From an uncultured Gammaproteobacteria bacterium (GTDB lineage: Bacteria; Patescibacteriota; Patescibacteriia; UBA11705; JABHMO01): a stretch of 55,037 nucleotides of DNA. The notes below the pieces were generated by a model that was given only the letters and a program-made list of their open reading frames with translations, was not told where the DNA came from and ran no database searches. Where the stretch lies: positions 1 through 55,037 of the forward strand of contig CAZPBK010000006.1 in NCBI GenBank assembly GCA_964584985.1, in the 5' to 3' direction. The number at the start of each line of letters is the position of its first letter. Position 1 is the first letter of the stretch. This document shows, one piece after another, positions 1 to 55,037 of the stretch. A program made the translations under genes and the position numbers.

Positions 1-20
1 TTGAAAGAATAGTCCTCCGG

Positions 21-365
21 TTAAAAAGAGATCACCGAGAGTTCTACTCTGCAGAAATTGTCAGGCTGAAAAGCCTTTTCACAGAGTGGGTTGGTTTCCG
101 AGTCGCAGGTCCAGACGCCTTCAACCCAGCCGTAGAGTTCCCGCATTTCCTGTTCGGTTTCCGGAGCCGGAGCGCTACGATCCATTTCCTTGAAAATGCT
201 CATATCCAAGGTGTTGAGATCGGCTTGGTTGTCCGGGCCGGAGCTCTCGTCATAGGAGTAGGTGTCGTTGGAATGTTGGTCGTTGTTTTCTTCAGATTCG
301 GAGCCTCCCAAACATCCGAAGGCCAGTGTCAAAGAACAAAAAATTGCCAAGGTCAGTTTTTTCAT
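21..365 (-). CDS. small secreted lipoprotein, function unknown
   Basis: 114-aa ORF. Signal peptide with a lipobox-like LAFGC, followed by an acidic Ser/Asp/Glu-rich mature region. AAGGAGG sits 7 nt upstream of the ATG. Local G+C is high (36/60 at 121-180). Confidence 0.6.
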   Translation of the reverse strand: MKKLTLAIFCSLTLAFGCLGGSESEENNDQHSNDTYSYDESSGPDNQADLNTLDMSIFKEMDRSAPAPETEQEMRELYGWVEGVWTCDSETNPLCEKAFQPDNFCRVELSVISF

Positions 366-431
366 GATTTCCTCCTTATCCGTTTTTTTACGGATATTGA
401 TTGTTAATAAAAATGACCTTTGTTCATTAGG

Positions 432-460
432 ATGTTAGCATGTTTGGTTTATTTTGTCAA
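432..460 (-). promoter_or_regulatory. sigma70-like promoter for the 21-365 gene
   Basis: On the minus strand: TTGACA (rc of 455-460), 17 nt spacer, TAACAT (rc of 432-437). Confidence 0.45.
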
Positions 461-477
461 GGTTTTGGGTAAATTTA

Positions 478-520
478 CGCCGTTGTAGGGACAGAACAGT
501 GTTCTGTCCCTACAACGGCG
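478..520. repeat. 43-nt perfect palindrome (REP-like hairpin with GTAG) overlapping the RayT stop codon
   Basis: CGCCGTTGTAGGGACAGAACA-G-TGTTCTGTCCCTACAACGGCG. It shares the GGACAGAACA core with the palindromes inside the adjacent ORF. Confidence 0.85.
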
Positions 521-1256
521 CATGGTTTTGATTTTTATGTTTTTCCTGCCATTTTTTGGGGTTGTTTTTTATATAATTTCGGGTGCGGATTAATTCGTTT
601 TCATTGCGCAGGAGGCGGTCGTGAAATGAACGATGCCATTGAAAATCATAGATATTTAAATTTGATCGGATGTTTTTGGTAATTTCGTTTTTAAATGATT
701 TTATTATTTTTGATAATAATCCATAATTTTGAATGCGGGCAGAACAATGTTCTGCCCGTACATTGTGATGAAATTTTTTCGTAGGGACAGAACATTGTTC
801 TGTCCGGGATATCCGGGATGTCCGGGATATCCGGGATGCCCGTGCATTATGATGAAAATTTTTCGTAGGGACAGAACATTGTTCTGTCCGGGATATCCGG
901 GATGCCCGGGATGTCCGGAATGCCCGTGCATTATGATGAAATTTTTTCTGTTCTGTCCTCATGTATGTTCGGAAATTTCGTGGATTTTCCGTGTTTTTTT
1001 TGATTTGGATAATCCCGTGTATATGATCGGGCATAATTATGTATTCATTAAGTTTAATGTTTTTATAAAATTCAGGAATTAAGTTCCAGAATTTATTAAT
1101 TGTTTTGCCCAAGGGATTAAGTTCCATTTTTTGATTTATAATTTTGCCGAACCAATCAAATTTTTCTTTAGTGCAAATGGTGACATGATAAAACCCGGGC
1201 AAGGAATAATCAATGTTTTTATGGCGGTTTAATTTTCTTTGTGGGCCGATATACAT
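510..1256 (-). CDS. REP-associated tyrosine (Y1/HUH, IS200-like) transposase RayT, carrying an in-frame repeat insertion
   Basis: 248-aa ORF. N-terminal YHVTICTKEKF, HUH motif MPDHIHGIIQI, C-terminal FQWHRSFHDRLLRNE...RNYIKNNP with the catalytic Tyr context. The central segment is encoded by 84-bp tandem repeats. Confidence 0.8.
   Translation of the reverse strand: MYIGPQRKLNRHKNIDYSLPGFYHVTICTKEKFDWFGKIINQKMELNPLGKTINKFWNLIPEFYKNIKLNEYIIMPDHIHGIIQIKKNTENPRNFRTYMRTEQKKFHHNARAFRTSRASRISRTEQCSVPTKNFHHNARASRISRTSRISRTEQCSVPTKKFHHNVRAEHCSARIQNYGLLSKIIKSFKNEITKNIRSNLNIYDFQWHRSFHDRLLRNENELIRTRNYIKNNPKKWQEKHKNQNHAPL
736..960. repeat. tandem 84-bp repeats (about 2.4 copies) containing GTAG-flanked 21-23-nt palindromes and 9-nt CCGGGATNT sub-repeats
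   Basis: Units at 757-840, 841-924 and 925-960 (partial). Palindromes at 736-758, 785-805 and 869-889 (GGACAGAACA-T-TGTTCTGTCC). The overlapping ORFs 704-931(-) and 729-1082(+) are artefacts of the repeat. Confidence 0.9.
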
Positions 1257-1465
1257 ACATATTTATTATACAATTTTTTTCCTTACCAAAAAAACGAATT
1301 TTGTCAGACCCGCCTGACAATTTTTTGTTGATTTTTATACTTAAAAATCATTGATAATTATTTTTGACGAAAGTGGATAACATTTGATTTTAGAAACTGA
1401 TTTTAGATTTATATGATAATAATGCGCAAAGGCTCTTTGACAACTTAACCCAAAAGGAGGGGAAA

Positions 1466-2146
1466 ATGAAAAGCCTGAAAATGAATATTTGGTTTTTATC
1501 ATTAATTCTGCTCGGTTCGGCTTGTTCCACCGGAGCGGTTTATTCTAAATCAAGGGAGTTTTTCCAAAGACAAGTGGCCAAACCGGGAAACTATGAAAAA
1601 TTCTCGGTTATTGACAAAAAGGTCAAATTAAAGCAAGATCAAAGTATAAGCATGTCCAGCTTTGGTTATAACCCGCGTCGTTGGGAAAAATCTCAGCTGG
1701 AAGAATTCCACTTTGCCTTGGTCTGGTTGGAAGATCCCAAATTGCTGGATCGCCAGATTTATCTGGTTAAACAGGTTGGTCGATCAATCTTGTTTTGTTA
1801 TGTTGAACCTCAAGAAAAGGAGAGTCAAGAAAAAAGAAAAAGCGTGGTTTATTACAGTGTTTTTTTGCTAAAACTGCACAAGGAGGATCAAGCTCAGGTC
1901 ATTGATTGGCCAGATTATTTGCGCGAATATCTGGGCGCGGATTATTTCAGTCATCGTCAAATCAGGATTGGCGATCGGCCGGTAATCCAGCTTAATTGGG
2001 ACAGCGATTATTATTGGAACGCTCCGATAATTTTTGCTCAGCAAAAAGAGTATGTGGCGCAGATTATTCAGCTTTATCATGGCCAAAGCCGAACCAGAGT
2101 CAACCAAATCTTTAACAAGTTTCCTTGGCGAACCTTTGTTCGCTAA
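1466..2146 (+). CDS. hypothetical lipoprotein
   Basis: 226-aa ORF. Signal peptide ending LLGSAC (lipobox). AAAGGAGG SD 6 nt upstream of the ATG. Confidence 0.65.
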   Translation: MKSLKMNIWFLSLILLGSACSTGAVYSKSREFFQRQVAKPGNYEKFSVIDKKVKLKQDQSISMSSFGYNPRRWEKSQLEEFHFALVWLEDPKLLDRQIYLVKQVGRSILFCYVEPQEKESQEKRKSVVYYSVFLLKLHKEDQAQVIDWPDYLREYLGADYFSHRQIRIGDRPVIQLNWDSDYYWNAPIIFAQQKEYVAQIIQLYHGQSRTRVNQIFNKFPWRTFVR

Positions 2147-2179
2147 ATACTAACTCATTACCAGCAAAAGGAGAAAACT

Positions 2180-2842
2180 ATGAAAACAGTTCAAAGCACT
2201 TTGATTGTTTTTGTTCTTTTGGGAATGGTGGCCTTGGTTGGTTGCACTCGCTATGTTGAGCCTGAAGCTCAAAACAAGGCAACTGATCAAACGCAACCAA
2301 GTCCAAACCTTGAACAATCGGCAGACAACCAACAACCTGCGGATAATTCCGCAGCCGCCTTGGTCGGGGACTACAACTTTATGTACCCGCAAGGCTGGCA
2401 ATTGACTGATTCCACGGAAAACGGGCAAACCGTTATTACCATTCAAAACACTGACAAGCAGATTGTGCTGGGTGGAGTGGCGCCGGATGATTATTACATT
2501 GAATCAGACGGTAAAAATGCGGTTAACACGGAAAAGTATGCAAACAGTTATATTAAGATGGTTATGACTGTTTATCCGGAATATGCTGAAACCGCTTGGG
2601 ATGAATTTTTTGACAGTGAATTTCCACAAATAGTGGAAGAGCATAAATTTGCTCAGTTGCCTTATCGTGAAGATTTGGAAACCGTGCAAGTGAGTAAAAC
2701 CAGCGGTCTTTTTGCCGGACAAGAAAGATTTTTTGTGCGCACGGATCAGGCGATTTATGACGCGCGTCTTTTTTACAGCCAGGATCAAAAAGACCAAGCC
2801 GTGGAAGAGTTTTACGAATTCATCAGCCAGTTTCCTTATTAA
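2180..2842 (+). CDS. hypothetical lipoprotein
   Basis: 220-aa ORF. Signal peptide with lipobox ALVGC, then a Gln/Pro/Asn-rich linker. AAAGGAG SD upstream. Confidence 0.65.
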   Translation: MKTVQSTLIVFVLLGMVALVGCTRYVEPEAQNKATDQTQPSPNLEQSADNQQPADNSAAALVGDYNFMYPQGWQLTDSTENGQTVITIQNTDKQIVLGGVAPDDYYIESDGKNAVNTEKYANSYIKMVMTVYPEYAETAWDEFFDSEFPQIVEEHKFAQLPYREDLETVQVSKTSGLFAGQERFFVRTDQAIYDARLFYSQDQKDQAVEEFYEFISQFPY

Positions 2843-2875
2843 ACAAAGGGAACTGTAAAAAACCTAAAACCGGTA

Positions 2876-2908
2876 AAGCCCCTGCTTAAATTCGGGGGCT
2901 TTATTTTT
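2876..2908 (+). terminator. intrinsic terminator
   Basis: AAGCCCC / GGGGCTT stem followed by TTATTTTT. Confidence 0.7.
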
Positions 2909-2930
2909 CTCAAACCAAAAGGAGTGGCCA

Positions 2931-5021
2931 ATGAGAAAAGCAATTGTCTTTTGTTTGGTGGTTTTGTTTTCCGGGTCGGCCTTGGGCTTTACCCTGGATG
3001 GAGTACCTTTCAAGTCTCAATCGCCTCCGGGCGATTGGAACCAAAACATGAATTGCGGTCCGGCCTCTGTTTTGATGGTCGGTGCTTATTACCAACACTT
3101 TCAACCCGGATCCGAGGATCTGGAAGCGGTTTTGGACTGGCTTTACGAGGCCGGTTATATTAGCCCGCAACCCGGAGCCGAATATTATGACGGCAACCTG
3201 ACCAACGCCAATATCTTGGAAAATCTTTTAACCGGGTTTTTTAACTTGGATCCGGTGATCAAGAAAAATTCCAATGATTGGAATTATTTGGGAGAAAAAT
3301 TGCAACAGGGCAATCCCATCATCGTTGGTGTGAATGTGGACTTGAATCCGCAAAAAATGGGTCATTTTATGGTGGTGGTCGGACAAAATCTTGATCAGAT
3401 CATTGTTCATGATCCCGGTCGCACTCAAGGCGAATATCGAGCTTATCCACGAGATCAGTTTGAAGCTTCTTGGGCCACTTCCGGTTATGTCAGCTTGGTG
3501 GTGGATATTTCGCCTGTCACTTGGCATCCGGACGGCAGTTTGGTTCAAGTGGCCGGAGAAAACCAAGTTTATTTGCTGGATCAAGGACGCCGGCATTGGA
3601 TTTTTGACGAACAAGTTTTCAATGCGTTGCACTATGACTGGCAAAAGATTATCAGTATTTCTCAAGCTGAGCTGGATTGTTATGATGACGGCGGTCAGAT
3701 TGATTGGCAACCTTATCATGAACTTTTCCGAGTGGGCGAGACTTATTATCTTTTGGAAAAATCATCTGTTGATTCGGTTAACGGGGCGATTTATGAATTT
3801 GCTTCAACCGCCGCTTTTAACAGTTGGAATATTCCGGGATATATTCAGGATTTGGCGTCAGACCAAGCCGAAACACAGTATTTCAGTCATTTTGATTATG
3901 GCGGATTACTTTATTTACGCCATGGTACTTTGGTTAAACCCGGATTTGATTTGCCCGGTTATGGTCCAGGAGTGGTTTTTGTTTGCGATGCGGACGGTTA
4001 TTTGCTGTCTTTTGAAAGCTGGGACTTGTTTACTCAAATGGGCTATGATCAATTGCCGATTATTTTGCTGGGAGAGCAAGAGTTTTACGCCAGTTATTTG
4101 GGTATTTCCGAGATGATTGACCAAACCAAGGCTTCCCAGTGCTTGAACGGCAGTTTTTCCGCTCAAGGCGGCAGTCAAGAAATTATTTTGGCTGATAATG
4201 ACGATGATGGTTATGATTATCAAGAGGATTGCAATGACAATAATCCGCAGATCAATCCCGGCCAAAGCGAGATTTGCGATGGCCTGGATAATAACTGCAA
4301 TGATTTGATTGACGAGGGATTGCTCAATGCTTGCGGTGATTGCGGTCCCGAGCCTGAAGAAGTTTGCGATGGCTTGGACAATGATTGCGATGGCTTGATT
4401 GACGAGGGATTGCTCAATGCTTGCGGTGATTGCGGTCCCGAACCTGAAGAAGTTTGTGATGGTTTGGACAATGATTGCGATGGCTTGATTGACGAGGGAG
4501 ATCTTTGTCTTGGTGATCAAATCTGTTTGAACGGTTATTGCCAGAATCAAACCCAAGAGCCGGAACCGGATGATCCGCCGGAAGATCCTCCTGAGGAAGA
4601 GCCAGAGCCTATTCAAGACGATCCTCCACCGGAAGATCCTCCTGAAGAAAACCAAGATCCCGGTCAAGACGACCCTCCGCCGGAAGAGCAAACCATTGAT
4701 CCACCTGAGGAAGAGCCTGAAATTATAGAGTGTACGGTCACTTGCCCGGGTGATATGCAGGCTTTTATTTGGTACGCCAGTTTTGGCGAAGAGACCGGGG
4801 CTTCAACAGTTACTATGTCGGCCACCAAACAAGAAATTTGTTTGCGAGGTCAGCCGTGGATTGATTTTAATTGCGCTGGTCAAAATCCCTTGTGGTCATA
4901 TTATGATCCCGGTCTGGCTCAGATTGACTGCAATGTTGATTATGAGCTGAAGATTCCGGGCATTATTGACAGCGGGGGAGAGGGAGAAGTGTGGTTTACC
5001 TCCATATCCTGCTGGCAGTAG
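2931..5021 (+). CDS. secreted papain-like (peptidase C39-like) domain protein fused to Cys-rich CDGLDNDCDGLIDEG repeats, a Pro/Glu linker and a Cys-rich C-terminal domain
   Basis: 696-aa ORF with a signal peptide. Candidate catalytic residues: NMNCGPASVLMVGAYY (Cys), GHFMVVVG (His), VHDPG. Four CxGxDNxCxxxIDEG metal-binding-type motifs, a PEDPPEE linker, and an AAAGGAG SD. Confidence 0.75.
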   Translation: MRKAIVFCLVVLFSGSALGFTLDGVPFKSQSPPGDWNQNMNCGPASVLMVGAYYQHFQPGSEDLEAVLDWLYEAGYISPQPGAEYYDGNLTNANILENLLTGFFNLDPVIKKNSNDWNYLGEKLQQGNPIIVGVNVDLNPQKMGHFMVVVGQNLDQIIVHDPGRTQGEYRAYPRDQFEASWATSGYVSLVVDISPVTWHPDGSLVQVAGENQVYLLDQGRRHWIFDEQVFNALHYDWQKIISISQAELDCYDDGGQIDWQPYHELFRVGETYYLLEKSSVDSVNGAIYEFASTAAFNSWNIPGYIQDLASDQAETQYFSHFDYGGLLYLRHGTLVKPGFDLPGYGPGVVFVCDADGYLLSFESWDLFTQMGYDQLPIILLGEQEFYASYLGISEMIDQTKASQCLNGSFSAQGGSQEIILADNDDDGYDYQEDCNDNNPQINPGQSEICDGLDNNCNDLIDEGLLNACGDCGPEPEEVCDGLDNDCDGLIDEGLLNACGDCGPEPEEVCDGLDNDCDGLIDEGDLCLGDQICLNGYCQNQTQEPEPDDPPEDPPEEEPEPIQDDPPPEDPPEENQDPGQDDPPPEEQTIDPPEEEPEIIECTVTCPGDMQAFIWYASFGEETGASTVTMSATKQEICLRGQPWIDFNCAGQNPLWSYYDPGLAQIDCNVDYELKIPGIIDSGGEGEVWFTSISCWQ
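4311..4490 (+). repeat. near-identical 2 x 90-bp tandem duplication inside the CDS
   Basis: 4311-4400 versus 4401-4490 differ at only 3 positions. Both encode DEGLLNACGDCGPEPEEVCDGLDNDCDGLI. Confidence 0.9.
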
Positions 5022-5035
5022 CGGGAAAACCAAAA

Positions 5036-5072
5036 AGAGCTGAAGTCATCACTTCAGCTCTCTTTTTTATTT
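5036..5072. terminator. bidirectional intrinsic terminator between the 2931 gene and rpmA
   Basis: AGAGCTGAAGT-CATC-ACTTCAGCTCT stem-loop with an A-run upstream and a T-run downstream. Confidence 0.8.
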
Positions 5073-5078
5073 TGGAAG

Positions 5079-5366
5079 TTATTTTTTTTCTCCCGGTTTA
5101 ACATGGACAAAGATTCTTGAGGCCAAGCGTCCGGTAAATTTTTTTACCTTTTTTTTGGTAAATTCCACAATTCCGTTTTCAGTGGCAAACAAAGTGTCAT
5201 CTGAACCTTTCATAACATTTTCTCCGGGGTGAACCTTGGTGCCTTTTTGTCTAACCAAAATATTGCCGGATTTTACTTGTTGTCCGCCATATCTTTTTAC
5301 GCCCAATCTTTTGGCTACTGAATCTCGTCCCAGCGAAGTACTGCCGCCGGCTTTTTTATGTGCCAT
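5079..5366 (-). CDS. rpmA: 50S ribosomal protein L27
   Basis: [16 protein letters not shown]...[18 protein letters not shown] is the canonical L27 sequence. Confidence 0.97.
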
Positions 5367-5404
5367 ATAAAGTAAAAATTTAATTTTTAGTTTAGCTGTT
5401 AATT

Positions 5405-5433
5405 ATTCTATATCAATTTATAAGTTTTGTCAA
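5405..5433 (-). promoter_or_regulatory. sigma70-like promoter of rpmA
   Basis: On the minus strand: TTGACA (rc of 5428-5433), 17 nt spacer, TAGAAT (rc of 5405-5410). Confidence 0.6.
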
Positions 5434-5560
5434 GATTTTTACCATAAGTATTCTTAGCTAAATTTATATAAAAAGTTGTTTTATTAAAAAGAAAGTTATT
5501 TTTATGACGGTTAGTTTTTTGACAAGAAGGCTTTTTTCTGGGATGCTGTAATAAAGAAAT

Positions 5561-6361
5561 ATGCAAAATTTACTGGTTATAATTATTTTAACTTTGGTTT
5601 TTCAGGGTCTGAGCTGGAATCAGGCTTTTGATTTACTGGAAGATCAATTGGCACAAATCAATAATCAACCGGAGCGATTAAAACAATTGACTGAAAATAA
5701 ACTGGTGCAAGAGAATATAATAAAAAAAATTCCGGCTGAGCTTGATTTGAAGGTGCCTTTTGTTCCTCAGGCGCCTTTGGCTGATTGGTCCATGCCGTAT
5801 CAAGAAGCTTGTGAAGAAGCGGCTTTGATCCAAACCAAATATTATTTTTCCGATCAAAAATTAACCGCGGAAAAAATGGTTCAGGAAATTTCACAAATCG
5901 TTGACTGGGAAAAGCAAAAATTCGGCTTGTACACGGATACCGCTTTGTCTGAAGTAAAGGTTATGGCTGAGGAGTATTTTAATTTGGCAACGGAAATTAT
6001 GGAAAATCCGAGCGTGGAAAATGTTAAAGCAAATCTTAACCAAGGAAATCTGATTTTGGTTCCAACCGCCGGCCAAGCTCTGGGCAATCCTTATTTTTCC
6101 GGAGCCGGACCACTGTATCATTTTGTGGTTATTCGCGGTTATACCGGGAATCAATTTATTGTTAATGATGTGGGTACCAAAAGGGGAGAAGCTTATAGAT
6201 ATGATTATGACCTTTTGCTTAGAGCCAATCATGATTTAAGTAAAAATCCGGACGGCTCCTGGTTTCGGCCGTATGATTCTCAAACCGACGATCAAACAAA
6301 ACATAAAAAAATGCTCCAAGGGGTTGCTCGCATGTTGGTGGTCAAAGGGCTTAAAAAGTAG
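5561..6361 (+). CDS. secreted peptidase C39-like (papain-fold) family protein
   Basis: 266-aa ORF with a signal peptide. VPFVPQAPLADWSMPYQEACEEAA (Cys), LYHFVVIRGY (His), IVNDVG. Confidence 0.5.
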   Translation: MQNLLVIIILTLVFQGLSWNQAFDLLEDQLAQINNQPERLKQLTENKLVQENIIKKIPAELDLKVPFVPQAPLADWSMPYQEACEEAALIQTKYYFSDQKLTAEKMVQEISQIVDWEKQKFGLYTDTALSEVKVMAEEYFNLATEIMENPSVENVKANLNQGNLILVPTAGQALGNPYFSGAGPLYHFVVIRGYTGNQFIVNDVGTKRGEAYRYDYDLLLRANHDLSKNPDGSWFRPYDSQTDDQTKHKKMLQGVARMLVVKGLKK

Positions 6362-6425
6362 TATATTTGACAAAAATATTATTTTTGCTACACTAAAACC
6401 TACTAATATAGTTGGTTTTTTTATT

Positions 6426-6809
6426 ATGAAATTTTCCACCAAAGCCGAATACGGTCTCAGAGCCATTGTTCACTTAGATAAAAAAGCTGAAAAACCGGTT
6501 TCCTTGGCTAAAATCGCCAGATTGGAGAAAATTTCCTTGCCTTATTTGGAAAGACTGTTTTCCAAACTGCGCAAGGCCGGGATTGTTCAAGCTAACAAAG
6601 GAGTTAAAGGCGGTTATTATCTAACTCAAACGGCTGATAAATTTAATGTTTATCAAATAATCAGGGTCTTGGAAGGGCCGGTGGTACCTTATAGTTGTTT
6701 GGACGCGGATAAAGCCGGAAAGTGTAAATGTCGCATCCGGCCGGTCTGGGAAAAGCTTTATAAGACAATTGTTAAGAATTTAAAAAGTATCAAATTAAGT
6801 GATTTATAA
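6426..6809 (+). CDS. Rrf2-family transcriptional regulator (IscR-like)
   Basis: MKFSTKAEYGLRAIVHL wHTH domain and a C-x9-C-x-C Cys cluster (SCLDADKAGKCKC). The ATG at 6426 is preferred over the track start at 6273, which would overlap the previous gene. Confidence 0.85.
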   Translation: MKFSTKAEYGLRAIVHLDKKAEKPVSLAKIARLEKISLPYLERLFSKLRKAGIVQANKGVKGGYYLTQTADKFNVYQIIRVLEGPVVPYSCLDADKAGKCKCRIRPVWEKLYKTIVKNLKSIKLSDL

Positions 6810-6822
6810 TTTATAATAATAT

Positions 6823-7209
6823 ATGCAATATTCTGAAATTTTAATGGATCATTTTAAAAATCCGCGCAATCAAGGCAAAATGGAAAAAGCCGATGCCAGT
6901 GGAGAAGTGGGTAATATCAAATGCGGAGATGTAATGAAGGTTTATTTAAAAGTAAAAAAAGATCCAAAAACCAAGGAAAATATAATTCAAGATATTAAAT
7001 TTGAAACCTTGGGTTGTGCGGCCGCCATTGCCGCCAGTTCGGTTTTAACTGAATTGGCTAAAGGAAAAACTTTTGAACAAGCTTTGGCCATAGATAAAAA
7101 GGACATAGTAAAAAAACTGGGCAAGGTGCCTCCGCTTAAATTTCATTGTTCTCTTTTGGCTGAACAAGCTTTAAAAAAGGCTATTGAAAACTATCAAAAA
7201 AATAATTAA
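6823..7209 (+). CDS. iscU: Fe-S cluster assembly scaffold IscU/NifU N-terminal domain protein
   Basis: Three conserved Cys contexts: NIKCGDVM, LGCAAAIAASS and KFHCSLLAEQA. Confidence 0.92.
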   Translation: MQYSEILMDHFKNPRNQGKMEKADASGEVGNIKCGDVMKVYLKVKKDPKTKENIIQDIKFETLGCAAAIAASSVLTELAKGKTFEQALAIDKKDIVKKLGKVPPLKFHCSLLAEQALKKAIENYQKNN

Positions 7210-7225
7210 AATAACTTTATAATTT

Positions 7226-7450
7226 ATGGAGAAAAAAATTAAAGATTTATTACAAAAAATAAGACCCAAACTACAGGCGGATGGAGGTGATGTGGAGTTT
7301 GTGGATTTTACCGATGACGGCGTGGTTCAGGTTAGATTAAAGGGCGCTTGCCAGGGGTGTCCCATGGCCGAGTTGACTTTAAAAGAGGGAATCGGTCGTT
7401 TATTGAAAGAAGAATTGCCGGAAGTGAAAGATATTCAAGGAGTGAAATAG
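7226..7450 (+). CDS. NifU C-terminal (Nfu-like) Fe-S domain protein
   Basis: 74 aa with IRPKLQADGGDVEFVDF...GACQGCPMA, containing the CxxC motif. Confidence 0.85.
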   Translation: MEKKIKDLLQKIRPKLQADGGDVEFVDFTDDGVVQVRLKGACQGCPMAELTLKEGIGRLLKEELPEVKDIQGVK

Positions 7451-7476
7451 TCAAAAAAAATAATTTAAACTTATTT

Positions 7477-8658
7477 ATGGATAAAATATATTTTGACAAT
7501 GCGTCCACCACGCAAATGGATCCCGAAGTTTTAAAATCAATGCGACCGTATTTTAATGAGTCTTACGGTAATGCCAGTTCACTTCATTCCTTGGGTCAAA
7601 AATCAGCCGAAGCAGTTGAATCAGCCAAAGCAAGATTGGCCGATTTTTTGCAATGTTCTCCGGCCGAGGTTTATTTTACCTCCGGAGCCACGGAAAGTAA
7701 TAATACGGTAATAAGCGGAGTGATTAATTATTATCAAGAAAAGTTTGATCGGTTACATATTATTACTTCCCAAATAGAACACCCGGCGGTTTTGGAAGTG
7801 GTTAAAAATTTGGAAAGCAATAAAACAGTGGAAGTGGATTATTTAAGTGTTAACGATTCCGGAGTGATTGATCTTAAAGAACTAAAACAAAAAATAAAAC
7901 CTTATACGGTTTTGGTTTCCGTTATGTGGGCTAATAATGAAGTTGGTTCTGTCCAGCCCATTGAAAAAATAGGCCAATTGATTGAACAGGAAAAAAGCAA
8001 AAGAAAATCCGATCAACCGCCGATTTATTTTCACAGTGATGCGGTGCAAGCGGTCAATTATCTGGATCTTTCTGTAAAAAAATCAGAAGTGGATTTTCTT
8101 AGTTTGTCAGGGCATAAAATATATGGTCCCAAAGGGGTCGGAGCTTTATATATTCGCCAAGGAGCCAAGATTAAGCCATTGATTTTTGGCGGGCATCAAC
8201 AAGACAATATTCGTCCGGGAACTTTGAATACTCCGGCCATTGTTGGTTTGGCCAAGGCGGTTGAATTAATAGAAAAAAACAAGAGTAAAGATTTACCAAA
8301 AATAAAAACCATAAAACAAAAATTGGTTTCAGGTTTGGAAAAAATTGATCAAATAAAATTTAATGGAGATTTAAAAAGTCAGTTGCCTAATATTATTAAT
8401 ATCAGTTTTTTTAAAGCTGAAGGGGAGAGTATTTTAATGATGTTGGATATGGAAGATATCTATGTTTCTACGGGTAGTGCTTGTTCTTCCGGTACATTGC
8501 AACCGTCTCATGTTTTAACGGCCATGGGTGTTAGTCCGGAATGGTCGCATGGCAGTATTAGAATTTCATTGGGTCGGTTTAACAGTTTGGAAGAGGTTGA
8601 TATTTTTTTGCAGAAAATAAATCCGATTATTAAGAAATTAAGAAAAATGGCACCGTAA
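7477..8658 (+). CDS. iscS: cysteine desulfurase (NifS/IscS family)
   Basis: MDKIYFDNASTT start, PLP-Lys context SLSGHKIYGPKG, and active-site GSACSSG. The ATG at 7477 was chosen because the track start at 7348 overlaps the nfu gene. Confidence 0.93.
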   Translation: MDKIYFDNASTTQMDPEVLKSMRPYFNESYGNASSLHSLGQKSAEAVESAKARLADFLQCSPAEVYFTSGATESNNTVISGVINYYQEKFDRLHIITSQIEHPAVLEVVKNLESNKTVEVDYLSVNDSGVIDLKELKQKIKPYTVLVSVMWANNEVGSVQPIEKIGQLIEQEKSKRKSDQPPIYFHSDAVQAVNYLDLSVKKSEVDFLSLSGHKIYGPKGVGALYIRQGAKIKPLIFGGHQQDNIRPGTLNTPAIVGLAKAVELIEKNKSKDLPKIKTIKQKLVSGLEKIDQIKFNGDLKSQLPNIINISFFKAEGESILMMLDMEDIYVSTGSACSSGTLQPSHVLTAMGVSPEWSHGSIRISLGRFNSLEEVDIFLQKINPIIKKLRKMAP

Positions 8659-8686
8659 TTTGGTGCTTTTATATTTAAAATTAAAA

Positions 8687-8715
8687 ATCTTTGTCTAAAA
8701 AGCAAAGATTTTTTT
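8687..8715. terminator. bidirectional AT-rich terminator between iscS and ftsW
   Basis: ATCTTTG / CAAAGAT stem flanked by an A-run and a T-run. Confidence 0.5.
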
Positions 8716-9835
8716 ATTGGGTTTTAGTTTGACTGGAAATATTGATTAATATACCCATAGCGGCCAAGGCGATAACCATGGCGCTGCCTCCGTAGCTTAC
8801 CAAGGGGAGAGGAATTCCGGTCATGGGCAAAAGCCCGATCATGGAAGCGATATTAAAAAAAGCTTGAAAAATTATCCAAGAAATTATGCCGATGGCGGTC
8901 AATCTGCCAAATTGATCAGGTGCGTTTTTGGCGATTTTAAATCCCCGTTGCATGATTAAAACAAATAAGCCGACCAGAATCACACTCATTAAAAAACCCA
9001 ATTCTTCAGCATAGATGGCAAATATGGAATCTCCGGTTGCTTCGGGTAAATACTGAAATTTTTGTCTGGAGTGACCAAAGCCTCTGCCCCAAAAACCGCC
9101 TGAACCTATAGCCAGAAACGCTTGGTTTATGTGATAGCCAATACCCTGAGGATCCAATTCGGGATGAAGAAAAGTGGTTAATCGTGCCGCTCTGTAAGAT
9201 GATTTGGCTATAAGCAGATAAATGGAAGCCATTCCGGCACCCAGCATACCCAGTACATGTTTCATTTTTGCTCCGGAAGCGAAAAAGACCACAATGGACA
9301 TAAAAATTATAATAGACAAAGAGCCCATGTCCGGTTGAAGGAGCATTAATATGGAAATTACCGCAATCAAAAAGAAAAAAGGTAAGAATCCCGTGTAAAA
9401 ATCCTTGACTCCGGTTCGACCTCTTTTTTCCAGCCAGGTGGCCAGATATAAAAGAAAAGTTAATTTTACCAACTCTGAAGGTTGGAAAGAAAAATCTCCA
9501 ATATTTATCCAACTTTTGGCTGTGCCGTACTCTGCGCCTACACCGGGGATAAAAACAATAATCAAAAGTAAAATGGAGGCTATGAGTAGAGGAGCGATAA
9601 ACTTTTTCCAAATTTTATAATTTATATTGGCCAAAATAAAAAAAAGAAAAATTCCCGGTAAAAGACCGTAAAGCAATTGATGTTTTATAAAATAATAACT
9701 ATCGTCAAAATTTTCAAAACCCACGGCCGTGCCGGCGGAAGAAAGAACCAATAAGCCTAAAACAATCAAGATTCCGAGAGCTATCAACAGGATCATATCC
9801 GGTTTGTGGTATTTTTCGGAAAATAGTTTAAGCAT
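8714..9835 (-). CDS. ftsW: SEDS-family peptidoglycan glycosyltransferase FtsW
   Basis: FtsW/RodA/SpoVE family (multi-TM, GSGGFWGRGFGHS, PEATGDSIFA, PLPLVSYGGS). Lies directly downstream of murD. Start MLKLFSEKY at 9835 avoids overlap with murD. Confidence 0.88.
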   Translation of the reverse strand: MLKLFSEKYHKPDMILLIALGILIVLGLLVLSSAGTAVGFENFDDSYYFIKHQLLYGLLPGIFLFFILANINYKIWKKFIAPLLIASILLLIIVFIPGVGAEYGTAKSWINIGDFSFQPSELVKLTFLLYLATWLEKRGRTGVKDFYTGFLPFFFLIAVISILMLLQPDMGSLSIIIFMSIVVFFASGAKMKHVLGMLGAGMASIYLLIAKSSYRAARLTTFLHPELDPQGIGYHINQAFLAIGSGGFWGRGFGHSRQKFQYLPEATGDSIFAIYAEELGFLMSVILVGLFVLIMQRGFKIAKNAPDQFGRLTAIGIISWIIFQAFFNIASMIGLLPMTGIPLPLVSYGGSAMVIALAAMGILINISSQTKTQ

Positions 9836-9845
9836 AATTTTTTCT

Positions 9846-11186
9846 TTATTCCAATTGGTTAACCGTTTTTCTAAATTGTTCACCTCGATCAAATTCATTA
9901 ATAAACATGCCAAAACTGGCGCATCCGGGAGAAAGCAATATGGTATCTCCGGGCAAAGCCAATCCATAGGCGTGTTTTATGGCTTGTTCAAAGTTATCAA
10001 AACGACCGGCGATTAAATTTTCGCCTTTGTTTTTTATGATTTTTTTCTCCAGTTCGTCAGTGGCTGAGCCTTCCAAAAGAATTACTGATTTAACATTTTT
10101 AACAATGGCTTTGGCCAAGGGGCTGAGATTGAGGTCTTTACTGGCACCTCCGGCCAATAAAATGGTTGGTCTTTTTATGGATTGCAAGGCAACCTTGGCC
10201 GAGGTCGGGGTGGTGCTGGTGGTGTCGTTTATAAATTCAATATCATTTATGTTTTTTACAAACTCAAGACGATGTTCCACTCCGGTAAAATTTTCCACAG
10301 CGGTTTTCATTTTTCCTTTTTTAATACCCAATATTTGTCCGACAGTAATGGCGGCGGCGATATTTTCCAGATTATGTTTACCTGGGATCTTTATATCCCA
10401 TTTTGAAGGTACTTGTCCTCGGAAAAAGGGGACAACCTGCGAGTTTATTTCCAGTTTTATTTTTTTTGTATAATTATTTTGATTATTGATTATGCAATAG
10501 TCTTTCTTTTTTTGAAATTTAAAAATATTTTTTTTGTCATTTATATATTCCCTCATGCCGGCGTAGCGATTCAAGTGATCCGGATAAATATTAGTAAAAA
10601 CAGCAATATGCGGGCTGATTTTTTCCCAAGCAAATCCTTGCAATTGCCAACTGGAAAGCTCTAAAACCACCAGATCTTGTTTATTCACTTTGTCAATTAG
10701 AGGAAGAGCGGCTTCTCCTTGTATGTTGCCTGATAAATAAACCTTTTTTTCCTCATTTTCCCAGTTTTCTTTCAATATTTGATAGATTAAACTGGAGGTT
10801 GTGGTTTTACCTCTGGTTCCGGTAATGCCGATGATTGGGCAAGGACAGTGTTTGGCAAAAAGTGCTTCGTCCATTTTTATATTTTTTTTATGTTTTTCGG
10901 CCAGTTGCAGGTATTTGGATTTCAAGGAAACGGCGGCGTTGCGTATTATTAAATCAGCTTCCAAAATATCCTGTTTTTTATGTTCGCCCAAAGTATACTC
11001 AATTTCATAATCTTCTAGTTTTTCCAAAGAAGATTTTAGTTCCTCGGCTTTTTTTAAATCAGTAACTTTTACTTTGGCTCCTTTTTTTGCAAAAAACAGA
11101 GCATCTTTAACACCTCGGCCGAGTAAACCTAAACCAAGAATCAGAACTTTCTTGTTTTTAAAATTTGGAAATTTTTTTTCAGACAT
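9846..11186 (-). CDS. murD: UDP-N-acetylmuramoylalanine--D-glutamate ligase
   Basis: Mur ligase motifs ITGTRGKTTTS, NIYPDHLNRY and GVEHRLE. Lies in the mraY-murD-ftsW order. Start set at 11186 (MSEKKF). Confidence 0.92.
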   Translation of the reverse strand: MSEKKFPNFKNKKVLILGLGLLGRGVKDALFFAKKGAKVKVTDLKKAEELKSSLEKLEDYEIEYTLGEHKKQDILEADLIIRNAAVSLKSKYLQLAEKHKKNIKMDEALFAKHCPCPIIGITGTRGKTTTSSLIYQILKENWENEEKKVYLSGNIQGEAALPLIDKVNKQDLVVLELSSWQLQGFAWEKISPHIAVFTNIYPDHLNRYAGMREYINDKKNIFKFQKKKDYCIINNQNNYTKKIKLEINSQVVPFFRGQVPSKWDIKIPGKHNLENIAAAITVGQILGIKKGKMKTAVENFTGVEHRLEFVKNINDIEFINDTTSTTPTSAKVALQSIKRPTILLAGGASKDLNLSPLAKAIVKNVKSVILLEGSATDELEKKIIKNKGENLIAGRFDNFEQAIKHAYGLALPGDTILLSPGCASFGMFINEFDRGEQFRKTVNQLE

Positions 11187-11196
11187 ATTTTTTAAT

Positions 11197-12246
11197 TTAG
11201 TACCATCCCTTATCCAATAAAAATATAATAACTCCAATTACGGCAAAAATTGATGAGATAAGCCAAAATCTCATAACTATTTTAGGTTCGGACCAACCAA
11301 TGGCTTGCAGATGATGATGTATGGGCGCTGATAAAAAGACTTTTTTACGGCGAAATTTTTTGGAAAGTAGTTGAATTATTACGGAAATTGACTCTACAAC
11401 CAAAAGTATGCCGATTATGGGCAGTAAAAGAGCGGTATTGGTCAGCATGGCAATGATTCCCAGGGTTACGCCCAAACTCATGGCTCCGGTATCGCCCATG
11501 AAAAATCTGGCCGGATTTATATTAAACCATAAAAAAGCTATGAGTGCGCCCATAATTACTCCGCAAAAAGCGGCCAATTCAAACTTGCCCTGGGTAAAAC
11601 TAATGGCTCCCAGAGCTCCGAAGGTGGTGGCCAAGATTCCTCCGGCCAAGCCGTCCAAACCATCGGCTTCATTAACTGAAAAGGCGCTGGCCACAATGAC
11701 AAAAATAAACAAAGGAATATACCAAGGACCAATGGAGTAATTTCCCAAAAACGGGACATGAAAAACATCCCAGTCTAATTTGAAAAAGAACCATAATGCT
11801 CCGAATGAAGCAATGGCCGTATAGAGAATTAACCGCTGTCCCATGCTTAATCCACCACCTTTCGGCCCAATTTTTTTTACTCCCAAATAATCATCAACCA
11901 GACCGATCAAAGCCGTAATGACCAGAGCTCCGAGAGGTAACAGGGTTTGTCCTCGGGTCAAAAAGTTTAATTCTCCCAAAAAGCTTTCCGGCCAAAAAAT
12001 ATTTATCAAATAAAAAATCAAAGCTAAAATTAAAACGGACATCCAAATTAAAACACCGCCCATGGTGGGGGTGCCGGACTTTTTGGTGTGCAAAGAAGCG
12101 AAAACCGGAGCTGACTTGGCATCGCGAATTTGTTTGCCCATTTTATACTTATACAAAAAATGGGTTAAAATCGGAGTACTGAAAAAGGCGATTAAAAAAG
12201 ATAAAATACTGAGAATGCCTACTTTTAACACAAAAAAGGTTTCCAT
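11197..12246 (-). CDS. mraY: phospho-N-acetylmuramoyl-pentapeptide transferase
   Basis: 349-aa polytopic protein with GTPTMGG, VDDYLG, NEADGLDGLAGG and APIHHH motifs. Confidence 0.95.
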   Translation of the reverse strand: METFFVLKVGILSILSFLIAFFSTPILTHFLYKYKMGKQIRDAKSAPVFASLHTKKSGTPTMGGVLIWMSVLILALIFYLINIFWPESFLGELNFLTRGQTLLPLGALVITALIGLVDDYLGVKKIGPKGGGLSMGQRLILYTAIASFGALWFFFKLDWDVFHVPFLGNYSIGPWYIPLFIFVIVASAFSVNEADGLDGLAGGILATTFGALGAISFTQGKFELAAFCGVIMGALIAFLWFNINPARFFMGDTGAMSLGVTLGIIAMLTNTALLLPIIGILLVVESISVIIQLLSKKFRRKKVFLSAPIHHHLQAIGWSEPKIVMRFWLISSIFAVIGVIIFLLDKGWY

Positions 12247-12253
12247 AATAAGT

Positions 12254-12655
12254 TTATATATTTATTAAAATGGTTAGTATGGTGGCGATTATTAAGAATA
12301 TTTGACAGAGAAGAGAACCAATACTCAAAAAGTAACTTAAAACTTCTTTTTTATTGTAGATTAAAAAGGATAAAATCGTATTTACAAAAAAAATTAACAA
12401 GCCTATGGCCGGGAGTATTAAAATTTTTTGCCAATGGCCGAACATGTCCACACCCAGGTAAACATTATAATGCAGGGGAATAAAAGACAGTTCCGGTGGC
12501 AAATTTTTTACCAGCGGATAAAATTGAAAATAAATAAGTCCCCAAATAGTTAAATTAAATAAAAAACTTAAAAATGTGGAAATTATTATTATTTTACTTT
12601 TTTGGGCCGGAGTATTTTTTATTTTACCGACCAGATTATGGAAATGTATCAGCAT
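12254..12655 (-). CDS. small integral membrane protein, unknown function (first gene of the mraY-murD-ftsW unit)
   Basis: About 133 aa with 4 predicted TM helices. The start at 12655 lies downstream of the predicted promoter, whereas the track start at 12691 would lie upstream of the inferred TSS. Confidence 0.55.
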   Translation of the reverse strand: MLIHFHNLVGKIKNTPAQKSKIIIISTFLSFLFNLTIWGLIYFQFYPLVKNLPPELSFIPLHYNVYLGVDMFGHWQKILILPAIGLLIFFVNTILSFLIYNKKEVLSYFLSIGSLLCQIFLIIATILTILINI

Positions 12656-12681
12656 ATTTTTAACACATAAATCTCCCTTGA

Positions 12682-12710
12682 ATTGTAGCAAAAATTGTTA
12701 AAAATTTGAA
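12682..12710 (-). promoter_or_regulatory. extended -10 promoter for the dcw-like unit
   Basis: On the minus strand: TTCAAA, 17 nt spacer, TGcTACAAT. Confidence 0.5.
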
Positions 12711-12723
12711 GTCTGCGCCTGTC

Positions 12724-12752
12724 TTGAAAAAAAAAGCCCTTTTTGTTATAGT
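12724..12752 (+). promoter_or_regulatory. sigma70-like promoter of miaB-miaA
   Basis: TTGAAA (12724-12729), 17 nt spacer, TATAGT (12747-12752), 27 nt before the ATG. Confidence 0.55.
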
Positions 12753-12779
12753 TAGCACAAGGAAAGTTAGCCTAAATTT

Positions 12780-14048
12780 ATGCAAAAATATCATATTATC
12801 ACCTTCGGTTGTCAGATGAATAAGTCGGATTCCGAAAGAATCGCCGGCTTGCTTGAGCAATTAAATTATTCAAGGGCGGATAAAATAGAATTAGCCGATA
12901 TTGTTGTAATTAACGCTTGCAGTGTGCGTCAAAAGCCGATAGATCGAATTTGGGGGCTGTTAAAAAACTTAAAACAGCTAAAAAAAGGTAAGCCACTTAA
13001 ATTGATTTTAACCGGATGTGTTTTACCTGAAGACGGAAAAGCTTTTAAAAAAAAGTTTGATTTTGTTTTTAAAATAAAAAATTTATATCAACTGGAGGAG
13101 TTTCTCACACAAGAGCGTAAAATCTTGGATAAAGATTACTTTCATGTCTTTCCCAAACTGGAAAAAAAATACAGTGCTTTTGTTCCGGTTATGACCGGTT
13201 GTAATAATTTTTGCAGTTATTGCGCAGTGCCATATGTACGTGGCTCCGAGGTTAGTCGATCGTCCCGGGATGTTTTGGGGGAAATAAAAAAATTGGCCAA
13301 AAAAGGAGTTAAAGAAATCATTCTTTTGGGTCAAAATGTAAATTCGTATCACCCAAAAGACGATTGTTTTTCCAAAGATAATCCATATAAACAAAAATTC
13401 GCCAAACTTCTTTTTGAAATAAACAAAATAAAGGGAATTAAAAGGATAAACTTTGTTTCCAGTCATCCCAAGGATATGGATGAGGATTTGATAAAGGCTT
13501 TAGCTTTACCCAGGATGAGTAATTATCTGCACCTGGCTTTACAGTCCGGAGATAATTTTATTTTGGAAAAAATGAACAGGGGATATACCATAGAAAAGTA
13601 TAAAAAGCTAATTCAAAAAGTGCGTCAAGTTAGGCCGGGCATAGCCATTGGCACGGATCTTATAGTTGGTTTTCCCGGAGAAAGTGAAGATCAGTTTAAC
13701 AATACGGTAAAAGCCTACTGCGAAATAGACTTTGATATAGCCTATACAGCCATGTATTCTCCCAGAAAAGGTACAAAAGCGGCTGAAATGAAAGACAATG
13801 TTTCCTTGAAGAAAAAAAAAGAGCGTTGGCAAAAAGTTCAAAAACTGATGGAAGAAACCACATTAAAGAAAAATCAAAAATATGTGGGAAAAAATGTTGA
13901 AGTTTTGGTTGACAAAATTTCAACAAATTCCGTGCAGGGGAATTCGTCTGAGATGAAAAGAGTTAAAATTAAAGATTGTCAAGCTAAACTCGGAGATATT
14001 GTCAAAGTTAAAATAAAACAAGCACAGGAATGGTTGCTTATCGCTTAA
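12780..14048 (+). CDS. miaB: tRNA-2-methylthio-N6-dimethylallyladenosine synthase (radical SAM methylthiotransferase)
   Basis: UPF0004 N-terminal domain FGCQMNKSDSE, radical-SAM CNNFCSYCAVPYVRG, and a C-terminal TRAM domain. Confidence 0.92.
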   Translation: MQKYHIITFGCQMNKSDSERIAGLLEQLNYSRADKIELADIVVINACSVRQKPIDRIWGLLKNLKQLKKGKPLKLILTGCVLPEDGKAFKKKFDFVFKIKNLYQLEEFLTQERKILDKDYFHVFPKLEKKYSAFVPVMTGCNNFCSYCAVPYVRGSEVSRSSRDVLGEIKKLAKKGVKEIILLGQNVNSYHPKDDCFSKDNPYKQKFAKLLFEINKIKGIKRINFVSSHPKDMDEDLIKALALPRMSNYLHLALQSGDNFILEKMNRGYTIEKYKKLIQKVRQVRPGIAIGTDLIVGFPGESEDQFNNTVKAYCEIDFDIAYTAMYSPRKGTKAAEMKDNVSLKKKKERWQKVQKLMEETTLKKNQKYVGKNVEVLVDKISTNSVQGNSSEMKRVKIKDCQAKLGDIVKVKIKQAQEWLLIA

Positions 14049-14056
14049 AAAATTTT

Positions 14057-14968
14057 ATGACCAAAAAAGCCATAGTTATTTTAGGTCCGACCGGTTGTGG
14101 AAAATCATCCATGGCTTTAAAATTGGCTAAAAAATTCAATGGTTATTTGATTTCCGCTGATTCTCGCCAAGTATATAAATATATGGATATTGGCACTAAT
14201 AAGGATAAGGGTGAATGGAAAAACGGTCAGTATGTTGTTAATGAGGTTCCCGAATATATGGTGGACATTGTTGAGCCGGATCAGGAATTCAGTCTTTATG
14301 ATTGGTTAAAGCGGACCGGGGAAATTATAAAGAATAAAAAGAAATTGCCCATAATTGTCGGTGGAACCGGTTTGTATATATCCGCGTTAACTCAAGGATA
14401 TGCTTTGTTAGGCGATTATAGCTCCAAACAAAGAAAAAAACTGGAAAAAGAATTAAATAAAAAAGGCAAAGATTTTTTGCTGGAGAAAATAAAAAAGTAT
14501 GATCCTGGTATTGAACAAAAAATTGATGTAAAAAATCCTCGGCGTTTGCTTAGAGTGGCTGAAGTGGTTTTGCAAACAAAAAAAACATGGAGCCCGGAAT
14601 CTGTTGGTTCGGAAATTGAATTTTTAAAAATAGGCATTAAAACAGATCGGGAAAAATTGTATAAAAAAATCAACCAAAGGGTTGATAAAATGATAGACCA
14701 AGGTTTGATTAAAGAAGTGAAAAGTTTAATTAAAAAAGGGTTTGACTATTCTTCCTCGGCTATGAGCGGGATCGGTTACAGACAAATATGCTCTTTTTTG
14801 CGAGGACAAATCAGCCGAAAAGAAGCGGTTCGCTTGATAAAAAGAGATACTCGCAGATATGCCAAAAGGCAATTGACCTGGTTCAGAAAAGAAAAAGATA
14901 TCAATTGGGTGGCAGATGTTAATCGAGCTGAAGATTTGGTTGGTGCTTTTTTGAAGAACAGTGAATAA
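14057..14968 (+). CDS. miaA: tRNA dimethylallyltransferase
   Basis: GPTGCGKSSMALKLA P-loop, ISADSRQVYKYMDIGTNK, and RRYAKRQLTWFR. Start set at 14057, after the miaB stop. Confidence 0.93.
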   Translation: MTKKAIVILGPTGCGKSSMALKLAKKFNGYLISADSRQVYKYMDIGTNKDKGEWKNGQYVVNEVPEYMVDIVEPDQEFSLYDWLKRTGEIIKNKKKLPIIVGGTGLYISALTQGYALLGDYSSKQRKKLEKELNKKGKDFLLEKIKKYDPGIEQKIDVKNPRRLLRVAEVVLQTKKTWSPESVGSEIEFLKIGIKTDREKLYKKINQRVDKMIDQGLIKEVKSLIKKGFDYSSSAMSGIGYRQICSFLRGQISRKEAVRLIKRDTRRYAKRQLTWFRKEKDINWVADVNRAEDLVGAFLKNSE

Positions 14969-15019
14969 ATTTATTTTTTGGCTAGTTTTTTATAAATCTT
15001 TATCAAAGGAGCTTTTTTT

Positions 15020-15143
15020 ATAAAAAAAGGGCACTTGCTTGGCAAGCGGCCCTTTTCTGTCGAGTTGCGTTTGTAGAGCGAAAAGAATAGTTTGTTTGTC
15101 CATTGGAAGGACGGAACCAGCAACCCAATCGCAACCCGTCAGT
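15020..15143 (-). ncRNA. candidate small RNA 2 (unassigned family)
   Basis: Bounded by its own TTGACA-17-TAAAAT promoter and a GGGCCGCTTGC/GCAAGTGCCC hairpin followed by T7. A 13-bp closing helix forms between CUGACGGGUUGCG and CGCAACUCGACAG. There is no credible ORF. Confidence 0.5.
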
Positions 15144-15149
15144 ATTATG

Positions 15150-15178
15150 ATTTTAATTTGTTTGGTTTGTTTTGTCAA
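15150..15178 (-). promoter_or_regulatory. promoter of candidate sRNA 2
   Basis: On the minus strand: TTGACA (rc of 15173-15178), 17 nt spacer, TAAAAT (rc of 15150-15155). Confidence 0.6.
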
Positions 15179-15211
15179 GAGATTTTTCTTTAATTTTTCA
15201 ATAACTGGTTT

Positions 15212-15310
15212 TAAAAAGAAAAAGGTCGCTTCTTGGAAGCGACCTGGTTGATAGCTTTTTATCCGCGAAGACTGGATTTTCGAGAAGAAAGAGGAATTAA
15301 AGCCACCAAC
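15212..15310 (-). ncRNA. candidate small RNA 1 (unassigned family, C/U-rich single-stranded stretch)
   Basis: Bounded by its own TTGACA-17-TAATAT promoter and a 9-bp GGTCGCTTC/GAAGCGACC hairpin followed by TTTTTCTTTTT. A 10-bp helix pairs the 5' GUUGGUGGCU with AGCUAUCAAC. An exposed UUCCUCUUUCUUCUC stretch is present. Confidence 0.5.
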
Positions 15311-15316
15311 TTGATT

Positions 15317-15345
15317 ATATTAATTTAGATTGGCTTTTTTGTCAA
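15317..15345 (-). promoter_or_regulatory. promoter of candidate sRNA 1
   Basis: On the minus strand: TTGACA (rc of 15340-15345), 17 nt spacer, TAATAT. A TATAAT lies 3 nt further downstream. Confidence 0.6.
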
Positions 15346-15346
15346 G

Positions 15347-15371
15347 AAAAAGCCGCTGTGATGACAGCGGC
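15347..15371 (-). terminator. intrinsic terminator of gatB
   Basis: GCCGCTGT-CATC-ACAGCGGC hairpin followed by TTTTT on the minus strand. Confidence 0.75.
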
Positions 15372-15473
15372 TCGATACAAAACAATTGCTAGGACGCTTG
15401 GAACAAAGGCGATACGGAAACACTTTTTCCAATTGTTCTGTACCAACTAAAACTTATCATGTTTTATCTTTTT

Positions 15474-17012
15474 TTACAAGCTTTGTATTTTTTGTTTAAG
15501 TACCTCTTCCGCTTTTTGCGGATCAGCTTTACCTTTGGTTTTTTTCATAACCATACCAACGAAATATTTCAGTACCGCTTCTTTACCGGCTTGATATTCT
15601 TTAACTTGATCCGGATTTTCTGTAATGACTTGTTCAATAACTTTATCTAAACCTTCTTCAGAGTTAATTTGTCCCAAGTCTTCTTCATCCATAATATGAG
15701 AAGGATCACCGCCGGTCAACAACATTTGTTTGAGTAACAATTGGGCGTTAGCGCTGTTAATTTTGTTTTGATAAATAAGAGTCAAAAATTCGGCGAAGTT
15801 TTCCGCGGAGATCTTGTTTTGATTTAATTGAAGATTGTTTTCGGTCAAAAGCGGGATGAATTTGTTAATAAGCCAATTGCTAACTAATTTTACCAATTTT
15901 TTTTTGTGTTTGAACCAGATCTCTTCTTCTGTTCCTTCCACACTTTCCAAAGCTTGTAGCCAGTTTTTCAGTTCGGAAATTATTTGTTCAAAGTAAAAAG
16001 ACAATTCTTTATCCGCAGACAGCAGTTTGGCGTCCGGTCCTTTAAGTTCATACATGTCCATAAAGCGTCTTCTTTTATCCTGGGGTAATTCCGTTAAATA
16101 GGCTTGATGATTCTTTATTTCTTGTTTGGTGAAGGTTAGGGGAGGAATGTCCGGTTCGGGAAAATATCGGTAATCATGATCTTGCTCCTTGGTTCTTTGC
16201 GCTACGGTTTCTTGTTTATTTTCATCCCATCCTCTGGTTTGTTCTTTGGTCGGTACTTGTCCGGTTGTCCAGAGTACGGTTTGCCTTTTTATTTCATGGT
16301 GTAGGGCTTTTTCCAAGGCCTTGAAAGAATTAATGTTTTTTATTTCGGTTTTTGCGTAGAGTTTGGTTTCTCCTTTAGGGCGCAGTGAGATATTGGCGTC
16401 GCAACGAAGTTGTCCCAGTTCCATATTGGCGTCGGAAACCTCCAAATGACGCATAATCAATTGCATTTCTTCGGCAAAAACCTTAGCTTCGTTAGGCGTG
16501 GTAAAATGAGGTTTAGTGACAATTTCTATCAAAGGAGCACCGCTACGGTTATAATCAATTAAGGTTTTGTCTTTGAAGTGAGTGGATTTGGCTGAATCTT
16601 CTTCCATGTGTAAACGGAGAATCCCGATTCTGGTCAAATGTTCTTCTTTGTCCAGTCGGCCGGCTAAACCGTCGGCCGCTTTATTGTTAATTACCAGCCA
16701 GCCGTTTTCCGCGATTGGTTTATCATATTGCGAAATTTGATATCCCTTGGGCAGATCCGGATAAAAATAATTTTTCCGATCAAATTTGGTAAAATTATTG
16801 ATTTCACAATTTAAGGCCAAGCCGGCCTTGATAGCCATGTTAACCGCTTCTTGATTAATTACCGGTAAAGTTCCGGGATGCCCCAAGCAAACCGGACAAA
16901 CATTTTCATTGGGTTTTTTGTTTTTTAGAGTATTTAAACAAGAACAGAACATCTTTGTTCCGGTTTTCAGTTGTATATGAAATTCCAAGCCGATTATTGT
17001 TTCCAGTTTCAT
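15474..17012 (-). CDS. gatB: aspartyl/glutamyl-tRNA(Asn/Gln) amidotransferase subunit B
   Basis: MKLETIIGLEFHIQL, CPVCLGHPGTLP and DYRYFPEPDIPP motifs, with a C-terminal YqeY-like domain. Confidence 0.95.
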   Translation of the reverse strand: MKLETIIGLEFHIQLKTGTKMFCSCLNTLKNKKPNENVCPVCLGHPGTLPVINQEAVNMAIKAGLALNCEINNFTKFDRKNYFYPDLPKGYQISQYDKPIAENGWLVINNKAADGLAGRLDKEEHLTRIGILRLHMEEDSAKSTHFKDKTLIDYNRSGAPLIEIVTKPHFTTPNEAKVFAEEMQLIMRHLEVSDANMELGQLRCDANISLRPKGETKLYAKTEIKNINSFKALEKALHHEIKRQTVLWTTGQVPTKEQTRGWDENKQETVAQRTKEQDHDYRYFPEPDIPPLTFTKQEIKNHQAYLTELPQDKRRRFMDMYELKGPDAKLLSADKELSFYFEQIISELKNWLQALESVEGTEEEIWFKHKKKLVKLVSNWLINKFIPLLTENNLQLNQNKISAENFAEFLTLIYQNKINSANAQLLLKQMLLTGGDPSHIMDEEDLGQINSEEGLDKVIEQVITENPDQVKEYQAGKEAVLKYFVGMVMKKTKGKADPQKAEEVLKQKIQSL

Positions 17013-17083
17013 AGGTTTTGTTTATAGTTTGATTTTAGCAAATAAAATTAAAAATTAAAAGCTCGGACTTGTTTTCTTGAAGA

Positions 17084-17719
17084 TTAAATAAGAGGTTTGA
17101 TTTTTTGCCAAATTTTTTTATTTATATTTTCTATGGTGTCATCAGCCTGAATTATTTGCCAGTTTGGTAAACTTTCAGCCAAATTCAGGAAACCTTGGCG
17201 TACTTTTTGGTGAAACTCGGCTTTTTCACTATCCAAACGATCTTGACTGCGACGAGCATTGATTCGATTTAGGCCTTTTTCAGATTGCATATCAAGTAAA
17301 ATCGTTAAATCAGGTTCAAGCCCGCCGGTGGCCAACGAGTTTATTTTTTTCATTTCCGGCAAGGCAAAAAGACCTCGTCCAAAATGCTGATAAGCCAAAG
17401 TGGATCCGTAAAAACGATCACAAATTACCGCATGATCTTTTTGCAAATGAGGAACAATGGTTTGTTTTACATGCTGGGCTCGCGAAGCCAAAAATAAAAA
17501 AAACTCTGTTTTGGCGCACATGTTTTTATTGGCCGGATCTTTTAGTAAATGGCGGATTTTTTCGGCTATCGGACAGTCGGTACCTCCGGGTTCTCTGGTC
17601 AAAAAAACTTGAATCCCGCATTTTTCCAGGTTTTGCTTTAATAATTTTATTTGCGTGGTTTTTCCACTGCCTTCGCCTCCTTCAAAAACAATAAATTTTC
17701 CTTTAAGTTTTTTTGTCAT
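17084..17719 (-). CDS. tmk: dTMP (thymidylate) kinase
   Basis: FIVFEGGEGSGKTTQ P-loop, REPGGT, and CDRFYGSTLAYQ. Confidence 0.92.
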   Translation of the reverse strand: MTKKLKGKFIVFEGGEGSGKTTQIKLLKQNLEKCGIQVFLTREPGGTDCPIAEKIRHLLKDPANKNMCAKTEFFLFLASRAQHVKQTIVPHLQKDHAVICDRFYGSTLAYQHFGRGLFALPEMKKINSLATGGLEPDLTILLDMQSEKGLNRINARRSQDRLDSEKAEFHQKVRQGFLNLAESLPNWQIIQADDTIENINKKIWQKIKPLI

Positions 17720-17736
17720 TTTTTTTAATTATTGAT

Positions 17737-18324
17737 TTATTGTTGAGGGAATTCTTTTTTTATTATTTTATCCAATTCGTGAAAAAGATCGGTTTTTTTC
17801 TTGGTGTTGACAATAGTGTGATCAGCCATGGCGATCGGTCCGCCTTTTTCTATGTTTTCTATTTCCGCATAATCTCTGGAATGAGCTTGATCATAAGTGG
17901 CCGGTCGGTTTCGGAGGTCTTTATCTTTGTTTTTTATTTTTCTTTGCGCCAATCTTTTATATCTTGTTTCGGGAGGGGCGAATATGGCCACCACTAAAAT
18001 TTTATTCTGGTAGTATTGTTTTAATTTTTTATATTCCGACCAAGAATAAAGACCATCGGCCACTAAGTTTTTTTCTTGGAGAATTTTATCAAATTTGGGG
18101 ATATTTAAAACCGCCATGGCGGCCATTCCGTGATCCTTGCGCATTTGTTCTCTGATCGGTTTTTCGTTTTCTTCTGTTGGTTCCAGGTTTTTTCTTTTTA
18201 GTTCATCCATAACCACCTGTCCAAAACGAACAAAACCAAATCCTTGTTTTTGCAGATAGTCGGCAGCCAGACTTTTTCCGGATCCGGTCATTCCCACTAA
18301 GGTTATTATTTTATTATTTTTCAT
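17737..18324 (-). CDS. P-loop nucleoside/nucleotide kinase (UPF0200 / dephospho-CoA-kinase-like family), substrate unknown
   Basis: ITLVGMTGSGKS Walker A. VADGLYSWSEYKKL and PPETRYKRL match the archaeal-type UPF0200 kinase layout. Start may be 18324 or 18366. Confidence 0.6.
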   Translation of the reverse strand: MKNNKIITLVGMTGSGKSLAADYLQKQGFGFVRFGQVVMDELKRKNLEPTEENEKPIREQMRKDHGMAAMAVLNIPKFDKILQEKNLVADGLYSWSEYKKLKQYYQNKILVVAIFAPPETRYKRLAQRKIKNKDKDLRNRPATYDQAHSRDYAEIENIEKGGPIAMADHTIVNTKKKTDLFHELDKIIKKEFPQQ

Positions 18325-18352
18325 ATTATTTGATAAGAATTTAAGTTTATTT

Positions 18353-18844
18353 TTATTTTCTGGCAAACAGGTTATAGGCGTTTTCCGGATGATAAATGTT
18401 TCGGATTTCCGCCTTGATCATTTTATTCCAACAATCTTGGCAACACCACCAGTGTCCGTACATATAAATATCAGCATCGCGGGTATCAATATTTTGTTTT
18501 CGCGCTTTTTTTATTAGTTGGGCTTCGGCGTGTTGTTCCGGACTGGCACAGCCGGGACAAAGCCAATAAGCTTTTCCGCTGGGTACTTTAAGTAATCGGC
18601 GTAAACAATATTTTTTATGCAATTCCACCATTTTTTGGTTTTTTAGGATTGATTGATTACCGGCCCGTAAAATAACTTTTTCGTTTCTAACCAAAACAAC
18701 GCCAATGGGGTTAAGTTTTTCAGTGGAGTTTTTTTGTTGGGCTTTTCTGGCTTCTTTCATAAAGGGATGATCTTGGGAAATATATTTTATTTGTCTACCT
18801 TCGGGTAAATACGGATATTGTTTCGGTGGTTTATATGAGACCAT
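18353..18844 (-). CDS. deoxycytidylate (dCMP) deaminase / CDA-fold zinc deaminase
   Basis: HAEAQLI zinc/catalytic motif and a C-terminal CCQDC (PCxxC-type) motif. An extra CPGC precedes the HAE. Confidence 0.75.
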   Translation of the reverse strand: MVSYKPPKQYPYLPEGRQIKYISQDHPFMKEARKAQQKNSTEKLNPIGVVLVRNEKVILRAGNQSILKNQKMVELHKKYCLRRLLKVPSGKAYWLCPGCASPEQHAEAQLIKKARKQNIDTRDADIYMYGHWWCCQDCWNKMIKAEIRNIYHPENAYNLFARK

Positions 18845-18848
18845 ATGG

Positions 18849-19517
18849 TTATTGCCGGTTATCTAAGGAGAAATTATTTTTTAATTCATCTAATTTTCCG
18901 GATTTAAGCAAATCCAACTCATCGCCGGAATCGGTTTTAGCCTCTAAACTGTATGGAGTGGAGCCCACATATTTGGCTTCTTGAACTCCATGCATTTTGG
19001 CTTCTTTCTCACTGAGATCATCGGTTAATTCAAAAAACTGAGTTTGACACAAGCGTTCGCCCGGATAGATTTTTATTATATGATGAGAATTGTTAACCAC
19101 AGGAATGGTTAATTGTCCGTTATAACCGCAGTCTATCATGCCGGTTTCAATTTGAATCCCGCGACGTAGAGCTGAACTGCGAGGCAAAAGCAATCCGGAT
19201 AAATTACCGGAGTTTAAAATGATTTTCTCCAATGTGGAGATTAAAATAAATTCTTGCGGCAATATTTCAAAATACTGTCCGGGTTTTAGTTTTATCAGTT
19301 TAAAATATTCTTCAAAATTTTGGTAATCGGTGTAATCAGCGGTTACGGCCACTCGTCCTTTGGCCGTGTATTTCCAAGTGTGCGGAATGTAAAAATTCCA
19401 TCCGGCTCGGAGGTCAATGGAGTTGGGTGAAATTTGGTGTTTGTCCAAAGCCGGCTCAAAGTTTATTTGTTTTTGTTTAATCTTTTCCAAGATTTTCTTT
19501 TTGGTTAAAATGGCCAT
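18849..19517 (-). CDS. dCTP deaminase/dUTPase-superfamily protein, probably a Dcd-like dUTPase because the deaminase Glu is absent
   Basis: SIDLRAG, LPRSSALRRG, GMIDCGYNGQLTIPVVNN and PGERLCQ. The motif-3 region resembles dUTPase GLIDSDYQGQLMISVWN. The position of the Dcd catalytic Glu is occupied by Pro. Confidence 0.65.
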   Translation of the reverse strand: MAILTKKKILEKIKQKQINFEPALDKHQISPNSIDLRAGWNFYIPHTWKYTAKGRVAVTADYTDYQNFEEYFKLIKLKPGQYFEILPQEFILISTLEKIILNSGNLSGLLLPRSSALRRGIQIETGMIDCGYNGQLTIPVVNNSHHIIKIYPGERLCQTQFFELTDDLSEKEAKMHGVQEAKYVGSTPYSLEAKTDSGDELDLLKSGKLDELKNNFSLDNRQ

Positions 19518-19527
19518 ATTAATAAGA

Positions 19528-20040
19528 TTATTTTATTACTTTATATCTCAGATTAATAACATTTTTATCCAGTTTGTTTATTTCCAATAATTCCAGTTTT
19601 TTATTTAAATCCAAATTCTTAAACAAGGTTAAGCCCCCGCCAAATATAAGCGGTTCAACGGTTAACCGGATTTCATCTATTAAATTTTCTTGTAAAAACA
19701 GAGAATTTATTGAGGTGCCACCACCTAAAATCACTTGGTCAAAGCCTTGTTTTCTTAAATATTTTAAAATTTCAGTTGGTTGGAGTTTGGTATATTCCAA
19801 TTGTCCGGGAATGGTTTTTTCTTTTTTCGGATGATGAGTCATTATTAAGTTTAGTCGTCCGGGCAGGGGACGACCAATGGTTTTATAAGTGGACAGTCCC
19901 ATGATTATAGCGCCGGCTTTTTTGGTTTGTTCAATAAAAATTTTTTTGTCAGCCTCAGAGCTCCAGTCGGTTGAATTTTGTTTACTGGATTTGGCTATAA
20001 AACCATCGGCGGTCATGACCATCATTAGGATAACTTTCAT
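19528..20040 (-). CDS. RibD C-terminal domain / dihydrofolate-reductase-family protein
   Basis: MKVILMMVMTADGFIA...WSS..D, IIMGLSTYKTIGRPLPGR and VILGGGTSIN are typical of the PF01872-type reductase fold. Confidence 0.75.
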   Translation of the reverse strand: MKVILMMVMTADGFIAKSSKQNSTDWSSEADKKIFIEQTKKAGAIIMGLSTYKTIGRPLPGRLNLIMTHHPKKEKTIPGQLEYTKLQPTEILKYLRKQGFDQVILGGGTSINSLFLQENLIDEIRLTVEPLIFGGGLTLFKNLDLNKKLELLEINKLDKNVINLRYKVIK

Positions 20041-20245
20041 GGGGGAAGGACATTTAAAAATTATTTTGATTTGATAGATTTAATCCGAATATTAAAATTA
20101 AAATAAAAACAAGAAATAAAGAAAAAAGGGTATTTGTGAATATGTAAAAAATTTAAAACGAATTATTAAAGAAATAAAGAAAAAGGGAAAAAGGGCATCA
20201 AAACATTATTATTTCAAAACAAACATATATTAAAGAATAATATAG

Positions 20246-20266
20246 GGACAAAATATTATTTTGTCC
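20246..20266. repeat. 9-bp-stem hairpin GGACAAAAT-ATT-ATTTTGTCC (possible thyA terminator, or a REP-related core)
   Basis: Perfect inverted repeat 30 nt downstream of the thyA-like stop. Preceded by TAGGGACA, as in the RayT-associated palindromes. Confidence 0.4.
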
Positions 20267-20296
20267 GAAACTTTTTTCGTGTTTTGAACATTTTGG

Positions 20297-21163
20297 CTAT
20301 AAAACGATCTTCATCCCTTTGATCGGACCCAGTGGTTTATATTGCTTTTGTAGTTTATCGGTAATTTCCTTGGCCAGTTCAATATCTCCGGTTTCTGCTC
20401 GATCAAAATAATCAGGTTGAGCGTGAAAATTGATCGGCGGATGATCATTGGCTCGTTCGGTTAATTCCCAGGCTTGTTTAAAATGAATATCATAAATATG
20501 AGCATTGGAAATGCTATGAGTCAATTTTCCGGGTTGAACACCCAATTTAGCCGCTAAAATACAAAGCAAAAGATAAAATCCGGCCACATCATGCGGACAA
20601 CCGAGCATCATATCATTGGATCTGACTATTGAGTGAATATGAAGTTTGTTGCCAATAATATTGGCGGTCCAAGTATAAGGGCAAGGGATATTTTTCTTTG
20701 TTTGCGGATTGCCCAATCCGTCTTCTCGTGGATCCCAAGTAATAACCACGCCATGGCGGGAACCCGGTTTTTCAGTTAAATGTTCGACCAAAAGGCCGAG
20801 CTGGTCTCGGCCAAAGGCTTGGCGCCATCTATGTCCGTAAGCGGCCGGAATGGTGCCGTCTTGTTCAGTAAAATCCTGCCATATTTTAGTAAATTTGTTT
20901 ACATAATCATCCGGATGTTTGCTACCCATAATAAACCAAATTTGTTCGGCCACAAATATTTTGATGGGAATTTTTCTTAAAGTTAAAAGCGGAAATCCCT
21001 CATCCAATTCAAAGGTTAAACCGGGAATGACTTTACAAACATGACCGGTGCGTTCATTAAGCTCATCATAGCCTTTATTCATTATTTTCATTATTCCAGC
21101 TTTGTATTGTCGGTCAAACTGAGTCATTTTATATGGATTAGGGGTAGTTAAGCTTATAATCAT
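20297..21163 (-). CDS. thyA: thymidylate synthase (ThyA) family enzyme, divergent, with Asp at the Asn177-equivalent position
   Basis: NERTG, FPLLTLRK, AEQIWF, AAYGHRWR, catalytic Cys in NIPCPY, VRSNDMMLGCPHDVAGFY and NAHIYD. The start may instead be MTQFDRQY at 21127. Confidence 0.8.
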   Translation of the reverse strand: MIISLTTPNPYKMTQFDRQYKAGIMKIMNKGYDELNERTGHVCKVIPGLTFELDEGFPLLTLRKIPIKIFVAEQIWFIMGSKHPDDYVNKFTKIWQDFTEQDGTIPAAYGHRWRQAFGRDQLGLLVEHLTEKPGSRHGVVITWDPREDGLGNPQTKKNIPCPYTWTANIIGNKLHIHSIVRSNDMMLGCPHDVAGFYLLLCILAAKLGVQPGKLTHSISNAHIYDIHFKQAWELTERANDHPPINFHAQPDYFDRAETGDIELAKEITDKLQKQYKPLGPIKGMKIVL

Positions 21164-21200
21164 TTTATCAAAACAAGGGCAAAAAGAAAAGTTGATAAGC

Positions 21201-21229
21201 TTGACAGGCCATTCCTGCCGTGATAAAAC
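21201..21229 (+). promoter_or_regulatory. sigma70-like promoter of the 21277 orphan gene
   Basis: TTGACA (21201-21206), 17 nt spacer, TAAAAC. Confidence 0.45.
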
Positions 21230-21276
21230 AGAAAGTGTTGAATAAGGTGTTTTTTAACCGAACAAAGGAGGATTTT

Positions 21277-21501
21277 ATGAGAGACAAGGAAAAACAAAAT
21301 CATTCCTATTTAACGATCCATTTGGAGCAAGCTACTGAGATAGAGATAAAAAAAGCGATTAAGTCGGCTTTTCATATGAAAGAATATGAAGCGGCCAAGG
21401 TTTTATGCTCTTATCTGCAGATAAAGCAACAAGAACGGTGTCTGACTTACTTGAAAAAGGCTGTTGATGAGTTGGTTATAGCGATGAGTTGGCAAAACTA
21501 A
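21277..21501 (+). CDS. small hypothetical protein (74 aa)
   Basis: AAAGGAGG lies 6 nt upstream of the ATG at 21277, which is preferred over the track start at 21220. The gene has its own promoter and terminator. Confidence 0.5.
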   Translation: MRDKEKQNHSYLTIHLEQATEIEIKKAIKSAFHMKEYEAAKVLCSYLQIKQQERCLTYLKKAVDELVIAMSWQN

Positions 21502-21535
21502 ACTAAACTAATCTAATCTAATCGGTCAACAAAAA

Positions 21536-21562
21536 GGCCACCTTGCATTAAGGTGGTCTTTT
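21536..21562. terminator. bidirectional terminator between the 21277 gene and rplA
   Basis: GGCCACCTT-GCATT-AAGGTGGTC stem followed by TTTTG, with an A-run upstream. Confidence 0.7.
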
Positions 21563-21591
21563 GCTTTGAATAGAGGTTAATTCATACTGAT

Positions 21592-22275
21592 TTATTTTAT
21601 TTCCAGTTTAAGGCCTGGTCCCATGGAAGAGCAAATACTGATATTTTTTATAAAAACTCCTTTGGCTGAGTCGGGTTTGGCTGCTTGCACCGCTTGCATA
21701 AAGGTTTCATAATTTTCAATCAGAGCTTTGTTATCGGTGCTGACTTTACCAATAGCTTGATGAATATTGGCAGAATCGTCATTTTTAAAAGCAATTTTGC
21801 CTTTTTTCAACTCGCCAATGGTTTTTTCCAGATCTTTGGCTATGGTATCGTTTTTTGGTGAGGGCATTAATCCTTTTGGACCAAGTGTTTTAGCCAAAGG
21901 AGCCAGACTTTTCATGGTTTCCGGACAAGCTACCGCCAAATCAAAATTAATTTTCCCTTTTTTGGCAAAATCAACGATTTCATCCTCGGTAATAACCAAG
22001 TCGGCGCCGGCTTTTTCCGCTTCTTGTTTTTTGCTTTCAGGTACAAAAGCGGCGATTTTTTTTGCTTTGCCGAACTTATGGGGCAGAACGGTGGTGCTTC
22101 TGACTTGTTGTTCGCCTTTTTTTGGATTGATGTTCAAGCGGATGTGAACTTCAATTGTTTCGTCAAAATTGGCGGTAGAGGTCTTTTTTACCAATTCTAC
22201 TGCTTTTTCTATCGGGTATGATTTTTTCGGATCTATCTCCGAATATAATTTTTTCATGCGTTTGTTTTTGGCCAT
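21592..22275 (-). CDS. rplA: 50S ribosomal protein L1
   Basis: MAKNKRMKKLYSEIDPKKSYPIEKAV...FDETIEVHIRLNINPKK matches L1. Confidence 0.96.
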   Translation of the reverse strand: MAKNKRMKKLYSEIDPKKSYPIEKAVELVKKTSTANFDETIEVHIRLNINPKKGEQQVRSTTVLPHKFGKAKKIAAFVPESKKQEAEKAGADLVITEDEIVDFAKKGKINFDLAVACPETMKSLAPLAKTLGPKGLMPSPKNDTIAKDLEKTIGELKKGKIAFKNDDSANIHQAIGKVSTDNKALIENYETFMQAVQAAKPDSAKGVFIKNISICSSMGPGLKLEIK

Positions 22276-22284
22276 AGTGTTTGT

Positions 22285-22308
22285 ATTATTATTATTATTA
22301 TTATTATT
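22285..22308. repeat. (ATT)8 microsatellite, read as (AAU)8 in the rplA 5' leader
   Basis: Eight perfect ATT units ending 10 nt upstream of the rplA start codon. Confidence 0.95.
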
Positions 22309-22312
22309 TTAA

Positions 22313-22338
22313 TAAAAAATCGTGGCCGGGAGCCACGA
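22313..22338 (-). terminator. terminator-like hairpin immediately upstream of rplA
   Basis: Minus-strand RNA reads UCGUGGC-UCCCG-GCCACGA followed by UUUUUU, 38 nt before the rplA AUG. Confidence 0.55.
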
Positions 22339-22495
22339 CCCGGCCGGCAAAGCCGGCCTTGGCGGCCGCACATATTTTTCAATTGCGCGGACAGAATAAT
22401 TTTTGTCCGCGTAATCAATTTGGAGTTTTGCTGCCGCCGGCGGCGATATTTCGCCGCGGGTCGTGGTCAAGCGTCCCTGGAAAGGGGACTTCCAC
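22313..22495 (-). promoter_or_regulatory. GC-rich multi-helix RNA element in the rplK-rplA spacer (candidate attenuator / r-protein leader; alternatively a REP-like cluster)
   Basis: G+C is 42/60 at 22321-22380, against about 27% in flanking genes. Local hairpins lie at 22342-22358, 22386-22411, 22441-22456 and 22473-22489. A long-range 10-bp helix (22333-22342 with 22457-22466) competes with the terminator stem. Confidence 0.5.
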
Positions 22496-22526
22496 AACAT
22501 TTAATATAAGTTGTTAAAAGGATGAG

Positions 22527-22949
22527 TTATTTGATCTTTACTCCCATTTGTCGGGCGGTTCCGGCCACTATTTTCATAGCCGCTTCAATGTTGTCGGTAT
22601 TTAGATCCGGCAATTTAATTTCAGCGATTTCTCGGACTTGATCTTTGGTCAGTTTTCCGGCTGTTTCGGTCAAAGGATTGCCGGCACCTTTTTTTATGCT
22701 CCCCAGTTTTTTTATCAGTTCGGCGGTCGGTGGTGTTTTGGTGATAAAATCAAAGGAACGATCTTCGTAAACAGTGATTTCCACCGGGATGACATCGTTT
22801 CCTTTGTCTTTGGTGGCTTCATTAAATTGGTTGCAGAAATCTTGAATAGTGATTCCATGCTGACCCAGCGCCGGTCCGACCGGTGGAGCCGGAGTGGCTT
22901 TTCCCGCCGGAATTTGCAATTTGATTTTGGTTAATTCTTTTTTAGCCAT
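22527..22949 (-). CDS. rplK: 50S ribosomal protein L11
   Basis: [33 protein letters not shown] matches L11. Start set at 22949. Confidence 0.96.
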
Positions 22950-23033
22950 AATTTTTAGCGCCAAGGTATCTTTATAAAGTTCACAAAACTTCAAACTTTA
23001 TAAAAAATCTCGGCAACTGGATTATATTATTTT

Positions 23034-23576
23034 CTAAATTTTTTTTACTTGAAGATAATCAAGCTCAACCGGTGTTTCTCGTCCGAACATACTGACCAAA
23101 ACTTTTATTTTACCTCTTTCTTCATCAACGGCTGATACTTTTCCTTCAAACCCCTTGAAGGGTCCGTCAGTAATTTTAACCGGAGTGTCGGGAGTAACAT
23201 CAATGGTATATTTCGGTTCTTCCACGCCCATTCTTTTTTGCAATTCTTTCATTTCATTGTCCGATATCGGAGTCGGAGTGGTTCCGGTACCGATAAATCC
23301 GGTGACATTCGGGGTGTTTCTGACCACATACCAAGAGTCGTCAGTGACCAACATTTCCACAAAAACATAGCCCGGAAAAATTTTTTCGGTAATAATTTTC
23401 CTTTTACCGTTTTTTATTTTGATTTTTTTCTCCGTGGGGATCAGGATATTGAAAATTTTATCTTCCATGTCCATTGATTCAATCCTTTGTTTTAAGTTTT
23501 CCGCAACATTTTCTTCATATCCCGAATAGGTATGTATTACATACCAGCGGCGTCCACGGCCTACTTGTTTTGGCAT
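23034..23576 (-). CDS. nusG: transcription termination/antitermination factor NusG
   Basis: WYVIHTYSGYEENV NGN domain and a KOW domain with GPFKGFEGKV. Lies in the secE-nusG-rplK order. Confidence 0.95.
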   Translation of the reverse strand: MPKQVGRGRRWYVIHTYSGYEENVAENLKQRIESMDMEDKIFNILIPTEKKIKIKNGKRKIITEKIFPGYVFVEMLVTDDSWYVVRNTPNVTGFIGTGTTPTPISDNEMKELQKRMGVEEPKYTIDVTPDTPVKITDGPFKGFEGKVSAVDEERGKIKVLVSMFGRETPVELDYLQVKKI

Positions 23577-23609
23577 AAATTATTTTATGTTTAGTGTTTT
23601 TGTTTTTAC

Positions 23610-23801
23610 CTATAGAAAAAAGGCCAGAATTTTGGAAAAAATAAAGTCCAAAATTCCCAAAAAAGCGGCTACAAACAAGCTTAGTCCTATGACAATCAGG
23701 GTGTGTTTGATTGTTTCTTTTTTTGTCGGCCAAGTAACCTTTTTTAACTCTTGCTTGGATTCCGATAGATAATTAACCAATTTGTTTTGTGTTAGATTCA
23801 T
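23610..23801 (-). CDS. secE: preprotein translocase subunit SecE
   Basis: 63 aa with ELKKVTWPTKKET followed by a single TM helix. Lies upstream of nusG. Confidence 0.85.
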   Translation of the reverse strand: MNLTQNKLVNYLSESKQELKKVTWPTKKETIKHTLIVIGLSLFVAAFLGILDFIFSKILAFFL

Positions 23802-23912
23802 ATAAGTGAAAACCACTAAGATTATTTTTTGTTCTTAATTTAGATTAAATCTTAGCTATGTTTCAGTTAGATTAAAGTATTCTAAAAAGGGCGTTTAGCC
23901 CTGTTTAATTGT

Positions 23913-23940
23913 ATTATAGGCTAAATATAAAATTTGTCAA
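23913..23940 (-). promoter_or_regulatory. sigma70-like promoter of secE-nusG-rplK(-rplA)
   Basis: On the minus strand: TTGACA (rc of 23935-23940), 16 nt spacer, TATAAT (rc of 23913-23918). Confidence 0.6.
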
Positions 23941-23953
23941 GAGATGGCAGGTT

Positions 23954-26008
<2,055 letters not shown>

Positions 26009-26081
26009 CTAATCATTATATGAGCATTTTATCACAGACAAGGAAAATTGTGAAGTTTGTTAAGACATTTATCCGCAGCTT

Positions 26082-26110
26082 TTGGGCTTAATCTGATTTT
26101 ATGGTACAAT
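26082..26110 (+). promoter_or_regulatory. extended -10 promoter
   Basis: TTGGGC, 17 nt spacer, TGgTACAAT, upstream of the 26145 gene. Confidence 0.45.
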
Positions 26111-26144
26111 ATGATTGAAATTAAAATAAAAATTAAATAAAAGT

Positions 26145-27011
26145 ATGCCCAATAATATTTATAATAACTTAAGTGACCAAGAACTTAAGGCCGGATATTG
26201 GTATGTTCGTCATCGCGTTTTACTCAGACAGATCGGAATAATGGCTTTATTTGTAATGGCCGGAGGTCTTTTATTGTACGGAGTCTTTGGGTTGCTCAAT
26301 TTTTATGTGGTAAAAGCTCCCGAACATCAGGTTTTGGAAAAAGAATTGGCCGCTCCGAAAATGAACTATGCTATTTTAGCCGAACTTAATCGAGCTAAAG
26401 GTTTACAGGTGCTTGAAACAAAGGTTTTTAAGGTTGAACAAGGTGTTTATGATTTGTATTCTCGAGTGGTTAATCCAAATTCTCAATGGGTGGTCACCGG
26501 CATGGAATATTACTATTTAATGGGGGATCAAAAATCCGAAGTGCAAACGGACTTTATTTTGCCCGGACAAACCAAAAATCTTTTCTTATTAAACCATGAA
26601 ACAACTGAATATCCCGGACAAGCTGATATAATTATAGAAAATATAACTTGGAAAAAGATTAATGATTATCAGGCCTGGAGCAACAAGGTTTTAAATTTTT
26701 CTTATGAAAATATTGAAGTGGATTCGGGTAGTCAAAAAGAATCCACTCAGGTTAGTTTTGATTTGATTAACCGCAGTCCATACAATTTTTGGGAACCTTC
26801 TTTTGATTTGTTTTTTATGAGGAATGATCAAGTGGTGGGAGTCAGTCAAGTTGTGCTGGATGAGTTTTTAAGTGGAGAAAAACGTTCTGAAAAAATGGTT
26901 GTTTTTCGTTCTTTCCCCAGAGGAGTTGACCTAATGATTATGCCGGATATAAATATTTTAAATCCTGATGTTTTTAAAGGTTTTGATCAAGGATCCGGAG
27001 AATTAAAGTAA
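26145..27011 (+). CDS. hypothetical membrane-anchored protein
   Basis: 288-aa ORF with one N-terminal TM helix and a beta-rich extracytoplasmic region. No recognisable motif. Confidence 0.6.
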   Translation: MPNNIYNNLSDQELKAGYWYVRHRVLLRQIGIMALFVMAGGLLLYGVFGLLNFYVVKAPEHQVLEKELAAPKMNYAILAELNRAKGLQVLETKVFKVEQGVYDLYSRVVNPNSQWVVTGMEYYYLMGDQKSEVQTDFILPGQTKNLFLLNHETTEYPGQADIIIENITWKKINDYQAWSNKVLNFSYENIEVDSGSQKESTQVSFDLINRSPYNFWEPSFDLFFMRNDQVVGVSQVVLDEFLSGEKRSEKMVVFRSFPRGVDLMIMPDINILNPDVFKGFDQGSGELK

Positions 27012-27081
27012 AACTATACAAATATTTTATAACTGCTAAGATTAAGATAGAATTATTTAATTCTATCTTTTACCTTTTATT

Positions 27082-28176
27082 ATGTTGAAAAGGATTTTGG
27101 AAAATTTGGCCAAGATGGATTGGATCCTTTTAACGGCTGTTTTCATGCTGTTTTTTTTGGGATTGGCCGCCATATACAGTGTTAATCTAAGCCAGGCGGA
27201 TGAGGGTTATGACAATTTTAAAAAGCAGATTTTGTTTGCCGTGATAGGGCTGGTATTTATGCTTATTTTGGGGTTAAGTAATTATGCCGGACTCAGGGTT
27301 TACAGTAGGCTCCTTTGGTTGGTTTGTTTTGTGTTGTTAATCTTGGTTTTATTTGTGGGCAGCGTAGTTCACGGGACTCAAGGCTGGCTGTCTTTAGGGA
27401 GTTTTAATATTCAGCCCGTGGAATTGGCCAAAGTGGTTTTAATAATCGTTTTAGCCAAATTTTTCAGCAATCGTTTACAAAACTTTACTGAGACCAAACA
27501 TATTATAGTAAGTTTGATTCTTTGTCTGTCTTTGGCTGTCCCGGTTTTGCTACAACCAGATTTGGGATCGGCGGCTGTTCTTTTGGGTATTTGGTTTATA
27601 ATGCTTTTGCTTACCGGGATAAGAAAAAGAACTGTTTTACTTTTGTTTTTGCTTTTGGCCGTGGTGGCGGTAATGGGCTGGACTGTATTTTTAAAGGATT
27701 ATCAAAAAGAAAGAATAATGGTTTTTTTGGATCCGCAATCTGATCCTTTGGGAAGCGGATATAATGTGACACAATCGGTGATAGCTATAGGTTCCGGTAA
27801 AATTTGGGGAAGGGGACTGGGCTTTGGGTCACAAAGCCAGCTGAAATTTATTCCGGAGGCGCAAACTGATTTTATTTTTGCCGTGATCGCCGAAGAACTC
27901 GGTCTTTTTGGAGTTTTTTTAGTAGTTTTTCTTTGGGCTTTGATTTTTTATCGTTTACTTTTGATCGCCAAGGGAGCCAGGGATGATTTTGGGATGTTTT
28001 TGGTTCTCGGAGTTATGAGTATTTTCTTTTGGCATTTAATGATAAATATGGGCATGAACATGGGGATTATGCCGGTAATGGGAATTTCTTTGCCTTTTTT
28101 AAGTTATGGGGGTAGCTTTTTGATTGTTGCCATGCTTTTGGTAGGTATGGCTCAAAGCGTAAAAATTAAAAGTTGA
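27082..28176 (+). CDS. rodA: SEDS-family protein RodA (second FtsW/RodA paralog in the window)
   Basis: Polytopic protein with GSGKIWGRGLGFGSQ, PEAQTDFIFAV and SLPFLSYGGS. Lies outside the dcw block. Confidence 0.85.
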   Translation: MLKRILENLAKMDWILLTAVFMLFFLGLAAIYSVNLSQADEGYDNFKKQILFAVIGLVFMLILGLSNYAGLRVYSRLLWLVCFVLLILVLFVGSVVHGTQGWLSLGSFNIQPVELAKVVLIIVLAKFFSNRLQNFTETKHIIVSLILCLSLAVPVLLQPDLGSAAVLLGIWFIMLLLTGIRKRTVLLLFLLLAVVAVMGWTVFLKDYQKERIMVFLDPQSDPLGSGYNVTQSVIAIGSGKIWGRGLGFGSQSQLKFIPEAQTDFIFAVIAEELGLFGVFLVVFLWALIFYRLLLIAKGARDDFGMFLVLGVMSIFFWHLMINMGMNMGIMPVMGISLPFLSYGGSFLIVAMLLVGMAQSVKIKS

Positions 28177-28210
28177 TTTTTGTATAAAATGTCTTGAGAC
28201 TAAGTCTTGT

Positions 28211-28239
28211 TTGACTAATTTAAGACTATCTGCTACAAT
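28211..28239 (+). promoter_or_regulatory. consensus-like promoter of rplY
   Basis: TTGACT, 17 nt spacer, TGcTACAAT. This shows the track start at 28211 (the TTG of the -35 box) is spurious. Confidence 0.65.
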
Positions 28240-28270
28240 CCACCTTGATCTGATAATTAAAATACATTAT

Positions 28271-28951
28271 ATGGTTTATAAATTAAGCGCAAAAATCAGA
28301 GATAAAAAAGAAAGCTTGCAGGAAATGAGAAAAAACGGACTTATTCCGGGAATTGTTTACGGTCCTGAATTGGAGGAAAATATATTGGTTAAAATACCTT
28401 TTTCCTTGTTTAACAAACTATATCAAGAGGCCGGAGAAAGTTCTTTGGTTAACTTGTCTTTGGAAAAAGAAGATAAATCCAGGGAGGTTCTGGTAAAATC
28501 AATTTCCCGACATCCGGTTAAAGACATGTTTTATCATGTGGATTTTTATCAAATTAAAAGAGGACAAAAATTGGAAGTTTCTGCGGAATTGGTATTTGAA
28601 GGACAGGCTCCGGCGGAAAAAGAACTTGGCGGTATTTTGACTAAGAATTTAAGCGATATTAATATTAAATGTTTGCCCAAAGATTTGATTTCCGAAATAA
28701 AGGTGGATCTTTCTTCTTTAAAAACTTTGAACGATGTTATAAGAATTGAGGATCTGAATTTAAAAGACGAAATAGAAATTTTGGATGATCCCAAAACAGT
28801 AATCGCCACTGTGGTTGAGCCGGAAGAAGAACCGGAACCTGAGGAAGAAGAAGCTGAAGGCGAAGGAGAATCGGAAGAGGGAGAAGAAAAGACTTCGGAA
28901 GAAGAAGGTGAGAATGAAAACAAAGAAGAATCCGTTGAAGAAAAAAAATAA
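28271..28951 (+). CDS. rplY: 50S ribosomal protein L25 / general stress protein Ctc form, with an acidic C-terminal tail
   Basis: RKNGLIPGIVYG and HPVKDMFYHVDFYQI match L25. The tail is Glu-rich (EEPEPEEEEAEGEGESEEGEE). Confidence 0.9.
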   Translation: MVYKLSAKIRDKKESLQEMRKNGLIPGIVYGPELEENILVKIPFSLFNKLYQEAGESSLVNLSLEKEDKSREVLVKSISRHPVKDMFYHVDFYQIKRGQKLEVSAELVFEGQAPAEKELGGILTKNLSDINIKCLPKDLISEIKVDLSSLKTLNDVIRIEDLNLKDEIEILDDPKTVIATVVEPEEEPEPEEEEAEGEGESEEGEEKTSEEEGENENKEESVEEKK

Positions 28952-29007
28952 TCAACTTGATTAAACTGCAAAAGTGCTCTATTATATGTTCGTAGAGTAC
29001 TTTTTTT

Positions 29008-30066
29008 ATGTCTAAAAAAGAGAAGAAAAAGTTAATTATAATTATTCTGGCGGTTGTTTTTGTGCTGGGTCTTTTTTTTGTTGGGAGCTTTTTATATAAG
29101 CAAATAAAAAAAACCGAAAATCAAAATCAAAAACAGGTGGAGGCGATTATAAATAACGATTTTTCAGAGTGCGAGAAAAGAAAAAGTATTAACGGTCTTT
29201 GTTATGACCTTGATTCCGAACCCGGCCTATTTTCAGTGATGATAGAGAATCATTCGGACTCCAGACCTCCCAGTGGATTAAGCGGGGCTGATTTGATTTA
29301 TGAATCCGTGGTAGAAGCTCCGATCACCAGATTTTTAGCTGTTTTCAGTTTGGATAATAAAATAAATAAAATCGGTCCGGTGAGATCGGCTCGTCCTTTT
29401 TATGTTGATTGGGCCAAAGAGTTTAAGGCTCCTTATCTTCATGTGGGCGGTAGCCCGGAGGCTTTGGATTATTTGGCCGAGTCCTATGTTTTTGATTTAA
29501 ATCAGTTCTCTTTTGGTCAATATTTTTGGCGGGATTCCTCCAGGCACAAGCCGCATAATGTTTATACTTCCACGGATTTGGTAAAAAAAGCCATTGCCTC
29601 TCAATCTTGGTCAATAAAAAATGATTTCAACAGTTGGAAATATAAACCGGAGGGACAGATTGTTGATGAAGCAAAAACAGCAAAAGAAGTTTATATTAAT
29701 TTTAACAGCCCGGTTTATGCGGTTAAATGGTTGTATGATGAAAAAAGAAATAATTATCAGAGGTTTCAGGCCGGACGCCCGCATAAGGATGCTGATTATA
29801 CACAAATTTACGCTAAGAATATAGCGATTATGTATACGGAAAGTCGGATTATTGATTCTTACGGGCGCAGGGAAACCAAAACGGTCGGTCAAGGAAAGGC
29901 CTTGATTTTTCAAGATGGCAAAGTTTTGCCGGCCGAATGGAGAAGACCTGGCTTGGATCAGAGAACCAGATTTTTTTCCACACAAGATCAAGAGGTTAAA
30001 TTTAATCCGGGTACTACTTGGATTGAAGTTATACCTGTTCAATATCCTGAGGTTAAATATGAATAA
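29008..30066 (+). CDS. DUF3048 domain-containing membrane-anchored protein (YerB-like)
   Basis: IENHSDSRPPSGLSGADLIYESVVEAPITRFLAVF and RSARPFYVDWAKEF are typical of DUF3048. Confidence 0.75.
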   Translation: MSKKEKKKLIIIILAVVFVLGLFFVGSFLYKQIKKTENQNQKQVEAIINNDFSECEKRKSINGLCYDLDSEPGLFSVMIENHSDSRPPSGLSGADLIYESVVEAPITRFLAVFSLDNKINKIGPVRSARPFYVDWAKEFKAPYLHVGGSPEALDYLAESYVFDLNQFSFGQYFWRDSSRHKPHNVYTSTDLVKKAIASQSWSIKNDFNSWKYKPEGQIVDEAKTAKEVYINFNSPVYAVKWLYDEKRNNYQRFQAGRPHKDADYTQIYAKNIAIMYTESRIIDSYGRRETKTVGQGKALIFQDGKVLPAEWRRPGLDQRTRFFSTQDQEVKFNPGTTWIEVIPVQYPEVKYE

Positions 30067-30784
30067 AAAACAAGAATATAAAGAAAAATTCTATTGGATT
30101 TTTTTGGTCGTGGTGATCTTAAGTGGATTGTCCATTTACGGTTGGAATTTATTGCAAGGAAATAATTTGGCTCAACCTCCTAAAATTGATTTGGAAGAAT
30201 TAAATCAATCTAGTGAACAGTTTAAGACCCTTTTTGACGACAGAGGAAAAGATTCTTCAAACCAAGAGACGGCAACAGAGCAAAGATCAGAAAAACAAGT
30301 ATCCGTCGGACAAGATAAAGAAATAGGGAATTTGTCAAAGTATAATCCCGGATATGTTTATTTTAAGGATTGTTTTAGGTTGAATACGGCGGAAGAGAGT
30401 AGAGAGTTAATAGCCGGTTTTTTAATGGATTTTCCTGGGTTGGCGCAAGCGAATATTGAAATGCTCAATGCGGTGAAAAAAGTGGAATTGGGTTTACCTT
30501 TGGTAAACGGAGAAGAGGTTGTTGAGCGGTTGGAAGAAAGTGATTTGATAAAAAATCTTAAATTAAAAAAATCGCCCGTTTGGTCGGCCGAATTGGATAA
30601 AGAGATGTTTTTGTCTGTTTTTAAGGAGCGTTTGGTTCGGATAACCAAAGATGTTAAAATTTTAACAAAATCTTTGGATAAACAGTATGTGGCTCGAATA
30701 AATTATGTGGACCTAAAAGGTGTTCAACCCGAGGTTTTGCGTTTAAAGAAAGAATTTTCCAACATGGTTTGGATCAGTGAATAA
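30059..30784 (+). CDS. hypothetical membrane-anchored protein
   Basis: The ATG at 30059 overlaps the upstream stop (ATGAATAA). One TM helix (FYWIFLVVVILSGLSIYG). Confidence 0.55.
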   Translation: MNKKQEYKEKFYWIFLVVVILSGLSIYGWNLLQGNNLAQPPKIDLEELNQSSEQFKTLFDDRGKDSSNQETATEQRSEKQVSVGQDKEIGNLSKYNPGYVYFKDCFRLNTAEESRELIAGFLMDFPGLAQANIEMLNAVKKVELGLPLVNGEEVVERLEESDLIKNLKLKKSPVWSAELDKEMFLSVFKERLVRITKDVKILTKSLDKQYVARINYVDLKGVQPEVLRLKKEFSNMVWISE

Positions 30785-30788
30785 ATTT

Positions 30789-31658
30789 TTATAATTTAAT
30801 TCTTAAGACTCGGTTTTTGGCGGCCAAGTCTTTTTTTTCGCGTATTTCAGCTTGCGGTAGAACCGAGTTAATGAATTTTTTTAATTCCGGTGACTGATCT
30901 TGACCTATTTCCACTAAAATTAGTTCGGGTTTGTAGGGCAGGGTTTTTACTTGTTGAAAAAAATCACGATAAGCATCTAAGCCGTCCGAACCGGCGTATA
31001 AGGCTTGTGGCGGTTCGAATTTTAAGGCTTTTTCATCTGAGGATTTTAAAAGGTTTTTATGGTTTTCATCCAAATAAGGTAGATTAGCGATAATTACCTT
31101 AAATTTTTGCTCAAATATTGGTTTAAGCAAATTGCCTTGAAAAAATTTTATTTTATCGGTAGTTTGGTGTTTTTTGGCGTTGAGTTTGGCGATTTCCAAA
31201 GCTTTGGCGGAAATATCCGTGGCCGTTATTTGAACCTGAGGTAGAGTTTTGGCCAGACTGACAGCAATACAGCCGGAGCCGGTGCCGATTTCGGCAACTG
31301 ATAGCGGAGTTTTTCTGTTCTTTTTTTCTTTGATATATTGTTGAGCTTGTTCAACCAAAAGTTCGGTCTCCGGACGAGGCACTAAAACATTTTCATTAAT
31401 CAAAAAATCTAAACCAAAAAATTCTTTATGTCCGGTTAAATAGGCCAGTGGAGTATGCTGAGCCCTTTTGTTTATCAGTCGATCCAAGGTCTTAATTTGT
31501 TGGTCGGTCAACTCTTTTTCCGGATAAGTGTATAGAAATTCTTTAGGTTTTTTCAGGACAAAGCTTAAAAGCACTTCAGCGTCAAGCTGAGCGGTTTGAA
31601 GATCGTTTTTTCGCAGTTTTTGTTTATTTTCGCTTAAAGTTTGTTTTATGCTTGACAT
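30789..31658 (-). CDS. prmC: peptide chain release factor N5-glutamine methyltransferase
   Basis: SAM motif EIGTGSGCIA. The catalytic motif is IANLPY, a variant of NPPY. Start set at 31658 (MSSIKQTL). Confidence 0.88.
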   Translation of the reverse strand: MSSIKQTLSENKQKLRKNDLQTAQLDAEVLLSFVLKKPKEFLYTYPEKELTDQQIKTLDRLINKRAQHTPLAYLTGHKEFFGLDFLINENVLVPRPETELLVEQAQQYIKEKKNRKTPLSVAEIGTGSGCIAVSLAKTLPQVQITATDISAKALEIAKLNAKKHQTTDKIKFFQGNLLKPIFEQKFKVIIANLPYLDENHKNLLKSSDEKALKFEPPQALYAGSDGLDAYRDFFQQVKTLPYKPELILVEIGQDQSPELKKFINSVLPQAEIREKKDLAAKNRVLRIKL

Positions 31659-31680
31659 TTTTTGCTTAATAATATAAATT
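31652..31680 (+). promoter_or_regulatory. promoter of the 31732 orphan gene, overlapping the prmC start codon
   Basis: TTGACA (31652-31657), 15 nt spacer, TATAAA (31673-31678). Confidence 0.4.
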
Positions 31681-31731
31681 AATATGTCAGGTTCTTTGCA
31701 TTTTTTCAACTTATAACCGGGAGGTGTCAAG

Positions 31732-32184
31732 ATGGGAGCAAAGGAAATTACGGTCAAAGATCTGCAAAACAAGGATTTGCTCGGTTGGAAATTGAACAAA
31801 ATCGGTTATTTGAAACTTTCTTCCGAACTGGGCTTGAATGAATCGGAAATGTTGTTCAAGGTTCAGGACTACGCCATTGTGGACAAGGTTTGCAAGATCC
31901 TCAAGTTCATCTACGGGGTTGAAGGCGGAGAATATCATCCGGTGGAGCGGTTTACCCTGGCCGGCGTTATGGTCAATGAGCAGAAAAGAGCCTTTTTTAC
32001 GATTCAGGACTTGAAAGAGGAGAGCCTAACGGCCAGACCGCTTGAATTCAAGGATCGAGAACACTTTTTGGATCTTTGGGATCAGGTAAAGTCTGTTCTC
32101 AAGAACAGATTGGAGCAGGAGGATTTTTTGGCGCTTCTTTTGGAGGAAAAGAAAAAAGAGGTGCGAGAAGAGTTTGACCTGTAG
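31732..32184 (+). CDS. hypothetical protein (150 aa), inserted antisense between prfA and prmC
   Basis: GGGAGG SD upstream, G+C higher than the neighbours, and its own terminator. No recognisable motif. Confidence 0.6.
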   Translation: MGAKEITVKDLQNKDLLGWKLNKIGYLKLSSELGLNESEMLFKVQDYAIVDKVCKILKFIYGVEGGEYHPVERFTLAGVMVNEQKRAFFTIQDLKEESLTARPLEFKDREHFLDLWDQVKSVLKNRLEQEDFLALLLEEKKKEVREEFDL

Positions 32185-32194
32185 ATACAGTCCA

Positions 32195-32225
32195 AAGGGA
32201 TTTCACGCATGGGATCCCTTTTTTG
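32195..32225 (+). terminator. intrinsic terminator
   Basis: AAGGGAT / ATCCCTT stem followed by a T-run. Confidence 0.65.
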
Positions 32226-32244
32226 TTTGGTTAAACCGGGTGTT

Positions 32245-33297
32245 TTAATTTTGTAATTTGAATTCCGCTTCCTTTAATTCATTAATAATCGGTTGAAGGT
32301 CACCGTTTAAAATACTTTGAATATTATTCCAGCTTTTTTTTATTCGGTGATCAGTAATCCTGTCTTGAGGAAAATTATAAGTGCGGATTTTTTCACTGCG
32401 GTCGCCGGAACCGATTTGTTTTTTTCGGTCGGCGCCCAGTTTTTCTTCCTGCTGTTTTGTTTTTAACTCATAAAGTTTAGAGCGCAAAACCTGCATGGCT
32501 TTTAATTTATTTTGCGCTTGAGATCGTTCATCTTGGCAGGTGGCTATGGTGTTGGTCGGCAGATGAGTTATTCTTACGGCCGAGTTGCTGGTATTAACAC
32601 TTTGTCCGCCGGCTCCGCCCGCAGCAAAAGTGTCAATGCGCAGATCAGCGTCATTGATTTTTATGTCTGACTTCTCGGCTTCTGGTAAAACAGCCACACT
32701 GGCCGCCGAGGTATGAACTCGGCCTTGTTTTTCGGTTTCCGGCACTCTTTGTACGCGATGAACGCCTTTTTCATATTTTAATTGACCAAAAACATTTTGG
32801 CCTTTGATTTGAAAAATTATTTCTTTGAAACCTCCCATTTCCGTTTGGTTGGAGGAAATGATTTGAATTTTCCAATCTTTTTGCTCGGCAAAACGGGAAT
32901 ACATACGAAAAAGTTCGGCCGCGAAAAGAGCTGATTCTTCACCTCCGGTGCCGGCTCGGACTTCCATAATAACATTTTTCTTGTCCCTGGGATCTTTTGG
33001 CGCCAATTCGGATTTTAGTTCTTTTTCCAGTTTTTCCATTTCAGGTTCAAGATTTTTAATTTCTTCTTCTGCCAAATTTTTCAGCTCGGGATCTTCTGAT
33101 TGAAGTGTCTCCCGGGCTTGATTTAAATCCGATTTTATTTTTTCATATTTTTCAATCAATTCCATTGTTTGTTTAAGTTCCGAATGTTCGGCTCCCAGTT
33201 TTTTGATCTTTTCAGGATCATTGATAACTTCCGAACTTTGCAGCTCTTTTTCCATTGTCTGAAAATCTTTTTTGATTTTTTTTATTTTTTCTTGCAT
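32245..33297 (-). CDS. prfA: peptide chain release factor 1
   Basis: GGQSVNT (GGQ) motif, and PEAE in VAVLPEAE at the position of the PxT anticodon-like motif, consistent with RF1. Start set at 33297 ([10 protein letters not shown]). Confidence 0.93.
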
Positions 33298-33373
33298 ATT
33301 TTTATGGATAACTTTTTTAATTAAAAACACCTGCATAGTAATTATAAGATAAGCAGGCGTTTTTGTATAGAAG

Positions 33374-33670
33374 CTATTTTTTTTCTTGTTCTTTTTCTTC
33401 TTGTTCTTTTTTTTCGGCCTCAGCTTGTTTCTTGGCTTTTTTGCCTTTGCGAGTTTCAGCCGTTTTGGTTTGCTTGGCCATCTTTTCTTTGAATTTCTCC
33501 ACTCTGCGGGCGCTGTCAACCAACTTTTGTTTGCCCGTATAAAAAGGATGACACATGTGGCATAATTCCACGCTTATTTCTTTGTTGGTGGAGCCTACTT
33601 CAAACTCATTGCCGCAGGCGCAAGTGACCTTGGTTTTTGTGTGGTATTTCGGATGAATGTCTTTTTTCAT
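33374..33670 (-). CDS. rpmE: 50S ribosomal protein L31 with a Lys/Glu-rich C-terminal extension
   Basis: [10 protein letters not shown]...CACGNEF...[10 protein letters not shown] matches L31. Confidence 0.93.
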
Positions 33671-33849
33671 ATGGAATGATTTATACTTATTTTACTGGAT
33701 TTCTTTTGTGCCTGGATGATAGCATAAACTTAAAAAATATGCAAGTATTTGCTTTTAAAGGACTTAAAGGCGGAGGTGTGTGGATAATTTAGTGAAAAAA
33801 AACTTTTTTTGTGGTACAATATAATAAATTAGTCATAACATTTTAAGTT

Positions 33850-34215
33850 ATGAAAACCAAAAAGTTTTTAAGCGGATTGGCGGTTGGGACCTTGGTTGGT
33901 TCTGTTTTGGGATTGTTTATAAGTCCGGACAAAGGCAAGAAAAATAGAGAGAATTTTAGAAAAATGTCCAAAAAGGTCAGTCAAAGATTAATGACTGAAG
34001 CGGCTAAAGTTTCCAAGCTGGGGAAAAAAGAATATGAGGCCATAGTGGAAAATGTGATAAAAAAATACTCAAAGGATGATTTATTGAATAAGCAGGCTTG
34101 GGAAGAAATAGCCGAAGAGTTAAAAGGCCGTTGGACCGAGGTTCGTCGTGAGTTAAAAAAAACAAAACCGACTAGTTCAACCAAAAAGTCCGGTAAAAAA
34201 GCCAAAAAAAAGTAA
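33850..34215 (+). CDS. YtxH-domain protein
   Basis: N-terminal FLSGLAVGTLVGSVLGLFISPDKGKKNRE is typical of YtxH. Confidence 0.7.
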   Translation: MKTKKFLSGLAVGTLVGSVLGLFISPDKGKKNRENFRKMSKKVSQRLMTEAAKVSKLGKKEYEAIVENVIKKYSKDDLLNKQAWEEIAEELKGRWTEVRRELKKTKPTSSTKKSGKKAKKK

Positions 34216-34333
34216 TGTTAGGTCCGGAAAAATTTTCCAGGTTTAATGTATATCGGTATTTTGCGTCAATGATGTATGATATGGTTTTTTAGCCATTGAT
34301 TGATTGCTATTTAAACCCTAAAGAGAGCAAAAA

Positions 34334-34357
34334 AAGCCTGCCAGTCGGGCTTTTTTT
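34334..34357 (+). terminator. intrinsic terminator about 120 nt after ytxH
   Basis: AAGCC...GGCTT stem followed by T7. Confidence 0.55.
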
Positions 34358-34381
34358 GTTGAAGAGTAAATAAAAATTATT

Positions 34382-35206
34382 ATGATAAATTTTTTACACA
34401 ATTTTTTGCCGGATTCGGTTTTGTTTGATTTTTTTGGCTTAACCGTTCACTGGTATGGAGTAATGATGGTGATTGGCGGGTTGTTCGGTTTTTGGCTGGT
34501 TTTGAAATTGGCCGGTTTTTATAAACTGGATAAAAATATTTTTTTTGATTTATTGCTTTGGTGGGTGATTGGGGCGATTATCGGCGCTCGTCTTTATTAT
34601 GTTTTATACGCTTGGCCTTTTTATCAAGACAATTGGTTGGACATTTTTAAAATTTGGCAAGGCGGATTGGCGGTGCATGGAATTATTTTGGGAGGATTCT
34701 TGGCCACTTATATTTATGCCAAAATTAAAAAAATAAAATTTGGGCGATTGGCTGATTTAACGGCTACCGGTTTGGTGGGGGCGCAAATATTCGGAAGAGT
34801 CGGTAATTATTTTAATCAAGAAATTTTTGGAAAACCAACTGATTTATCTTGGGGGATTCCCATTGAACCGCAATTCAGACCGGCTGAATTTTGGACCAGC
34901 TCTTATTTTCATCCGACCTTTTTGTATGAAAGTTTGGGGAATTTGGTGATTCTGGTCGTTATTTTGTTGTTACATTATAAATTTATTCGCAAAAAAGAAA
35001 ATTTAAATGGTCGGATCTTTGTGTTGTATTTGGTTCTTTATTCCGGTTTGCGGTTTTTGTTGGAATTTTTAAGGCTTGATTATAGTCCGGTCGTGTTTGG
35101 TTTTCGTTGGGCTCAGATTCTAAGTTTTTTAGTCATGATTTTGGGGATGGGCTTTTTATTGAGGAGGGTCTTTTTTAAAAAAAGACAAGGACAAAAAGTG
35201 GAATAA
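34382..35206 (+). CDS. lgt: prolipoprotein diacylglyceryl transferase
   Basis: HWYGVMMVIGG, GARLYYVL, WQGGLAVHG and GRVGNYFNQEIFGKPT. Confidence 0.93.
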   Translation: MINFLHNFLPDSVLFDFFGLTVHWYGVMMVIGGLFGFWLVLKLAGFYKLDKNIFFDLLLWWVIGAIIGARLYYVLYAWPFYQDNWLDIFKIWQGGLAVHGIILGGFLATYIYAKIKKIKFGRLADLTATGLVGAQIFGRVGNYFNQEIFGKPTDLSWGIPIEPQFRPAEFWTSSYFHPTFLYESLGNLVILVVILLLHYKFIRKKENLNGRIFVLYLVLYSGLRFLLEFLRLDYSPVVFGFRWAQILSFLVMILGMGFLLRRVFFKKRQGQKVE

Positions 35207-35244
35207 ATAGAAAAAATAATGTGGATTAATTCTTATTAAATCAG

Positions 35245-35273
35245 TTGTCGGTCAAACGAAAAAGTGATATAAT
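35245..35273 (+). promoter_or_regulatory. extended -10 promoter of the 35325 gene
   Basis: TTGTCG, 17 nt spacer, TGaTATAAT. Confidence 0.55.
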
Positions 35274-35324
35274 AAATAACGATAGGGAAAATTAGAAAAA
35301 ATGTCAGCGAGCTTTTAATTTGTT

Positions 35325-37190
35325 ATGGATAGTTTTTTTGTTTTATTGAAGGATAAGAGCAGTATTAAGAGAAAGGGCGGTTTTTTTTCACTGGCTTTTG
35401 TTTTTGTGGTTGTTTTTTTCTTTTTTGGCGGACAGGTTTTAGCGTCGGATTCCGAAGTTTTTTCCGGATTTTTATCTCCGGAAATGAGAACTCCTGAAGT
35501 TTTGTCAAAAAATCAAATAAAATGGCCTTTCTATGACCGATCCTTTGGTGAAAAATGGTTTGAGCTTCGGAGTAAGTCCGGAGAGCTTTTAAAAAAAGTG
35601 GAGGATTTGGATTTGACTTATATTATTGAAAAAAATTTGCAACCAAATACCGGCTATCAGCGTCGAATACATGCTTGCAAGGAAGATACTTATGCGGCTT
35701 CAGCTTTGTCCGAAAAGGTTTTCACTTTGGCCGCCAGACCGCAAATCAAGGCAGTCTATGTTCAGCCAAATGGAAATATCGGTTTGGAGGTTGATCATCA
35801 GGGAAATCCAAAATATACAAAGTATGCCATTTATGAAAAGGAAAGAGATTTGTGGTTGCAACCTAATTATACATTGGGTAAAAGAAGAGTTTTTCAGCCT
35901 TATTCAGATTGGATTGCTGATACCAGAGCGGTGCAAATAAAACAAACCGAGCCTGAACAAAAATATGTTTTTGCCGTTCAAGCCAAAAATGAAGAAGGCA
36001 ATAAAACCAATTTGTCTGAATACCGAGAGGTTGTTTCCGCTGATCTGGATAATCCGAATTTGTTGATAAAAAAGAAAGTGGGAGTGGATCTGGAAAAAAA
36101 AATGGCAAGAGGTTTTTATATGGGGGATTTGGTTTTTGCCGGTATAAATTCAGATTGGGCGAAAACCCTTCCGGTTTATTCCGTTTATTTGAATTGGATT
36201 ATTTTTGGCTTTGCGATTTTACTGGTTCTTTTTTTGTCAGGTCTAATTTTAAATTCCAAAAGATCTAAATCAGTAAAATATATCCCCGAGGTTTTGCTTG
36301 ATGATTGGAGGCGACGGGAAGTTGATGCTTATTATCATTTAATGCATGGCCAGGGGAAAAGCGACAATCATCAGCGTTATCATAGACATAAACATTTTTA
36401 TCGCTGGTCGGGTTATTCTTTCTTGGGACTTGTTTTGTCTTTGGCCGTAAAATTGGGAGTGTTTGTTCTGGCTTTTGTTCTTATTTACGGACAGGTTCCC
36501 ATTATGGCTTTTTCCGATCAAAACAAGCACCCCGTTCCCGAAGATGGTGCTTTAATCTACGAAGTCTTGGTTGAAAATACGGGTAGAAAAACCGAAGCAG
36601 GTGTTTTTATAGAGGAAAAAATTCCTCAAAAGGTTTCTTATGTAAATTCCAGTATGACGGTTAACGGTTTGGCGCAAACGGACGATCGGGATGATGATCA
36701 AGCTTTTATTAAAGAAAACTTGATAAAAACCAAAGTGCGGGATCTTGCTCCGGGAGAAAAGGTTGTTCTAAGGTTTAAGGTTTTAATTAAAGGGGAGCCT
36801 GAAGAAGTGATCAGTAATGAAGCTGTAATCAAATATAACCGGGGTGATTTTTTTACCAGAAGCAAAAAAGTAAGCAATAAAATAGTTAAAAAACAAGATT
36901 TTAATTTGGCCAGCTTGCAGGTGCAAAATATCAGTGAAAAAGCAGAGCCCGTATTTTCTTATGATGAAGCTGATTGGTATGTTCAAGTTATAGATCAATA
37001 TATAAATTTTAGCCGAAAATCCAAAAATGATTTTAGAAAATATATAATGTATGATATTGAGCCTTTGGAAAAAAATAGATTGAAGCAGTATAGAGCCGAA
37101 GATGTTTTCAAAATAATTTTTGAGCATTCTCCGGAAAAAGAGGTTGAAAAAGCGGTGGTCAAGGCCGTAGCTTATATTTTAGTGCGTTAA
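35325..37190 (+). CDS. membrane protein: two FN3-like domains, a TM hairpin, and a DUF11-like domain; paralog of an internal module of the downstream giant protein
   Basis: 621 aa. Collinear by-eye similarity to giant-protein residues about 1476-1935 (for example TLAARPQIKAVYV.../TLAAQPQINKVEI..., HKHFYRWSG/HKHFYRLRG, and the DUF11-like segment). Confidence 0.8.
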   Translation: MDSFFVLLKDKSSIKRKGGFFSLAFVFVVVFFFFGGQVLASDSEVFSGFLSPEMRTPEVLSKNQIKWPFYDRSFGEKWFELRSKSGELLKKVEDLDLTYIIEKNLQPNTGYQRRIHACKEDTYAASALSEKVFTLAARPQIKAVYVQPNGNIGLEVDHQGNPKYTKYAIYEKERDLWLQPNYTLGKRRVFQPYSDWIADTRAVQIKQTEPEQKYVFAVQAKNEEGNKTNLSEYREVVSADLDNPNLLIKKKVGVDLEKKMARGFYMGDLVFAGINSDWAKTLPVYSVYLNWIIFGFAILLVLFLSGLILNSKRSKSVKYIPEVLLDDWRRREVDAYYHLMHGQGKSDNHQRYHRHKHFYRWSGYSFLGLVLSLAVKLGVFVLAFVLIYGQVPIMAFSDQNKHPVPEDGALIYEVLVENTGRKTEAGVFIEEKIPQKVSYVNSSMTVNGLAQTDDRDDDQAFIKENLIKTKVRDLAPGEKVVLRFKVLIKGEPEEVISNEAVIKYNRGDFFTRSKKVSNKIVKKQDFNLASLQVQNISEKAEPVFSYDEADWYVQVIDQYINFSRKSKNDFRKYIMYDIEPLEKNRLKQYRAEDVFKIIFEHSPEKEVEKAVVKAVAYILVR

Positions 37191-37275
37191 TTTTTAGTAT
37201 GTTTTTAGACATATTTTGTAAGGAAAAGTTTTTAAATAAGCTCTAAAATAATATAATAGAGCTGAAATTTATGTT

Positions 37276-40200
37276 ATGCTAAGGCGGTTGAAGAAAAATT
37301 GGAATAGATTAAAAACCTTGTCTGTTTTTTGGCCGGGTTTGTTTTTGGTTGTGGGTGTGTGTTTGTTGCTTTTTTTTGATGCCAAGGCCTTTACTTGGAC
37401 TACGAATTCAATAAATGATTCTTATTCTGTTGGTTATTCCAATAACCGATCTATTTCCACCTATGTAGTTGACTCTGATCATCAGTATTATGCTTATGTA
37501 AATGGAAGCTGGGATGCTTTGCGTTACGCCTATAACAATAATGGCAGTTGGACTTATGCCAGTGGCGGGGACGGTTTGCTTAGAGGGAGTATGCCGGCCG
37601 GGGATGTCGACGACCGCAACGGAACCGACATAGCCTTGGATGGTTCCACTCCGGTTATTTCTTTTTCCAGTACTACGGACGGAGTTTATGTCGCCAGGCA
37701 AGATACCAACTATAACAGGAGTGCGGATGATTCGGGATGGTCTTTTGAAGAAGTTTATACAGGTGCTCATGTTATAGAGTCCAATCTGGAGATAGATAGT
37801 ATAGGTGTTCCACACTTGGCTTTTTATAATAGCGATGATAGTGAAATTATTTACGCCCATGAAGATGAGGGGATCAATGATCCGGATTGCGGAACTTTGG
37901 GAGATTGGCAGTGTGAGGTGGTGGCCGGTACCGGAATCACGGGGGTTATGCCCAGAATGATTTTGCGCTCTTCTGATGATATGCCCGTGGTTGTTTTTGC
38001 CGATGTAGGCAATAACGAAGTAATCATGGCTGTTCGTAATGGTGGTGGCAGTGGAACTTGTCCGGATAATAATGAGTGGAACTGTTATACGGTGTACGAT
38101 TCGGTTTATACTTCCGAGCGTTATACGAGGATGGGGTTGGCTGAAAATTCCAACGGTCAATTCGGAGTTGTTTTTCCCAGCTCTACAGAGAAGTTGGATT
38201 ATGCCATTCATGATGCCGGAGATTATTCCTCTTGGACGGTTACCAATGTAGAAGACTCCGGAGGCTGGTTTGGTGCGGACCTTACCTACAACGGCACCAC
38301 TCCGATGTTTGCTTCGTATCATGATCATACTTCGTCAACTCCTTATGATTTGGTTTTCTACAGTTACGATGGAGCGACCTGGCAGACTGAGACAATAGAT
38401 GATACTTCAAATAATTGTTTTGATTTTGATTTGGAAAACGATGGTTCTTTTACTTTGGCGGCTTTTGGCCATGACGATGGTAGCTCTGATTTATATCCGT
38501 ATTATTCCACGGCCACGGTTACTTATAATAGTTTACCAACGATTTCCAGTTCAGGATCCCCCGAGCAACACTCAATGGATTTTTTAAGCAGTACACATGT
38601 TTATTATTATTGGACTCCGACCGAAGCTAATATCGGTAAAGTTATCTGGCGTAACTGGGTGGCGGATGGTGATAACGATGGAGTAATGCTTAAATTTGAA
38701 TACTCGGATGATGGGGGTGCCAATTGGTATGATCCATACATTGATTCCATTTTATACACCAATGCGGATCTAGATAACAGTCAAACCTACCAAGTGGGTA
38801 CAAATACCAAGATTGATATTGCCGGTGGCGAGGACAGTGTAATGATTTATTGGGATCCTAAATCAGCCAATAATGAAAAACCGATTGATGATGTGGAAAA
38901 CAGCAATGTTATGCTCAGGGTGACTCCGCACGACGGCACTTCCGCCGGTTCGGCTTCCGCTACCGGAGCTTTTTCCGTGGATACCTTGGACCCTTCCGGG
39001 CTGGGTAGTTTTAGCGCTGATACGGTAAACAGTACCAGCGTGGATTTTAGTTGGGATACGGTGACTGAAAATAATTTCCATAATTATGAGATCTGGGTTG
39101 GTCGTGATCAGACAAATGTGCAAAACAGAACCAATAGTAGCTCTTGGTCTTACAGTCAATTGGGCGTTAGTCATAATGGTGGAACTCATATGGAAGACTT
39201 TGAACATTTGGATTTTGATATGGATGGGGATGAAGATGTAATAGCTTTTAGTGAAGAAATTGGCAGTAGTTATGACTTAAATTGGTATGAAAATGATGGA
39301 ACGGCCTCTTTTTCCCAACATACGATAATAGAGGGAACTACGGAAGATGTTTATAATGATTTGGTTTTTCAAGTGGTGGATTTTGATGGAGATGAAGATT
39401 ATGATCTTTTAACTTATTATACCAAAAATTCAACCGGATACAGTTATTTCTCTTGGTATGAAAATTCTGGAGATAATTTGACCTTTACAGAGAATTTTAT
39501 TCGTGAGGAGATAGTTCCCGCACCGGAGGATATGGTAGCTTATGATTTTAATTCGGACGGCTATTTGGATGTGGTGACCAGTGATGCTTTTGAAATGTCT
39601 CTTTATTTGAATTCCGGAGATAACTCTAGTTTTACCAAAGAAACGGTCATTGAAAACAGTGATCTTATCCTTGATTTAAAGGTGGGGGATGTTGATGGTG
39701 ATTCTGATATAGATGTGGTCGGTGTAACCGGTTCCGGAGATGATAAAATATATCTTTATAAAAATTCCGGAGATAACTCAAGTTTTACTCGTTCGGAAAT
39801 AGGTAGCGGTTATAATAAAGTTGAACTTGAAGATATAGACCAGGATGGTGATTTGGATGTTTTTGGAGGGATTGAAACTAACAGGCTTTGGTTTAATGAC
39901 GGAGGTGGAAATTTTACTGAACTTGACAGCTGGGAAATGTCTTCTCCGTCCTTGGGATATTGTTATGAGTTGGTGGATTTGGATGAGGATGGTGATTTGG
40001 ACATTGTTGGTATATATAATAACAGTGATGTGCAATGGTTTGAAAACAGAGACGGTGATTTTTTCGTGGAGCATGATATAAAAACCGGAGTAGTTGATAA
40101 TATTGAAGGTGTGGTGGTGGCTGATTTTGATATGTTTGGAATGGACGATAAATTGGAAGTTATAAATGTCAACAGAAGTGAAGATAGTCAAGCCTTTTTT

Positions 40201-43200
40201 ATTTCGTCATATTCCACACCAAAGGCCAGGGAGTGGACTGCCATGGAAGATGGTGACTTGGAAACAATTGGTACGGGAACTACTACTTTGACCGGATTAC
40301 AAACCAATCAAGATTATTATTTTAAAATTTGGGGAGTTGATATTTTTAACAACTATACCACGGTTGCCGATATAACCGCTCATACTCCGGCCAGCGTGCC
40401 GGGGCAACCCGAAGTTTCCGCTGAAAGTAATAGTAGTCTGCGTTTGACTATTGATCCCAATAATAATTCATCTTCCGTGGTTTATAAAGCTCATGAAACC
40501 GGTACCGGTGATTATGTGGAGGTTGTGGGTGGTGATTATGTTTTGGGTTCAGCCTTTCCAATGAATTATTATGCTGTCGGGGTGGATGATTGGGGTGGCC
40601 CATCGGGAAGGGAGATAACCGGTCTCTCCACCAATACTGAATATACTTTTGAGATAATCGGAATTGACGATAACAGCACGGAAACAGTAGCTTCGGCTTC
40701 GGCCAGCGCTTACACTATGGCCAATATACCGGGAACGCCAACGGTGACAGCTGAAGGCACTGATACTTTGGGCGTGGCTATTGATCCGAATTCCAATCCG
40801 TCAAATACTGAATATAAAATTAGGGAAACAACAACAGGTAATCATGTTGGGGTACCTATAGGACCTATTATATATTTTATGTTGCAACCGGGAGAGTACT
40901 GGCATGATTATTCCTATTGGGGGAGCTCTTCCGGTCAAACTGTAGATGATCTTTCCACCAATACCCAATATACTTTTGAAGTGACCGCCAGGAACGGCGA
41001 TAATGTGGAGACCTCAGCTTCCGGCACAGCCTCAAAATATACTTTACAGGGAGCACCGACCGGAATCAGCGCGGTTGAACATACTGATTCCATAGATCTT
41101 ACTTTTTCCGGTAGCTTTGCTAATTTGAGCAGTGGCAGTTCGGGGCTTTATATTGAAAATACCACGACGGGTCTTAGTTCTCCTTGGATGGATACCACTT
41201 CGGTTTCCGATACCAGTGCTACAACCGCCAATACCAAATATTCATATTTATTAAAATCTAGAAATGGCGATGGAGTAGAATGTGCCTCTACCGCGACCGA
41301 TGATTTTTACACCTTGCAAAATACGCCAACCGGAGTTAGCGCTAGTGAAATCAGTTCCACTGAAATAATCATTACTGCTACCGGTACCTTGCCCAATCTG
41401 ACCAGTGGCAGTTCAGGCCTTTATTTTGAAAATGTGACCAAAGGCACAAATTCCGGTTGGATTCAAACCAATTCTTGGACCAGTTCAAGCTTGGATGCCG
41501 ACACTGATTATACTTTTAGGGTAAAGGCCAGAAATCAACAAGGAGTGGAAACAGCCTTTAGTCCAATTTCAACGATTACCACCGAGCCGGCACGTCGACA
41601 TGTGCCCGGGGATTCGGGTGAAGACGATGGGGATGATGATGAGGAAGACTCAGGTGATGAGCCGGAGGAAGATGAGCCCGGAGAGTTTGAACCGGCGCCA
41701 TTGATTACTCCGCAGATGTCTGATCCGGTGGTTTTGTCAGATAATTCCATAAAATGGGTTTTTAGCGAGACTTCGGCCAGTGAAACCGGGTATAAACTTT
41801 GGAATAACGAAGATGATTTGATTATAGACATTGAAGAATCGGATTTAAGCTATATTGTTGAAGAAGACTTAAGTCCAAATACTCAATACCAAAGAAAAGT
41901 CAGTTGTTATAATGAATCCGATACCAGCGGTATTTCGGATTTGGCTTCCGCCTATACATTGGCTGCACAGCCACAGATAAACAAGGTTGAGATTTTAACA
42001 GAAGATTCAGTAGGCTTGGAAATAAATACAGCGGGGAATCCGGAAGATACCAAATATGCCGTTTATGAAGCTTTGTCCGGAGGATGGCTTAATGATCAAA
42101 ATGAACTGACAGGAAGTAAGAGCTTTTACTCTTTTAATGATTTGGTTAATGAAGATTCACAAGTTTTGGTTAAAGGACTGGAAATAGGTACGGAATATTC
42201 TTTTCAGATTTTAGCTAAAAGCAAAAGCCAGGTGGAAACCGATTTTTCAGAAGCTTTTAATATTTTAATGACTCCGCCTCATTATCCGTATATTACCGTG
42301 GAAAAAAAGGTGGGAATAAATATTTCAAAACCGGTTGCTTCCGGCTTTCATATTAGTAAAGCTGCCTTAGCCTCCGACGGTGGTTTTATCAAATCTTTAC
42401 CTGTTTATAATAAAATATTGAATAAATACTTATTTGTTGTTTTTGCTGTGTTGTTTGTTTTGGCTTTGTTTATTATTTTTAATTCAATTAGTAAAGAGAC
42501 CTGGAAAAAGTTCAGACATTTACCATCTTTGATTTTTACCGATGTAAGAGCCAAAAAAACAGAGCAAAAATATGAAGAATTGCATGGCAGAGAAAAACCC
42601 AAAAAAGGAATTAAATTCAAGGTTCATAAGCATTTTTATAGATTAAGAGGTGTTGCTTTTTTGAGTTTTCTTCTGGGGGTAGCCGCTAAAGCGGGAATTA
42701 TTATAGTTACCTTATTTTTGGTTTACGGAAGAGTCAGTGTTTTGGCCATTGATGATCAAAATGGAGAAAGTGTAAGTCAGGGTGATATGCTGACTTATCA
42801 AATTATTGTGTCCAATTTGGGAAAATCCCGAGCTAACGATGTTTTGTTGACTGACCCTTTGCCCGATGAAGTTGAGTATGTTTCCGGTAGCGCCAAGGTT
42901 GATGGACAAAAGGTTACTGATGTTTCCGATGAAGACGGTTGGACTTTTATCAGTGGTTTAGGCATGTTGGAAAAGGATAAACTCTTGAAGGACGAAAATA
43001 TTGTGTTGAGTTTTAAGGCTACCGTAGTCAGTGGATCGGGAGCAAGCGTGGAGAATATCGCGACGGTTGGTTACAAGGAAAGCGAGGAAAGAGTTTATTC
43101 CAACGCGGCTATTAATCCTATTGTCGGTGGCCGGGCGTGCAGTGACGGTTTGGATAATGATAATGACGGACTGATTGATTATCCGAATGATTTTGGTTGT

Positions 43201-45414
43201 AAGAGTAGTTTGGATTTTACTGAGTTTGTTGATTTCGAACCAGTATGCGATAAAATATCACAGATAATGGTTGAACCGAAAAAGACTTTTGTTAGATTAA
43301 ATGTTTGTGCTGTTTTAGGATTTGAAAAATTTAATAACTTTTCTACATTAAAGATAGGTAAGCTTGATGAATCAGCCGGACTCGTTGCTTTTCGTGTGGA
43401 AAACCCGGTTAATTATTTTATTTTGTCGGAAGGTCAAACAGCCAGAGTTGATCTTAACGGAGATAAAATAAATGATTTGAGCTTTTATCTTGATGAAATT
43501 ATTAACGAGCAAGAAGTTGATTTGGTGATAAGTTCAACTGAGGCGGATGATGAATTTGAACCGGAGCCGTTAATAGATATCTTTGATATTGAGGAGGATG
43601 TTATTTGCGGGGACGGGGTTTGCAGTGAAGGAGAGACTTGTGAAAACTGTCCGAACGATTGCGGGGAATGCGAACCTGAATATTTTTGTGGGGACGGTGT
43701 TTGTTCCGTTGAGGAGAGCTGTGAAACTTGTTCGGAGGATTGCGGAGTCTGTGAACCGGAAGTTGTTTGTGGAGATGGAATTTGCAGTCAAAGTGAAAAC
43801 TGTGAAACTTGTTCGGCGGATTGTGGTGTTTGTGAACCCGAGGAAGAAGAACAGCCGGAGGAAACCGAAGAGGAAGAAGAAACTGAAGAAGAAGCCGAAG
43901 AGGAAACTGAAGAAGAAGCCGGAGAAGAACAGCCGGAAGAAGGAGCTGAAGCCGAGCGGGGAGAAGAGTCTGAAGCCGGTCCGGGCGGACAAACTGATGA
44001 AGAAAAGTTAGACGAAATAAATGAAAAAGATGAATGGGAAAAAACCGATGAGGAAAGAGCTTTTGAAGTTGAGCAAGAAACCAAGAATGTGGTTGAATCT
44101 GCGACCGTGCAAAAATCAGCTAAAGCTGTAGCTGATTTTATGGCCAATCTTACCAAAGGGGATTCGGAAAAAATAAAGCAATCAATATTAAATACGGTAG
44201 AAACCACGGTCAGAACCACTAAAAAAGTACAAAAAGCAACAATTGATAATCCTACGGTGGAAAAAGTCAATGATGTGGCCAAAGAGCCGGCCGTGGCTGC
44301 CGTAACAGCCACTTCCGTAGCCTCGGTGGCTACGGTTGGCGCCACCGGCGCGGCCGGCGCCAGTGCTTTAACTTATTTGCAGTTCTTGATTACGCAACCG
44401 TTTGTTTTATTGGCCAGAAGACGCAGAAGAGGCTGGGGAGTGGTTTATGATTCGGTCACTAAGCAACCGATTGATTTAGCTGTGATTAGAATATATGATG
44501 TGAAAAATAACCGTTTAGTCGGAACTAGAGTTACCGACAAACAAGGTCGATATGAATTTATTCGCGAGCCGGGTAGATATTATGTGGAAGTGGAAAAGAA
44601 AAAATACAAATTCCCATCCAACATTTTGCAAGGTAAAAATGAAGATGGTAAATTTAGAGGATTGTATTTTGGCGGAGAATTTGATTTAAGTGAAAAAAGC
44701 GTAGTAGCCAAAAATATTCCAATGGATCCGCATCAATTAACTGAAAAAAATGCTAAGGTGTTGAGAGTAAATCTTGTTAGAAAAGGACAAACCGCATTAA
44801 CGGTTATTGGTCCGGGATTGGCTTTAGTTTCTTTTGTTATAAATCCGGGTTGGTTGGTCGGTTCGGTGGTCGGGTTGCAATTGGCTTTGTATTTTATGTT
44901 TAAACGTTTGGCCATAGGCAAAAAACCAAAGGGCTGGGGAAGAGTTATTAATAGTGAAAATAAAGCCGGTGTACCAAAAGCCATTGTCAGGGTTTTTGAT
45001 ACCAAGTTTAATAAATTATTGGATAGCAAAATAACAGATACTCAAGGAAGATATGCTTTTTTGGTGGGGGATCAGGAATATTATATGACTGCGGAAAAGC
45101 CGGGATTTTATAAGAAGCGAACCGAAAGGTTTGATTTATCCAAAAAAGAAGAAGACTATTTGGCGGAAGATATTTATGTCAGACCGTTGGATTTGGGCGA
45201 AGAGTATGTGGAATCGCAAGAAGAAGAAAAACATACCACAATTCGTGCTGATGTGGGAAGACAAAAAGAAAAAATTGAGCAAAATATGCAAAGAGTAACC
45301 AGGCCGGAAGACCAAAAATTAAGTCGCGAATTACCCGAAGTGGATATGGAAGACATGCATGAGGATTATTACAGTGTTGATGTTTTGGATAAAAGAAAAA
45401 ACAAATATGAATAA
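37276..45414 (+). CDS. giant (2712 aa) polytopic surface protein: beta-propeller-like repeats, 7 FG-GAP/VCBS-like repeats, FN3 array, TM hairpin, DUF11-like domain, Cys-rich repeats, poly-Glu region, and a C-terminal membrane module with two carboxypeptidase-regulatory-like domains
   Basis: One uninterrupted ORF with an N-terminal TM/signal segment. Seven DxDGDxDxD(V/L) motifs, several FN3-like units ending ..Y.F.V.A.N, three CGDGxCS..E.CE.C..DCG.CEPE repeats, and GWG(V/R)V...TD.QGRY.F repeated twice. Confidence 0.9.
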   Translation: MLRRLKKNWNRLKTLSVFWPGLFLVVGVCLLLFFDAKAFTWTTNSINDSYSVGYSNNRSISTYVVDSDHQYYAYVNGSWDALRYAYNNNGSWTYASGGDGLLRGSMPAGDVDDRNGTDIALDGSTPVISFSSTTDGVYVARQDTNYNRSADDSGWSFEEVYTGAHVIESNLEIDSIGVPHLAFYNSDDSEIIYAHEDEGINDPDCGTLGDWQCEVVAGTGITGVMPRMILRSSDDMPVVVFADVGNNEVIMAVRNGGGSGTCPDNNEWNCYTVYDSVYTSERYTRMGLAENSNGQFGVVFPSSTEKLDYAIHDAGDYSSWTVTNVEDSGGWFGADLTYNGTTPMFASYHDHTSSTPYDLVFYSYDGATWQTETIDDTSNNCFDFDLENDGSFTLAAFGHDDGSSDLYPYYSTATVTYNSLPTISSSGSPEQHSMDFLSSTHVYYYWTPTEANIGKVIWRNWVADGDNDGVMLKFEYSDDGGANWYDPYIDSILYTNADLDNSQTYQVGTNTKIDIAGGEDSVMIYWDPKSANNEKPIDDVENSNVMLRVTPHDGTSAGSASATGAFSVDTLDPSGLGSFSADTVNSTSVDFSWDTVTENNFHNYEIWVGRDQTNVQNRTNSSSWSYSQLGVSHNGGTHMEDFEHLDFDMDGDEDVIAFSEEIGSSYDLNWYENDGTASFSQHTIIEGTTEDVYNDLVFQVVDFDGDEDYDLLTYYTKNSTGYSYFSWYENSGDNLTFTENFIREEIVPAPEDMVAYDFNSDGYLDVVTSDAFEMSLYLNSGDNSSFTKETVIENSDLILDLKVGDVDGDSDIDVVGVTGSGDDKIYLYKNSGDNSSFTRSEIGSGYNKVELEDIDQDGDLDVFGGIETNRLWFNDGGGNFTELDSWEMSSPSLGYCYELVDLDEDGDLDIVGIYNNSDVQWFENRDGDFFVEHDIKTGVVDNIEGVVVADFDMFGMDDKLEVINVNRSEDSQAFFISSYSTPKAREWTAMEDGDLETIGTGTTTLTGLQTNQDYYFKIWGVDIFNNYTTVADITAHTPASVPGQPEVSAESNSSLRLTIDPNNNSSSVVYKAHETGTGDYVEVVGGDYVLGSAFPMNYYAVGVDDWGGPSGREITGLSTNTEYTFEIIGIDDNSTETVASASASAYTMANIPGTPTVTAEGTDTLGVAIDPNSNPSNTEYKIRETTTGNHVGVPIGPIIYFMLQPGEYWHDYSYWGSSSGQTVDDLSTNTQYTFEVTARNGDNVETSASGTASKYTLQGAPTGISAVEHTDSIDLTFSGSFANLSSGSSGLYIENTTTGLSSPWMDTTSVSDTSATTANTKYSYLLKSRNGDGVECASTATDDFYTLQNTPTGVSASEISSTEIIITATGTLPNLTSGSSGLYFENVTKGTNSGWIQTNSWTSSSLDADTDYTFRVKARNQQGVETAFSPISTITTEPARRHVPGDSGEDDGDDDEEDSGDEPEEDEPGEFEPAPLITPQMSDPVVLSDNSIKWVFSETSASETGYKLWNNEDDLIIDIEESDLSYIVEEDLSPNTQYQRKVSCYNESDTSGISDLASAYTLAAQPQINKVEILTEDSVGLEINTAGNPEDTKYAVYEALSGGWLNDQNELTGSKSFYSFNDLVNEDSQVLVKGLEIGTEYSFQILAKSKSQVETDFSEAFNILMTPPHYPYITVEKKVGINISKPVASGFHISKAALASDGGFIKSLPVYNKILNKYLFVVFAVLFVLALFIIFNSISKETWKKFRHLPSLIFTDVRAKKTEQKYEELHGREKPKKGIKFKVHKHFYRLRGVAFLSFLLGVAAKAGIIIVTLFLVYGRVSVLAIDDQNGESVSQGDMLTYQIIVSNLGKSRANDVLLTDPLPDEVEYVSGSAKVDGQKVTDVSDEDGWTFISGLGMLEKDKLLKDENIVLSFKATVVSGSGASVENIATVGYKESEERVYSNAAINPIVGGRACSDGLDNDNDGLIDYPNDFGCKSSLDFTEFVDFEPVCDKISQIMVEPKKTFVRLNVCAVLGFEKFNNFSTLKIGKLDESAGLVAFRVENPVNYFILSEGQTARVDLNGDKINDLSFYLDEIINEQEVDLVISSTEADDEFEPEPLIDIFDIEEDVICGDGVCSEGETCENCPNDCGECEPEYFCGDGVCSVEESCETCSEDCGVCEPEVVCGDGICSQSENCETCSADCGVCEPEEEEQPEETEEEEETEEEAEEETEEEAGEEQPEEGAEAERGEESEAGPGGQTDEEKLDEINEKDEWEKTDEERAFEVEQETKNVVESATVQKSAKAVADFMANLTKGDSEKIKQSILNTVETTVRTTKKVQKATIDNPTVEKVNDVAKEPAVAAVTATSVASVATVGATGAAGASALTYLQFLITQPFVLLARRRRRGWGVVYDSVTKQPIDLAVIRIYDVKNNRLVGTRVTDKQGRYEFIREPGRYYVEVEKKKYKFPSNILQGKNEDGKFRGLYFGGEFDLSEKSVVAKNIPMDPHQLTEKNAKVLRVNLVRKGQTALTVIGPGLALVSFVINPGWLVGSVVGLQLALYFMFKRLAIGKKPKGWGRVINSENKAGVPKAIVRVFDTKFNKLLDSKITDTQGRYAFLVGDQEYYMTAEKPGFYKKRTERFDLSKKEEDYLAEDIYVRPLDLGEEYVESQEEEKHTTIRADVGRQKEKIEQNMQRVTRPEDQKLSRELPEVDMEDMHEDYYSVDVLDKRKNKYE
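39211..40170 (+). other. FG-GAP/VCBS-like repeat region of the giant protein (predicted 7-blade propeller)
   Basis: Motifs DFDMDGDEDVIAF, DFDGDEDYDLL, DFNSDGYLDVV, GDVDGDSDIDVVG, DIDQDGDLDVFGG, DLDEDGDLDIVG and ADFDMFGMDDKLEV. Confidence 0.7.
43606..43848 (+). repeat. 3 x 81-bp in-frame repeats encoding a 27-aa six-Cys module
   Basis: CGDGVCSEGETCENCPNDCGECEPEYF / CGDGVCSVEESCETCSEDCGVCEPEVV / CGDGICSQSENCETCSADCGVCEPEEE. Confidence 0.9.
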
Positions 45415-45529
45415 ACACCCCAAACATCACACTGCCTTTTTGGTAATTAGTCTGCTGGCAATATTTTTGGTGGTTGGAATTTGGTTGTTGGTTCAAATGT
45501 TTAAATACAATATTACTTTTGCCGGGTAG
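45407..45529 (+). CDS. candidate 40-aa single-TM micro-protein overlapping the giant gene stop
   Basis: The ATG is embedded in ...TATGAATAA. Encodes MNKHPKHHTAFLVISLLAIFLVVGIWLLVQMFKYNITFAG. Below the ORF-track size cut-off. Confidence 0.35.
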   Translation: MNKHPKHHTAFLVISLLAIFLVVGIWLLVQMFKYNITFAG

Positions 45530-45539
45530 CTTTAATATT

Positions 45540-45770
45540 ATGGATTTTTTTGATTATAAAAAAATTTTAGCTTTAGTGATTTTGGCGATTCTTGTATGGA
45601 TCGGAATAGTTTTGTACCGAGTGGGCAGGGAAGGATTGATTAAAAGGGTTGATTTTTGGAAATCAAAATGGAAGATTGTCTTGTTTTGGATGATTGTGGC
45701 CGTTGTTGTTTTGATCGGCTGGTATTATTTGGATAAATTTGGAGTTTTGGACAAGTTTTTGCGAGAATAA
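45540..45770 (+). CDS. small two-TM membrane protein (76 aa)
   Basis: MDFFDYKKILALVILAILVWIGIVLY...IVLFWMIVAVVVLIGWYYL. The start at 45540 is preferred over the track start at 45474. Confidence 0.5.
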   Translation: MDFFDYKKILALVILAILVWIGIVLYRVGREGLIKRVDFWKSKWKIVLFWMIVAVVVLIGWYYLDKFGVLDKFLRE

Positions 45771-45790
45771 AAAGATTTTTAAAAACAAAA

Positions 45791-45817
45791 AAAACCGATT
45801 AATTCGGTTTTTTTATA
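45791..45817. terminator. bidirectional terminator
   Basis: AAAACCGA-TTAAT-TCGGTTTT with an A-run upstream and a T-run downstream. Confidence 0.65.
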
Positions 45818-45834
45818 ATATAGAAGGAAAAAAG

Positions 45835-45918
45835 TTATTTTGTTTTACCGCATTTTTTCCATTTTTTTATCTTTGGCAGTTTTACGCCAACACCTTTTTT
45901 CTTTGATTTTCTGGCCAT
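45835..45918 (-). CDS. candidate 27-aa highly basic micro-ORF
   Basis: Encodes MARKSKKKGVGVKLPKIKKWKKCGKTK between the tRNA-Asp trailer and a terminator. No SD. Not assignable to a known ribosomal protein by eye. Confidence 0.25.
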   Translation of the reverse strand: MARKSKKKGVGVKLPKIKKWKKCGKTK

Positions 45919-46006
45919 ATTTTTAAAAAACTAATTACTAATTATTGCAATATTTTACGACATTTTATCGTATTGTGGTTTTCCAAAAAACTAAATACAA
46001 ATTACT

Positions 46007-46040
46007 AACTACTGTAATATTTTGCACAAGCAAAATTTAC
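46007..46040 (-). repeat. conserved 3' trailer element (copy A) directly downstream of tRNA-Asp
   Basis: 30/34 identical to 47882-47915. Contains the hairpin AUUUUGC-UUGU-GCAAAAU. Confidence 0.8.
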
Positions 46041-46117
46041 TGGCGGACCGGACGGGACTCGAACCCGCGATCTCCTGCGTGACAGGCAGGTGTGTTAACC
46101 AACTACACCACCGGTCC
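46041..46117 (-). tRNA. tRNA-Asp (anticodon GUC), CCA encoded
   Basis: 77-nt cloverleaf: acceptor GGACCGG/CCGGUCC, D-stem GUGU/ACAC, anticodon stem CCUGC/GCAGG with loop CU-GUC-AC, T-arm GCGGG-UUCGAGU-CCCGU, discriminator G, then CCA. Confidence 0.95.
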
Positions 46118-46138
46118 GGATAAAAAACTTGTGTTAGA

Positions 46139-46167
46139 ATTATAAAGGATTTTTTTTGCTTAGTCAA
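46139..46167 (-). promoter_or_regulatory. consensus promoter of tRNA-Asp
   Basis: On the minus strand: TTGACT (rc of 46162-46167), 17 nt spacer, TATAAT (rc of 46139-46144), about 20 nt upstream of the tRNA 5' end. Confidence 0.65.
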
Positions 46168-46244
46168 TACCAATCTTGACAATTTTTATCAACAATGTTA
46201 AAAATATAAAGTTCTTAATGGATATTTAATAAAAGGAGGGGATA

Positions 46245-46568
46245 ATGGGAAGATATACTAAGGATACTTCCGAAAATTTGTTTTGTTTTGTTAGGTCTGA
46301 ATTTCCGTTGGAAGATGAGCGTATTGTCAAAGAGCTGGTGAGGACTGCGATAAGGATGACCGTGGATGGGCTAAAGAATTGTTATGTAGATACTGATTTT
46401 ATGGTCGGAAATATTTATTTTACCGGCCAGGTTGCCCGAGTAAAGAACTTGACCGGACTGATTTTTGTAGCTGACATAAAGACCGATCAAGGACAAGTCA
46501 GGGTGGAATATCTGATTGCGCCGGACAGATCTCAGGTTTACAATTTCTCACCGGGTTTTCTTAACTAG
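46245..46568 (+). CDS. hypothetical protein (107 aa)
   Basis: AAAGGAGGGG SD upstream, TTGACA at 46176, and a terminator at 46586. No recognisable motif. Confidence 0.55.
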   Translation: MGRYTKDTSENLFCFVRSEFPLEDERIVKELVRTAIRMTVDGLKNCYVDTDFMVGNIYFTGQVARVKNLTGLIFVADIKTDQGQVRVEYLIAPDRSQVYNFSPGFLN

Positions 46569-46585
46569 TTTTTTTGCATTCATCA

Positions 46586-46619
46586 AGAGCACCAGCCACA
46601 GCTGTTGCTCTTTTTTTTA
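46586..46619 (+). terminator. intrinsic terminator
   Basis: AGAGCA..CAGC / GCTG..TGCTCT stem followed by T8. Confidence 0.7.
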
Positions 46620-46627
46620 TTAAAAAA

Positions 46628-46652
46628 GACCGCTGTTAAAAGCGGCTTTTTT
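46628..46652. terminator. bidirectional terminator (serves rplT on the minus strand)
   Basis: CCGCT-GTTAAA-AGCGG with an A6 run upstream and a T6 run downstream. Confidence 0.6.
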
Positions 46653-46670
46653 GTTTTATGGCAAGTAGGT

Positions 46671-47018
46671 TTATTTTTTTACTTTTTCCACTATTTTGGC
46701 AAATATCGCAGTGTTGTTTTCCGCCAGATCAGCTAAAACTTTTCTGTCCAATTCCACCTTGTTTTTTTTCAAAAGATTGATGAATTTACTATAACTCAAG
46801 CCAAAGACCCTGACAGCGGCATTTAATTTTGTTTGCCATAATCTGCGTTTTTGTCTTTTTTTGTCGCGACGGTCGCGGTAAGCGTAACTGCCGGCTTTTA
46901 AAATAGCCACTTTGGCCAACTTGATCAATTTTTTTCTTCCGTGTCGATAGCCTTTGGTGGATTTTAATATTTTTTTCCTTGACTTATTATGAATGGTACC
47001 TCTTTTTATTCTGGGCAT
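46671..47018 (-). CDS. rplT: 50S ribosomal protein L20
   Basis: [30 protein letters not shown] matches L20. Confidence 0.96.
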
Positions 47019-47048
47019 ATTTTTATTTTAAAATTAAAATAAAGTTTA

Positions 47049-47249
47049 TTAGTTATGAGATAGGGCGTTTTTTATTGTTTTACCGACCTCTTTATTGTCA
47101 AAAGTCTGCGGACGCCTTTTATTTCTGGTGACTTTGCCGGTTTCTCTGGCATTAAAATGATCTTGTCCGGCTTTTTTCTTGATCAGTTTGCCTGTTTTGG
47201 TCAGGCGAATTCTTTTCTTGATTGCTTTATTGGTTTTTGTCTTTCCCAT
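47049..47249 (-). CDS. rpmI: 50S ribosomal protein L35
   Basis: 66-aa basic protein with MGKTKTNKAIKKRIRLTKTGKLIKKKAGQDHF. Lies in the infC-rpmI-rplT order. Confidence 0.93.
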   Translation of the reverse strand: MGKTKTNKAIKKRIRLTKTGKLIKKKAGQDHFNARETGKVTRNKRRPQTFDNKEVGKTIKNALSHN

Positions 47250-47253
47250 AGAA

Positions 47254-47802
47254 TTAGTTATTTTCTGGAATTAATATAATAAATAATTTATTGCCTTGTT
47301 TGGTAATGTCTTGTTCTACCTCGGTTGGTGTTTCAAGAGAATGGACAAAATCACGCAAATGTTCCTTGGCCAAGTCGCGATGTTTCATTTCTCGGCCTCT
47401 TAAAATCAATTCAACTTTTATTTTATGTCCTTTACTTAAAAATTTATCAGCTTGTTTCAGCTTTGTGGCTTTATCGTGTTCACTGATTTTCATTGACAGT
47501 CGGATGCTTTTTACCTCTTTGGTTTTATTTTGCATTTTCTGTTTTTTCAGCTGTTTTTCTTTTTGATATTTGAAACTTCCATAATCCATTATTTTACAGA
47601 CCGGGGGCTTGGCTATCGGAGAGACTTCCACTAGATCCAATCCGGCCTCTCTGGCTTTTTCCAGGGCTTCTTCAGTGGGCAGTTTTCCCAGTTTTTCACC
47701 TTCGTCGGAAATAACCAAAACTTCCGGAGCGTTTATCCGATCGTTATAACGAAATTTTTTTTCTTGTTTTACCTTTTTTTTGAATTTGTAGGATTTTCTC
47801 AT
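47254..47802 (-). CDS. infC: translation initiation factor IF-3
   Basis: RINAPEVLVISDEGEKLG, DLVEVSP.AKPPVCKIMDYGSFKY, and a C-terminal domain with IRLSMKISEHD. Confidence 0.94.
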   Translation of the reverse strand: MRKSYKFKKKVKQEKKFRYNDRINAPEVLVISDEGEKLGKLPTEEALEKAREAGLDLVEVSPIAKPPVCKIMDYGSFKYQKEKQLKKQKMQNKTKEVKSIRLSMKISEHDKATKLKQADKFLSKGHKIKVELILRGREMKHRDLAKEHLRDFVHSLETPTEVEQDITKQGNKLFIILIPENN

Positions 47803-47881
47803 GACAAAACGTTCTTTAGTAATTAATAAATTTTATTTTAATTTTTGAAAATCGGTTTTATCTTTCAAAGCGTTAAGTATA

Positions 47882-47915
47882 AACTACTGTAATATTTTGT
47901 ATAAGCAAAATTTGT
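47882..47915 (-). repeat. conserved 3' trailer element (copy B) directly downstream of tmRNA
   Basis: 30/34 identical to 46007-46040. The stem is kept as AUUUUG...CAAAAU. Confidence 0.8.
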
Positions 47916-48305
47916 TGGTGGAGATGGCGGGAGTTGAACCCGCGTCCGGAAAACATTATTAACCGCTTCTACAGACTTAGTTTACCTTATGTTTTTCAAA
48001 GTTTCAACCTCAAAGGTAAACGAAAAAGTTGAACTTTTAGCCTTATGGATTTTTTCAGTTGCAAAACAAGGCGATTTTGCAACCTAACCCGCTGATTGAC
48101 ACCGGATTTTGCTTAGCGGGCGTTAGCAAGCCGATGGTTTCCGATTTTAGTTAAGCGGAAACAGGAACAAGGCAAGGCATTGTTGCCAATGACTTTACCT
48201 TGCAGGCAATTTTGTTTGCACTTATAGAGTTTGGCGCTTTTAATGAGATTCGCCGACTCAGCCTGCGAAGTTAATGATAATTTCCCGTCAAAGTCCGTCA
48301 TCCCC
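47916..48305 (-). ncRNA. ssrA: transfer-messenger RNA (SsrA)
   Basis: 5' GGGGAUGACGGACUUUGACGGG and 3' GGACGCGGGUUCAACUCCCGCCAUCUCCACCA form the tRNA-like domain. Candidate tag ORF at 48219-48151. Lies 5 nt downstream of smpB. Confidence 0.93.
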
Positions 48306-48310
48306 GGAAC

Positions 48311-48772
48311 TTAATGGTTTTGATATTTTAAGGTTCTTTTTATTTGTTTTTCAATATCTTTGGTTTTTTTGTCTTGTTTTTTTTGGTAAAGCTTTTTACC
48401 TCTGGCCAAACCTATTTCCAATTTTACCAGATTGCCTGCAGTATACACCCGAATGGGGATGATTGTCAAGCCTTTTTGCTCTAATTTTCCAATCAAAGAT
48501 TTTAATTCTTCTTTTGTTATCAGCAGTTTTCTGGGTCTTTCCGGCTCATAATCAGGCATATTCCCACTGTGTTTATATTGGGAAATATGGGCTTTCATCA
48601 GGTATAATTCGGGTTTTGGTGCTCTTTTTATGGTAATATAAGCGCCTTTTAAACTGATTTGTCCGTTTTTTATCGCTTTTACTTCCGGTCCGCGCAACAC
48701 TAAACCAACCCGGTATTTTTCCAGTATCTCATAGCTGTGGCTGGCTTGTTTGTTGACGACTATATTTTTCAT
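48311..48772 (-). CDS. smpB: SsrA-binding protein
   Basis: NKQASHSYEILEKYRVGLVLRGPEVKAIK matches SmpB, with a basic C-terminal tail. Start set at 48772. Confidence 0.94.
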   Translation of the reverse strand: MKNIVVNKQASHSYEILEKYRVGLVLRGPEVKAIKNGQISLKGAYITIKRAPKPELYLMKAHISQYKHSGNMPDYEPERPRKLLITKEELKSLIGKLEQKGLTIIPIRVYTAGNLVKLEIGLARGKKLYQKKQDKKTKDIEKQIKRTLKYQNH

Positions 48773-48892
48773 ATATGGGCATTGTACTATCATTTGAGCT
48801 TATTTTCAATGCCTCGGATTTTTTGTTGTCTAAATGCTTATATTGTTGTATAATGTCAAGGAATAAAATTAAGTATTAGCTTCAACTATTAT

Positions 48893-49951
48893 ATGAATGC
48901 ACAAAGAAAAGTGGTTGATTTGTCAATCATGACCATTATTAAATTTTTTTTAGTGGTTTTGTTCTTGTTTTTCTTGTATTTGATTAAAGAAGTTTTGGCC
49001 ATTTTGTTCGTGGCTTTGATTTTTGCTTCCGCCGTGGATCCTTGGGTGGATGCTTTGGAAAGGCTAAAAATCCCTCGATGGTTGACTATTTTGTTGATCT
49101 ACGGGTTATTGTTTATCATTGTGTTCTTGGTTGTTTATCTTTTGATTCCGCCAATGAGTGCTCAATTCGGTCAGTTACTGGAGAATTTTCCGGATTATTT
49201 CCAAAAAATAGGCGTGGCTTTTTCTGATTTAAAGAGCTTTTCCGCTCAACACGGGCTTTTTGGCGAAGTTGATTCCGGAATAAATGCGGTTAAACAAAAT
49301 ATTTCAGGAGCCATTGGCTCGGTTTTTCAAACCGTAGCCGGTATTTTTGGTGGAATAGTTTCCTTTTTTGTGGTTTTGGTGGTTACTTTTTATATGACGG
49401 TAGAGGAGAGTGCCATGAAAAGAACCGTAACCTTTTTATTGCCGGAAAGATATCAGCCTTTTACCTTGCAACTGATTAATAAAGTGCAAAGAAAAATTGG
49501 TGCTTGGTTAAAAGGACAATTGATTTTATGTTTAATTATCGGAGTCATGGCCTATGTCGGTTTGTTGATTTTGGGAGTTAATTATGCTTTGGTTTTAGCT
49601 CTTCTGGCAGCGGTTGGTGAGTTTATTCCATATCTCGGACCGGTGCTTTCGGCCGTACCGGCTATTTTCTTGGCTTTTACTCAGTCGCCGTTAAAGGCTC
49701 TTTTGGTTTTGGCTTTGTATGTTTTAATTCAACAAATAGAAAATAATATTTTGGTTCCAAAGGTTATGCAACGAGCCGTTGGTTTGAATCCGATTATCAG
49801 TATTATCGCTCTTTTGGTTGGTGCCAAAATAGCCGGCTTGATTGGAGTTATTTTGGCTATTCCGGTGGCTACCGCCGTTAGTGTTATTGCTCGGGAGTTT
49901 TGGGCGACCAAGGAAAAAGTGACTGAATCTGAAACAGAGTTAAAAACCTAG
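48893..49951 (+). CDS. AI-2E family transporter (UPF0118/PerM-like)
   Basis: 352-aa polytopic protein. The C-terminal half (IPYLGPVLSAVPA, QQIENNILVPKVM, and a following hydrophobic segment) is typical of the family. Confidence 0.8.
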   Translation: MNAQRKVVDLSIMTIIKFFLVVLFLFFLYLIKEVLAILFVALIFASAVDPWVDALERLKIPRWLTILLIYGLLFIIVFLVVYLLIPPMSAQFGQLLENFPDYFQKIGVAFSDLKSFSAQHGLFGEVDSGINAVKQNISGAIGSVFQTVAGIFGGIVSFFVVLVVTFYMTVEESAMKRTVTFLLPERYQPFTLQLINKVQRKIGAWLKGQLILCLIIGVMAYVGLLILGVNYALVLALLAAVGEFIPYLGPVLSAVPAIFLAFTQSPLKALLVLALYVLIQQIENNILVPKVMQRAVGLNPIISIIALLVGAKIAGLIGVILAIPVATAVSVIAREFWATKEKVTESETELKT

Positions 49952-49962
49952 TTTATTAAAGT

Positions 49963-50412
49963 ATGAAAAAAAACAAGACAACAAAGGCAAATTTTTGGCG
50001 TATTGCCGGTTTTATTCTGGTTTTGGTGGTGTTTGTTATTTTTTCATGGGCACTTGTCCGGCTTTATTTATACGAGTCAAAGGTTGAAGGAAAAAGCTCC
50101 TCCTTGACCGAGCAAGCGGATTTTGCTAAGAGTTATCAAGACGAGCCACGGGATTCAAACATAAAAGAGTTGCCTTTGGAGCAAGATTTGGAAAGATTTT
50201 TCAGTGTTTATTTCAATCAAAAGTTTTCCGATCCTGAAAAGCGTTTACAGTTTTTGCAAAGTGAGTATGAACGCTTTGGAAACAAAAAAGTCGGTTCGAA
50301 AAAAAGAGATTTGTATTTGCGTTTTTTCAATACTTACAAAAAGATAATGAAAAATCCCGGTCAGGCTTCAGCCTTGGATCAGGAGTGGGAAGTGATTTAT
50401 AATCAGTTGTAA
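49963..50412 (+). CDS. hypothetical membrane-anchored protein
   Basis: 149 aa with one N-terminal TM helix. Confidence 0.5.
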   Translation: MKKNKTTKANFWRIAGFILVLVVFVIFSWALVRLYLYESKVEGKSSSLTEQADFAKSYQDEPRDSNIKELPLEQDLERFFSVYFNQKFSDPEKRLQFLQSEYERFGNKKVGSKKRDLYLRFFNTYKKIMKNPGQASALDQEWEVIYNQL

Positions 50413-50423
50413 ATAAATATAAA

Positions 50424-51185
50424 ATGTTTGTTCTAAAAAGAATCGTTTTATGGTTGGTACCGTTGTTTTGGGTTGTTGGTTTTGAATGGATAAAAATAAA
50501 CAGAAAAATGTTTTGGTGGTTTGCCTTGTTTTTTTTGTTGTACTTATTGGCTGTGATTTTTATAATTCACAAGGGGCAATTGAGTAAAAGATTTTTGAAT
50601 TTTTTGATTTTGCCCGTGTGTTTGAGTTTTTCAGCTACGGTATTTTTGCTGTTTATGGTTAAAATGGTCTTTTTTCATATGTTTGTAGTTATTATTGCTT
50701 TGGTTCTATATTTACTTTTGTTTCAATATTATTTATATTTTAATTTCCCTCATAAATATCAGCCTTATACTTTGGAAAGTTTAAGCTTTTATGTGGTACT
50801 TTTGACCTTTTTTTTCTCGGTTTCCAGCGCTTTTGCTTCCTTAATACTTTTAAAGTTGGGGGTTTTTTTGGCCCTGAGCTTTTTATTGCCCGTAACCGTT
50901 TTAATCTTATATGAGTTTTTTTGGGTGCATAAAATAAGTTGGAAACGGAATTGGCCGTTTGTGGTTATTCTTTCTCTTTTATCCGGACAGTTTTTTTTGG
51001 CTGTTTCTTATTTGCCGACCGGGTATTATGTAAATTCTTTTTTATTAACTGTTTGTTTGTATATGATGTTGGGCATTTCCCGTTTGTTTTTGCAAAAAAC
51101 TTTTGAAAAAAATAAAATTTTAAAATATTTGACTGTCGGTGGTTTTATGCTGGCCGCTATTATGTTGACAGCCAATTGGACATAA
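50424..51185 (+). CDS. hypothetical polytopic membrane protein
   Basis: 253 aa with about 7 hydrophobic segments and no recognisable motif. Confidence 0.55.
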   Translation: MFVLKRIVLWLVPLFWVVGFEWIKINRKMFWWFALFFLLYLLAVIFIIHKGQLSKRFLNFLILPVCLSFSATVFLLFMVKMVFFHMFVVIIALVLYLLLFQYYLYFNFPHKYQPYTLESLSFYVVLLTFFFSVSSAFASLILLKLGVFLALSFLLPVTVLILYEFFWVHKISWKRNWPFVVILSLLSGQFFLAVSYLPTGYYVNSFLLTVCLYMMLGISRLFLQKTFEKNKILKYLTVGGFMLAAIMLTANWT

Positions 51186-51194
51186 TAAAAAAAT

Positions 51195-52316
51195 ATGAAA
51201 AAACTTAGAATAAATTTTGTTATTTTAATTTTAGTAGTGCTTGTTTTGGGATTTGGTGCCGGAGTTATAGGTGAATTGTGGTTGAACAGTTTTCTTCTTC
51301 CCGAGCCATATCTGGATTTTAAATCTTATTCCGATTTGTCGGGAAAAATTGATGAATTGTTACAAAATCAAAAAACGGATATAAATTTGCACCAGAGAGA
51401 TTTGGCTATTCACGAAACAATTCAAAAAGTTCGGCCGGGATTGGTGAAAATTTATTATGACAAGAACTTTTCTTCTTCATCCGTTGATACTCTTTTGCCC
51501 GATCAACTTTTAGGTCAGGGGGCGATGATTACCAGTGACGGTTGGCTTATGACCGCCGCCAATGTTTTGCCGACAAAAAATAGAGATTATTGGGTGGTGG
51601 CCGATGATCACAAACTTTATAAAAGTGAAGAAATTATGATAGACCAGGATTTGGGAGTGGCTTTTTTGAAAATAAAAGCCGGCAATATGCCGGTGATGGA
51701 ATTTAGTTTGAAAAATAATTTAGTTGATGGTCAGTCGGTGTTTTTGTTTGGTTTTAACGGAGGAATTGCCGGGACAAATATTAAAGATCGGAATTATAGT
51801 GACTTAAGCACCTTGGCCAGTTATAAACATTCCAGTGATGAATTTTATAAATTTATTAATCTTTGTTCTGAAGTGGAAAAAGAATTTCTAGGTAGCCCGG
51901 TTATTACTCTTGACGGAAAAATGGCCGGATTTGTTTCCGATACTTCCGGTTTGGTTGTACCCATAGATCATTTAAGTTCGGTTATGTCCGAATCAGTTCA
52001 AGGACAAGAATGGGCCAGGCCTTATTTAGGAGTTAAATTTTATGATTTAAGTGAGATACTTAATCCTGAAATTGATATAAAAAAAGGCGCCCGGATAGCC
52101 GAAAGAGGGATTGCCTTTAAAAGTCCTTTGAGCGGGTTGGTTGAACCCGGAGATATTATCATTGAAGTTGAAGGAGAGGAGATAAACAAACAAAATAATT
52201 TGCCAAAAATTTTGGCGGCCTATAAGCCGGGAGATAAATTGGAGCTGGGGATTCTTGTTGGAGGAGAAGAGCAAGAAAAAATTAAGGTTGAATTAGGTGG
52301 TATTGACAATAAGTAG
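51195..52316 (+). CDS. HtrA/DegP-like trypsin-fold domain plus PDZ protein, with the catalytic His apparently missing
   Basis: GQGAMITSDGWLMTAANV (compare TNNHV), DLGVAFLKI, FLGSPVITLDGKMAGFV, and a C-terminal PDZ-like domain (GDIIIEVEGEEI). One N-terminal TM helix. Confidence 0.55.
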   Translation: MKKLRINFVILILVVLVLGFGAGVIGELWLNSFLLPEPYLDFKSYSDLSGKIDELLQNQKTDINLHQRDLAIHETIQKVRPGLVKIYYDKNFSSSSVDTLLPDQLLGQGAMITSDGWLMTAANVLPTKNRDYWVVADDHKLYKSEEIMIDQDLGVAFLKIKAGNMPVMEFSLKNNLVDGQSVFLFGFNGGIAGTNIKDRNYSDLSTLASYKHSSDEFYKFINLCSEVEKEFLGSPVITLDGKMAGFVSDTSGLVVPIDHLSSVMSESVQGQEWARPYLGVKFYDLSEILNPEIDIKKGARIAERGIAFKSPLSGLVEPGDIIIEVEGEEINKQNNLPKILAAYKPGDKLELGILVGGEEQEKIKVELGGIDNK

Positions 52317-52373
52317 TTTATGTGATACAATTTGTTTGTTTAACAACTTTATAATAAAATTAAATTTTTAAGT

Positions 52374-53393
52374 ATGAATGATTTTCAACCAATAAATCAT
52401 GCTGAAATTATAAAAAGAGAGTGGCGCAAAGTATTGGTGGTGACCATGGTGGTTTTGCTTTTGGGGCTGGTTATTACTTTGGTGCGACCTTTTGAATATA
52501 GGGCCGAGTCCAGTGTTTATGTGGTACAAAAGTCCAGTTTTAGTATTGACGCTTACAGCGCTTCCAAATCAGAGGAACGAATTGCTTCCAAATTGGGACA
52601 GATTTTATATTCAAGTTCTTTTTTTGAAGAAATTTTAACTTCGGGATATGATATTGAAAAGGATTATTTTCCGGAAGATGAATATAAAAAAAGGAAAAAA
52701 TGGGAAAAAACTGTTGAGACCAAGGTGCCCGGAGGTTTGAGTAAACTGGAGATTTTTGTTTATCATCCAGATCCGAGACAGGCTATGCAGATTTCTCAAG
52801 CCATTACTTATACTTTGACTCATAACAAAGAAGAATTTATAGGTATTAGCGATGTTGATCTGAAAGTCTTGGATTCTCCTTTGGTTTCCAAATACCCGGT
52901 CAGACCCAATGTGTTATTAAATTTGATTCTTGCTTTAGTGATTGGTGGTGCTTTGGGTATAGCCTTTGTTCTTTTGACCTATGATCCGCGGGAGGATGAA
53001 TTACTTGGTTTGTCGGATGAAAATCGTCCCCATTTAATAGAAAAAGATAAGATTAAACAAAAACCAAAGAAAGTAAAAAAATCTAAAAATAAAGAAATAA
53101 AGGATTTGGACGAGATTAAAGACTTGGCCATGGCCGAGGATAATCCTAAAAAGCCGGTGGAAGAGATTAGGGATTTGCCCGATGAAAGCAAAATAGAGAT
53201 TCCCGACATTGGTCAAAAAATCAAGGATCAGCAAGGGGTGGATCAAAAAAATCCAATGGAAAAATCTCAGGAAAAGCGGTCTAAGGAGCTTCAGATTCCG
53301 GATATTCCTCAAGCTGGACAAAAGAAAAAGAAAAATAAAGACTTGCCGGAATTTGCTCAGGAAGACGAAATAATCAATATGCCTCGCAAGTAA
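52374..53393 (+). CDS. Wzz/chain-length-determinant-like membrane protein with a long Lys/Glu-rich cytoplasmic tail
   Basis: N-terminal IIKREWRKVLVV plus a TM helix plus PFEYRAESSVYV, then a second TM helix (LILALVIGGALGIAFVLL). This is the PCP-like topology. Confidence 0.5.
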   Translation: MNDFQPINHAEIIKREWRKVLVVTMVVLLLGLVITLVRPFEYRAESSVYVVQKSSFSIDAYSASKSEERIASKLGQILYSSSFFEEILTSGYDIEKDYFPEDEYKKRKKWEKTVETKVPGGLSKLEIFVYHPDPRQAMQISQAITYTLTHNKEEFIGISDVDLKVLDSPLVSKYPVRPNVLLNLILALVIGGALGIAFVLLTYDPREDELLGLSDENRPHLIEKDKIKQKPKKVKKSKNKEIKDLDEIKDLAMAEDNPKKPVEEIRDLPDESKIEIPDIGQKIKDQQGVDQKNPMEKSQEKRSKELQIPDIPQAGQKKKKNKDLPEFAQEDEIINMPRK

Positions 53394-53412
53394 AATTTTC
53401 CATATTTTAGAT

Positions 53413-53445
53413 AAAAAAAACCGTTGTTTTAAACAGCGGTTTTTG
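53413..53445 (+). terminator. intrinsic terminator of the 48.9-53.4 kb operon
   Basis: ACCGTTG / CAGCGGT stem (one G-T pair) with an A8 run upstream and TTTTT downstream. Confidence 0.65.
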
Positions 53446-53471
53446 GTTTGGTCGAAAAATAATTTTATATC

Positions 53472-53499
53472 TTGACAAAAAATATAATAGTGCTAAAAT
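53472..53499 (+). promoter_or_regulatory. sigma70-like promoter
   Basis: TTGACA (53472-53477), 16 nt spacer, TAAAAT (53494-53499). Confidence 0.6.
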
Positions 53500-53556
53500 A
53501 TACTGTTCACTGTTCATTTATATTATAAATCGAAAACAAAACCGGAGGAAACTGTC

Positions 53557-54630
53557 ATGGAAAAGGACGACAAAAAACAGGGAAAAATCAATGAAGAAAA
53601 AGGAAGAAAGGAACGCCAAGAAGGACGGAGTCCGGAAGTGAAAAAAAACTCGCCGCTGTATGAAGAAGAACAGCGCAAAGCGAGAGCCAGGGAAATTCGA
53701 GCTCGTCAAGAAGGCCGGTGTCCGAAAGTTTGTGAGGGATCTCCCTTATTTTCGGAGAAGGAAAAAGCCTTTCTGGATTTGCCTCCTGACAAACAGGATG
53801 ACCTTTTGAACAGGCAGGCCCAAGCGGTTGGCAGTGGAAAAAGGGATGCCGGAACCGGTTCGGCGCGTTTTATGATCCAGAACCTGATTTCCGAGGTCGC
53901 CAAAGAGGAAAGGCGTAAGGTCGGCCGAGATAAATTGAAAGCCAAACTGGAGGCTTCTGTTAAAAAGCGGGAGCAAGAAGCTTCTTCTTTCGAGGCGGAA
54001 AACATTAGGCTGAGTGATCCCGGTGATCCCGCCAAGAAAAAGCCCGAAGGCTTGGACAATCCTTCCGGGGTAAAAAAGGAGGTCAAGCAAGGTAAAATGT
54101 CTTTGTCTGAAAAGGAAGAGGCAGCCTTGAAGGATCAGTTTTACCTGAAGGAAGAGCCAACAGTGGAAACAGAATTTGATGGAGACATCGAAGCGGATCT
54201 GCTGGTTGACGAATCCAAGTTTGATCAGCAAACTTGGCAAGAGAAAGAAAAGCCAAAAACAACCACGGCTGAATGGTTTATTGAGGATGAGCCGTGGGGT
54301 GATGAGGATTTGGCAGAGGCTGATGAGCCGGAAAAAGATGAATCTAAAATTCCGGCCAAGTCTGAATCAAAGCCCGAGCCCAAGTCCGAGCCTGAACCTG
54401 AACCCGAGTCCAAGGTTAAACCTGAGGACAAGGAAAAAGAGTTCTTGGCTGAGCTGGAAAAAGAGTCTGAGCTGGGAATTGATCCTCAGATTACCAGCGA
54501 GATAGCCAACATTGAGTCTGGTCAATCCGGTCAATCCCGGGACGATGAAGGCTTGAGTGTGGTTATGTTCATGGTGTTTGCTGTGGAATTGGCTACCGGC
54601 TTGACTATGCTCTTTTCTTGGCTAAATTGA
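53557..54630 (+). CDS. highly charged, low-complexity, C-terminally membrane-anchored hypothetical protein
   Basis: 357 aa with a GGAGG SD. Internal repeat RQEGRSPEVKKNSPLYEEE / RQEGRCPKVCEGSPLFSEKE, a KPEPKSEPEPEPES tract, and a hydrophobic last ~25 aa. Confidence 0.6.
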   Translation: MEKDDKKQGKINEEKGRKERQEGRSPEVKKNSPLYEEEQRKARAREIRARQEGRCPKVCEGSPLFSEKEKAFLDLPPDKQDDLLNRQAQAVGSGKRDAGTGSARFMIQNLISEVAKEERRKVGRDKLKAKLEASVKKREQEASSFEAENIRLSDPGDPAKKKPEGLDNPSGVKKEVKQGKMSLSEKEEAALKDQFYLKEEPTVETEFDGDIEADLLVDESKFDQQTWQEKEKPKTTTAEWFIEDEPWGDEDLAEADEPEKDESKIPAKSESKPEPKSEPEPEPESKVKPEDKEKEFLAELEKESELGIDPQITSEIANIESGQSGQSRDDEGLSVVMFMVFAVELATGLTMLFSWLN

Positions 54631-54670
54631 AACAAAAATCACAGGCTGTCGAGCTCTGATCTTATGGGTC

Positions 54671-54699
54671 TTGACAAGCTTGGCGGTCTGTGATACAAT
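54671..54699 (+). promoter_or_regulatory. near-consensus promoter
   Basis: TTGACA, 17 nt spacer, TGaTACAAT. Confidence 0.65.
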
Positions 54700-54755
54700 G
54701 CAATGTTCGTAATTTGAAAATTCAAGTCCCCCTGTGCGGGGGAAAGGAGGAAGAA

Positions 54756-55037
54756 ATGAAGAAAGAACAGAAAGAAAAAAAATCGGCTCAGCCGGCCAGC
54801 AAAGGCCTGATCATGGGAGTACTTGTACTCCTGCTGATTGCGGCCCTCCTGATTCTGGGGGCGTTTGTCCTCCAAAAGAAAGGAGACAAAGAATTGGCTG
54901 GCGGCTTGGCCGTCCTGGCCACCGAGGTGAAGGACACCTCGGACAAGGCTGACAAGGCCATGGCCAAAGCGGTTGAGGCTGAGAAATCAGCCAAGGCGGC
55001 TGAGGACAAGGCTGAGGTTGGGCTTAATCTGGCTCAT
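54756..55037 (+). CDS. N-terminally membrane-anchored Ala/Lys/Glu-rich protein, 5' partial (runs off the window)
   Basis: Not in the ORF track because no stop is reached. AAAGGAGG lies 6 nt upstream of the ATG. Encodes MKKEQKEKKSAQPASKGLIMGVLVLLLIAALLILGAFVL followed by a coiled-coil-like sequence. G+C is 33/60 at 54781-54840. Confidence 0.6.
   Translation, partial: MKKEQKEKKSAQPASKGLIMGVLVLLLIAALLILGAFVLQKKGDKELAGGLAVLATEVKDTSDKADKAMAKAVEAEKSAKAAEDKAEVGLNLAH

Follow-up and report, generated by a model that had tools for sequence, protein, structure and literature searches.

An Asp-type member of the ThyA family in a patescibacterial gene cluster: a putative dCMP methylase of thymidylate synthesis

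Thymidylate synthesis from dUMP, by ThyA or ThyX, is regarded as universal in cells. Here we describe a ThyA homolog from a patescibacterial chromosome that carries Asp at the position of the base-specificity residue Asn177 of E. coli ThyA, and that is encoded beside a deaminase, a dihydrofolate reductase (DHFR), a dCTP-deaminase-like (Dcd-like) protein and the dTMP kinase Tmk. On balance, we favour the view that this protein is a folate-dependent dCMP C5-methyltransferase of the type found in phage Xp12 and that it acts in a route to dTMP in which methylation comes first and deamination second, all substrates in this route being inferred. The work is based on a window of 55,037 nucleotides, that is, the whole stretch of DNA that was analysed, and on related loci from other genomes and metagenomes.

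Results

The ThyA homolog carries Asp at the base-specificity position

An open reading frame at 20297-21163 on the minus strand matches the Pfam thymidylate synthase family (PF00303) at 164 bits, where the cutoff is 24.3. The frame is open to 21163, while homologs begin at Met13 (21127) and nearly all have 276 aa; Met13 is likely the true start, giving a protein of 276 aa. The protein scores under every NCBIfam thymidylate-synthase cutoff, the nearest being TIGR03284 (105.2 against 108.35 bits), and reaches 130.9 bits with NF002497, for which the cutoff is 327. The gene and its key residues are as follows.

20297..21127, minus strand: predicted dCMP C5-methyltransferase gene, a ThyA-family member from the Asp-type (Xp12-like) clade (Pfam, HMM, alignments, model)
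20678..20683, minus strand: codons of Cys149, the nucleophile (C146 in E. coli), and of Pro150, where E. coli has His147; motif NIPCPY (alignment)
20624..20626, minus strand: codon of Val168, where E. coli has Gln165; motif VRSND (alignment)
20588..20590, minus strand: GAT codon of Asp180, equivalent to the base-specificity residue Asn177 of E. coli ThyA (HMMER and MAFFT)

In the HMMER alignment to solved ThyA structures, mlGCPHDVAGF of the query stands opposite flGVPFNIASY, which makes Asp the equivalent of Asn177, and a MAFFT alignment with E. coli ThyA places Asp at the same position. The numbering of the E. coli reference sequence was verified at 18 landmark residues. Asp at this position goes with cytosine substrates and Asn with uracil substrates (PMC8670742; PMC5175136). 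Indeed, exchange of Asn for Asp shifts both the E. coli and the L. casei enzyme to dCMP (cited in PMC8670742), and a solved structure, 1njc, is that of L. casei N229D with dCMP. In E. coli numbering, which we use below for comparisons between enzymes, three further positions depart from ThyA, with His147 replaced by Pro, Gln165 by Val and Trp83 by Phe. His147, Gln165 and Trp83 are known as partners in the hydrogen-bond network of the pyrimidine, Asn177 and the C-terminus in ThyA, and Gln165 orients Asn177.

The remainder of the catalytic and phosphate-binding framework is retained: R21 (ERTG), E58 (AEQ), W80, Y94 (AYGH), R126, C146, R166, S167, D169, H207 and Y209 of E. coli ThyA are all present, R127 being replaced by His. 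In the numbering of the 276-aa protein, R26, E61, Y97, R124 and C149 correspond to E. coli R21, E58, Y94, R126 and C146, and R169, S170, D172, H210 and Y212 to R166, S167, D169, H207 and Y209. The C-terminus is ThyA-like (PIKGMKIVL, aligned with PGIKAPVAI of E. coli). The CMP (ribo) hydroxymethylases MilA and BcmA have Lys and Ala in place of the deoxyribose-selecting Arg and Ser (PMC5175136); in the alignment this Lys/Ala pair was not seen, and the retention of Arg126 (Arg124 in the homolog) and Ser167 (Ser170) therefore indicates a deoxyribose substrate. An initial annotation, made from sequence alone, had claimed Asp at the Asn177 equivalent (GCPHDVAGF), Pro for the His of the PCH motif, Val for Q165 and an intact catalytic and phosphate-binding framework. 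All of these claims held by alignment, no alignment placing Asn at position 177, which would have refuted the first, was found, and the exchange of Trp83 is an addition that the annotation did not mention.

The AlphaFold2 model of the protein (pLDDT 90.4) resembles solved thymidylate synthases (Foldseek E 2e-20, TM of about 0.8). The 50 best Foldseek matches listed from the PDB were canonical thymidylate synthases only, with no natural Asp-type methylase among them, and for this reason the fold search cannot separate substrates. PHROGs gave no subfamily resolution either, as the window protein, the Xp12 enzyme and T4 gp42 all match phrog_160, 'thymidylate synthase'.

The protein belongs to an Asp-type clade together with Xp12-like phage enzymes

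With a profile built from the Xp12-like, Asp-type enzymes of phages the ThyA homolog scores 261 bits, and with one of Asn-type ThyA 211.5 bits. Its sequence identity lies at 35-39% with the phage enzymes, against 26% with E. coli ThyA and 25% with T4 gp42; the enzymes of Mallos and Xp12 share 64% identity with each other. In a tree, which is neighbour-joining only and without bootstrap, an Asn-type clade that includes E. coli stands apart from an Asp-type clade formed by Patescibacteria, Xp12, Mallos, JWX and RDJL, with T4 gp42 as the outgroup. The residues at positions 83/147/165/177 follow the same division: they read F/P/V/D in the ThyA homolog, F/P/L/D in Xp12 and F/P/I/D in Mallos and RDJL2, with JWX matching too, as against V/T/M/D in T4 gp42 and W/H/Q/D in an annotated 'pyrimidine hmase'. 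Both the residue signature and the clade membership are shown by these comparisons. Within this clade there is experimental precedent for the predicted reaction, since 5-methyl-dC (5mdC) was produced in E. coli by the Xp12 enzyme and by five of seven Asp-type homologs from metagenomes, and a deaminase encoded in cis turned 5mdCTP into dTTP (bioRxiv 10.1101/2024.12.05.627091).

Of the 120 closest homologs, 119 have Asp at position 177, as do 134 of the best 150 representatives of 50%-identity clusters, the nearest of which are all Asp-type; none of the 18 Asn-type sequences has an E-value better than about 1e-30. The signature PCP / hydrophobic-RSND / G-x-P-x-D was present in 79/80 species loci, the remaining locus falling outside the search pattern (a regular expression). 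Among ThyA genes that adjoin the partner deaminase on metagenome contigs, all 68 whose motif was covered have Asp and none has Asn. Positions 177 and 147 were the two most discriminating in an eLife study (PMC8670742), and Pro147 co-varies with Asp177 and Phe83 throughout the Asp-type clade, whereas the Asn-type representatives have W83 (18/18) and H147 (17/18). At least 512 GTDB species of Patescibacteria carry a relative of the ThyA homolog. Asp at this position is not a one-off mutation; it goes back to the ancestor of a large natural clade.

The gene lies in a conserved nucleotide cluster on a cellular chromosome

The following genes lie downstream of the ThyA homolog.

19528..20040, minus strand: dihydrofolate reductase of the RibD_C/DHFR type (Pfam RibD_C 79.9 bits, DHFR_1 49.3 bits)
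18849..19517, minus strand: dCTP-deaminase-like protein with the dUTPase fold, lacking the catalytic Glu (TIGR02274 and alignment)
18353..18844, minus strand: zinc deaminase, a divergent member of the dCMP-deaminase (mononucleotide) class (Pfam dCMP_cyt_deam_1, 48 bits)
18524-18532 and 18431-18445, minus strand: deaminase motifs HAE and CCxxC, respectively, conserved, with an extra Cys cluster
17737..18366, minus strand: P-loop nucleotide kinase of undetermined specificity, a variable cluster member (Pfam AAA_18/AAA_17)
17084..17719, minus strand: dTMP kinase Tmk (TIGR00041, 185 bits against a cutoff of 83)

The deaminase gene is the third downstream of the ThyA homolog. In 80 species loci centred on ThyA, the Dcd-like gene was found in 72, the deaminase in 64, DHFR in 59 and Tmk in 36, in or near the cluster. 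Conversely, 75 of 80 metagenome loci centred on the deaminase contain ThyA, the other five contigs being truncated, and the Dcd-like gene, DHFR and Tmk occur in 54, 52 and 35 of them. The linkage of ThyA and deaminase is near-obligate in both directions. It is also seen in a gene fusion (P0136) of the deaminase with an Asp-type ThyA, which adjoins another Dcd-like gene of the Pro type (see below); a second fusion (P0176) joins a MazG-like pyrophosphohydrolase to an Asp-type ThyA, and in one locus (L004) Tmk is fused to thymidine kinase. These fusions, like the synteny, are shown directly by the sequences. The P-loop kinase, present in 29/80 loci, has only weak NCBIfam matches, to PRK08356 and to an archaeal (d)CMP kinase. 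In 23/80 loci there is also a canonical Dut, encoded separately near the cluster.

The cluster is flanked by gatB and by rplA/rplK/nusG/secE/gyrB, and base composition is uniform; the flanks differ among candidate phyla. We rejected a prophage or an island of recent transfer, since the cluster occupies a core site of the chromosome, its GC is uniform and many candidate phyla conserve it. A small divergent open reading frame at 21220-21501 has no Pfam match, is not conserved in related loci and is probably not a gene. No thyX or second thyA was found in the 55-kb window or in the flanks covered by the 80 species and 80 metagenome loci (about 1.9 Mb of related loci); whole genomes were outside the scope of this search.

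The Dcd-like protein lacks the catalytic Glu and the deaminase is of the dCMP class

The Dcd-like protein passes the TIGR02274 cutoff (107.8 against 92.8 bits). At the position of the deaminase catalytic Glu (E. coli E138), however, it has Pro139 (codon 19101-19103), as seen in the alignment to solved Dcd and Dcd-Dut structures, where LTIPVVN stands opposite ITLELxN; the dUTPase-type Asp129 and Tyr are kept. The exchange is general: among 71 homologs from species loci with a parsable motif almost all have Pro, three have Ser and none has Glu, while the dUTPase-type Asp is retained in 69, and Pro occupies the Glu position in 52/54 homologs from metagenome loci. Because the catalytic Glu is missing, the protein probably feeds dCMP rather than dUTP. 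We consider it likely to be a (d)CTP pyrophosphatase, although this is inferred from the missing residue and the activity has not been shown. That it serves as the cellular dUTPase is unlikely, given the separate canonical Dut in 23/80 loci.

The best profile match of the cluster deaminase in the PDB is the dCMP deaminase of S. mutans, and its AlphaFold2 model (pLDDT 85.5) has as best Foldseek matches the dCMP deaminases of T4, S. mutans, PBCV-1 and S-TIM5, albeit with a TM of only about 0.5 to the nearest three (T4, S. mutans, PBCV-1). We predict that it acts on 5-methyl-dC nucleotides, but the preference for the 5-methyl group is inferred only from linkage to the Asp-type ThyA. Orthology with the deaminases of Xp12-type phages was considered and rejected, since the proteins have little in common beyond the motifs, as was orthology of the DHFR with those of the same phages (identity only 24-27%). 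As neither is orthologous to its phage counterpart, the module of ThyA, deaminase and DHFR has not simply been transferred as a block.

Discussion

Based on these observations, we lean towards the following model. First, the Glu-less protein of the Dcd/dUTPase fold would hydrolyse dCTP to dCMP and PPi. The ThyA homolog would then convert dCMP to 5-methyl-dCMP: Asp180 would read N3 and N4 of the cytosine, Cys149 would attack C6, and methylene-THF would give both the carbon and the hydride, releasing dihydrofolate that the adjacent DHFR would recycle. Hydroxymethylases release THF and need no DHFR (PMC5175136); the presence of DHFR in the cluster therefore suggests that dihydrofolate is made, that is, that the methylation is reductive. 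In the third step, the cluster deaminase would convert the 5-methyl-dC nucleotide to the dT nucleotide, and finally Tmk would phosphorylate dTMP to dTDP. Whether deamination takes place at the mono- or the triphosphate level is, like every substrate assignment, a matter of inference, and the order of steps after methylation is uncertain because the sole characterised phage deaminase uses triphosphates, not monophosphates.

The initial annotation had read the site as dCMP-type, which all in-silico tests that we ran support; it had placed a dCMP deaminase three genes away, which is correct; and it had suggested that deamination of 5-methyl-dCMP by this enzyme gives dTMP, which is supported in silico with its substrates inferred. 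The phylogeny that it proposed as a check was run as the neighbour-joining tree and placed the ThyA homolog with Xp12 in the Asp-type clade. It named both methylation and hydroxymethylation of dCMP as possibilities, of which we favour the former and consider the latter unlikely, and it offered entry of modified cytosine into DNA as an alternative, which we retain as a less likely rival.

The closest known systems are Xp12 and its relatives (PaMx74, Mallos, Achromobacter JWX, Roseobacter RDJL Phi1/2). Their enzymes share with the window protein the ThyA fold and catalytic framework, Phe83, Pro147, a hydrophobic residue at 165 and Asp177, as well as a 5-residue insertion ahead of the PCP motif and an 'AYGxRWRxxFGRDQ' block, and their genomes also carry a dCMP-deaminase-family gene, a RibD_C-type DHFR and an NTP pyrophosphohydrolase. 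For the Xp12-type trio, experiments have demonstrated both the synthesis of 5mdC and the formation of dT from methyl-dC nucleotides by deamination (bioRxiv 10.1101/2024.12.05.627091). In contrast, the window gene lies on a cellular chromosome beside ribosomal-protein genes, its product has a C-terminus like that of canonical ThyA and unlike that of the phage enzymes, its predicted pyrophosphohydrolase partner has the Dcd/dUTPase fold rather than being MazG or HAD, its deaminase is of a different, Cys-rich subfamily, Tmk is linked, and there is no evidence for 5mC in the DNA of the organism. The 5mC-selective phage deaminase mSCD-B5, which converts 5mdCTP to dTTP, is likewise encoded in cis with an Asp-type ThyA, and its proposed pathway bypasses dUMP by drawing thymidine nucleotides from methyl-dC nucleotides; unlike the patescibacterial deaminase, which is of a distinct subfamily, it is phage-encoded, acts on triphosphates and belongs to 5mC-substituted genomes. 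If our preferred reading is right, and we put it no more strongly than that, the cellular scheme may be a housekeeping version of the Xp12 scheme.

With canonical ThyA (EC 2.1.1.45; E. coli, L. casei) the protein has in common the fold, the Cys nucleophile, the phosphate-binding arginines, E58, Y94, D169, H207, Y209, the C-terminal lid and the coupling to DHFR, but it differs in Asn177 to Asp, His147 to Pro, Gln165 to Val, Trp83 to Phe and Arg127 to His, in the insertion before the nucleophile and in falling in a separate clade. Engineered ThyA N177D (E. coli) and N229D (L. casei) demonstrate that Asp at this same position makes a dCMP methylase; these were made by one exchange each in dUMP enzymes and are catalytically impaired, whereas in the natural clade positions 83, 147 and 165 co-vary. 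T4 gp42, a dCMP hydroxymethylase, shares the specificity Asp, the substrate dCMP (predicted here) and a pathway with a dCTPase, a deaminase and a kinase, yet it lacks the C-terminal ~27 residues, needs no DHFR and differs at 83, 147 and 165.

Three other readings must be weighed. The strongest, which remains possible but which we rank below our own, is that the protein is an ordinary dUMP thymidylate synthase in which a protonated Asp stands in for Asn177 in a hydrophobic pocket and the cluster encodes the classical route. All sources name the gene thymidylate synthase, and the Patescibacteria literature counts thyA within the minimal capacity for dTMP (PMC12455944). The fold fits solved thymidylate synthases (TM of about 0.8), the catalytic residues are ThyA-like except at 83, 147, 165 and 177, and so is the C-terminus. 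The gene set equally fits the canonical pathway (deaminase and/or Dut to dUMP, then ThyA, DHFR and Tmk), and a canonical Dut, the maker of dUMP, lies near 23/80 clusters. Against this reading, the Asn-to-Asp exchange moves the specificity of the E. coli and L. casei enzymes to dCMP (cited in PMC8670742), the protein falls in an Asp-type clade with enzymes proven to make 5mdC, the co-variation at four active-site positions is exactly that of Xp12, the score lies below all NCBIfam thymidylate-synthase cutoffs, and a partner 'dCTP deaminase' without the residue for making dUTP makes little sense in a dUMP-fed pathway. Nevertheless, our preferred reading, dCMP methylation, has its own weaknesses: besides the fit of the genes to the canonical route and the presence of Dut, there is no enzymology of the patescibacterial clade, the characterised phage enzymes are just 35-39% identical, and the cluster deaminase is no ortholog of those of Xp12-type phages. 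A residual or dual activity on dUMP is possible and cannot be excluded, as a protonated Asp in a hydrophobic pocket (Pro147, Val165) could bond uracil.

A second and unlikely reading is that the protein is a dCMP methylase whose main product enters DNA, with 5-methyl-dCTP replacing dCTP and a part of it being deaminated to dTTP. Here the Dcd-like protein would destroy dCTP, the P-loop kinase would phosphorylate 5-methyl-dCMP, and 5mC would replace cytosine as in Xp12. In its favour, the module resembles that of Xp12-type phages (pyrophosphohydrolase, Asp-type ThyA, deaminase, DHFR), the only characterised partner deaminase uses 5mdCTP and not 5mdCMP, and a kinase without assigned specificity is present in this cluster and in 29/80 loci. 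However, the kinase is missing from most clusters, the linkage of Tmk suits deamination at the monophosphate level, the cluster deaminase is not orthologous to the triphosphate deaminase of phages, and no aberrant cytosine signal has been reported for Patescibacteria in the literature that we searched, though the data have probably never been examined for one. To our knowledge, no cellular organism replaces C at the level of the nucleotide pool.

The third, a dCMP hydroxymethylase with the chemistry of T4 gp42 whose 5-hydroxymethyl-dCMP would go into modified DNA or some other product, shares with our reading the Asp common to T4 gp42, MilA and BcmA, and many Asp-type homologs from viromes are predicted hydroxymethylases, but it is very unlikely because the ThyA C-terminus, which includes the folate-closing segment, is present, most loci have an adjoining DHFR, of no use to hydroxymethylases since they release THF, and the F/P/V/D signature is unlike V/T/M/D of gp42 and W/H/Q/D of the 'pyrimidine hmase'. 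In addition, identity to T4 gp42 is merely 25% (53 bits), the tree has gp42 as its outgroup, and no glycosyltransferase or other transferase was found in the cluster.

We found no report of a cellular dCMP-methylase route, nor one specific to the Candidate Phyla Radiation, in the literature searched, subscription journals being outside its scope. Even if we are wrong about the substrate, a natural Asp-type enzyme acting on dUMP would be instructive for the enzymology of thymidylate synthases. The cluster is also a source of new dCMP methylases, of candidate methyl-C deaminases and of a candidate dCTPase for methylation-sequencing tools. The improbable 5mC-substituted variant is directly testable on existing environmental DNA and, if true, would make these Patescibacteria the first cells with wholesale substitution of a non-canonical base, so far the preserve of phages such as Xp12. 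If our preferred reading of a methylate-first route is true, thousands of database entries named 'thymidylate synthase' and 'dCTP deaminase' carry wrong names, metabolic reconstructions of Patescibacteria need correction, and the finding would point to phages and Patescibacteria having exchanged nucleotide-pool modules. A pathway described to date for 5mC phages alone would be core metabolism of the cell, these cells would make dTMP without a dUMP intermediate, and a large share of the Candidate Phyla Radiation would obtain its thymine by methylation of dCMP followed by deamination.

An aspartate-type ThyA homolog in a Patescibacteria chromosome

The open reading frame at 20297-21163 on the minus strand encodes a PF00303 protein (164 bits), and since its homologs are 276 residues long, translation most likely starts at Met13 (21127). 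Its nearest homologs are 66-100% identical, come only from Patescibacteria wherever an organism is named, and are called either 'thymidylate synthase' or hypothetical. When aligned by HMMER with solved thymidylate synthases, the segment GCPHDVAGF falls on GVPFNIASY, and a MAFFT alignment to E. coli ThyA agrees on the register; the E. coli numbering held at 18 landmark positions. The initial annotation had described Asp at the Asn177 position and, on that basis, a dCMP-type active site. All its statements about the sequence are correct, so that the Asp-for-Asn177 finding stands firmly; the evidence below supports its interpretation and makes it more precise.

Substitutions in the ThyA homolog, from the alignment to E. 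coli ThyA
Asn177 to Asp180, codon 20588-20590, minus strand
His147 to Pro150
Gln165 to Val168
Trp83 to Phe86, absent from the initial annotation

The residues R21, E58, W80, Y94, R126, C146, R166, S167, D169, H207, and Y209 (E. coli numbering) are kept, and the equivalent of R127 is His. The AlphaFold2 model (pLDDT 90.4, pTM 0.91) is uncertain only at a clade-specific insertion and superposes on solved thymidylate synthases with a TM of ~0.8; the fold search was uninformative on substrate.

The window belongs to a chromosome of Patescibacteria (Candidate Phyla Radiation, CPR) and has a GC content of ~38% with no compositional break. On the minus strand the gene order is gatB, tmk, P-loop kinase, deaminase, dCTP-deaminase-like, DHFR, and the ThyA homolog, followed by rplA, rplK, nusG, secE, and gyrB. 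The remaining open reading frames scanned are ordinary housekeeping genes (FtsW/RodA, MurD, MraY, MiaA, MiaB, RF1, PrmC, IF3, and SmpB). A 256-bp gap separates the ThyA and DHFR genes. Other features of the region are as follows.

510-1256 (minus), 2931-5021 (plus), and 5561-6361 (plus), a weak IS200-like Y1 transposase match (28 bits) and two neighbouring C39-like peptidase-domain proteins, one with a MopE-type metal-binding motif
8714-9967 (minus) and 27082-28176 (plus), two FtsW/RodA/SpoVE-family paralogs within 55 kb of a reduced genome
21164-21591, the 428-bp gap between rplA and the ThyA gene
21220-21501 (plus), a 93-residue reading frame in that gap, with no Pfam match and no conservation in related loci, and for these reasons likely non-coding
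35325-37190, a 621-residue protein with DUF11 and fn3 repeats, preceding the next feature
37276-45414 (plus), a giant open reading frame of 2712 residues, probably a cell-surface protein

Distribution of the signature and family placement

Of the 120 nearest homologs, 119 have Asp at position 177. The PCP / hydrophobic-RSND / GxPxD signature recurs in 79 of 80 loci, each from a different GTDB species; the one remaining locus gave no match to the regular expression used. In a search of 1.8 billion proteins, Asp was present in 134 of the best 150 representatives of 50%-identity clusters; 18 Asn-type representatives appeared only at E values of ~1e-30 or weaker. With few exceptions, sequences with Asp177 also have Phe83 and, at 147, a residue other than His, usually Pro; those with Asn177 have Trp83 and His147. 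In an independent metavirome study, 177 and 147 were the two positions at which ordinary thymidylate synthases could best be told apart from cytosine-modifying enzymes (PMC8670742).

Among phages, the closest proteins (34-39% identity) come from Achromobacter JWX-like, Roseobacter RDJL, and Xanthomonas Mallos phages; the Mallos protein and the ThyA homolog from Xanthomonas phage Xp12 share 64% identity. In Xp12 all DNA cytosine is replaced by 5-methylcytosine, and the enzyme is a known dCMP methyltransferase (PMC5175136). The Xp12-like proteins share with the Patescibacteria protein Asp177, Pro147, a hydrophobic residue at 165, and Phe83, a five-residue insertion before the PCP motif (WDPxxDGLGxxxxKN(V/I)PCP), and the block AYGxRWRxxFGRDQ. 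In a neighbour-joining tree, which is distance-based and was made with no bootstrap, Asn-type sequences, E. coli ThyA among them, form one clade, and the Patescibacteria group and the Xp12-like phages fall together in a separate, Asp-type clade, with T4 gp42 as a distant outgroup. The homolog scores 261 bits against a profile of Xp12-like sequences only versus 211.5 bits against an Asn-type profile, and falls below every NCBIfam thymidylate-synthase equivalog cutoff. Among representatives whose contigs were inspected, the nearest Asp-type proteins outside Patescibacteria are encoded by phages, next to genes for DNA polymerase, SSB, helicase, and dNMP kinase. Membership of the clade is shown, and the protein is thus a new member of the Xp12-type dCMP methylase group; its own specificity for dCMP, probable in our view, is inferred from sequence and gene context, in the absence of experiments on any of the Patescibacteria proteins.

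Four features make reductive methylation of a deoxyribonucleotide the likely activity, which again is inferred. First, the C-terminal ThyA lid, a published criterion (PMC5175136), is present and canonical (PIKGMKIVL versus PGIKAPVAI in E. coli), whereas T4 dCMP hydroxymethylase lacks it. Second, a DHFR gene adjoins the ThyA gene here and in 59 of the 80 species loci; hydroxymethylases release THF and have no need of DHFR (PMC5175136). Third, the signature F/P/V/D at positions 83/147/165/177 matches Xp12, unlike V/T/M/D in T4 gp42 or W/H/Q/D in a virome protein annotated 'pyrimidine hmase'. Fourth, Arg126 and Ser167, marks of deoxyribose-specific family members (PMC5175136), are kept.

A conserved gene module

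Genes beside the Asp-type ThyA in 80 loci from different GTDB species
Dcd-like gene, 72/80
Deaminase, 64/80
DHFR, 59/80
Tmk, 36/80
P-loop kinase, 29/80

The genes flanking the module vary by lineage. The association is shown in both directions, since a deaminase-centred search of metagenome contigs recovered the ThyA homolog in 75 of 80 loci, the other five contigs being truncated, and all 68 deaminase-linked ThyA homologs with the motif covered carry Asp and none Asn.

The partner proteins discussed here are encoded as follows.

18353-18844, minus strand, cluster deaminase
18849-19517, minus strand, Dcd-like protein

The Dcd-like protein passes the NCBIfam TIGR02274 'dCTP deaminase' equivalog cutoff. 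However, the catalytic Glu (E. coli E138, in the ITLELxN motif of solved enzymes) is Pro here (LTIPVVN), and across the related genes (72 in the ThyA-centred loci, 71 of them with a parsable motif, and 54 in the deaminase-centred loci) the position holds Pro, occasionally Ser, and never Glu. The dUTPase-type residues of GxxDxxYxG, Asp and Tyr, are retained. Without the Glu, the protein cannot deaminate by the established mechanism, and it resembles an NTP pyrophosphatase instead. The loss is shown; the pyrophosphatase activity is inferred from the missing residue and likely, and the 'dCTP deaminase' label is probably a systematic misannotation of the family. A canonical Dut lies within a few kb in 23 of the 80 species loci (for example L020 11139-11573 and L083 1032-1439), in addition to the Dcd-like gene, and these proteins are 30-37% identical to E. 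coli dUTPase; none was found in the window. On this evidence we infer that dCTP is a more natural substrate of the Dcd-like protein than dUTP. Of the reference sequences used (E. coli ThyA, Dcd, and Dut and T. maritima ThyX), only ThyA was validated at landmark positions.

The cluster deaminase has H(A/S)E and CxxC zinc motifs. Its family has three invariant extra Cys residues (C-x-R ... Y-x-x-C-P-G-C) upstream of HAE in the family alignment (A2) and an unusual zinc motif, GHWWCCxxCW, which suggest that zinc is bound at a second site, like that of T4 dCMP deaminase. The best PDB match of its profile is S. mutans dCMP deaminase, and the structures nearest its model (pLDDT 85.5) are the T4, S. 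mutans, PBCV-1, and S-TIM5 dCMP deaminases. From the motifs, PDB match, and structural neighbours we take it to be a distinct subfamily of mononucleotide, deoxycytidylate-type deaminases, the substrate being inferred.

Fusions link the activities. In P0136 (L173 8001-9973) a deaminase domain is fused to an Asp-type ThyA, and the neighbouring gene is another Dcd-like one of the Pro type; the contig is probably phage (an endolysin-type gene and many unannotated open reading frames). In P0176 a MazG-like (MazG/PRA-PH) pyrophosphohydrolase is fused to an Asp-type ThyA.

Other arrangements were also seen. P0158 joins an Asp-type ThyA to an HNH endonuclease domain. In L004, from a Falkowbacteria relative, a 414-residue Tmk-thymidine kinase fusion (14881-16125) physically ties thymidine salvage to the same cluster. 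A non-CPR-looking variant occurs in L091 6448-10690 (JAKAFP010000001.1, labelled Chloroflexi, GC 0.50) and similarly in L085 and L090. Its order is an SDR reductase, a Glu-less Dcd-like gene, a weak nucleoside 2-deoxyribosyltransferase-like gene, the Asp-type ThyA, a 342-residue ThyA-family paralog without the nucleophile Cys (GIPPYQFFQ), and a second Glu-less Dcd-like gene; deaminase and DHFR are absent within 8 kb.

Proposed route and alternatives

We propose the following model. First, the Dcd-like protein would convert dCTP to dCMP and PPi. The ThyA homolog would then use CH2-THF to turn dCMP into 5-methyl-dCMP, yielding DHF, which DHFR would reduce to THF. Subsequently, the cluster deaminase would convert the 5-methyl-dC nucleotide to the dT nucleotide, and Tmk would phosphorylate dTMP to dTDP. 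We hold the whole five-step route to be only modestly favoured. The substrate of each step is inferred, and so is the phosphate level at which deamination takes place. No second thyA and no thyX were found in the window and ~1.9 Mb of flanks, which do not cover whole genomes.

The least unlikely alternative, which is not excluded, is that the protein does act on dUMP and that its Asp is protonated. The gene set also fits the needs of the classical pathway, and Dut is often near the cluster. Against this, the whole Asp-type signature common to proven 5mdC-makers would mean nothing here, and the Glu-less Dcd would be left unexplained. A bolder reading, in which the product enters DNA to give a 5mC-substituted genome, the Xp12 scheme in a cell, is unlikely but not excluded. 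A hydroxymethylase is very unlikely given the C-terminus, the DHFR, and the signature.

The dCMP methylation route we favour has precedent in phages. In phages of the Xp12 type, the genes for a pyrophosphohydrolase, an Asp-type ThyA, a dCMP-deaminase-family protein, and DHFR lie in a row. A 2024 preprint (10.1101/2024.12.05.627091) reported that Xp12 and 5/7 Asp-type homologs made 5mdC in E. coli and that an in-cis deaminase, mSCD-B5, converts 5mdCTP to dTTP and is inactive on monophosphates; its authors argued, citing old Xp12 isotope-labelling work, that in such phages deamination of methyl-dC nucleotides supplies the thymidine nucleotides, with no passage through dUMP. For 5mC-genome phages, both this type of enzyme and the 'methylate then deaminate' logic are thus already known. 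CPR papers take the gene as an ordinary thyA (PMC12455944; PMC11974145), and CPR folA genes complement an E. coli folA mutant (PMC11974145). The full-text literature searched makes no mention of a dCMP-methylation route in cellular organisms or Patescibacteria; as it omits most subscription journals, a prior description is not excluded. What appears new is at the level of the system: a nucleotide-pool pathway known from phages, here in a version that lies on the chromosome and apparently serves housekeeping, with its own deaminase subfamily and a predicted Dcd-fold pyrophosphatase, conserved across hundreds of Patescibacteria species.

Follow-up and report, generated by a model that had tools for sequence, protein, structure and literature searches.

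A candidate L1-responsive terminator/antiterminator leader between rplK and rplA in a candidate-phyla-radiation bacterium

Why should a G+C-rich, strongly folded island lie between the genes for ribosomal proteins L11 and L1 in an AT-rich genome? The window analysed here, the whole stretch of 55,037 nucleotides, carries rplK (L11; 22527–22949) and, downstream of it in the same operon, rplA (L1; 21592–22275), both on the minus strand. Both genes appear in the list of open reading frames, and they are identified by the Pfam domains Ribosomal_L11_N/Ribosomal_L11 and Ribosomal_L1 on contigs of the same strain, which match the window at no less than 99.9% and carry an identical leader. The spacer between them measures 251 nt (22276–22526, with the rplA AUG at 22275), and its G+C content reaches 0.70 at 22321–22380 and 0.57 over 22313–22495, against 0.38 in the whole window, in keeping with the earlier sequence-only reading, which had described a spacer of about 250 nt with a G+C-rich island. 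Its minimum free energy of −95 kcal/mol compares with −61.4 ± 4.3 in 200 dinucleotide shuffles, none of which folds as well (z = −7.86). The predicted fold includes a 10-bp long-range helix and three inner hairpins, and every helix that the sequence-only reading had listed was recovered at its place on the minus strand. A scan of the region for tRNA and tmRNA gave no match. We propose, with moderate confidence, that the spacer is an L1 autoregulatory leader of three competing structures, an operator, an antiterminator and a terminator, through which excess L1 probably stops transcription ahead of its own gene; rplA would be the regulated gene and its product the presumed effector.

Between the rplK stop codon and the rplA AUG lies a candidate L1 operator, the proposed anti-antiterminator (22497–22461, minus strand), recognized from its fold, from a comparative motif and from its likeness to 23S rRNA. 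An outer helix, P1, pairs UUGUGG (22497–22492) with CCACGA (22466–22461); inside it follow a 5′ bulge AA (22491–22490), the P2 hairpin GUCCC-CUUUCCA-GGGAC (22489–22473) and a 3′ bulge GCUUGA (22472–22467). Judged by its letters, the core GUGG-AA-[GUCCC..GGGAC]-GCUUGA-CCAC (22495–22463) corresponds to the L1-binding operator already known, which mimics GGUGGGAG...AUACCACC in 23S rRNA. In ribosomal RNA, L1 binds helices H76–H78, a site that its mRNA targets imitate (PMC10931766). Other phyla also have L1 sites located between rplK and rplA, and L1 operators are described as irregular stem-loops whose internal bulge carries a G-A pair and, after it, an unpaired A (Fu et al. 2013, PMC3616713). The operator had been missed in the first reading: GUGG (22495–22492) pairs with the CCAC of CCACGACCCG and, with the first hairpin, completes it.

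Comparison with relatives ties this motif closely to rplA. Of 66 distinct relatives, 51 have the pattern GUGG-RA-hairpin-7 nt-CCAC upstream of rplA. When both strands of all loci (1.06 Mb) were scanned for the structured motif, 92 matches came up, 77 of them no more than 330 nt upstream of rplA; in the window the motif occurs once. In P2, 96.7% of cells are paired and both sides have changed at four of four counted pairs, the pairs being defined by folding each sequence, which favours pairing. P1 is invariant among the relatives except for one compensatory GCGG/CCGC. The rRNA used for comparison is E. coli 23S, in which GGUGGGAG...GAAAUACCACC falls under the annotated 23S rRNA gene in 5426 of 5426 E. 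coli genomes; the relatives' leaders carry GUGGGAG-hairpin-NNNNNNA-CCAC. Among the 51 tabulated sites, 45 read GUGG-GA-...-A-CCAC, whereas the window reads GUGG-AA-...-A-CCAC. Its GUGGAAG, where the consensus is GUGGGAG, changes a position that otherwise hardly varies and turns the proposed G-A pair into A-A; the same A variant is present in five other tabulated sites. The 3′ bulge of the window operator has 6 nt against 7 in the consensus. Across the window's clade, the window included, the distance from operator to AUG ranges from 59 to 291 nt.

The 3′ strand of the operator, CCAC(GA), is also the start of a second structure. The fold places an antiterminator 5′ strand, CCACGACCCG (22466–22457), whose first 4–6 nt are the 3′ strand of P1, opposite a 3′ strand, CGGGUCGUGG (22342–22333), and operator and antiterminator are mutually exclusive. 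The 3′ strand in turn overlaps the 5′ arm of an intrinsic-terminator-like hairpin found by terminator scanning, UCGUGGC-UCCCG-GCCACGA (22338–22320), which is followed by U6 (22319–22314; the whole element at 22338–22314) and ends 38 nt ahead of the rplA AUG. The sequence-only reading had argued that this hairpin and the 10-bp helix 22466–22457/22342–22333 cannot coexist, and the equilibrium ensemble of the window leader agrees, assigning 0.95 to the antiterminator, 0.05 to the terminator and 0.05 to P1. In folding of successive prefixes, the operator forms first and is displaced only once 22342–22333 emerges. With P1 enforced in the window leader, the inner 5–6 bp of the antiterminator (GACCCG/CGGGUC) can still form, so that the terminator would start as a 6-bp stem and need branch migration to reach 7 bp. 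We also considered whether repression could work by hiding the ribosome-binding region; because most of the rplA initiation region is unpaired in either conformer (0.67 and 0.84), and more open in the mimic of the L1-bound state, we rejected this output for this genome.

The same three-strand arrangement recurs throughout the clade, which we defined by L1 identity of at least 59% and of which 22 leaders were seen and 20 analysed. In these 20, a conserved CCACGAYCC on the 5′ side and GGRUCGUG(G) on the 3′ side make 7–11 pairs; the helix is 79% paired, compared with 29–44% in slid-partner controls, and its covariation score exceeds that of 500 of 500 shuffles. Covariation in the rplK–rplA spacers of relatives, to which the sequence-only reading had pointed as a check, is strong in operator P2 and modest in the antiterminator, where the core ACGAYCC/GGRUCGU is kept mainly as sequence and true double-sided changes are few. 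All 20 leaders have an equivalent hairpin and U-tract. The 3′ arm of the terminator varies by sublineage (CCACGA, GAYCCA or ACCCUU), but in every case it pairs with some portion of the conserved 3′ strand and runs into the U-tract. Enforcing the 4-bp operator helix in silico yields the terminator hairpin in all 20, at a cost of 0–5.5 kcal/mol, whereas unconstrained folding yields the antiterminator in 15; in the other five the terminator is already the minimum-energy fold, and because of this the switch would be kinetic there. In eight leaders the U-tract ends only 2–5 nt from the AUG, and therefore every rplA transcript must read through it.

These structures suggest how L1 could gate its own synthesis, and it is from them that we infer L1 binding and termination in the cell. 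The operator (22497–22461) copies the L1 site of 23S rRNA, with its GUGG/CCAC helix, bulged purine-A, hairpin and 6–7-nt 3′ bulge ending in A. On the nascent RNA it would fold first and persist while the junction of about 115 nt is transcribed. When L1 is scarce, the emerging 3′ strand would displace the weak operator helix, and the antiterminator CCACGACCCG/CGGGUCGUGG would take the operator 3′ strand, close the GC-rich three-hairpin junction and allow the polymerase to read into rplA. Free L1, in excess over new rRNA, would instead hold the operator closed, leaving the 3′ strand to pair with GCCACGA and form the terminator (22338–22320 and U6), whose 5′ arm lies inside that strand. Transcription would then stop 38 nt ahead of rplA, and upstream L11 synthesis would be unaffected by the L1-triggered stop.

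A sigma-70-type promoter that matches the consensus at 12 of 12 positions (TTGACA-16-TATAAT; 23940–23913, minus strand) was found by promoter scanning upstream of secE and, by consensus match only, is likely the promoter of secE-nusG-rplK-rplA. Downstream, a terminator-like hairpin with a U-tract (21556–21538, minus strand; terminator scan) stands 36 nt past the rplA stop codon and suggests that the organism uses intrinsic terminators. Several relatives have a strong promoter just 5′ of the operator, where the window scores only 8/12, and the window's transcript architecture is for that reason not certain. The unstructured 38 nt from U-tract to AUG contain an (AAU)8 microsatellite (22308–22285, minus strand; tandem repeat finder), which has seven repeats in another sample of the same strain.

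Within the antiterminator lies the G+C-rich part of the island, a 114-nt three-hairpin core (22456–22343, minus strand) that folds as a four-way junction with its closing helix. It consists of H-a (CGGCGA-AAUA-UCGCCG; 22456–22441), H-b (GGCGGC...GCCGCC; 22438–22361), which encloses the central hairpin CGCGGACA-AAAAUUAUUC-UGUCCGCG (22411–22386), and H-c (GGCCGGC-UUU-GCCGGCC; 22358–22342). The sequence-only reading had drawn attention to the multi-helix RNA as a whole; our comparison places the sensor in the small operator at 22497–22461 and not in this body. The body sits in the antiterminator loop and its sequence is not conserved in relatives, whose loop content differs from genome to genome. 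The closest other L1 is 68% identical; the five other contigs with an identical L1 belong to the same strain and have the identical leader. Most clade members have one small hairpin in the loop. Three-hairpin, four-way-junction loops of unrelated sequence nevertheless occur in at least four lineages, represented by the window, L043/L105/L108, L003 and L114, and a similar hairpin, GGGACAGAAUAGUAUUCUGUCCC, occupies the equivalent place in L043/L105/L108. A dispersed family of palindromes, GGACA-N10-11-UGUCC, includes the central hairpin; the family has five matches in the 55-kb window against 0.13 expected by chance, and the four further copies lie at or near intergenic positions.

Could L1 bind the operator and yet act by something other than termination? 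In that case the hairpin with its U-tract might serve the secE-nusG-rplK message as a stabilizer or as a 3′ end that is constitutive and leaky, or it might affect translation or mRNA decay, for instance by getting in the way of 30S loading where the hairpin forms beside the AUG. Published accounts of L1 regulation are translational, the hairpin and U-tract of eight related leaders end 2–5 nt from the AUG, where a stable hairpin could disturb initiation, the terminator is the unconstrained minimum in five of the 20, and a weak promoter-like match (9/12) inside the AAU repeat lies downstream of the window's terminator. We nonetheless regard this alternative as unlikely. A plain operon-end terminator needs no conserved complementary strand overlapping an operator; the window's hairpin is 38 nt from an initiation region that is open in both conformers; and a U-tract abutting the AUG leaves no space for a separate promoter, so the terminator there must be conditional or leaky.

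The remaining alternatives concern the island itself. That 22343–22456 is a functionless, repeat-derived (REP/MITE-like) insertion in a tolerant loop is possible, although we lean against it; it would explain the compositional island only, would leave the core without a regulatory part and is compatible with an L1 attenuator. The island's sequence is conserved in no relative, most clade members manage with a single small loop hairpin, and around rplA, relatives carry further recurrent GC-rich hairpin modules whose positions vary, one such position being the antiterminator loop of L003. The sequence-only reading had held that scattered copies would mark the element as a mobile REP/MITE. In the DNA covered, the 20-nt central palindrome is scattered in this way, with five copies in the window, but the whole island is not: searches of the window and of 34 relatives' loci by repeat finder, nhmmer and blastn (word size 7) gave only chance matches of up to 18 nt, a translated search with the ORF across the island, used as a proxy for copies in public assemblies, recovered only that ORF, and neither H-a nor H-c occurs elsewhere in the window. 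The island has no terminal repeats or target duplications of its own; the flanking 10-bp inverted repeat, considered as a transposon end, proved to be the conserved antiterminator, retained as CCACGAYCC/GGRUCGUGG in relatives that lack the island, and the recurrence of the four-way layout with unrelated sequences in four or more lineages hints that the layout itself is selected. A small-molecule riboswitch aptamer driving the terminator independently of L1 would fit the typical layout of a four-way junction whose closing helix competes with a terminator, but it is highly improbable here, as the junction has no nucleotides conserved across relatives, most of which carry a single small hairpin there, and the regulated gene encodes a ribosomal protein with a recognizable protein operator attached. 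A scan against Rfam, which the sequence-only reading had proposed as a check for ribosomal-protein leaders and riboswitches, returned no such family at or near threshold, either for the whole window at gathering score or for the window's and one relative's spacers at E values up to 10; the best sub-threshold match on the window spacer was tfoR, an unrelated family (26.8 bits, gathering score 70), with only the hairpins and terminator aligned, and the leader of one relative, L001, gave a weak L20_leader match (19 bits against 58.7). The proposal of a ligand- or L1-controlled attenuator gating rplA is supported in its L1 half, by the L1-site mimic directly 5′ of the switch and by the three-strand logic in 20 of 20 clade leaders, despite terminator arms that differ in sequence, and not in its ligand half, which has neither an Rfam match nor a conserved core. 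Finally, an open ATG-to-stop frame spans the island (22309–22500, minus strand) and is annotated by gene callers as a 63-aa protein in two public assemblies (L037 and L038). To this protein we give almost no credence: a translated search among 5.8 billion protein clusters found only itself, it has no Pfam domain, the leaders of relatives contain no corresponding ORF, and GC-rich stretches in an AT-rich genome lack stops by composition.

Under the L1 attenuator that we favour, the GC-rich hairpins appear to be variable filler inside the antiterminator loop, and the evidence fits a tolerated, lineage-variable loop expansion. The junction may make the antiterminator more stable and give L1 longer to bind. 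A further conjecture, to which we assign a small chance, is that the junction is a second input, in which a factor on the GGACA..UGUCC hairpin also binds the copies scattered in the genome; free L1 and a second signal would then both feed into the leader, or the bound factor would serve as a timer for the action of L1. If this were true, the recurrent three-hairpin junction in four lineages would represent selection for architecture.

Although the operator is known, the literature that we searched does not report an L1 operator coupled with antiterminator and terminator structures; we found there no account of L1-dependent attenuation, of L1 with Term-seq or of leaders in candidate-phyla-radiation bacteria, and the reviews covered describe L1 regulation only as translational repression. 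If our reading is true, a sensor that mimics rRNA can be joined to more than one kind of expression platform, as riboswitch aptamers are, and the leader would be among the few concrete regulatory mechanisms proposed for uncultivated ultra-small bacteria. L1 proteins and their sites function across species, and the proposal is therefore testable by simple in vitro assays. In addition, the variable loop, which ranges from one hairpin to a 114-nt GC-rich junction, offers a natural series in which loop size can be related to a kinetic switch.

Each part of the leader can be set beside a known system. Its GGACA..UGUCC 20-nt hairpin is repeated in the manner of REP-like dispersed palindromes, whereas the rest of the island is not. 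With the L1 stalk of E. coli 23S rRNA (H76–H78), the operator motif shares the letters of the GUGG/CCAC helix, of the GA(G) bulge and, on the 3′ side, of ...A-CCAC; the mRNA copy differs in having a short hairpin in place of H78, as do other L1 operators, and the window copy carries one G-to-A substitution. The described L1 mRNA operators (E. coli rplK leader, Methanococcus vannielii L1 operon and Geobacillus kaustophilus rplK-rplA site; PMC3616713) are likewise irregular stem-loops with an internal bulge, an unpaired A and a 23S likeness, located in the mRNA just upstream of rplA, and the window's version is conserved in relatives with a covarying inner stem. The described operators are translational and adjoin the start codon, whereas those of the window and its clade stand 59–291 nt away and are coupled to an antiterminator and a terminator; the window's version also differs in its A for G at the proposed G-A pair, its 6-nt 3′ bulge and its lack of a match to an Rfam model.

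For the switch itself, the closest parallels come from Bacillus subtilis. In the rplJL leader, L10(L12)4-dependent attenuation by way of anti-antiterminator, antiterminator and terminator structures has been shown experimentally (Yakhnin et al. 2015, PMC4538822), and this leader follows the same strand-sharing logic, in which protein binding is predicted here, too, to favour termination; the effector in our case would be L1 rather than L10(L12)4, the RNA motif is unrelated and the window's system is known computationally. The infC-rpmI-rplT leader, for which L20-dependent attenuation by rRNA mimicry has been shown experimentally (Choonee et al. 2007, PMC1865079), similarly places an rRNA-mimic site upstream of a leader terminator, with L20 provoking premature termination. 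It shares no sequence or structural homology with the window's leader and answers to another effector, and it stands at the 5′ end of its operon, whereas the window's element lies inside one, between rplK and rplA. Overall, these comparisons suggest that a clade of candidate-phyla-radiation bacteria has rewired the L1 operator to a terminator/antiterminator switch, as Bacillus has done for L10 and L20.

The window (38% G+C) derives from a member of the candidate phyla radiation whose closest L1 matches, from MAGs of Falkowbacteria, Kuenenbacteria and Magasanikbacteria, reach at most 68% identity. On its minus strand, secE and nusG lie upstream of rplK (22949-22527) in the same order of transcription, with a 12/12 consensus promoter match upstream of secE; a 251-nt spacer (22526-22276) leads to rplA (22275-21592), and a terminator-like hairpin follows. 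In most bacteria, rplJ-rplL come after rplA. Here, a small opposite-strand ORF and then thyA-folA-dcd (thymidylate synthase, dihydrofolate reductase and dCTP deaminase) occupy that place, a gene order (19528-21163 and 21592-23816 taken together) also kept in relatives with 66-67% L1 identity.

The spacer is strongly structured. Its minimum fold of -95 kcal/mol (shuffles, -61 +/- 4; z = -7.9) is a 10-bp long-range helix (22466-22457 with 22342-22333) closing three hairpins. All helices listed by the sequence-only reading were recovered, as was its compositional island (G+C of 0.70 at 22321-22380 versus 0.38 window-wide). The reading had also proposed mutually exclusive structures, and the terminator-like hairpin UCGUGGC-UCCCG-GCCACGA plus U6 (22338-22314) does overlap the 3' strand of the long-range helix, with equilibrium ensemble probabilities of 0.95 for the helix and 0.05 for the terminator. 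These structures are far beyond chance. Between the terminator and the rplA start codon lies an (AAU)8 microsatellite (22285-22308), with a weak promoter-like match (9/12) inside the repeat.

The leader was set against the rplK-rplA spacers of 34 loci from genomes and 65 from metagenomes, which include 66 distinct ones. A small common motif stands just upstream of rplA in 51 of the 66: GUGG, a 2-nt bulge (GA in 45, AA in 6), a hairpin that varies in length and sequence, a bulge on the 3' side (7 nt in 46/51, mostly starting with G and ending with A) and CCAC. Pairing of the inner hairpin holds in 96.7% of the cells of a collapsed 46-site alignment, with pairs defined by per-sequence folding, which favours pairing; both sides change at all four counted pairs, and the outer helix is invariant but for one compensatory GCGG/CCGC. 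Of the 92 matches from a structured-motif scan of 1.06 Mb of fetched sequence, 77 lie no more than 330 nt upstream of rplA. The single occurrence in the window is GUGG-AA-GUCCC..GGGAC-GCUUGA-CCAC (22495-22463, minus strand), extendable to UUGUGG/CCACGA; its 2-nt bulge has A at a position that is G in the rRNA and in nearly all other sites, and the 3' bulge is shorter than usual by one nucleotide. The motif's letters are those of the E. coli 23S rRNA stretch GGUGGGAG...GAAAUACCACC, as checked in annotated 23S genes. L1 binds H76-H78 of 23S rRNA, and it represses its own mRNA at a sequence that mimics this rRNA site; depending on the phylum, the mimic precedes rplK or sits in the rplK-rplA spacer (PMC3616713; PMC10931766). 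Because of this conservation and rRNA mimicry, the first hairpin and the strand CCACGACCCG of the sequence-only reading are assigned to a predicted canonical L1 operator. In six relatives' rplA loci (L043, L105, L106, L003, L109 and L111), near-consensus promoters (TTGACA-17-TAGAAT or TAATAT) lie about 10-18 nt upstream of the operator, which suggests a separate promoter for rplA in these relatives; the corresponding match in the window reaches only 8/12.

In most relatives with at most 57% L1 identity, 3-24 nt separate the end of the operator from the AUG, the layout of classical translational control. The window's clade (59-68% identity) has the operator 59-291 nt from the AUG, and the logic of the intervening RNA is constant. 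This layout was found in 22 leaders, and strands were tabulated for 20, in which a conserved GGRUCGUG(G) forms 7-11 pairs with a 5' strand, CCACGAYCC, the CCAC of which is operator sequence. Across 17 distinct sequences, this antiterminator helix is 79% paired versus 29-44% with the partner slid, and its covariation score exceeds 500 of 500 shuffles; true double-sided changes are few, and the covariation is modest. In every case, the conserved 3' strand shares nucleotides with the 5' arm of a hairpin that precedes a U-tract. That hairpin's 3' arm is a CCACGA copy in the window, L043/L105, L002, L003, L106 and L114 (both arms carry compensating changes in L106 and L114), GAYCCA or GACCC in L001, L040, L044, L110, L111 and L112, and ACCCUU-type in L004, L005, L047-L050 and L109. 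These sublineage-specific arms indicate that the terminator was remade in different registers along one conserved strand, with the competition kept. Eight more distant loci (L008, L013, L014, L033, L054, L056, L060 and L071) have the operator 46-76 nt from the AUG and a long intervening hairpin with no U-tract, possibly a third type of expression platform.

With the four operator pairs enforced to imitate bound L1, the terminator formed in 20/20 leaders at a cost of 0-5.5 kcal/mol (2.5 in the window); unconstrained, 15 of the 20 fold to the antiterminator and five to the terminator. With its rRNA-mimic operator, shared strand and terminator overlap, the leader supports the proposed L1-controlled attenuator gating rplA. 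In prefix folding, the window's operator forms once transcribed, persists while the three hairpins H-a, H-b and H-c are made and is displaced only when CGGGUCGUGG emerges. We infer that L1 binding leads to termination here: the operator would fold first and stay in place through synthesis of the three hairpins, the emerging CGGGUCGUGG would displace it, and an operator held by L1 would instead give the terminator.

The operator could instead act purely on translation or message stability, beside a constitutive hairpin, and this rival is likeliest in leaders whose hairpin directly adjoins the AUG. In eight leaders, the U-tract stops 2-5 nt short of the AUG, so rplA is expressible by read-through alone, which excludes a simple operon-end terminator there. 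In the window, the rplA initiation region is mostly open in both states (unpaired 0.67 free and 0.84 with the operator enforced), leaving termination as the only repressive output visible. A small-molecule riboswitch, the ligand-controlled version of the earlier proposal, is unsupported, having neither an Rfam match nor a conserved junction. It is also very unlikely that a 63-aa ORF spanning the island is coding, since a translated search of 5.8 billion clusters returned only itself.

Within the attenuator, the GC-rich body (22456-22343, 114 nt between the antiterminator strands) is the variable part. None of the relatives share its sequence as a whole. The nearest contigs are from the same strain, with leaders identical save for one AAU unit (seven rather than eight in the contig from SRR6056297), and the island's own helices are therefore outside the reach of covariation. 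In most clade members, the loop contains a single small hairpin; as in the window, there are three, with different sequences, in L043/L105/L108, in L003 (where an extra helix encloses them) and in L114. A hairpin similar to the window's central one, GCGGACAAAAAUUAUUCUGUCCGC, occupies the corresponding place in L043/L105/L108, with the sequence GGGACAGAAUAGUAUUCUGUCCC. Scattered copies, which the sequence-only reading regarded as the mark of a mobile element, were absent for the whole island (window and 34 genome-derived loci) but present for this central hairpin, whose GGACA-N10-11-TGTCC family has five window copies versus 0.13 expected. We read the loop as a tolerant site that gathers stable, locally folding hairpins, some repeat-derived; a role as delay element or scaffold is possible. 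A 10-bp 'inverted repeat' flanking the island, considered as a transposon end, is instead the conserved antiterminator.

The GGACA(G/A)AA..UU(C/U)UGUCC palindromes lie at 489-509, 737-757, 785-805, 869-889, 20246-20266 and 22389-22408 (five exact pattern matches versus 0.13 by chance, and a single GGGCAGAACAATGTTCTGCCC variant). The thyA-folA spacer has one copy and the island's centre another; they could serve as a protein-binding site or RNA hairpin, or be REP-like repeats. The repeat-dense stretch 471-948 contains a 41-nt perfect palindrome, GCCGTTGTAGGGACAGAACA-G-TGTTCTGTCCCTACAACGGC, and 2.3 copies of an 84-bp unit, each carrying GGGACAGAACATTGTTCTGTCC followed by runs of TCCGGGATA, and overlaps a 248-aa minus-strand ORF (510-1256). 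The L003 loop holds another GC-rich tandem-hairpin module, xGCCAAAGGCx-AUCCGCCUNNGGCGGA followed by A-rich sequence, which recurs around rplA in several related genomes (L003 2737-2764; L106 9951-9978 and 10793-10805; L024 3680-3692; L085 1147-1174). Its position varies among the antiterminator loop, after the terminator and after the rplA stop codon, and it looks like a dispersed hairpin element of related genomes.

The system is moderately interesting for researchers on ribosomal autoregulation and on the biology of these uncultivated bacteria. The candidate sensor shares shape, position, rRNA mimicry and conservation with the known L1 operator class, differing in one conserved letter. L1 regulation is translational in all cases described in the literature searched, where L1-dependent attenuation was not found; within that literature, the operator class is already known and its predicted coupling to an attenuator is apparently new. 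By analogy, the expression platform would work like the Bacillus L10 and L20 attenuators: the L10(L12)4-responsive rplJL leader of B. subtilis has a like anti-antiterminator/antiterminator/terminator scheme, demonstrated there (PMC4538822) and predicted from sequence here, and its L20-dependent infC leader follows a related scheme (PMC1865079).

Follow-up and report, generated by a model that had tools for sequence, protein, structure and literature searches.

The window analysed here is a stretch of 55,037 nucleotides, in which positions 37276..45414 of the plus strand (the strand of every feature described below) form one uninterrupted open reading frame (ORF) of 2712 amino acids, with an ATG start, no internal stop and its stop codon included in the coordinates, as an earlier sequence-only reading of this DNA had stated. 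The gene encoding this giant protein sits in a conserved housekeeping neighbourhood, in which no conserved adjoining gene points to a partner and no β-subunit-like gene was noted in the annotation. The lgt gene lies two genes upstream. Adjacent to the giant gene, at 35325..37190, a paralogue of 621 aa encodes a signal peptide, two fibronectin type III (FN3) units, a transmembrane (TM) helix, a basic loop, a second TM helix and a CLIPPER domain, and aligns colinearly with aa 1476-1952 of the giant at 31% identity (E=2e-78). A single promoter-like site was located, upstream of the paralogue gene (35245-35273), and the two genes are probably co-transcribed.

The order shared by the two genes (two FN3, TM, basic loop, TM, CLIPPER/DUF11), referred to hereafter as the hairpin cassette, also bears on the integrity of the ORF. 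One independent contig contains the first 1427 codons of the giant gene and ends there, just 5′ of an acidic linker, and no gene on record has exactly the giant's product, two points in favour of the ORF being a chimera of two or three adjoining surface-protein genes, a misjoin at repeats or an annotation artefact. Such an origin is nevertheless extremely improbable. Positions 32325-40190, reaching through the 5′ third of the gene, are 99.9% identical in four independent contigs from independent assemblies, the paralogue gene is identical on four independent contigs, and the longest DNA repeat within the giant gene measures 103 nt at 71% identity, none being both long and near-identical. Among the top 150 representatives, the cassette gave an uninterrupted end-to-end match in 19, namely the upstream paralogue itself and 18 proteins of 1293-3635 aa from other metagenomes, and the module order downstream of it is common to all cassette-bearing giants. 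As the cassette, with its hairpin junction, recurs in the adjacent gene, and at least 18 giants from other datasets arrange their modules colinearly with both membrane junctions present, we conclude that the giant is not an assembly chimera; the whole architecture is found in independent sequences, with domain E-values far below chance level.

The N-terminus (aa 1-38; 37276..37389) is a signal peptide or signal anchor, in agreement with the TM/signal segment first read there: the n-region MLRRLKKNWNRLK, with six K/R, precedes a hydrophobic h-region (aa 15-35, hydropathy 2.44), followed by A-K-A|F, where the signal peptide would be cleaved. The next 400 or so residues had been taken for β-propeller-like repeats, which we could not confirm: for the orphan head of aa 39-430 (37390..38565), neither Pfam, PDB sequences nor the homologue search gave a match, and a self-BLAST showed no internal repeat of significance. 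It is followed by a β-sandwich-type domain with the Asp-box SDDGGANW (aa 431-557; 38566..38946), which has a weak BNR match (E=0.046) and is homologous to P0020 (E=8e-29) and P0024 (E=4e-24). Of the FN3-like unit previously placed ahead of the FG-GAP repeats, only an N-terminal half stands (aa 558-623; 38947..39144), the remainder being this Asp-box sandwich, while the other half of the FN3 (aa 981-1040; 40216..40395) comes after the FG-GAP repeats. The intact FN3 domains of P0020 and P0024 align with both pieces, their first half with aa 558-623 (E=2e-17 for P0024) and their second half with aa 981-1040 (E=1e-13 for P0020 and 6e-14 for P0024). Enclosed between them are seven FG-GAP repeats (aa 624-980; 39145..40215), whose seven calcium-binding motifs, already recognised from the letters, are of the DxDxDG type (aa 646, 702, 757, 805, 853, 901 and 950; nt 39211-40149), with a Pfam FG-GAP_3 match over six stretches (112.9 bits for a cutoff of 26.9, E=1e-32; family PF13517, PF01839). 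The motifs lie 144-168 nt (48-56 aa) apart, seven such repeats being enough for a predicted closed seven-blade propeller, and the split alignment places this putative seven-blade unit inside an FN3 domain.

Four more FN3 units (aa 1041-1437; 40396..41586) match Pfam fn3, NDNF and Pur_ac_phosph_N and are encoded by DNA repeats of 71-90% identity with periods of 273 and 327 nt; an acidic linker with 41% D+E (aa 1438-1475; 41587..41700) separates them from the two FN3 units of the cassette (aa 1476-1718; 41701..42429), which carry conserved juxtamembrane KKVGIN and LPVY. The FN3 units on both sides of the linker, and the linker itself, had all been proposed, and fn3 (PF00041, cutoff 25) scores above the Pfam cutoff in both regions (46.3 bits, E=5e-12 for aa 970-1440; 32.3 bits, E=1e-7 for aa 1470-1715).

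The two internal TM helices and basic loop of the earlier description were likewise recovered. TM2 (aa 1719-1735; 42430..42480; hydropathy 2.89), predicted to run from outside to inside, is a conserved hydrophobic block across the 20 sequences, giant and paralogue among them, that the cassette profile matches end to end. It leads to a conserved loop predicted to be cytoplasmic (aa 1736-1792; 42481..42651; pI 10.4, 17 K/R), in which the giant has RHLPSLIFTD and HKHFYR where the aligned family has the consensus KHLKHxHKxLFxD, Y/FxLLHG and YxxHxxFY+. TM3 follows (aa 1793-1818, within 42652..42756; hydropathy 2.47), with a mid-helix lysine (Lys1805 in the giant) that is invariant in 20 of 20 sequences. 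Hydrophobicity, flanking charges and loop motifs of the hairpin are kept across these 20 sequences. The AlphaFold2 (AF2) model of the region (pLDDT 81) gives two long helices (aa 1703-1737 and 1779-1817), two short helices in the loop and a CLIPPER sandwich.

Past TM3, V1822-L-A1824|I1825 resembles a signal peptidase I (-3,-1) site, with alanine at -1 in 17 of the 20 sequences, so the giant might be a polyprotein precursor in which TM3 acts as an internal signal peptide. Signal peptidase I would then cut after V1822-L-A1824, leaving an N-terminal ectodomain on the TM2-loop-TM3 hairpin and a CLIPPER-started subunit on the C-terminal module. We regard this hypothetical cleavage as a possibility of lesser weight, compatible in everything else with the model that we favour below. 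Its appeal lies in the family pattern, since 17 of 20 members show [V/I/L/T/S]-x-A then F/I-(E/D)-N-Q-(S)-G past TM3, preceded six to seven residues earlier by a conserved helix-breaking Y-G; moreover, TM3 beyond the invariant lysine resembles an h-region of 13 residues and a c-region of 6, and the true N-terminal signal peptides of the family finish in similar AxA-type sites. However, a cut in the 621-aa paralogue would free its CLIPPER half without any anchor, so that non-cleavage makes more sense there, the hydrophobic stretch of 26 residues (aa 1793-1818) is long for a cleaved signal, and the conservation of V-x-A-F-E-N-Q may mean no more than that it forms the first CLIPPER strand.

That domain (aa 1825-1952; 42748..43131), a CnaA-like Ig domain that had been described as DUF11-like, is identified by Pfam (PF01345, aa 1829-1943, 50.5 bits for a cutoff of 24.6, E=3e-13), by TIGR01451 (46.2 bits for a cutoff of 24, E=3e-12) and by Foldseek, which matches its model to 9IFR (TM 0.70, rmsd 3.3) and also to pilins. 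The hairpin/CLIPPER model additionally matches integrin calf/thigh in Foldseek. The intramolecular isopeptide triad of such domains calls for a lysine in the first strand, an asparagine in the last and a catalytic Asp/Glu. Lysine is absent from the first CLIPPER strand (aa 1825-1840, IDDQNGESVSQGDMLT), which makes a canonical isopeptide doubtful; many DUF11 domains lack the isopeptide bond (PMC12617251).

Beyond CLIPPER, most elements had been anticipated. The CxDGxDNDxDG-type motif CSDGLDNDNDGLIDYPNDFGC, which has no Pfam match, lies letter for letter at 43138..43200, where the first reading had put it, and its tandem copy number among relatives ranges from 0 to about 20. It precedes a family-conserved domain with no Pfam or PDB match (aa 1976-2110; 43201..43605; consensus A3, GWxxF...HxVxL...SDPIxV...VDxDxN). 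Then come the three six-Cys repeats, of 27 aa each (CGDGxCx6Cx2Cx3Cx2C; aa 2111-2189; 43606..43842), present in 3-8 copies in relatives, and the poly-Glu acidic linker (aa 2187-2244; 43834..44007).

The C-terminal membrane module proved to consist of one TM helix, a transthyretin-like β-sandwich, a TM hairpin and a second β-sandwich. It begins with a Gly/Ala/Thr-rich segment (aa 2340-2363), TM4 (aa 2364-2380) and RRRRR (aa 2381-2385), together at 44293..44430; TM4, modelled as a helix over aa 2358-2379, is only moderately hydrophobic in the giant: Y, Q, T, Q and P are among its residues, and it remains under the Kyte-Doolittle threshold of 1.6. Sandwich 1 (aa 2386-2485; 44431..44730; WGxVYDSxTKxPxD ... 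NIPMDP) shows the highest conservation within the family, with W68, G69, Y72, K77, P79, I162, P163 and D165 among the invariant or near-invariant alignment columns. TM5 and TM6 (aa 2506-2522 and 2526-2542; 44791..44901), helical in the AF2 model, are joined by an uncharged three-residue turn, and sandwich 2 follows (aa 2555-2635; 44938..45180; VRVFDTKFNKLL...TDxxGRYAF). The chain ends in a charged tail (45181..45411) with MHEDYYSVDVL at aa 2694-2704, probably disordered for the most part, as its low pLDDT over most of its length suggests. The AF2 model of the module has a pLDDT of 82 and a pTM of 0.67, with both sandwiches above 90; modelling, which the first reading had recommended, thereby gives helices in both membrane regions. 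Foldseek relates the seven-stranded, transthyretin-type sandwich fold to the carboxypeptidase D transthyretin-like domain (5aq0; target-normalised TM 0.82, rmsd 2.0) and to CnaB/SdrD-B domains. By sequence, the sandwich region passes the Pfam cutoff for SdrD_B (34.8 bits, cutoff 29.7) and falls under those for CarbopepD_reg_2 (27.3, cutoff 32.2) and bMG3 (27.1, cutoff 34.9); precomputed PF13620 matches exist on most homologues found by word search.

The carboxypeptidase-regulatory-like modules of the first reading are recovered as two CarboxypepD_reg/SdrD_B-like domains; their place in the extracellular array probably does not hold, both sandwiches being probably cytoplasmic by their sequence properties. 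We base this placement on the distribution of charge and cysteine, on the disordered tails with terminal motifs and on the 300-aa stand-alone paralogues without signal peptide. In 64 homologues the flank after TM4 has a mean of 3.9 K/R and those of TM5-TM6 have 4.5 and 3.1 against 0.11 in the turn, that is, 3.1-4.5 on the sandwich side compared with 0.05-0.11 on the opposite side. In the giant, both ectodomains have a pI of 4.05 and together hold all 30 cysteines, whereas the loop and sandwiches have a pI of 9.3-10.4 and no cysteine; across 77 ORFs, cysteine amounts to 2.36% of the ectodomains and 0.03% of the module. The tails are compositionally disordered, two of them extremely basic, with [FY]G-COOH ends in 18 of 81 family ORFs and the giant's tail motif recurring in 7 of 81 (HED[YF]Yx[VL]DxL).

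Domains of the transthyretin-like, CnaB and SdrD-B types normally occur outside the cytoplasm, as does every one of the nearest solved folds (SdrD B, SpaA and CnaB pilins, carboxypeptidase D, NOMO). In distant homologues two hydrophobic segments precede the basic cluster, and if both span the membrane, the sandwiches lie outside. The module would then have four spans (the Gly/Ala-rich segment, TM4, TM5 and TM6), and both sandwiches would serve as extracellular stalk bases or bind wall polymers, for which a basic pI could be suited if these polymers are anionic. We consider this arrangement unlikely: across the 64 homologues, 3-4.5 K/R per flank would come to lie outside and practically none inside, the Gly/Ala-rich segment has low AF2 confidence, and the 300-aa stand-alone members have neither a signal peptide nor a strong first TM. 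The two poly-basic tails, the linear motifs that end others past disordered linkers and the absence of cysteine from the module, compared with the Cys-rich ectodomains, also speak against it.

With the sandwiches inside, five spans are predicted beyond the signal peptide, and the giant would be anchored to the membrane at three sites, with long acidic stretches that contain cysteine between the passes, in line with the polytopic description. A lipoprotein or a sortase-anchored protein was considered and rejected, the lipobox pattern [LVI][ASTVI][GAS]C being absent from the first 60 residues and the LPXTG-type pattern [LIV]Px[TSA]G from the whole protein, whose C-terminus is hydrophilic.

Relatives of the C-terminal module numbered 67 by word search and 450 in a scan of GTDB species genomes with a single peptide pattern; the giant carries the signatures WGxVYDSxTKxPxD and NIPMDP at its C-terminal end. 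In all 84 module-bearing ORFs examined, which span roughly 400 to 3389 aa, the module stands at the C-terminus or at most about 225 residues from it, while the N-terminal parts vary strongly (NHL, FG-GAP, BNR-like, LamG-like and orphan heads). Wherever a relative is named, it belongs to the Patescibacteria (Falkow-, Buchanan-, Magasanik-, Uhr- and Nomurabacteria, Parcubacteria group), in keeping with the CPR-type organism that had been proposed. Their distribution also qualifies the view of an unusual protein: the polytopic layout stands, but the giant is no one-off oddity, as sequence comparison indicates that it is built on a conserved, previously undescribed chassis of Patescibacteria surface proteins.

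Taken together, we propose with fair but far from full confidence that the ORF encodes a giant protein of the cell envelope in a Patescibacteria (CPR) bacterium, one that serves host or surface contact through two acidic ectodomains and carries cytoplasmic domains. A Sec signal peptide would export ectodomain 1 (about 1680 aa, pI 4.05), composed of the orphan head, the Asp-box sandwich, the FN3 with its nested seven-blade FG-GAP unit and six more FN3. The chain would dip into the membrane as a two-helix hairpin with its basic His/Tyr-rich loop on the cytoplasmic side, and re-emerge as ectodomain 2 (about 510 aa, pI 4.05, 22 Cys), made of the CLIPPER Ig domain, the CxDGxDNDxDG motif, the unnamed conserved domain, the three six-Cys repeats and poly-Glu. 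Finally, the terminal three-helix module would put two basic transthyretin-like sandwiches and a charged, motif-ended tail in the cytoplasm. On the cell surface, the two ectodomains together may build a long acidic structure for contact or scaffolding. Given the lack of a sortase signal or lipobox, the hairpin and C-terminal module could act as rivets, that is, multi-helix anchors backed by folded cytoplasmic domains, fixing the structure in a single-membrane envelope and possibly linking it to a cytoplasmic partner.

Domain searches identified no ligand-binding or catalytic domain in the giant and its head is without relatives, so that an adhesin-like role in host or surface contact is suggested by analogy only. 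Instead, the protein could be an S-layer-like or spacing envelope scaffold, or an enzymatic or lytic activity that has escaped recognition could reside in its head or in aa 1976-2110. Neither aa 39-430 nor aa 1976-2110 matches a recognisable family, the conserved housekeeping neighbourhood suggests a core envelope component, and a preprint on giant genes reportedly implicates them, by its title, in cell-wall degradation by predatory bacteria (10.1101/2023.11.21.568195). We judge such a function quite improbable: no catalytic motif or family was detected, and strong N-terminal variation is what one would expect if binding modules specific to a ligand or host were mounted on a constant anchor.

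A bolder extension of the contact model, which we put forward as decidedly tentative, is that the C-terminal module is a Patescibacteria-wide transmembrane coupling device, whose sandwiches and [FY]G-COOH/HEDYYxVDxL motif dock an intracellular partner in an integrin-like outside-in/inside-out manner. Contact by the variable ectodomain would thereby be linked mechanically or informationally to the cytoplasm, and the hairpin, with its membrane-embedded invariant lysine and His/Tyr-rich loop, might provide a second coupling or assembly point.

How CPR/Patescibacteria bind to hosts and communicate with them is still a central question, which concerns a large share of bacterial diversity, and few of their surface structures are molecularly defined. 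One peptide pattern leads here to 450 loci. It labels the constant anchor end in a surface-protein repertoire that is large and hypervariable, and with it candidate host-contact heads could be catalogued systematically throughout the phylum. The predicted cytoplasmic sandwiches and terminal motifs suggest how a single-membrane cell could anchor such proteins. If the coupling proposal is true, ultra-small episymbiotic bacteria, among which we assume the source organism to belong, would possess an integrin-like outside-in/inside-out system; should the topology prove wrong, what the family defines is still a conserved stalk base next to the membrane.

Among known systems, the Mycoplasma cytadhesins P1 and P40/P90 are large, TM-anchored adhesins of wall-reduced, genome-reduced bacteria, whose cytoplasmic tails contact an internal scaffold and some of which are made as cleaved precursors. 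They are single-pass, precursor processing in the giant is hypothetical, and we know of no sequence or domain similarity between the two. The giant's sandwiches have their nearest structural counterparts in SdrD B, SpaA CnaB and the carboxypeptidase D transthyretin-like domain; in MSCRAMMs, however, CnaB/SdrD-B domains form an extracellular stalk of a sortase-anchored protein, whereas here they are interleaved with membrane helices, basic, Cys-free and predicted to be cytoplasmic, in a protein without LPXTG. Integrin α subunits share with the giant seven FG-GAP repeats with calcium-binding loops, Ig-like leg domains, a membrane anchor, a cytoplasmic tail with a conserved short motif and possible coupling between outside and inside. 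In contrast to them, the giant has six membrane passes rather than one (the signal peptide and five spans), no known β subunit, an FG-GAP unit nested in FN3 and a cytoplasmic part of two folded sandwiches; sequence homology is confined to the FG-GAP repeat and the resemblance is one of functional analogy only. Assignment as an integrin α subunit proper, with a single C-terminal TM, a short tail and a β partner, was rejected in view of the five predicted spans and the absence of a noted β-like gene.

Fibrillar adhesins with CLIPPER/DUF11 stalks (PMC12617251; PDB 9IFR) have the same order of signal peptide, adhesive head, Ig-like/FN3/CLIPPER stalk and anchor. Their CLIPPER domains form a tandem stalk, whereas the giant has only one, directly after a membrane helix and with no lysine in its first strand, and its anchor is a multi-pass membrane module instead of LPXTG, an OmpA-like domain or a sorting tag. 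Giant membrane proteins that carry DUF11, integrin and fibronectin domains are also described as likely attachment proteins in other CPR bacteria, such as Vampirococcus lugosii, whose ten longest proteins measure 1392-4163 aa (PMC8080830). Like the present giant, they are very large and membrane-localised, combine DUF11, integrin-type (FG-GAP) and fibronectin domains and are proposed to act in host recognition and attachment; the published description, as far as it goes, mentions no hairpin cassette, C-terminal module of three TM helices and two sandwiches, or family-wide chassis (PMC8080830). Giant adhesin-like proteins of CPR bacteria were thus already known, and what this work adds is the chassis formed by the hairpin cassette and the C-terminal module.

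The giant protein is encoded by a single ORF (37276-45414, + strand) of 2712 codons, uninterrupted as the sequence-only reading had described it, and no long near-identical DNA repeats were detected within the gene. Across 32325-40190, the window is matched at 99.9% by four independent assemblies, one of which, a 41-kb contig (L001; ENA ERZ27257105 k141_1000632), carries the first 1427 codons of the giant gene. This contig stops at codon 1427, directly before the acidic linker; a local repeat, coverage or variation between strains are possible causes. The databases searched contained no independent contig for the 3' half of the gene (from ~41557): the exact 27-mer at the linker/cassette junction had no match in JGI metagenomes, and an exact look-up of the giant product returned no record. 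A chimeric assembly was rejected on comparative grounds, the main argument being that unrelated datasets show the same module order, both membrane junctions included. An assembly or annotation artefact is extremely improbable given this recurrence, and the giant protein is a real feature.

Most modules proposed from sequence inspection were recovered by profile searches: FG-GAP (six stretches matching Pfam FG-GAP_3, E=1e-32), FN3 (fn3 matches in aa 970-1440, E=5e-12, and aa 1470-1715, E=1e-7), DUF11 (E=3e-13; TIGR01451, E=3e-12) and, for the carboxypeptidase-regulatory-like assignment, two C-terminal matches to SdrD_B/CarboxypepD_reg-type profiles. Hydropathy placed the expected membrane segments at aa 15-35, 1719-1735, 1793-1818 and 2504-2545, and the CSDG motif, the three 27-aa six-Cys repeats, the acidic linker and the poly-Glu stretch were all found in their proposed positions. 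Only the N-terminal "beta-propeller" (aa 39-430) could not be verified: this region had no match in Pfam, among PDB sequences, among homologues or, by phmmer, among the giants retrieved, and no significant internal repeat. The Cys-rich region and an unnamed domain had no match in Pfam or PDB. The FN3-like unit described ahead of the FG-GAP repeats includes only the N-terminal half of an FN3 domain, the other half lying after the FG-GAP insert. The seven-repeat FG-GAP unit spans aa 624-980, with Ca motifs at 646, 702, 757, 805, 853, 901 and 950. Because the uninterrupted FN3 domain of two related proteins, P0020 and P0024, aligns to both flanks (giant aa 558-623 and 981-1040), the FG-GAP unit is, as judged from sequence alignment, nested inside an FN3 domain (window 38947-40395).

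The gene immediately upstream (35325-37190, +) encodes a 621-aa paralogue comprising a signal peptide, two FN3 domains, a TM helix, a basic loop, a second TM helix, a CLIPPER domain and a ~100-aa tail without further anchor. It is colinear with aa 1476-1952 of the giant (31% identity, E=2e-78), and the protein is 100% identical on four independent contigs. A promoter-like site at 35245-35273 hints that the two genes may be co-transcribed. A profile built from both copies of this hairpin cassette was used in an exhaustive search of 1.84 billion representatives, and at least 18 giant proteins of 1293-3635 aa matched it over its full length in one continuous stretch. A word-indexed homologue search with the cassette found nothing, and none of the 103 matches to cassette patterns in a GTDB genome scan was confirmed.

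The relatives' sequences and the family consensus delineate a fixed chassis of ~1200 aa behind variable N-terminal parts, among them NHL-type repeats, FG-GAP, BNR-like propellers and FN3 arrays. In the consensus, the chassis starts with two FN3 domains, a KKVGxN motif, a TM helix, a loop bearing KHLKHxHKxLFxD, Y/FxLLHG and YxxHxxFY+, a further TM helix and an AFENQSG-CLIPPER domain. These are followed by 0 to ~20 copies of a CxDGxDNDxDG motif, the unnamed domain, CGDxxCx6Cx2Cx3Cx2C repeats (usually 3-8, absent in some members, e.g. P0024, P0057 and P0088), an acidic linker and a C-terminal membrane module. The CxDGxDNDxDG motif resembles the MopE-type putative metal-binding motif (PF11617, E=2e-18) of a 696-aa ORF elsewhere in the window (2931-5021, +), which also has a Peptidase_C39_2 domain.

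Both hydrophobic blocks of the hairpin are kept in a 20-sequence alignment, in which K1805, in the middle of the second helix, is invariant. The AF2 model computed from this alignment (pLDDT 81) has long helices at aa 1703-1737 and 1779-1817 and two short ones in the loop, with the CLIPPER domain folded as a sandwich. The modelled sandwich matches PDB 9IFR (TM 0.70) and Gram-positive pilins; a sequence search of the PDB with the CLIPPER region gave chance-level matches only. After the second helix, 17 of the 20 sequences have [V/I/L/T/S]-x-A followed by F/I-(E/D)-N-Q, and this V-x-A resembles a signal peptidase I site. The giant could hence be a polyprotein, cut after this helix into two anchored subunits, a possible but doubtful reading: the paralogue counts against it because its CLIPPER half, once cut, would lose its sole anchor.

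Residues 2320-2712 of the giant, the region of the C-terminal module, retrieved 67 relatives by word search, and the sole name among them is "carboxypeptidase regulatory-like domain-containing protein" (Falkowbacteria, Paceibacterota, Patescibacteria group). In GTDB species genomes, one degenerate pattern led to 450 relatives that were confirmed, those with names being Buchanan-, Magasanik-, Uhr- and Nomurabacteria and the Parcubacteria group; the module is a phylum-wide element. It lies at or near the C-terminus (tail of at most ~225 residues) in 84 ORFs from 80 loci, encoding proteins of ~400-3389 aa. Among these ORFs, it is combined with the hairpin cassette only in the window, in L011 (GW2011_GWA2_40_23, 3389 aa), in L010 (2518 aa) and in a frameshifted gene of L005, and a large FN3-rich sub-family of giants has the same module without the hairpin. 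True stand-alone members of 300 aa exist; two top hits that looked like further cases, P0156 (480 aa) and P0158 (545 aa), were rejected because at their loci the giant genes are frameshifted or broken into fragments.

Several further observations concern these relatives. In the FN3-rich second sub-family (1.3-3.7 kaa; P0004, P0005, P0015, P0018, P0066, P0069, P0071, P0083, P0084, P0092, P0093, P0103 and P0115), a conserved W(Y/F)(D/N)xxWxYR+P... domain at the N-terminus and extended paired-FN3 arrays go with the shared C-terminal module, and the internal hairpin is absent. Positions 1-17707 of L005 (GCA_964590105.1, 564-kb contig) hold three giant surface-protein genes in tandem, of which a frameshift divides the middle one into two ORFs (3166-10062 and 10001-11443), so that its C-terminal piece has an annotation of its own as a 480-aa protein; fragmentation of a similar kind is seen in L006. 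The "uncultured Gammaproteobacteria" names on many module-bearing MAG records look like placeholders. Such TPA titles ("uncultured Gammaproteobacteria bacterium") occur at L007, L008, L010, L012 and many other loci where the gene is of Patescibacteria type, and at least one such record, L006, is syntenic with the window.

AF2 modelling of the module (64 sequences, pLDDT 82, pTM 0.67) gave a helix (2358-2379), a beta-sandwich (2388-2485), a helical hairpin (2493-2522 and 2526-2546), a second beta-sandwich (2555-2635) and a mostly low-confidence tail containing a small beta-hairpin. Structural matches of the modelled sandwiches are SdrD B, NOMO, pilin domains of the CnaB type and, at TM 0.82, the transthyretin-like domain of carboxypeptidase D. 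By chain connectivity, both are on one side of the membrane, opposite the second ectodomain (CLIPPER through poly-Glu) if one helix precedes them.

Several features argue that this side is probably the cytoplasm. All 30 Cys of the giant fall in its two ectodomains (pI 4.05; net charge -208 and -92) and none in the hairpin loop or the sandwiches, whose pI values are 10.4, 10.1 and 9.3, respectively. In 64 homologues, K/R counts are 3.9, 4.5 and 3.1 for the flanks next to the sandwiches, against 0.05 for the Gly/Ala-rich segment and 0.11 for the turn of the helical hairpin. Across 77 ORFs, Cys amounts to 2.36% of ectodomains (median pI 4.5) versus 0.03% of the module. The tails past the second sandwich are compositionally disordered in many members, ending in [FY]G-COOH in 18 of 81 cases and in HED[YF]Yx[VL]DxL in seven, within the window's clade; two other tails, those of L084 and L031, are extremely basic. 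Finally, the 300-aa stand-alone members lack a signal peptide, and their first hydrophobic segment is weak. A location of the sandwiches outside the cell is unlikely, even though distant homologues place two hydrophobic segments ahead of the basic cluster and the helix preceding sandwich 1 in the giant is only moderately hydrophobic. A cytoplasmic position is also predicted for the hairpin loop, of whose 54 residues 17 are K/R. The [FY]G-COOH ending, found at L013-L017, L022, L023, L025, L027, L029, L033, L036, L038, L040, L041, L053, L059 and L083 on long tails disordered by composition (e.g. ...PPPEKSIFG), has the look of a conserved linear motif at the C-terminus, one that is not known to have a reader.

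Overall, the giant consists of a signal peptide and two large acidic segments rich in Ig/FN3/propeller domains, separated and terminated by membrane helices; lipoprotein and sortase anchors were rejected, as lipobox and LPXTG motifs are absent. The ectodomains would form an extended contact or scaffold structure upon a single-membrane envelope, with the hairpin and the three-helix/two-sandwich module acting as rivets against extraction. The sandwiches, loop motifs and terminal motif may couple these rivets to a cytoplasmic partner, and the significance of the giant would grow substantially if this coupling is true. A constant anchor end carries hypervariable heads throughout the family; that the giant is structural or enzymatic and not adhesive is quite unlikely.

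A conserved operon partner was sought in 81 loci, and only housekeeping neighbours were found (IF3/L20, AI-2E transporter, PolA, RmuC), none pointing to a cytoplasmic partner. The window itself is an ordinary chromosomal context (gyrB, gatB, murD, rodA, prfA, prmC, lgt, tmRNA). Just downstream of the giant gene lie the tmRNA gene (47916-48305, -), whose tag is unusually long (28 residues, APNSISANKIACKVKSLATMPCLVPVSA), and tRNA-Asp(GTC) (46041-46117, -). In L006, the region corresponding to this one contains smpB, and its AI-2E transporter, PDZ-protease and Wzz genes follow the same order. Two sizeable ORFs at 29008-30066, encoding DUF3048, and 29915-30784 (both +) overlap by ~150 nt, which may reflect a mis-set start or a frameshift.

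In the literature searched, we found no description of the chassis or of an internal hairpin cassette with an invariant Lys, of FG-GAP-in-FN3 nesting, or of a phylum-wide module at the C-terminus that combines terminal motifs with transthyretin-like domains of probably cytoplasmic location; a search on the CarboxypepD_reg module in Patescibacteria gave nothing, and a preprint on the Pam pilus proved unrelated. As a stalk domain of fibrillar adhesins, CLIPPER/DUF11 is already established (PMC12617251), and giant membrane proteins that combine DUF11, integrin and fibronectin domains have been reported from CPR bacteria and proposed as attachment factors (PMC8080830). The giant bears a loose functional likeness to sortase-anchored MSCRAMMs, to lipoproteins and to integrin alpha subunits, but has the defining features of none of them.
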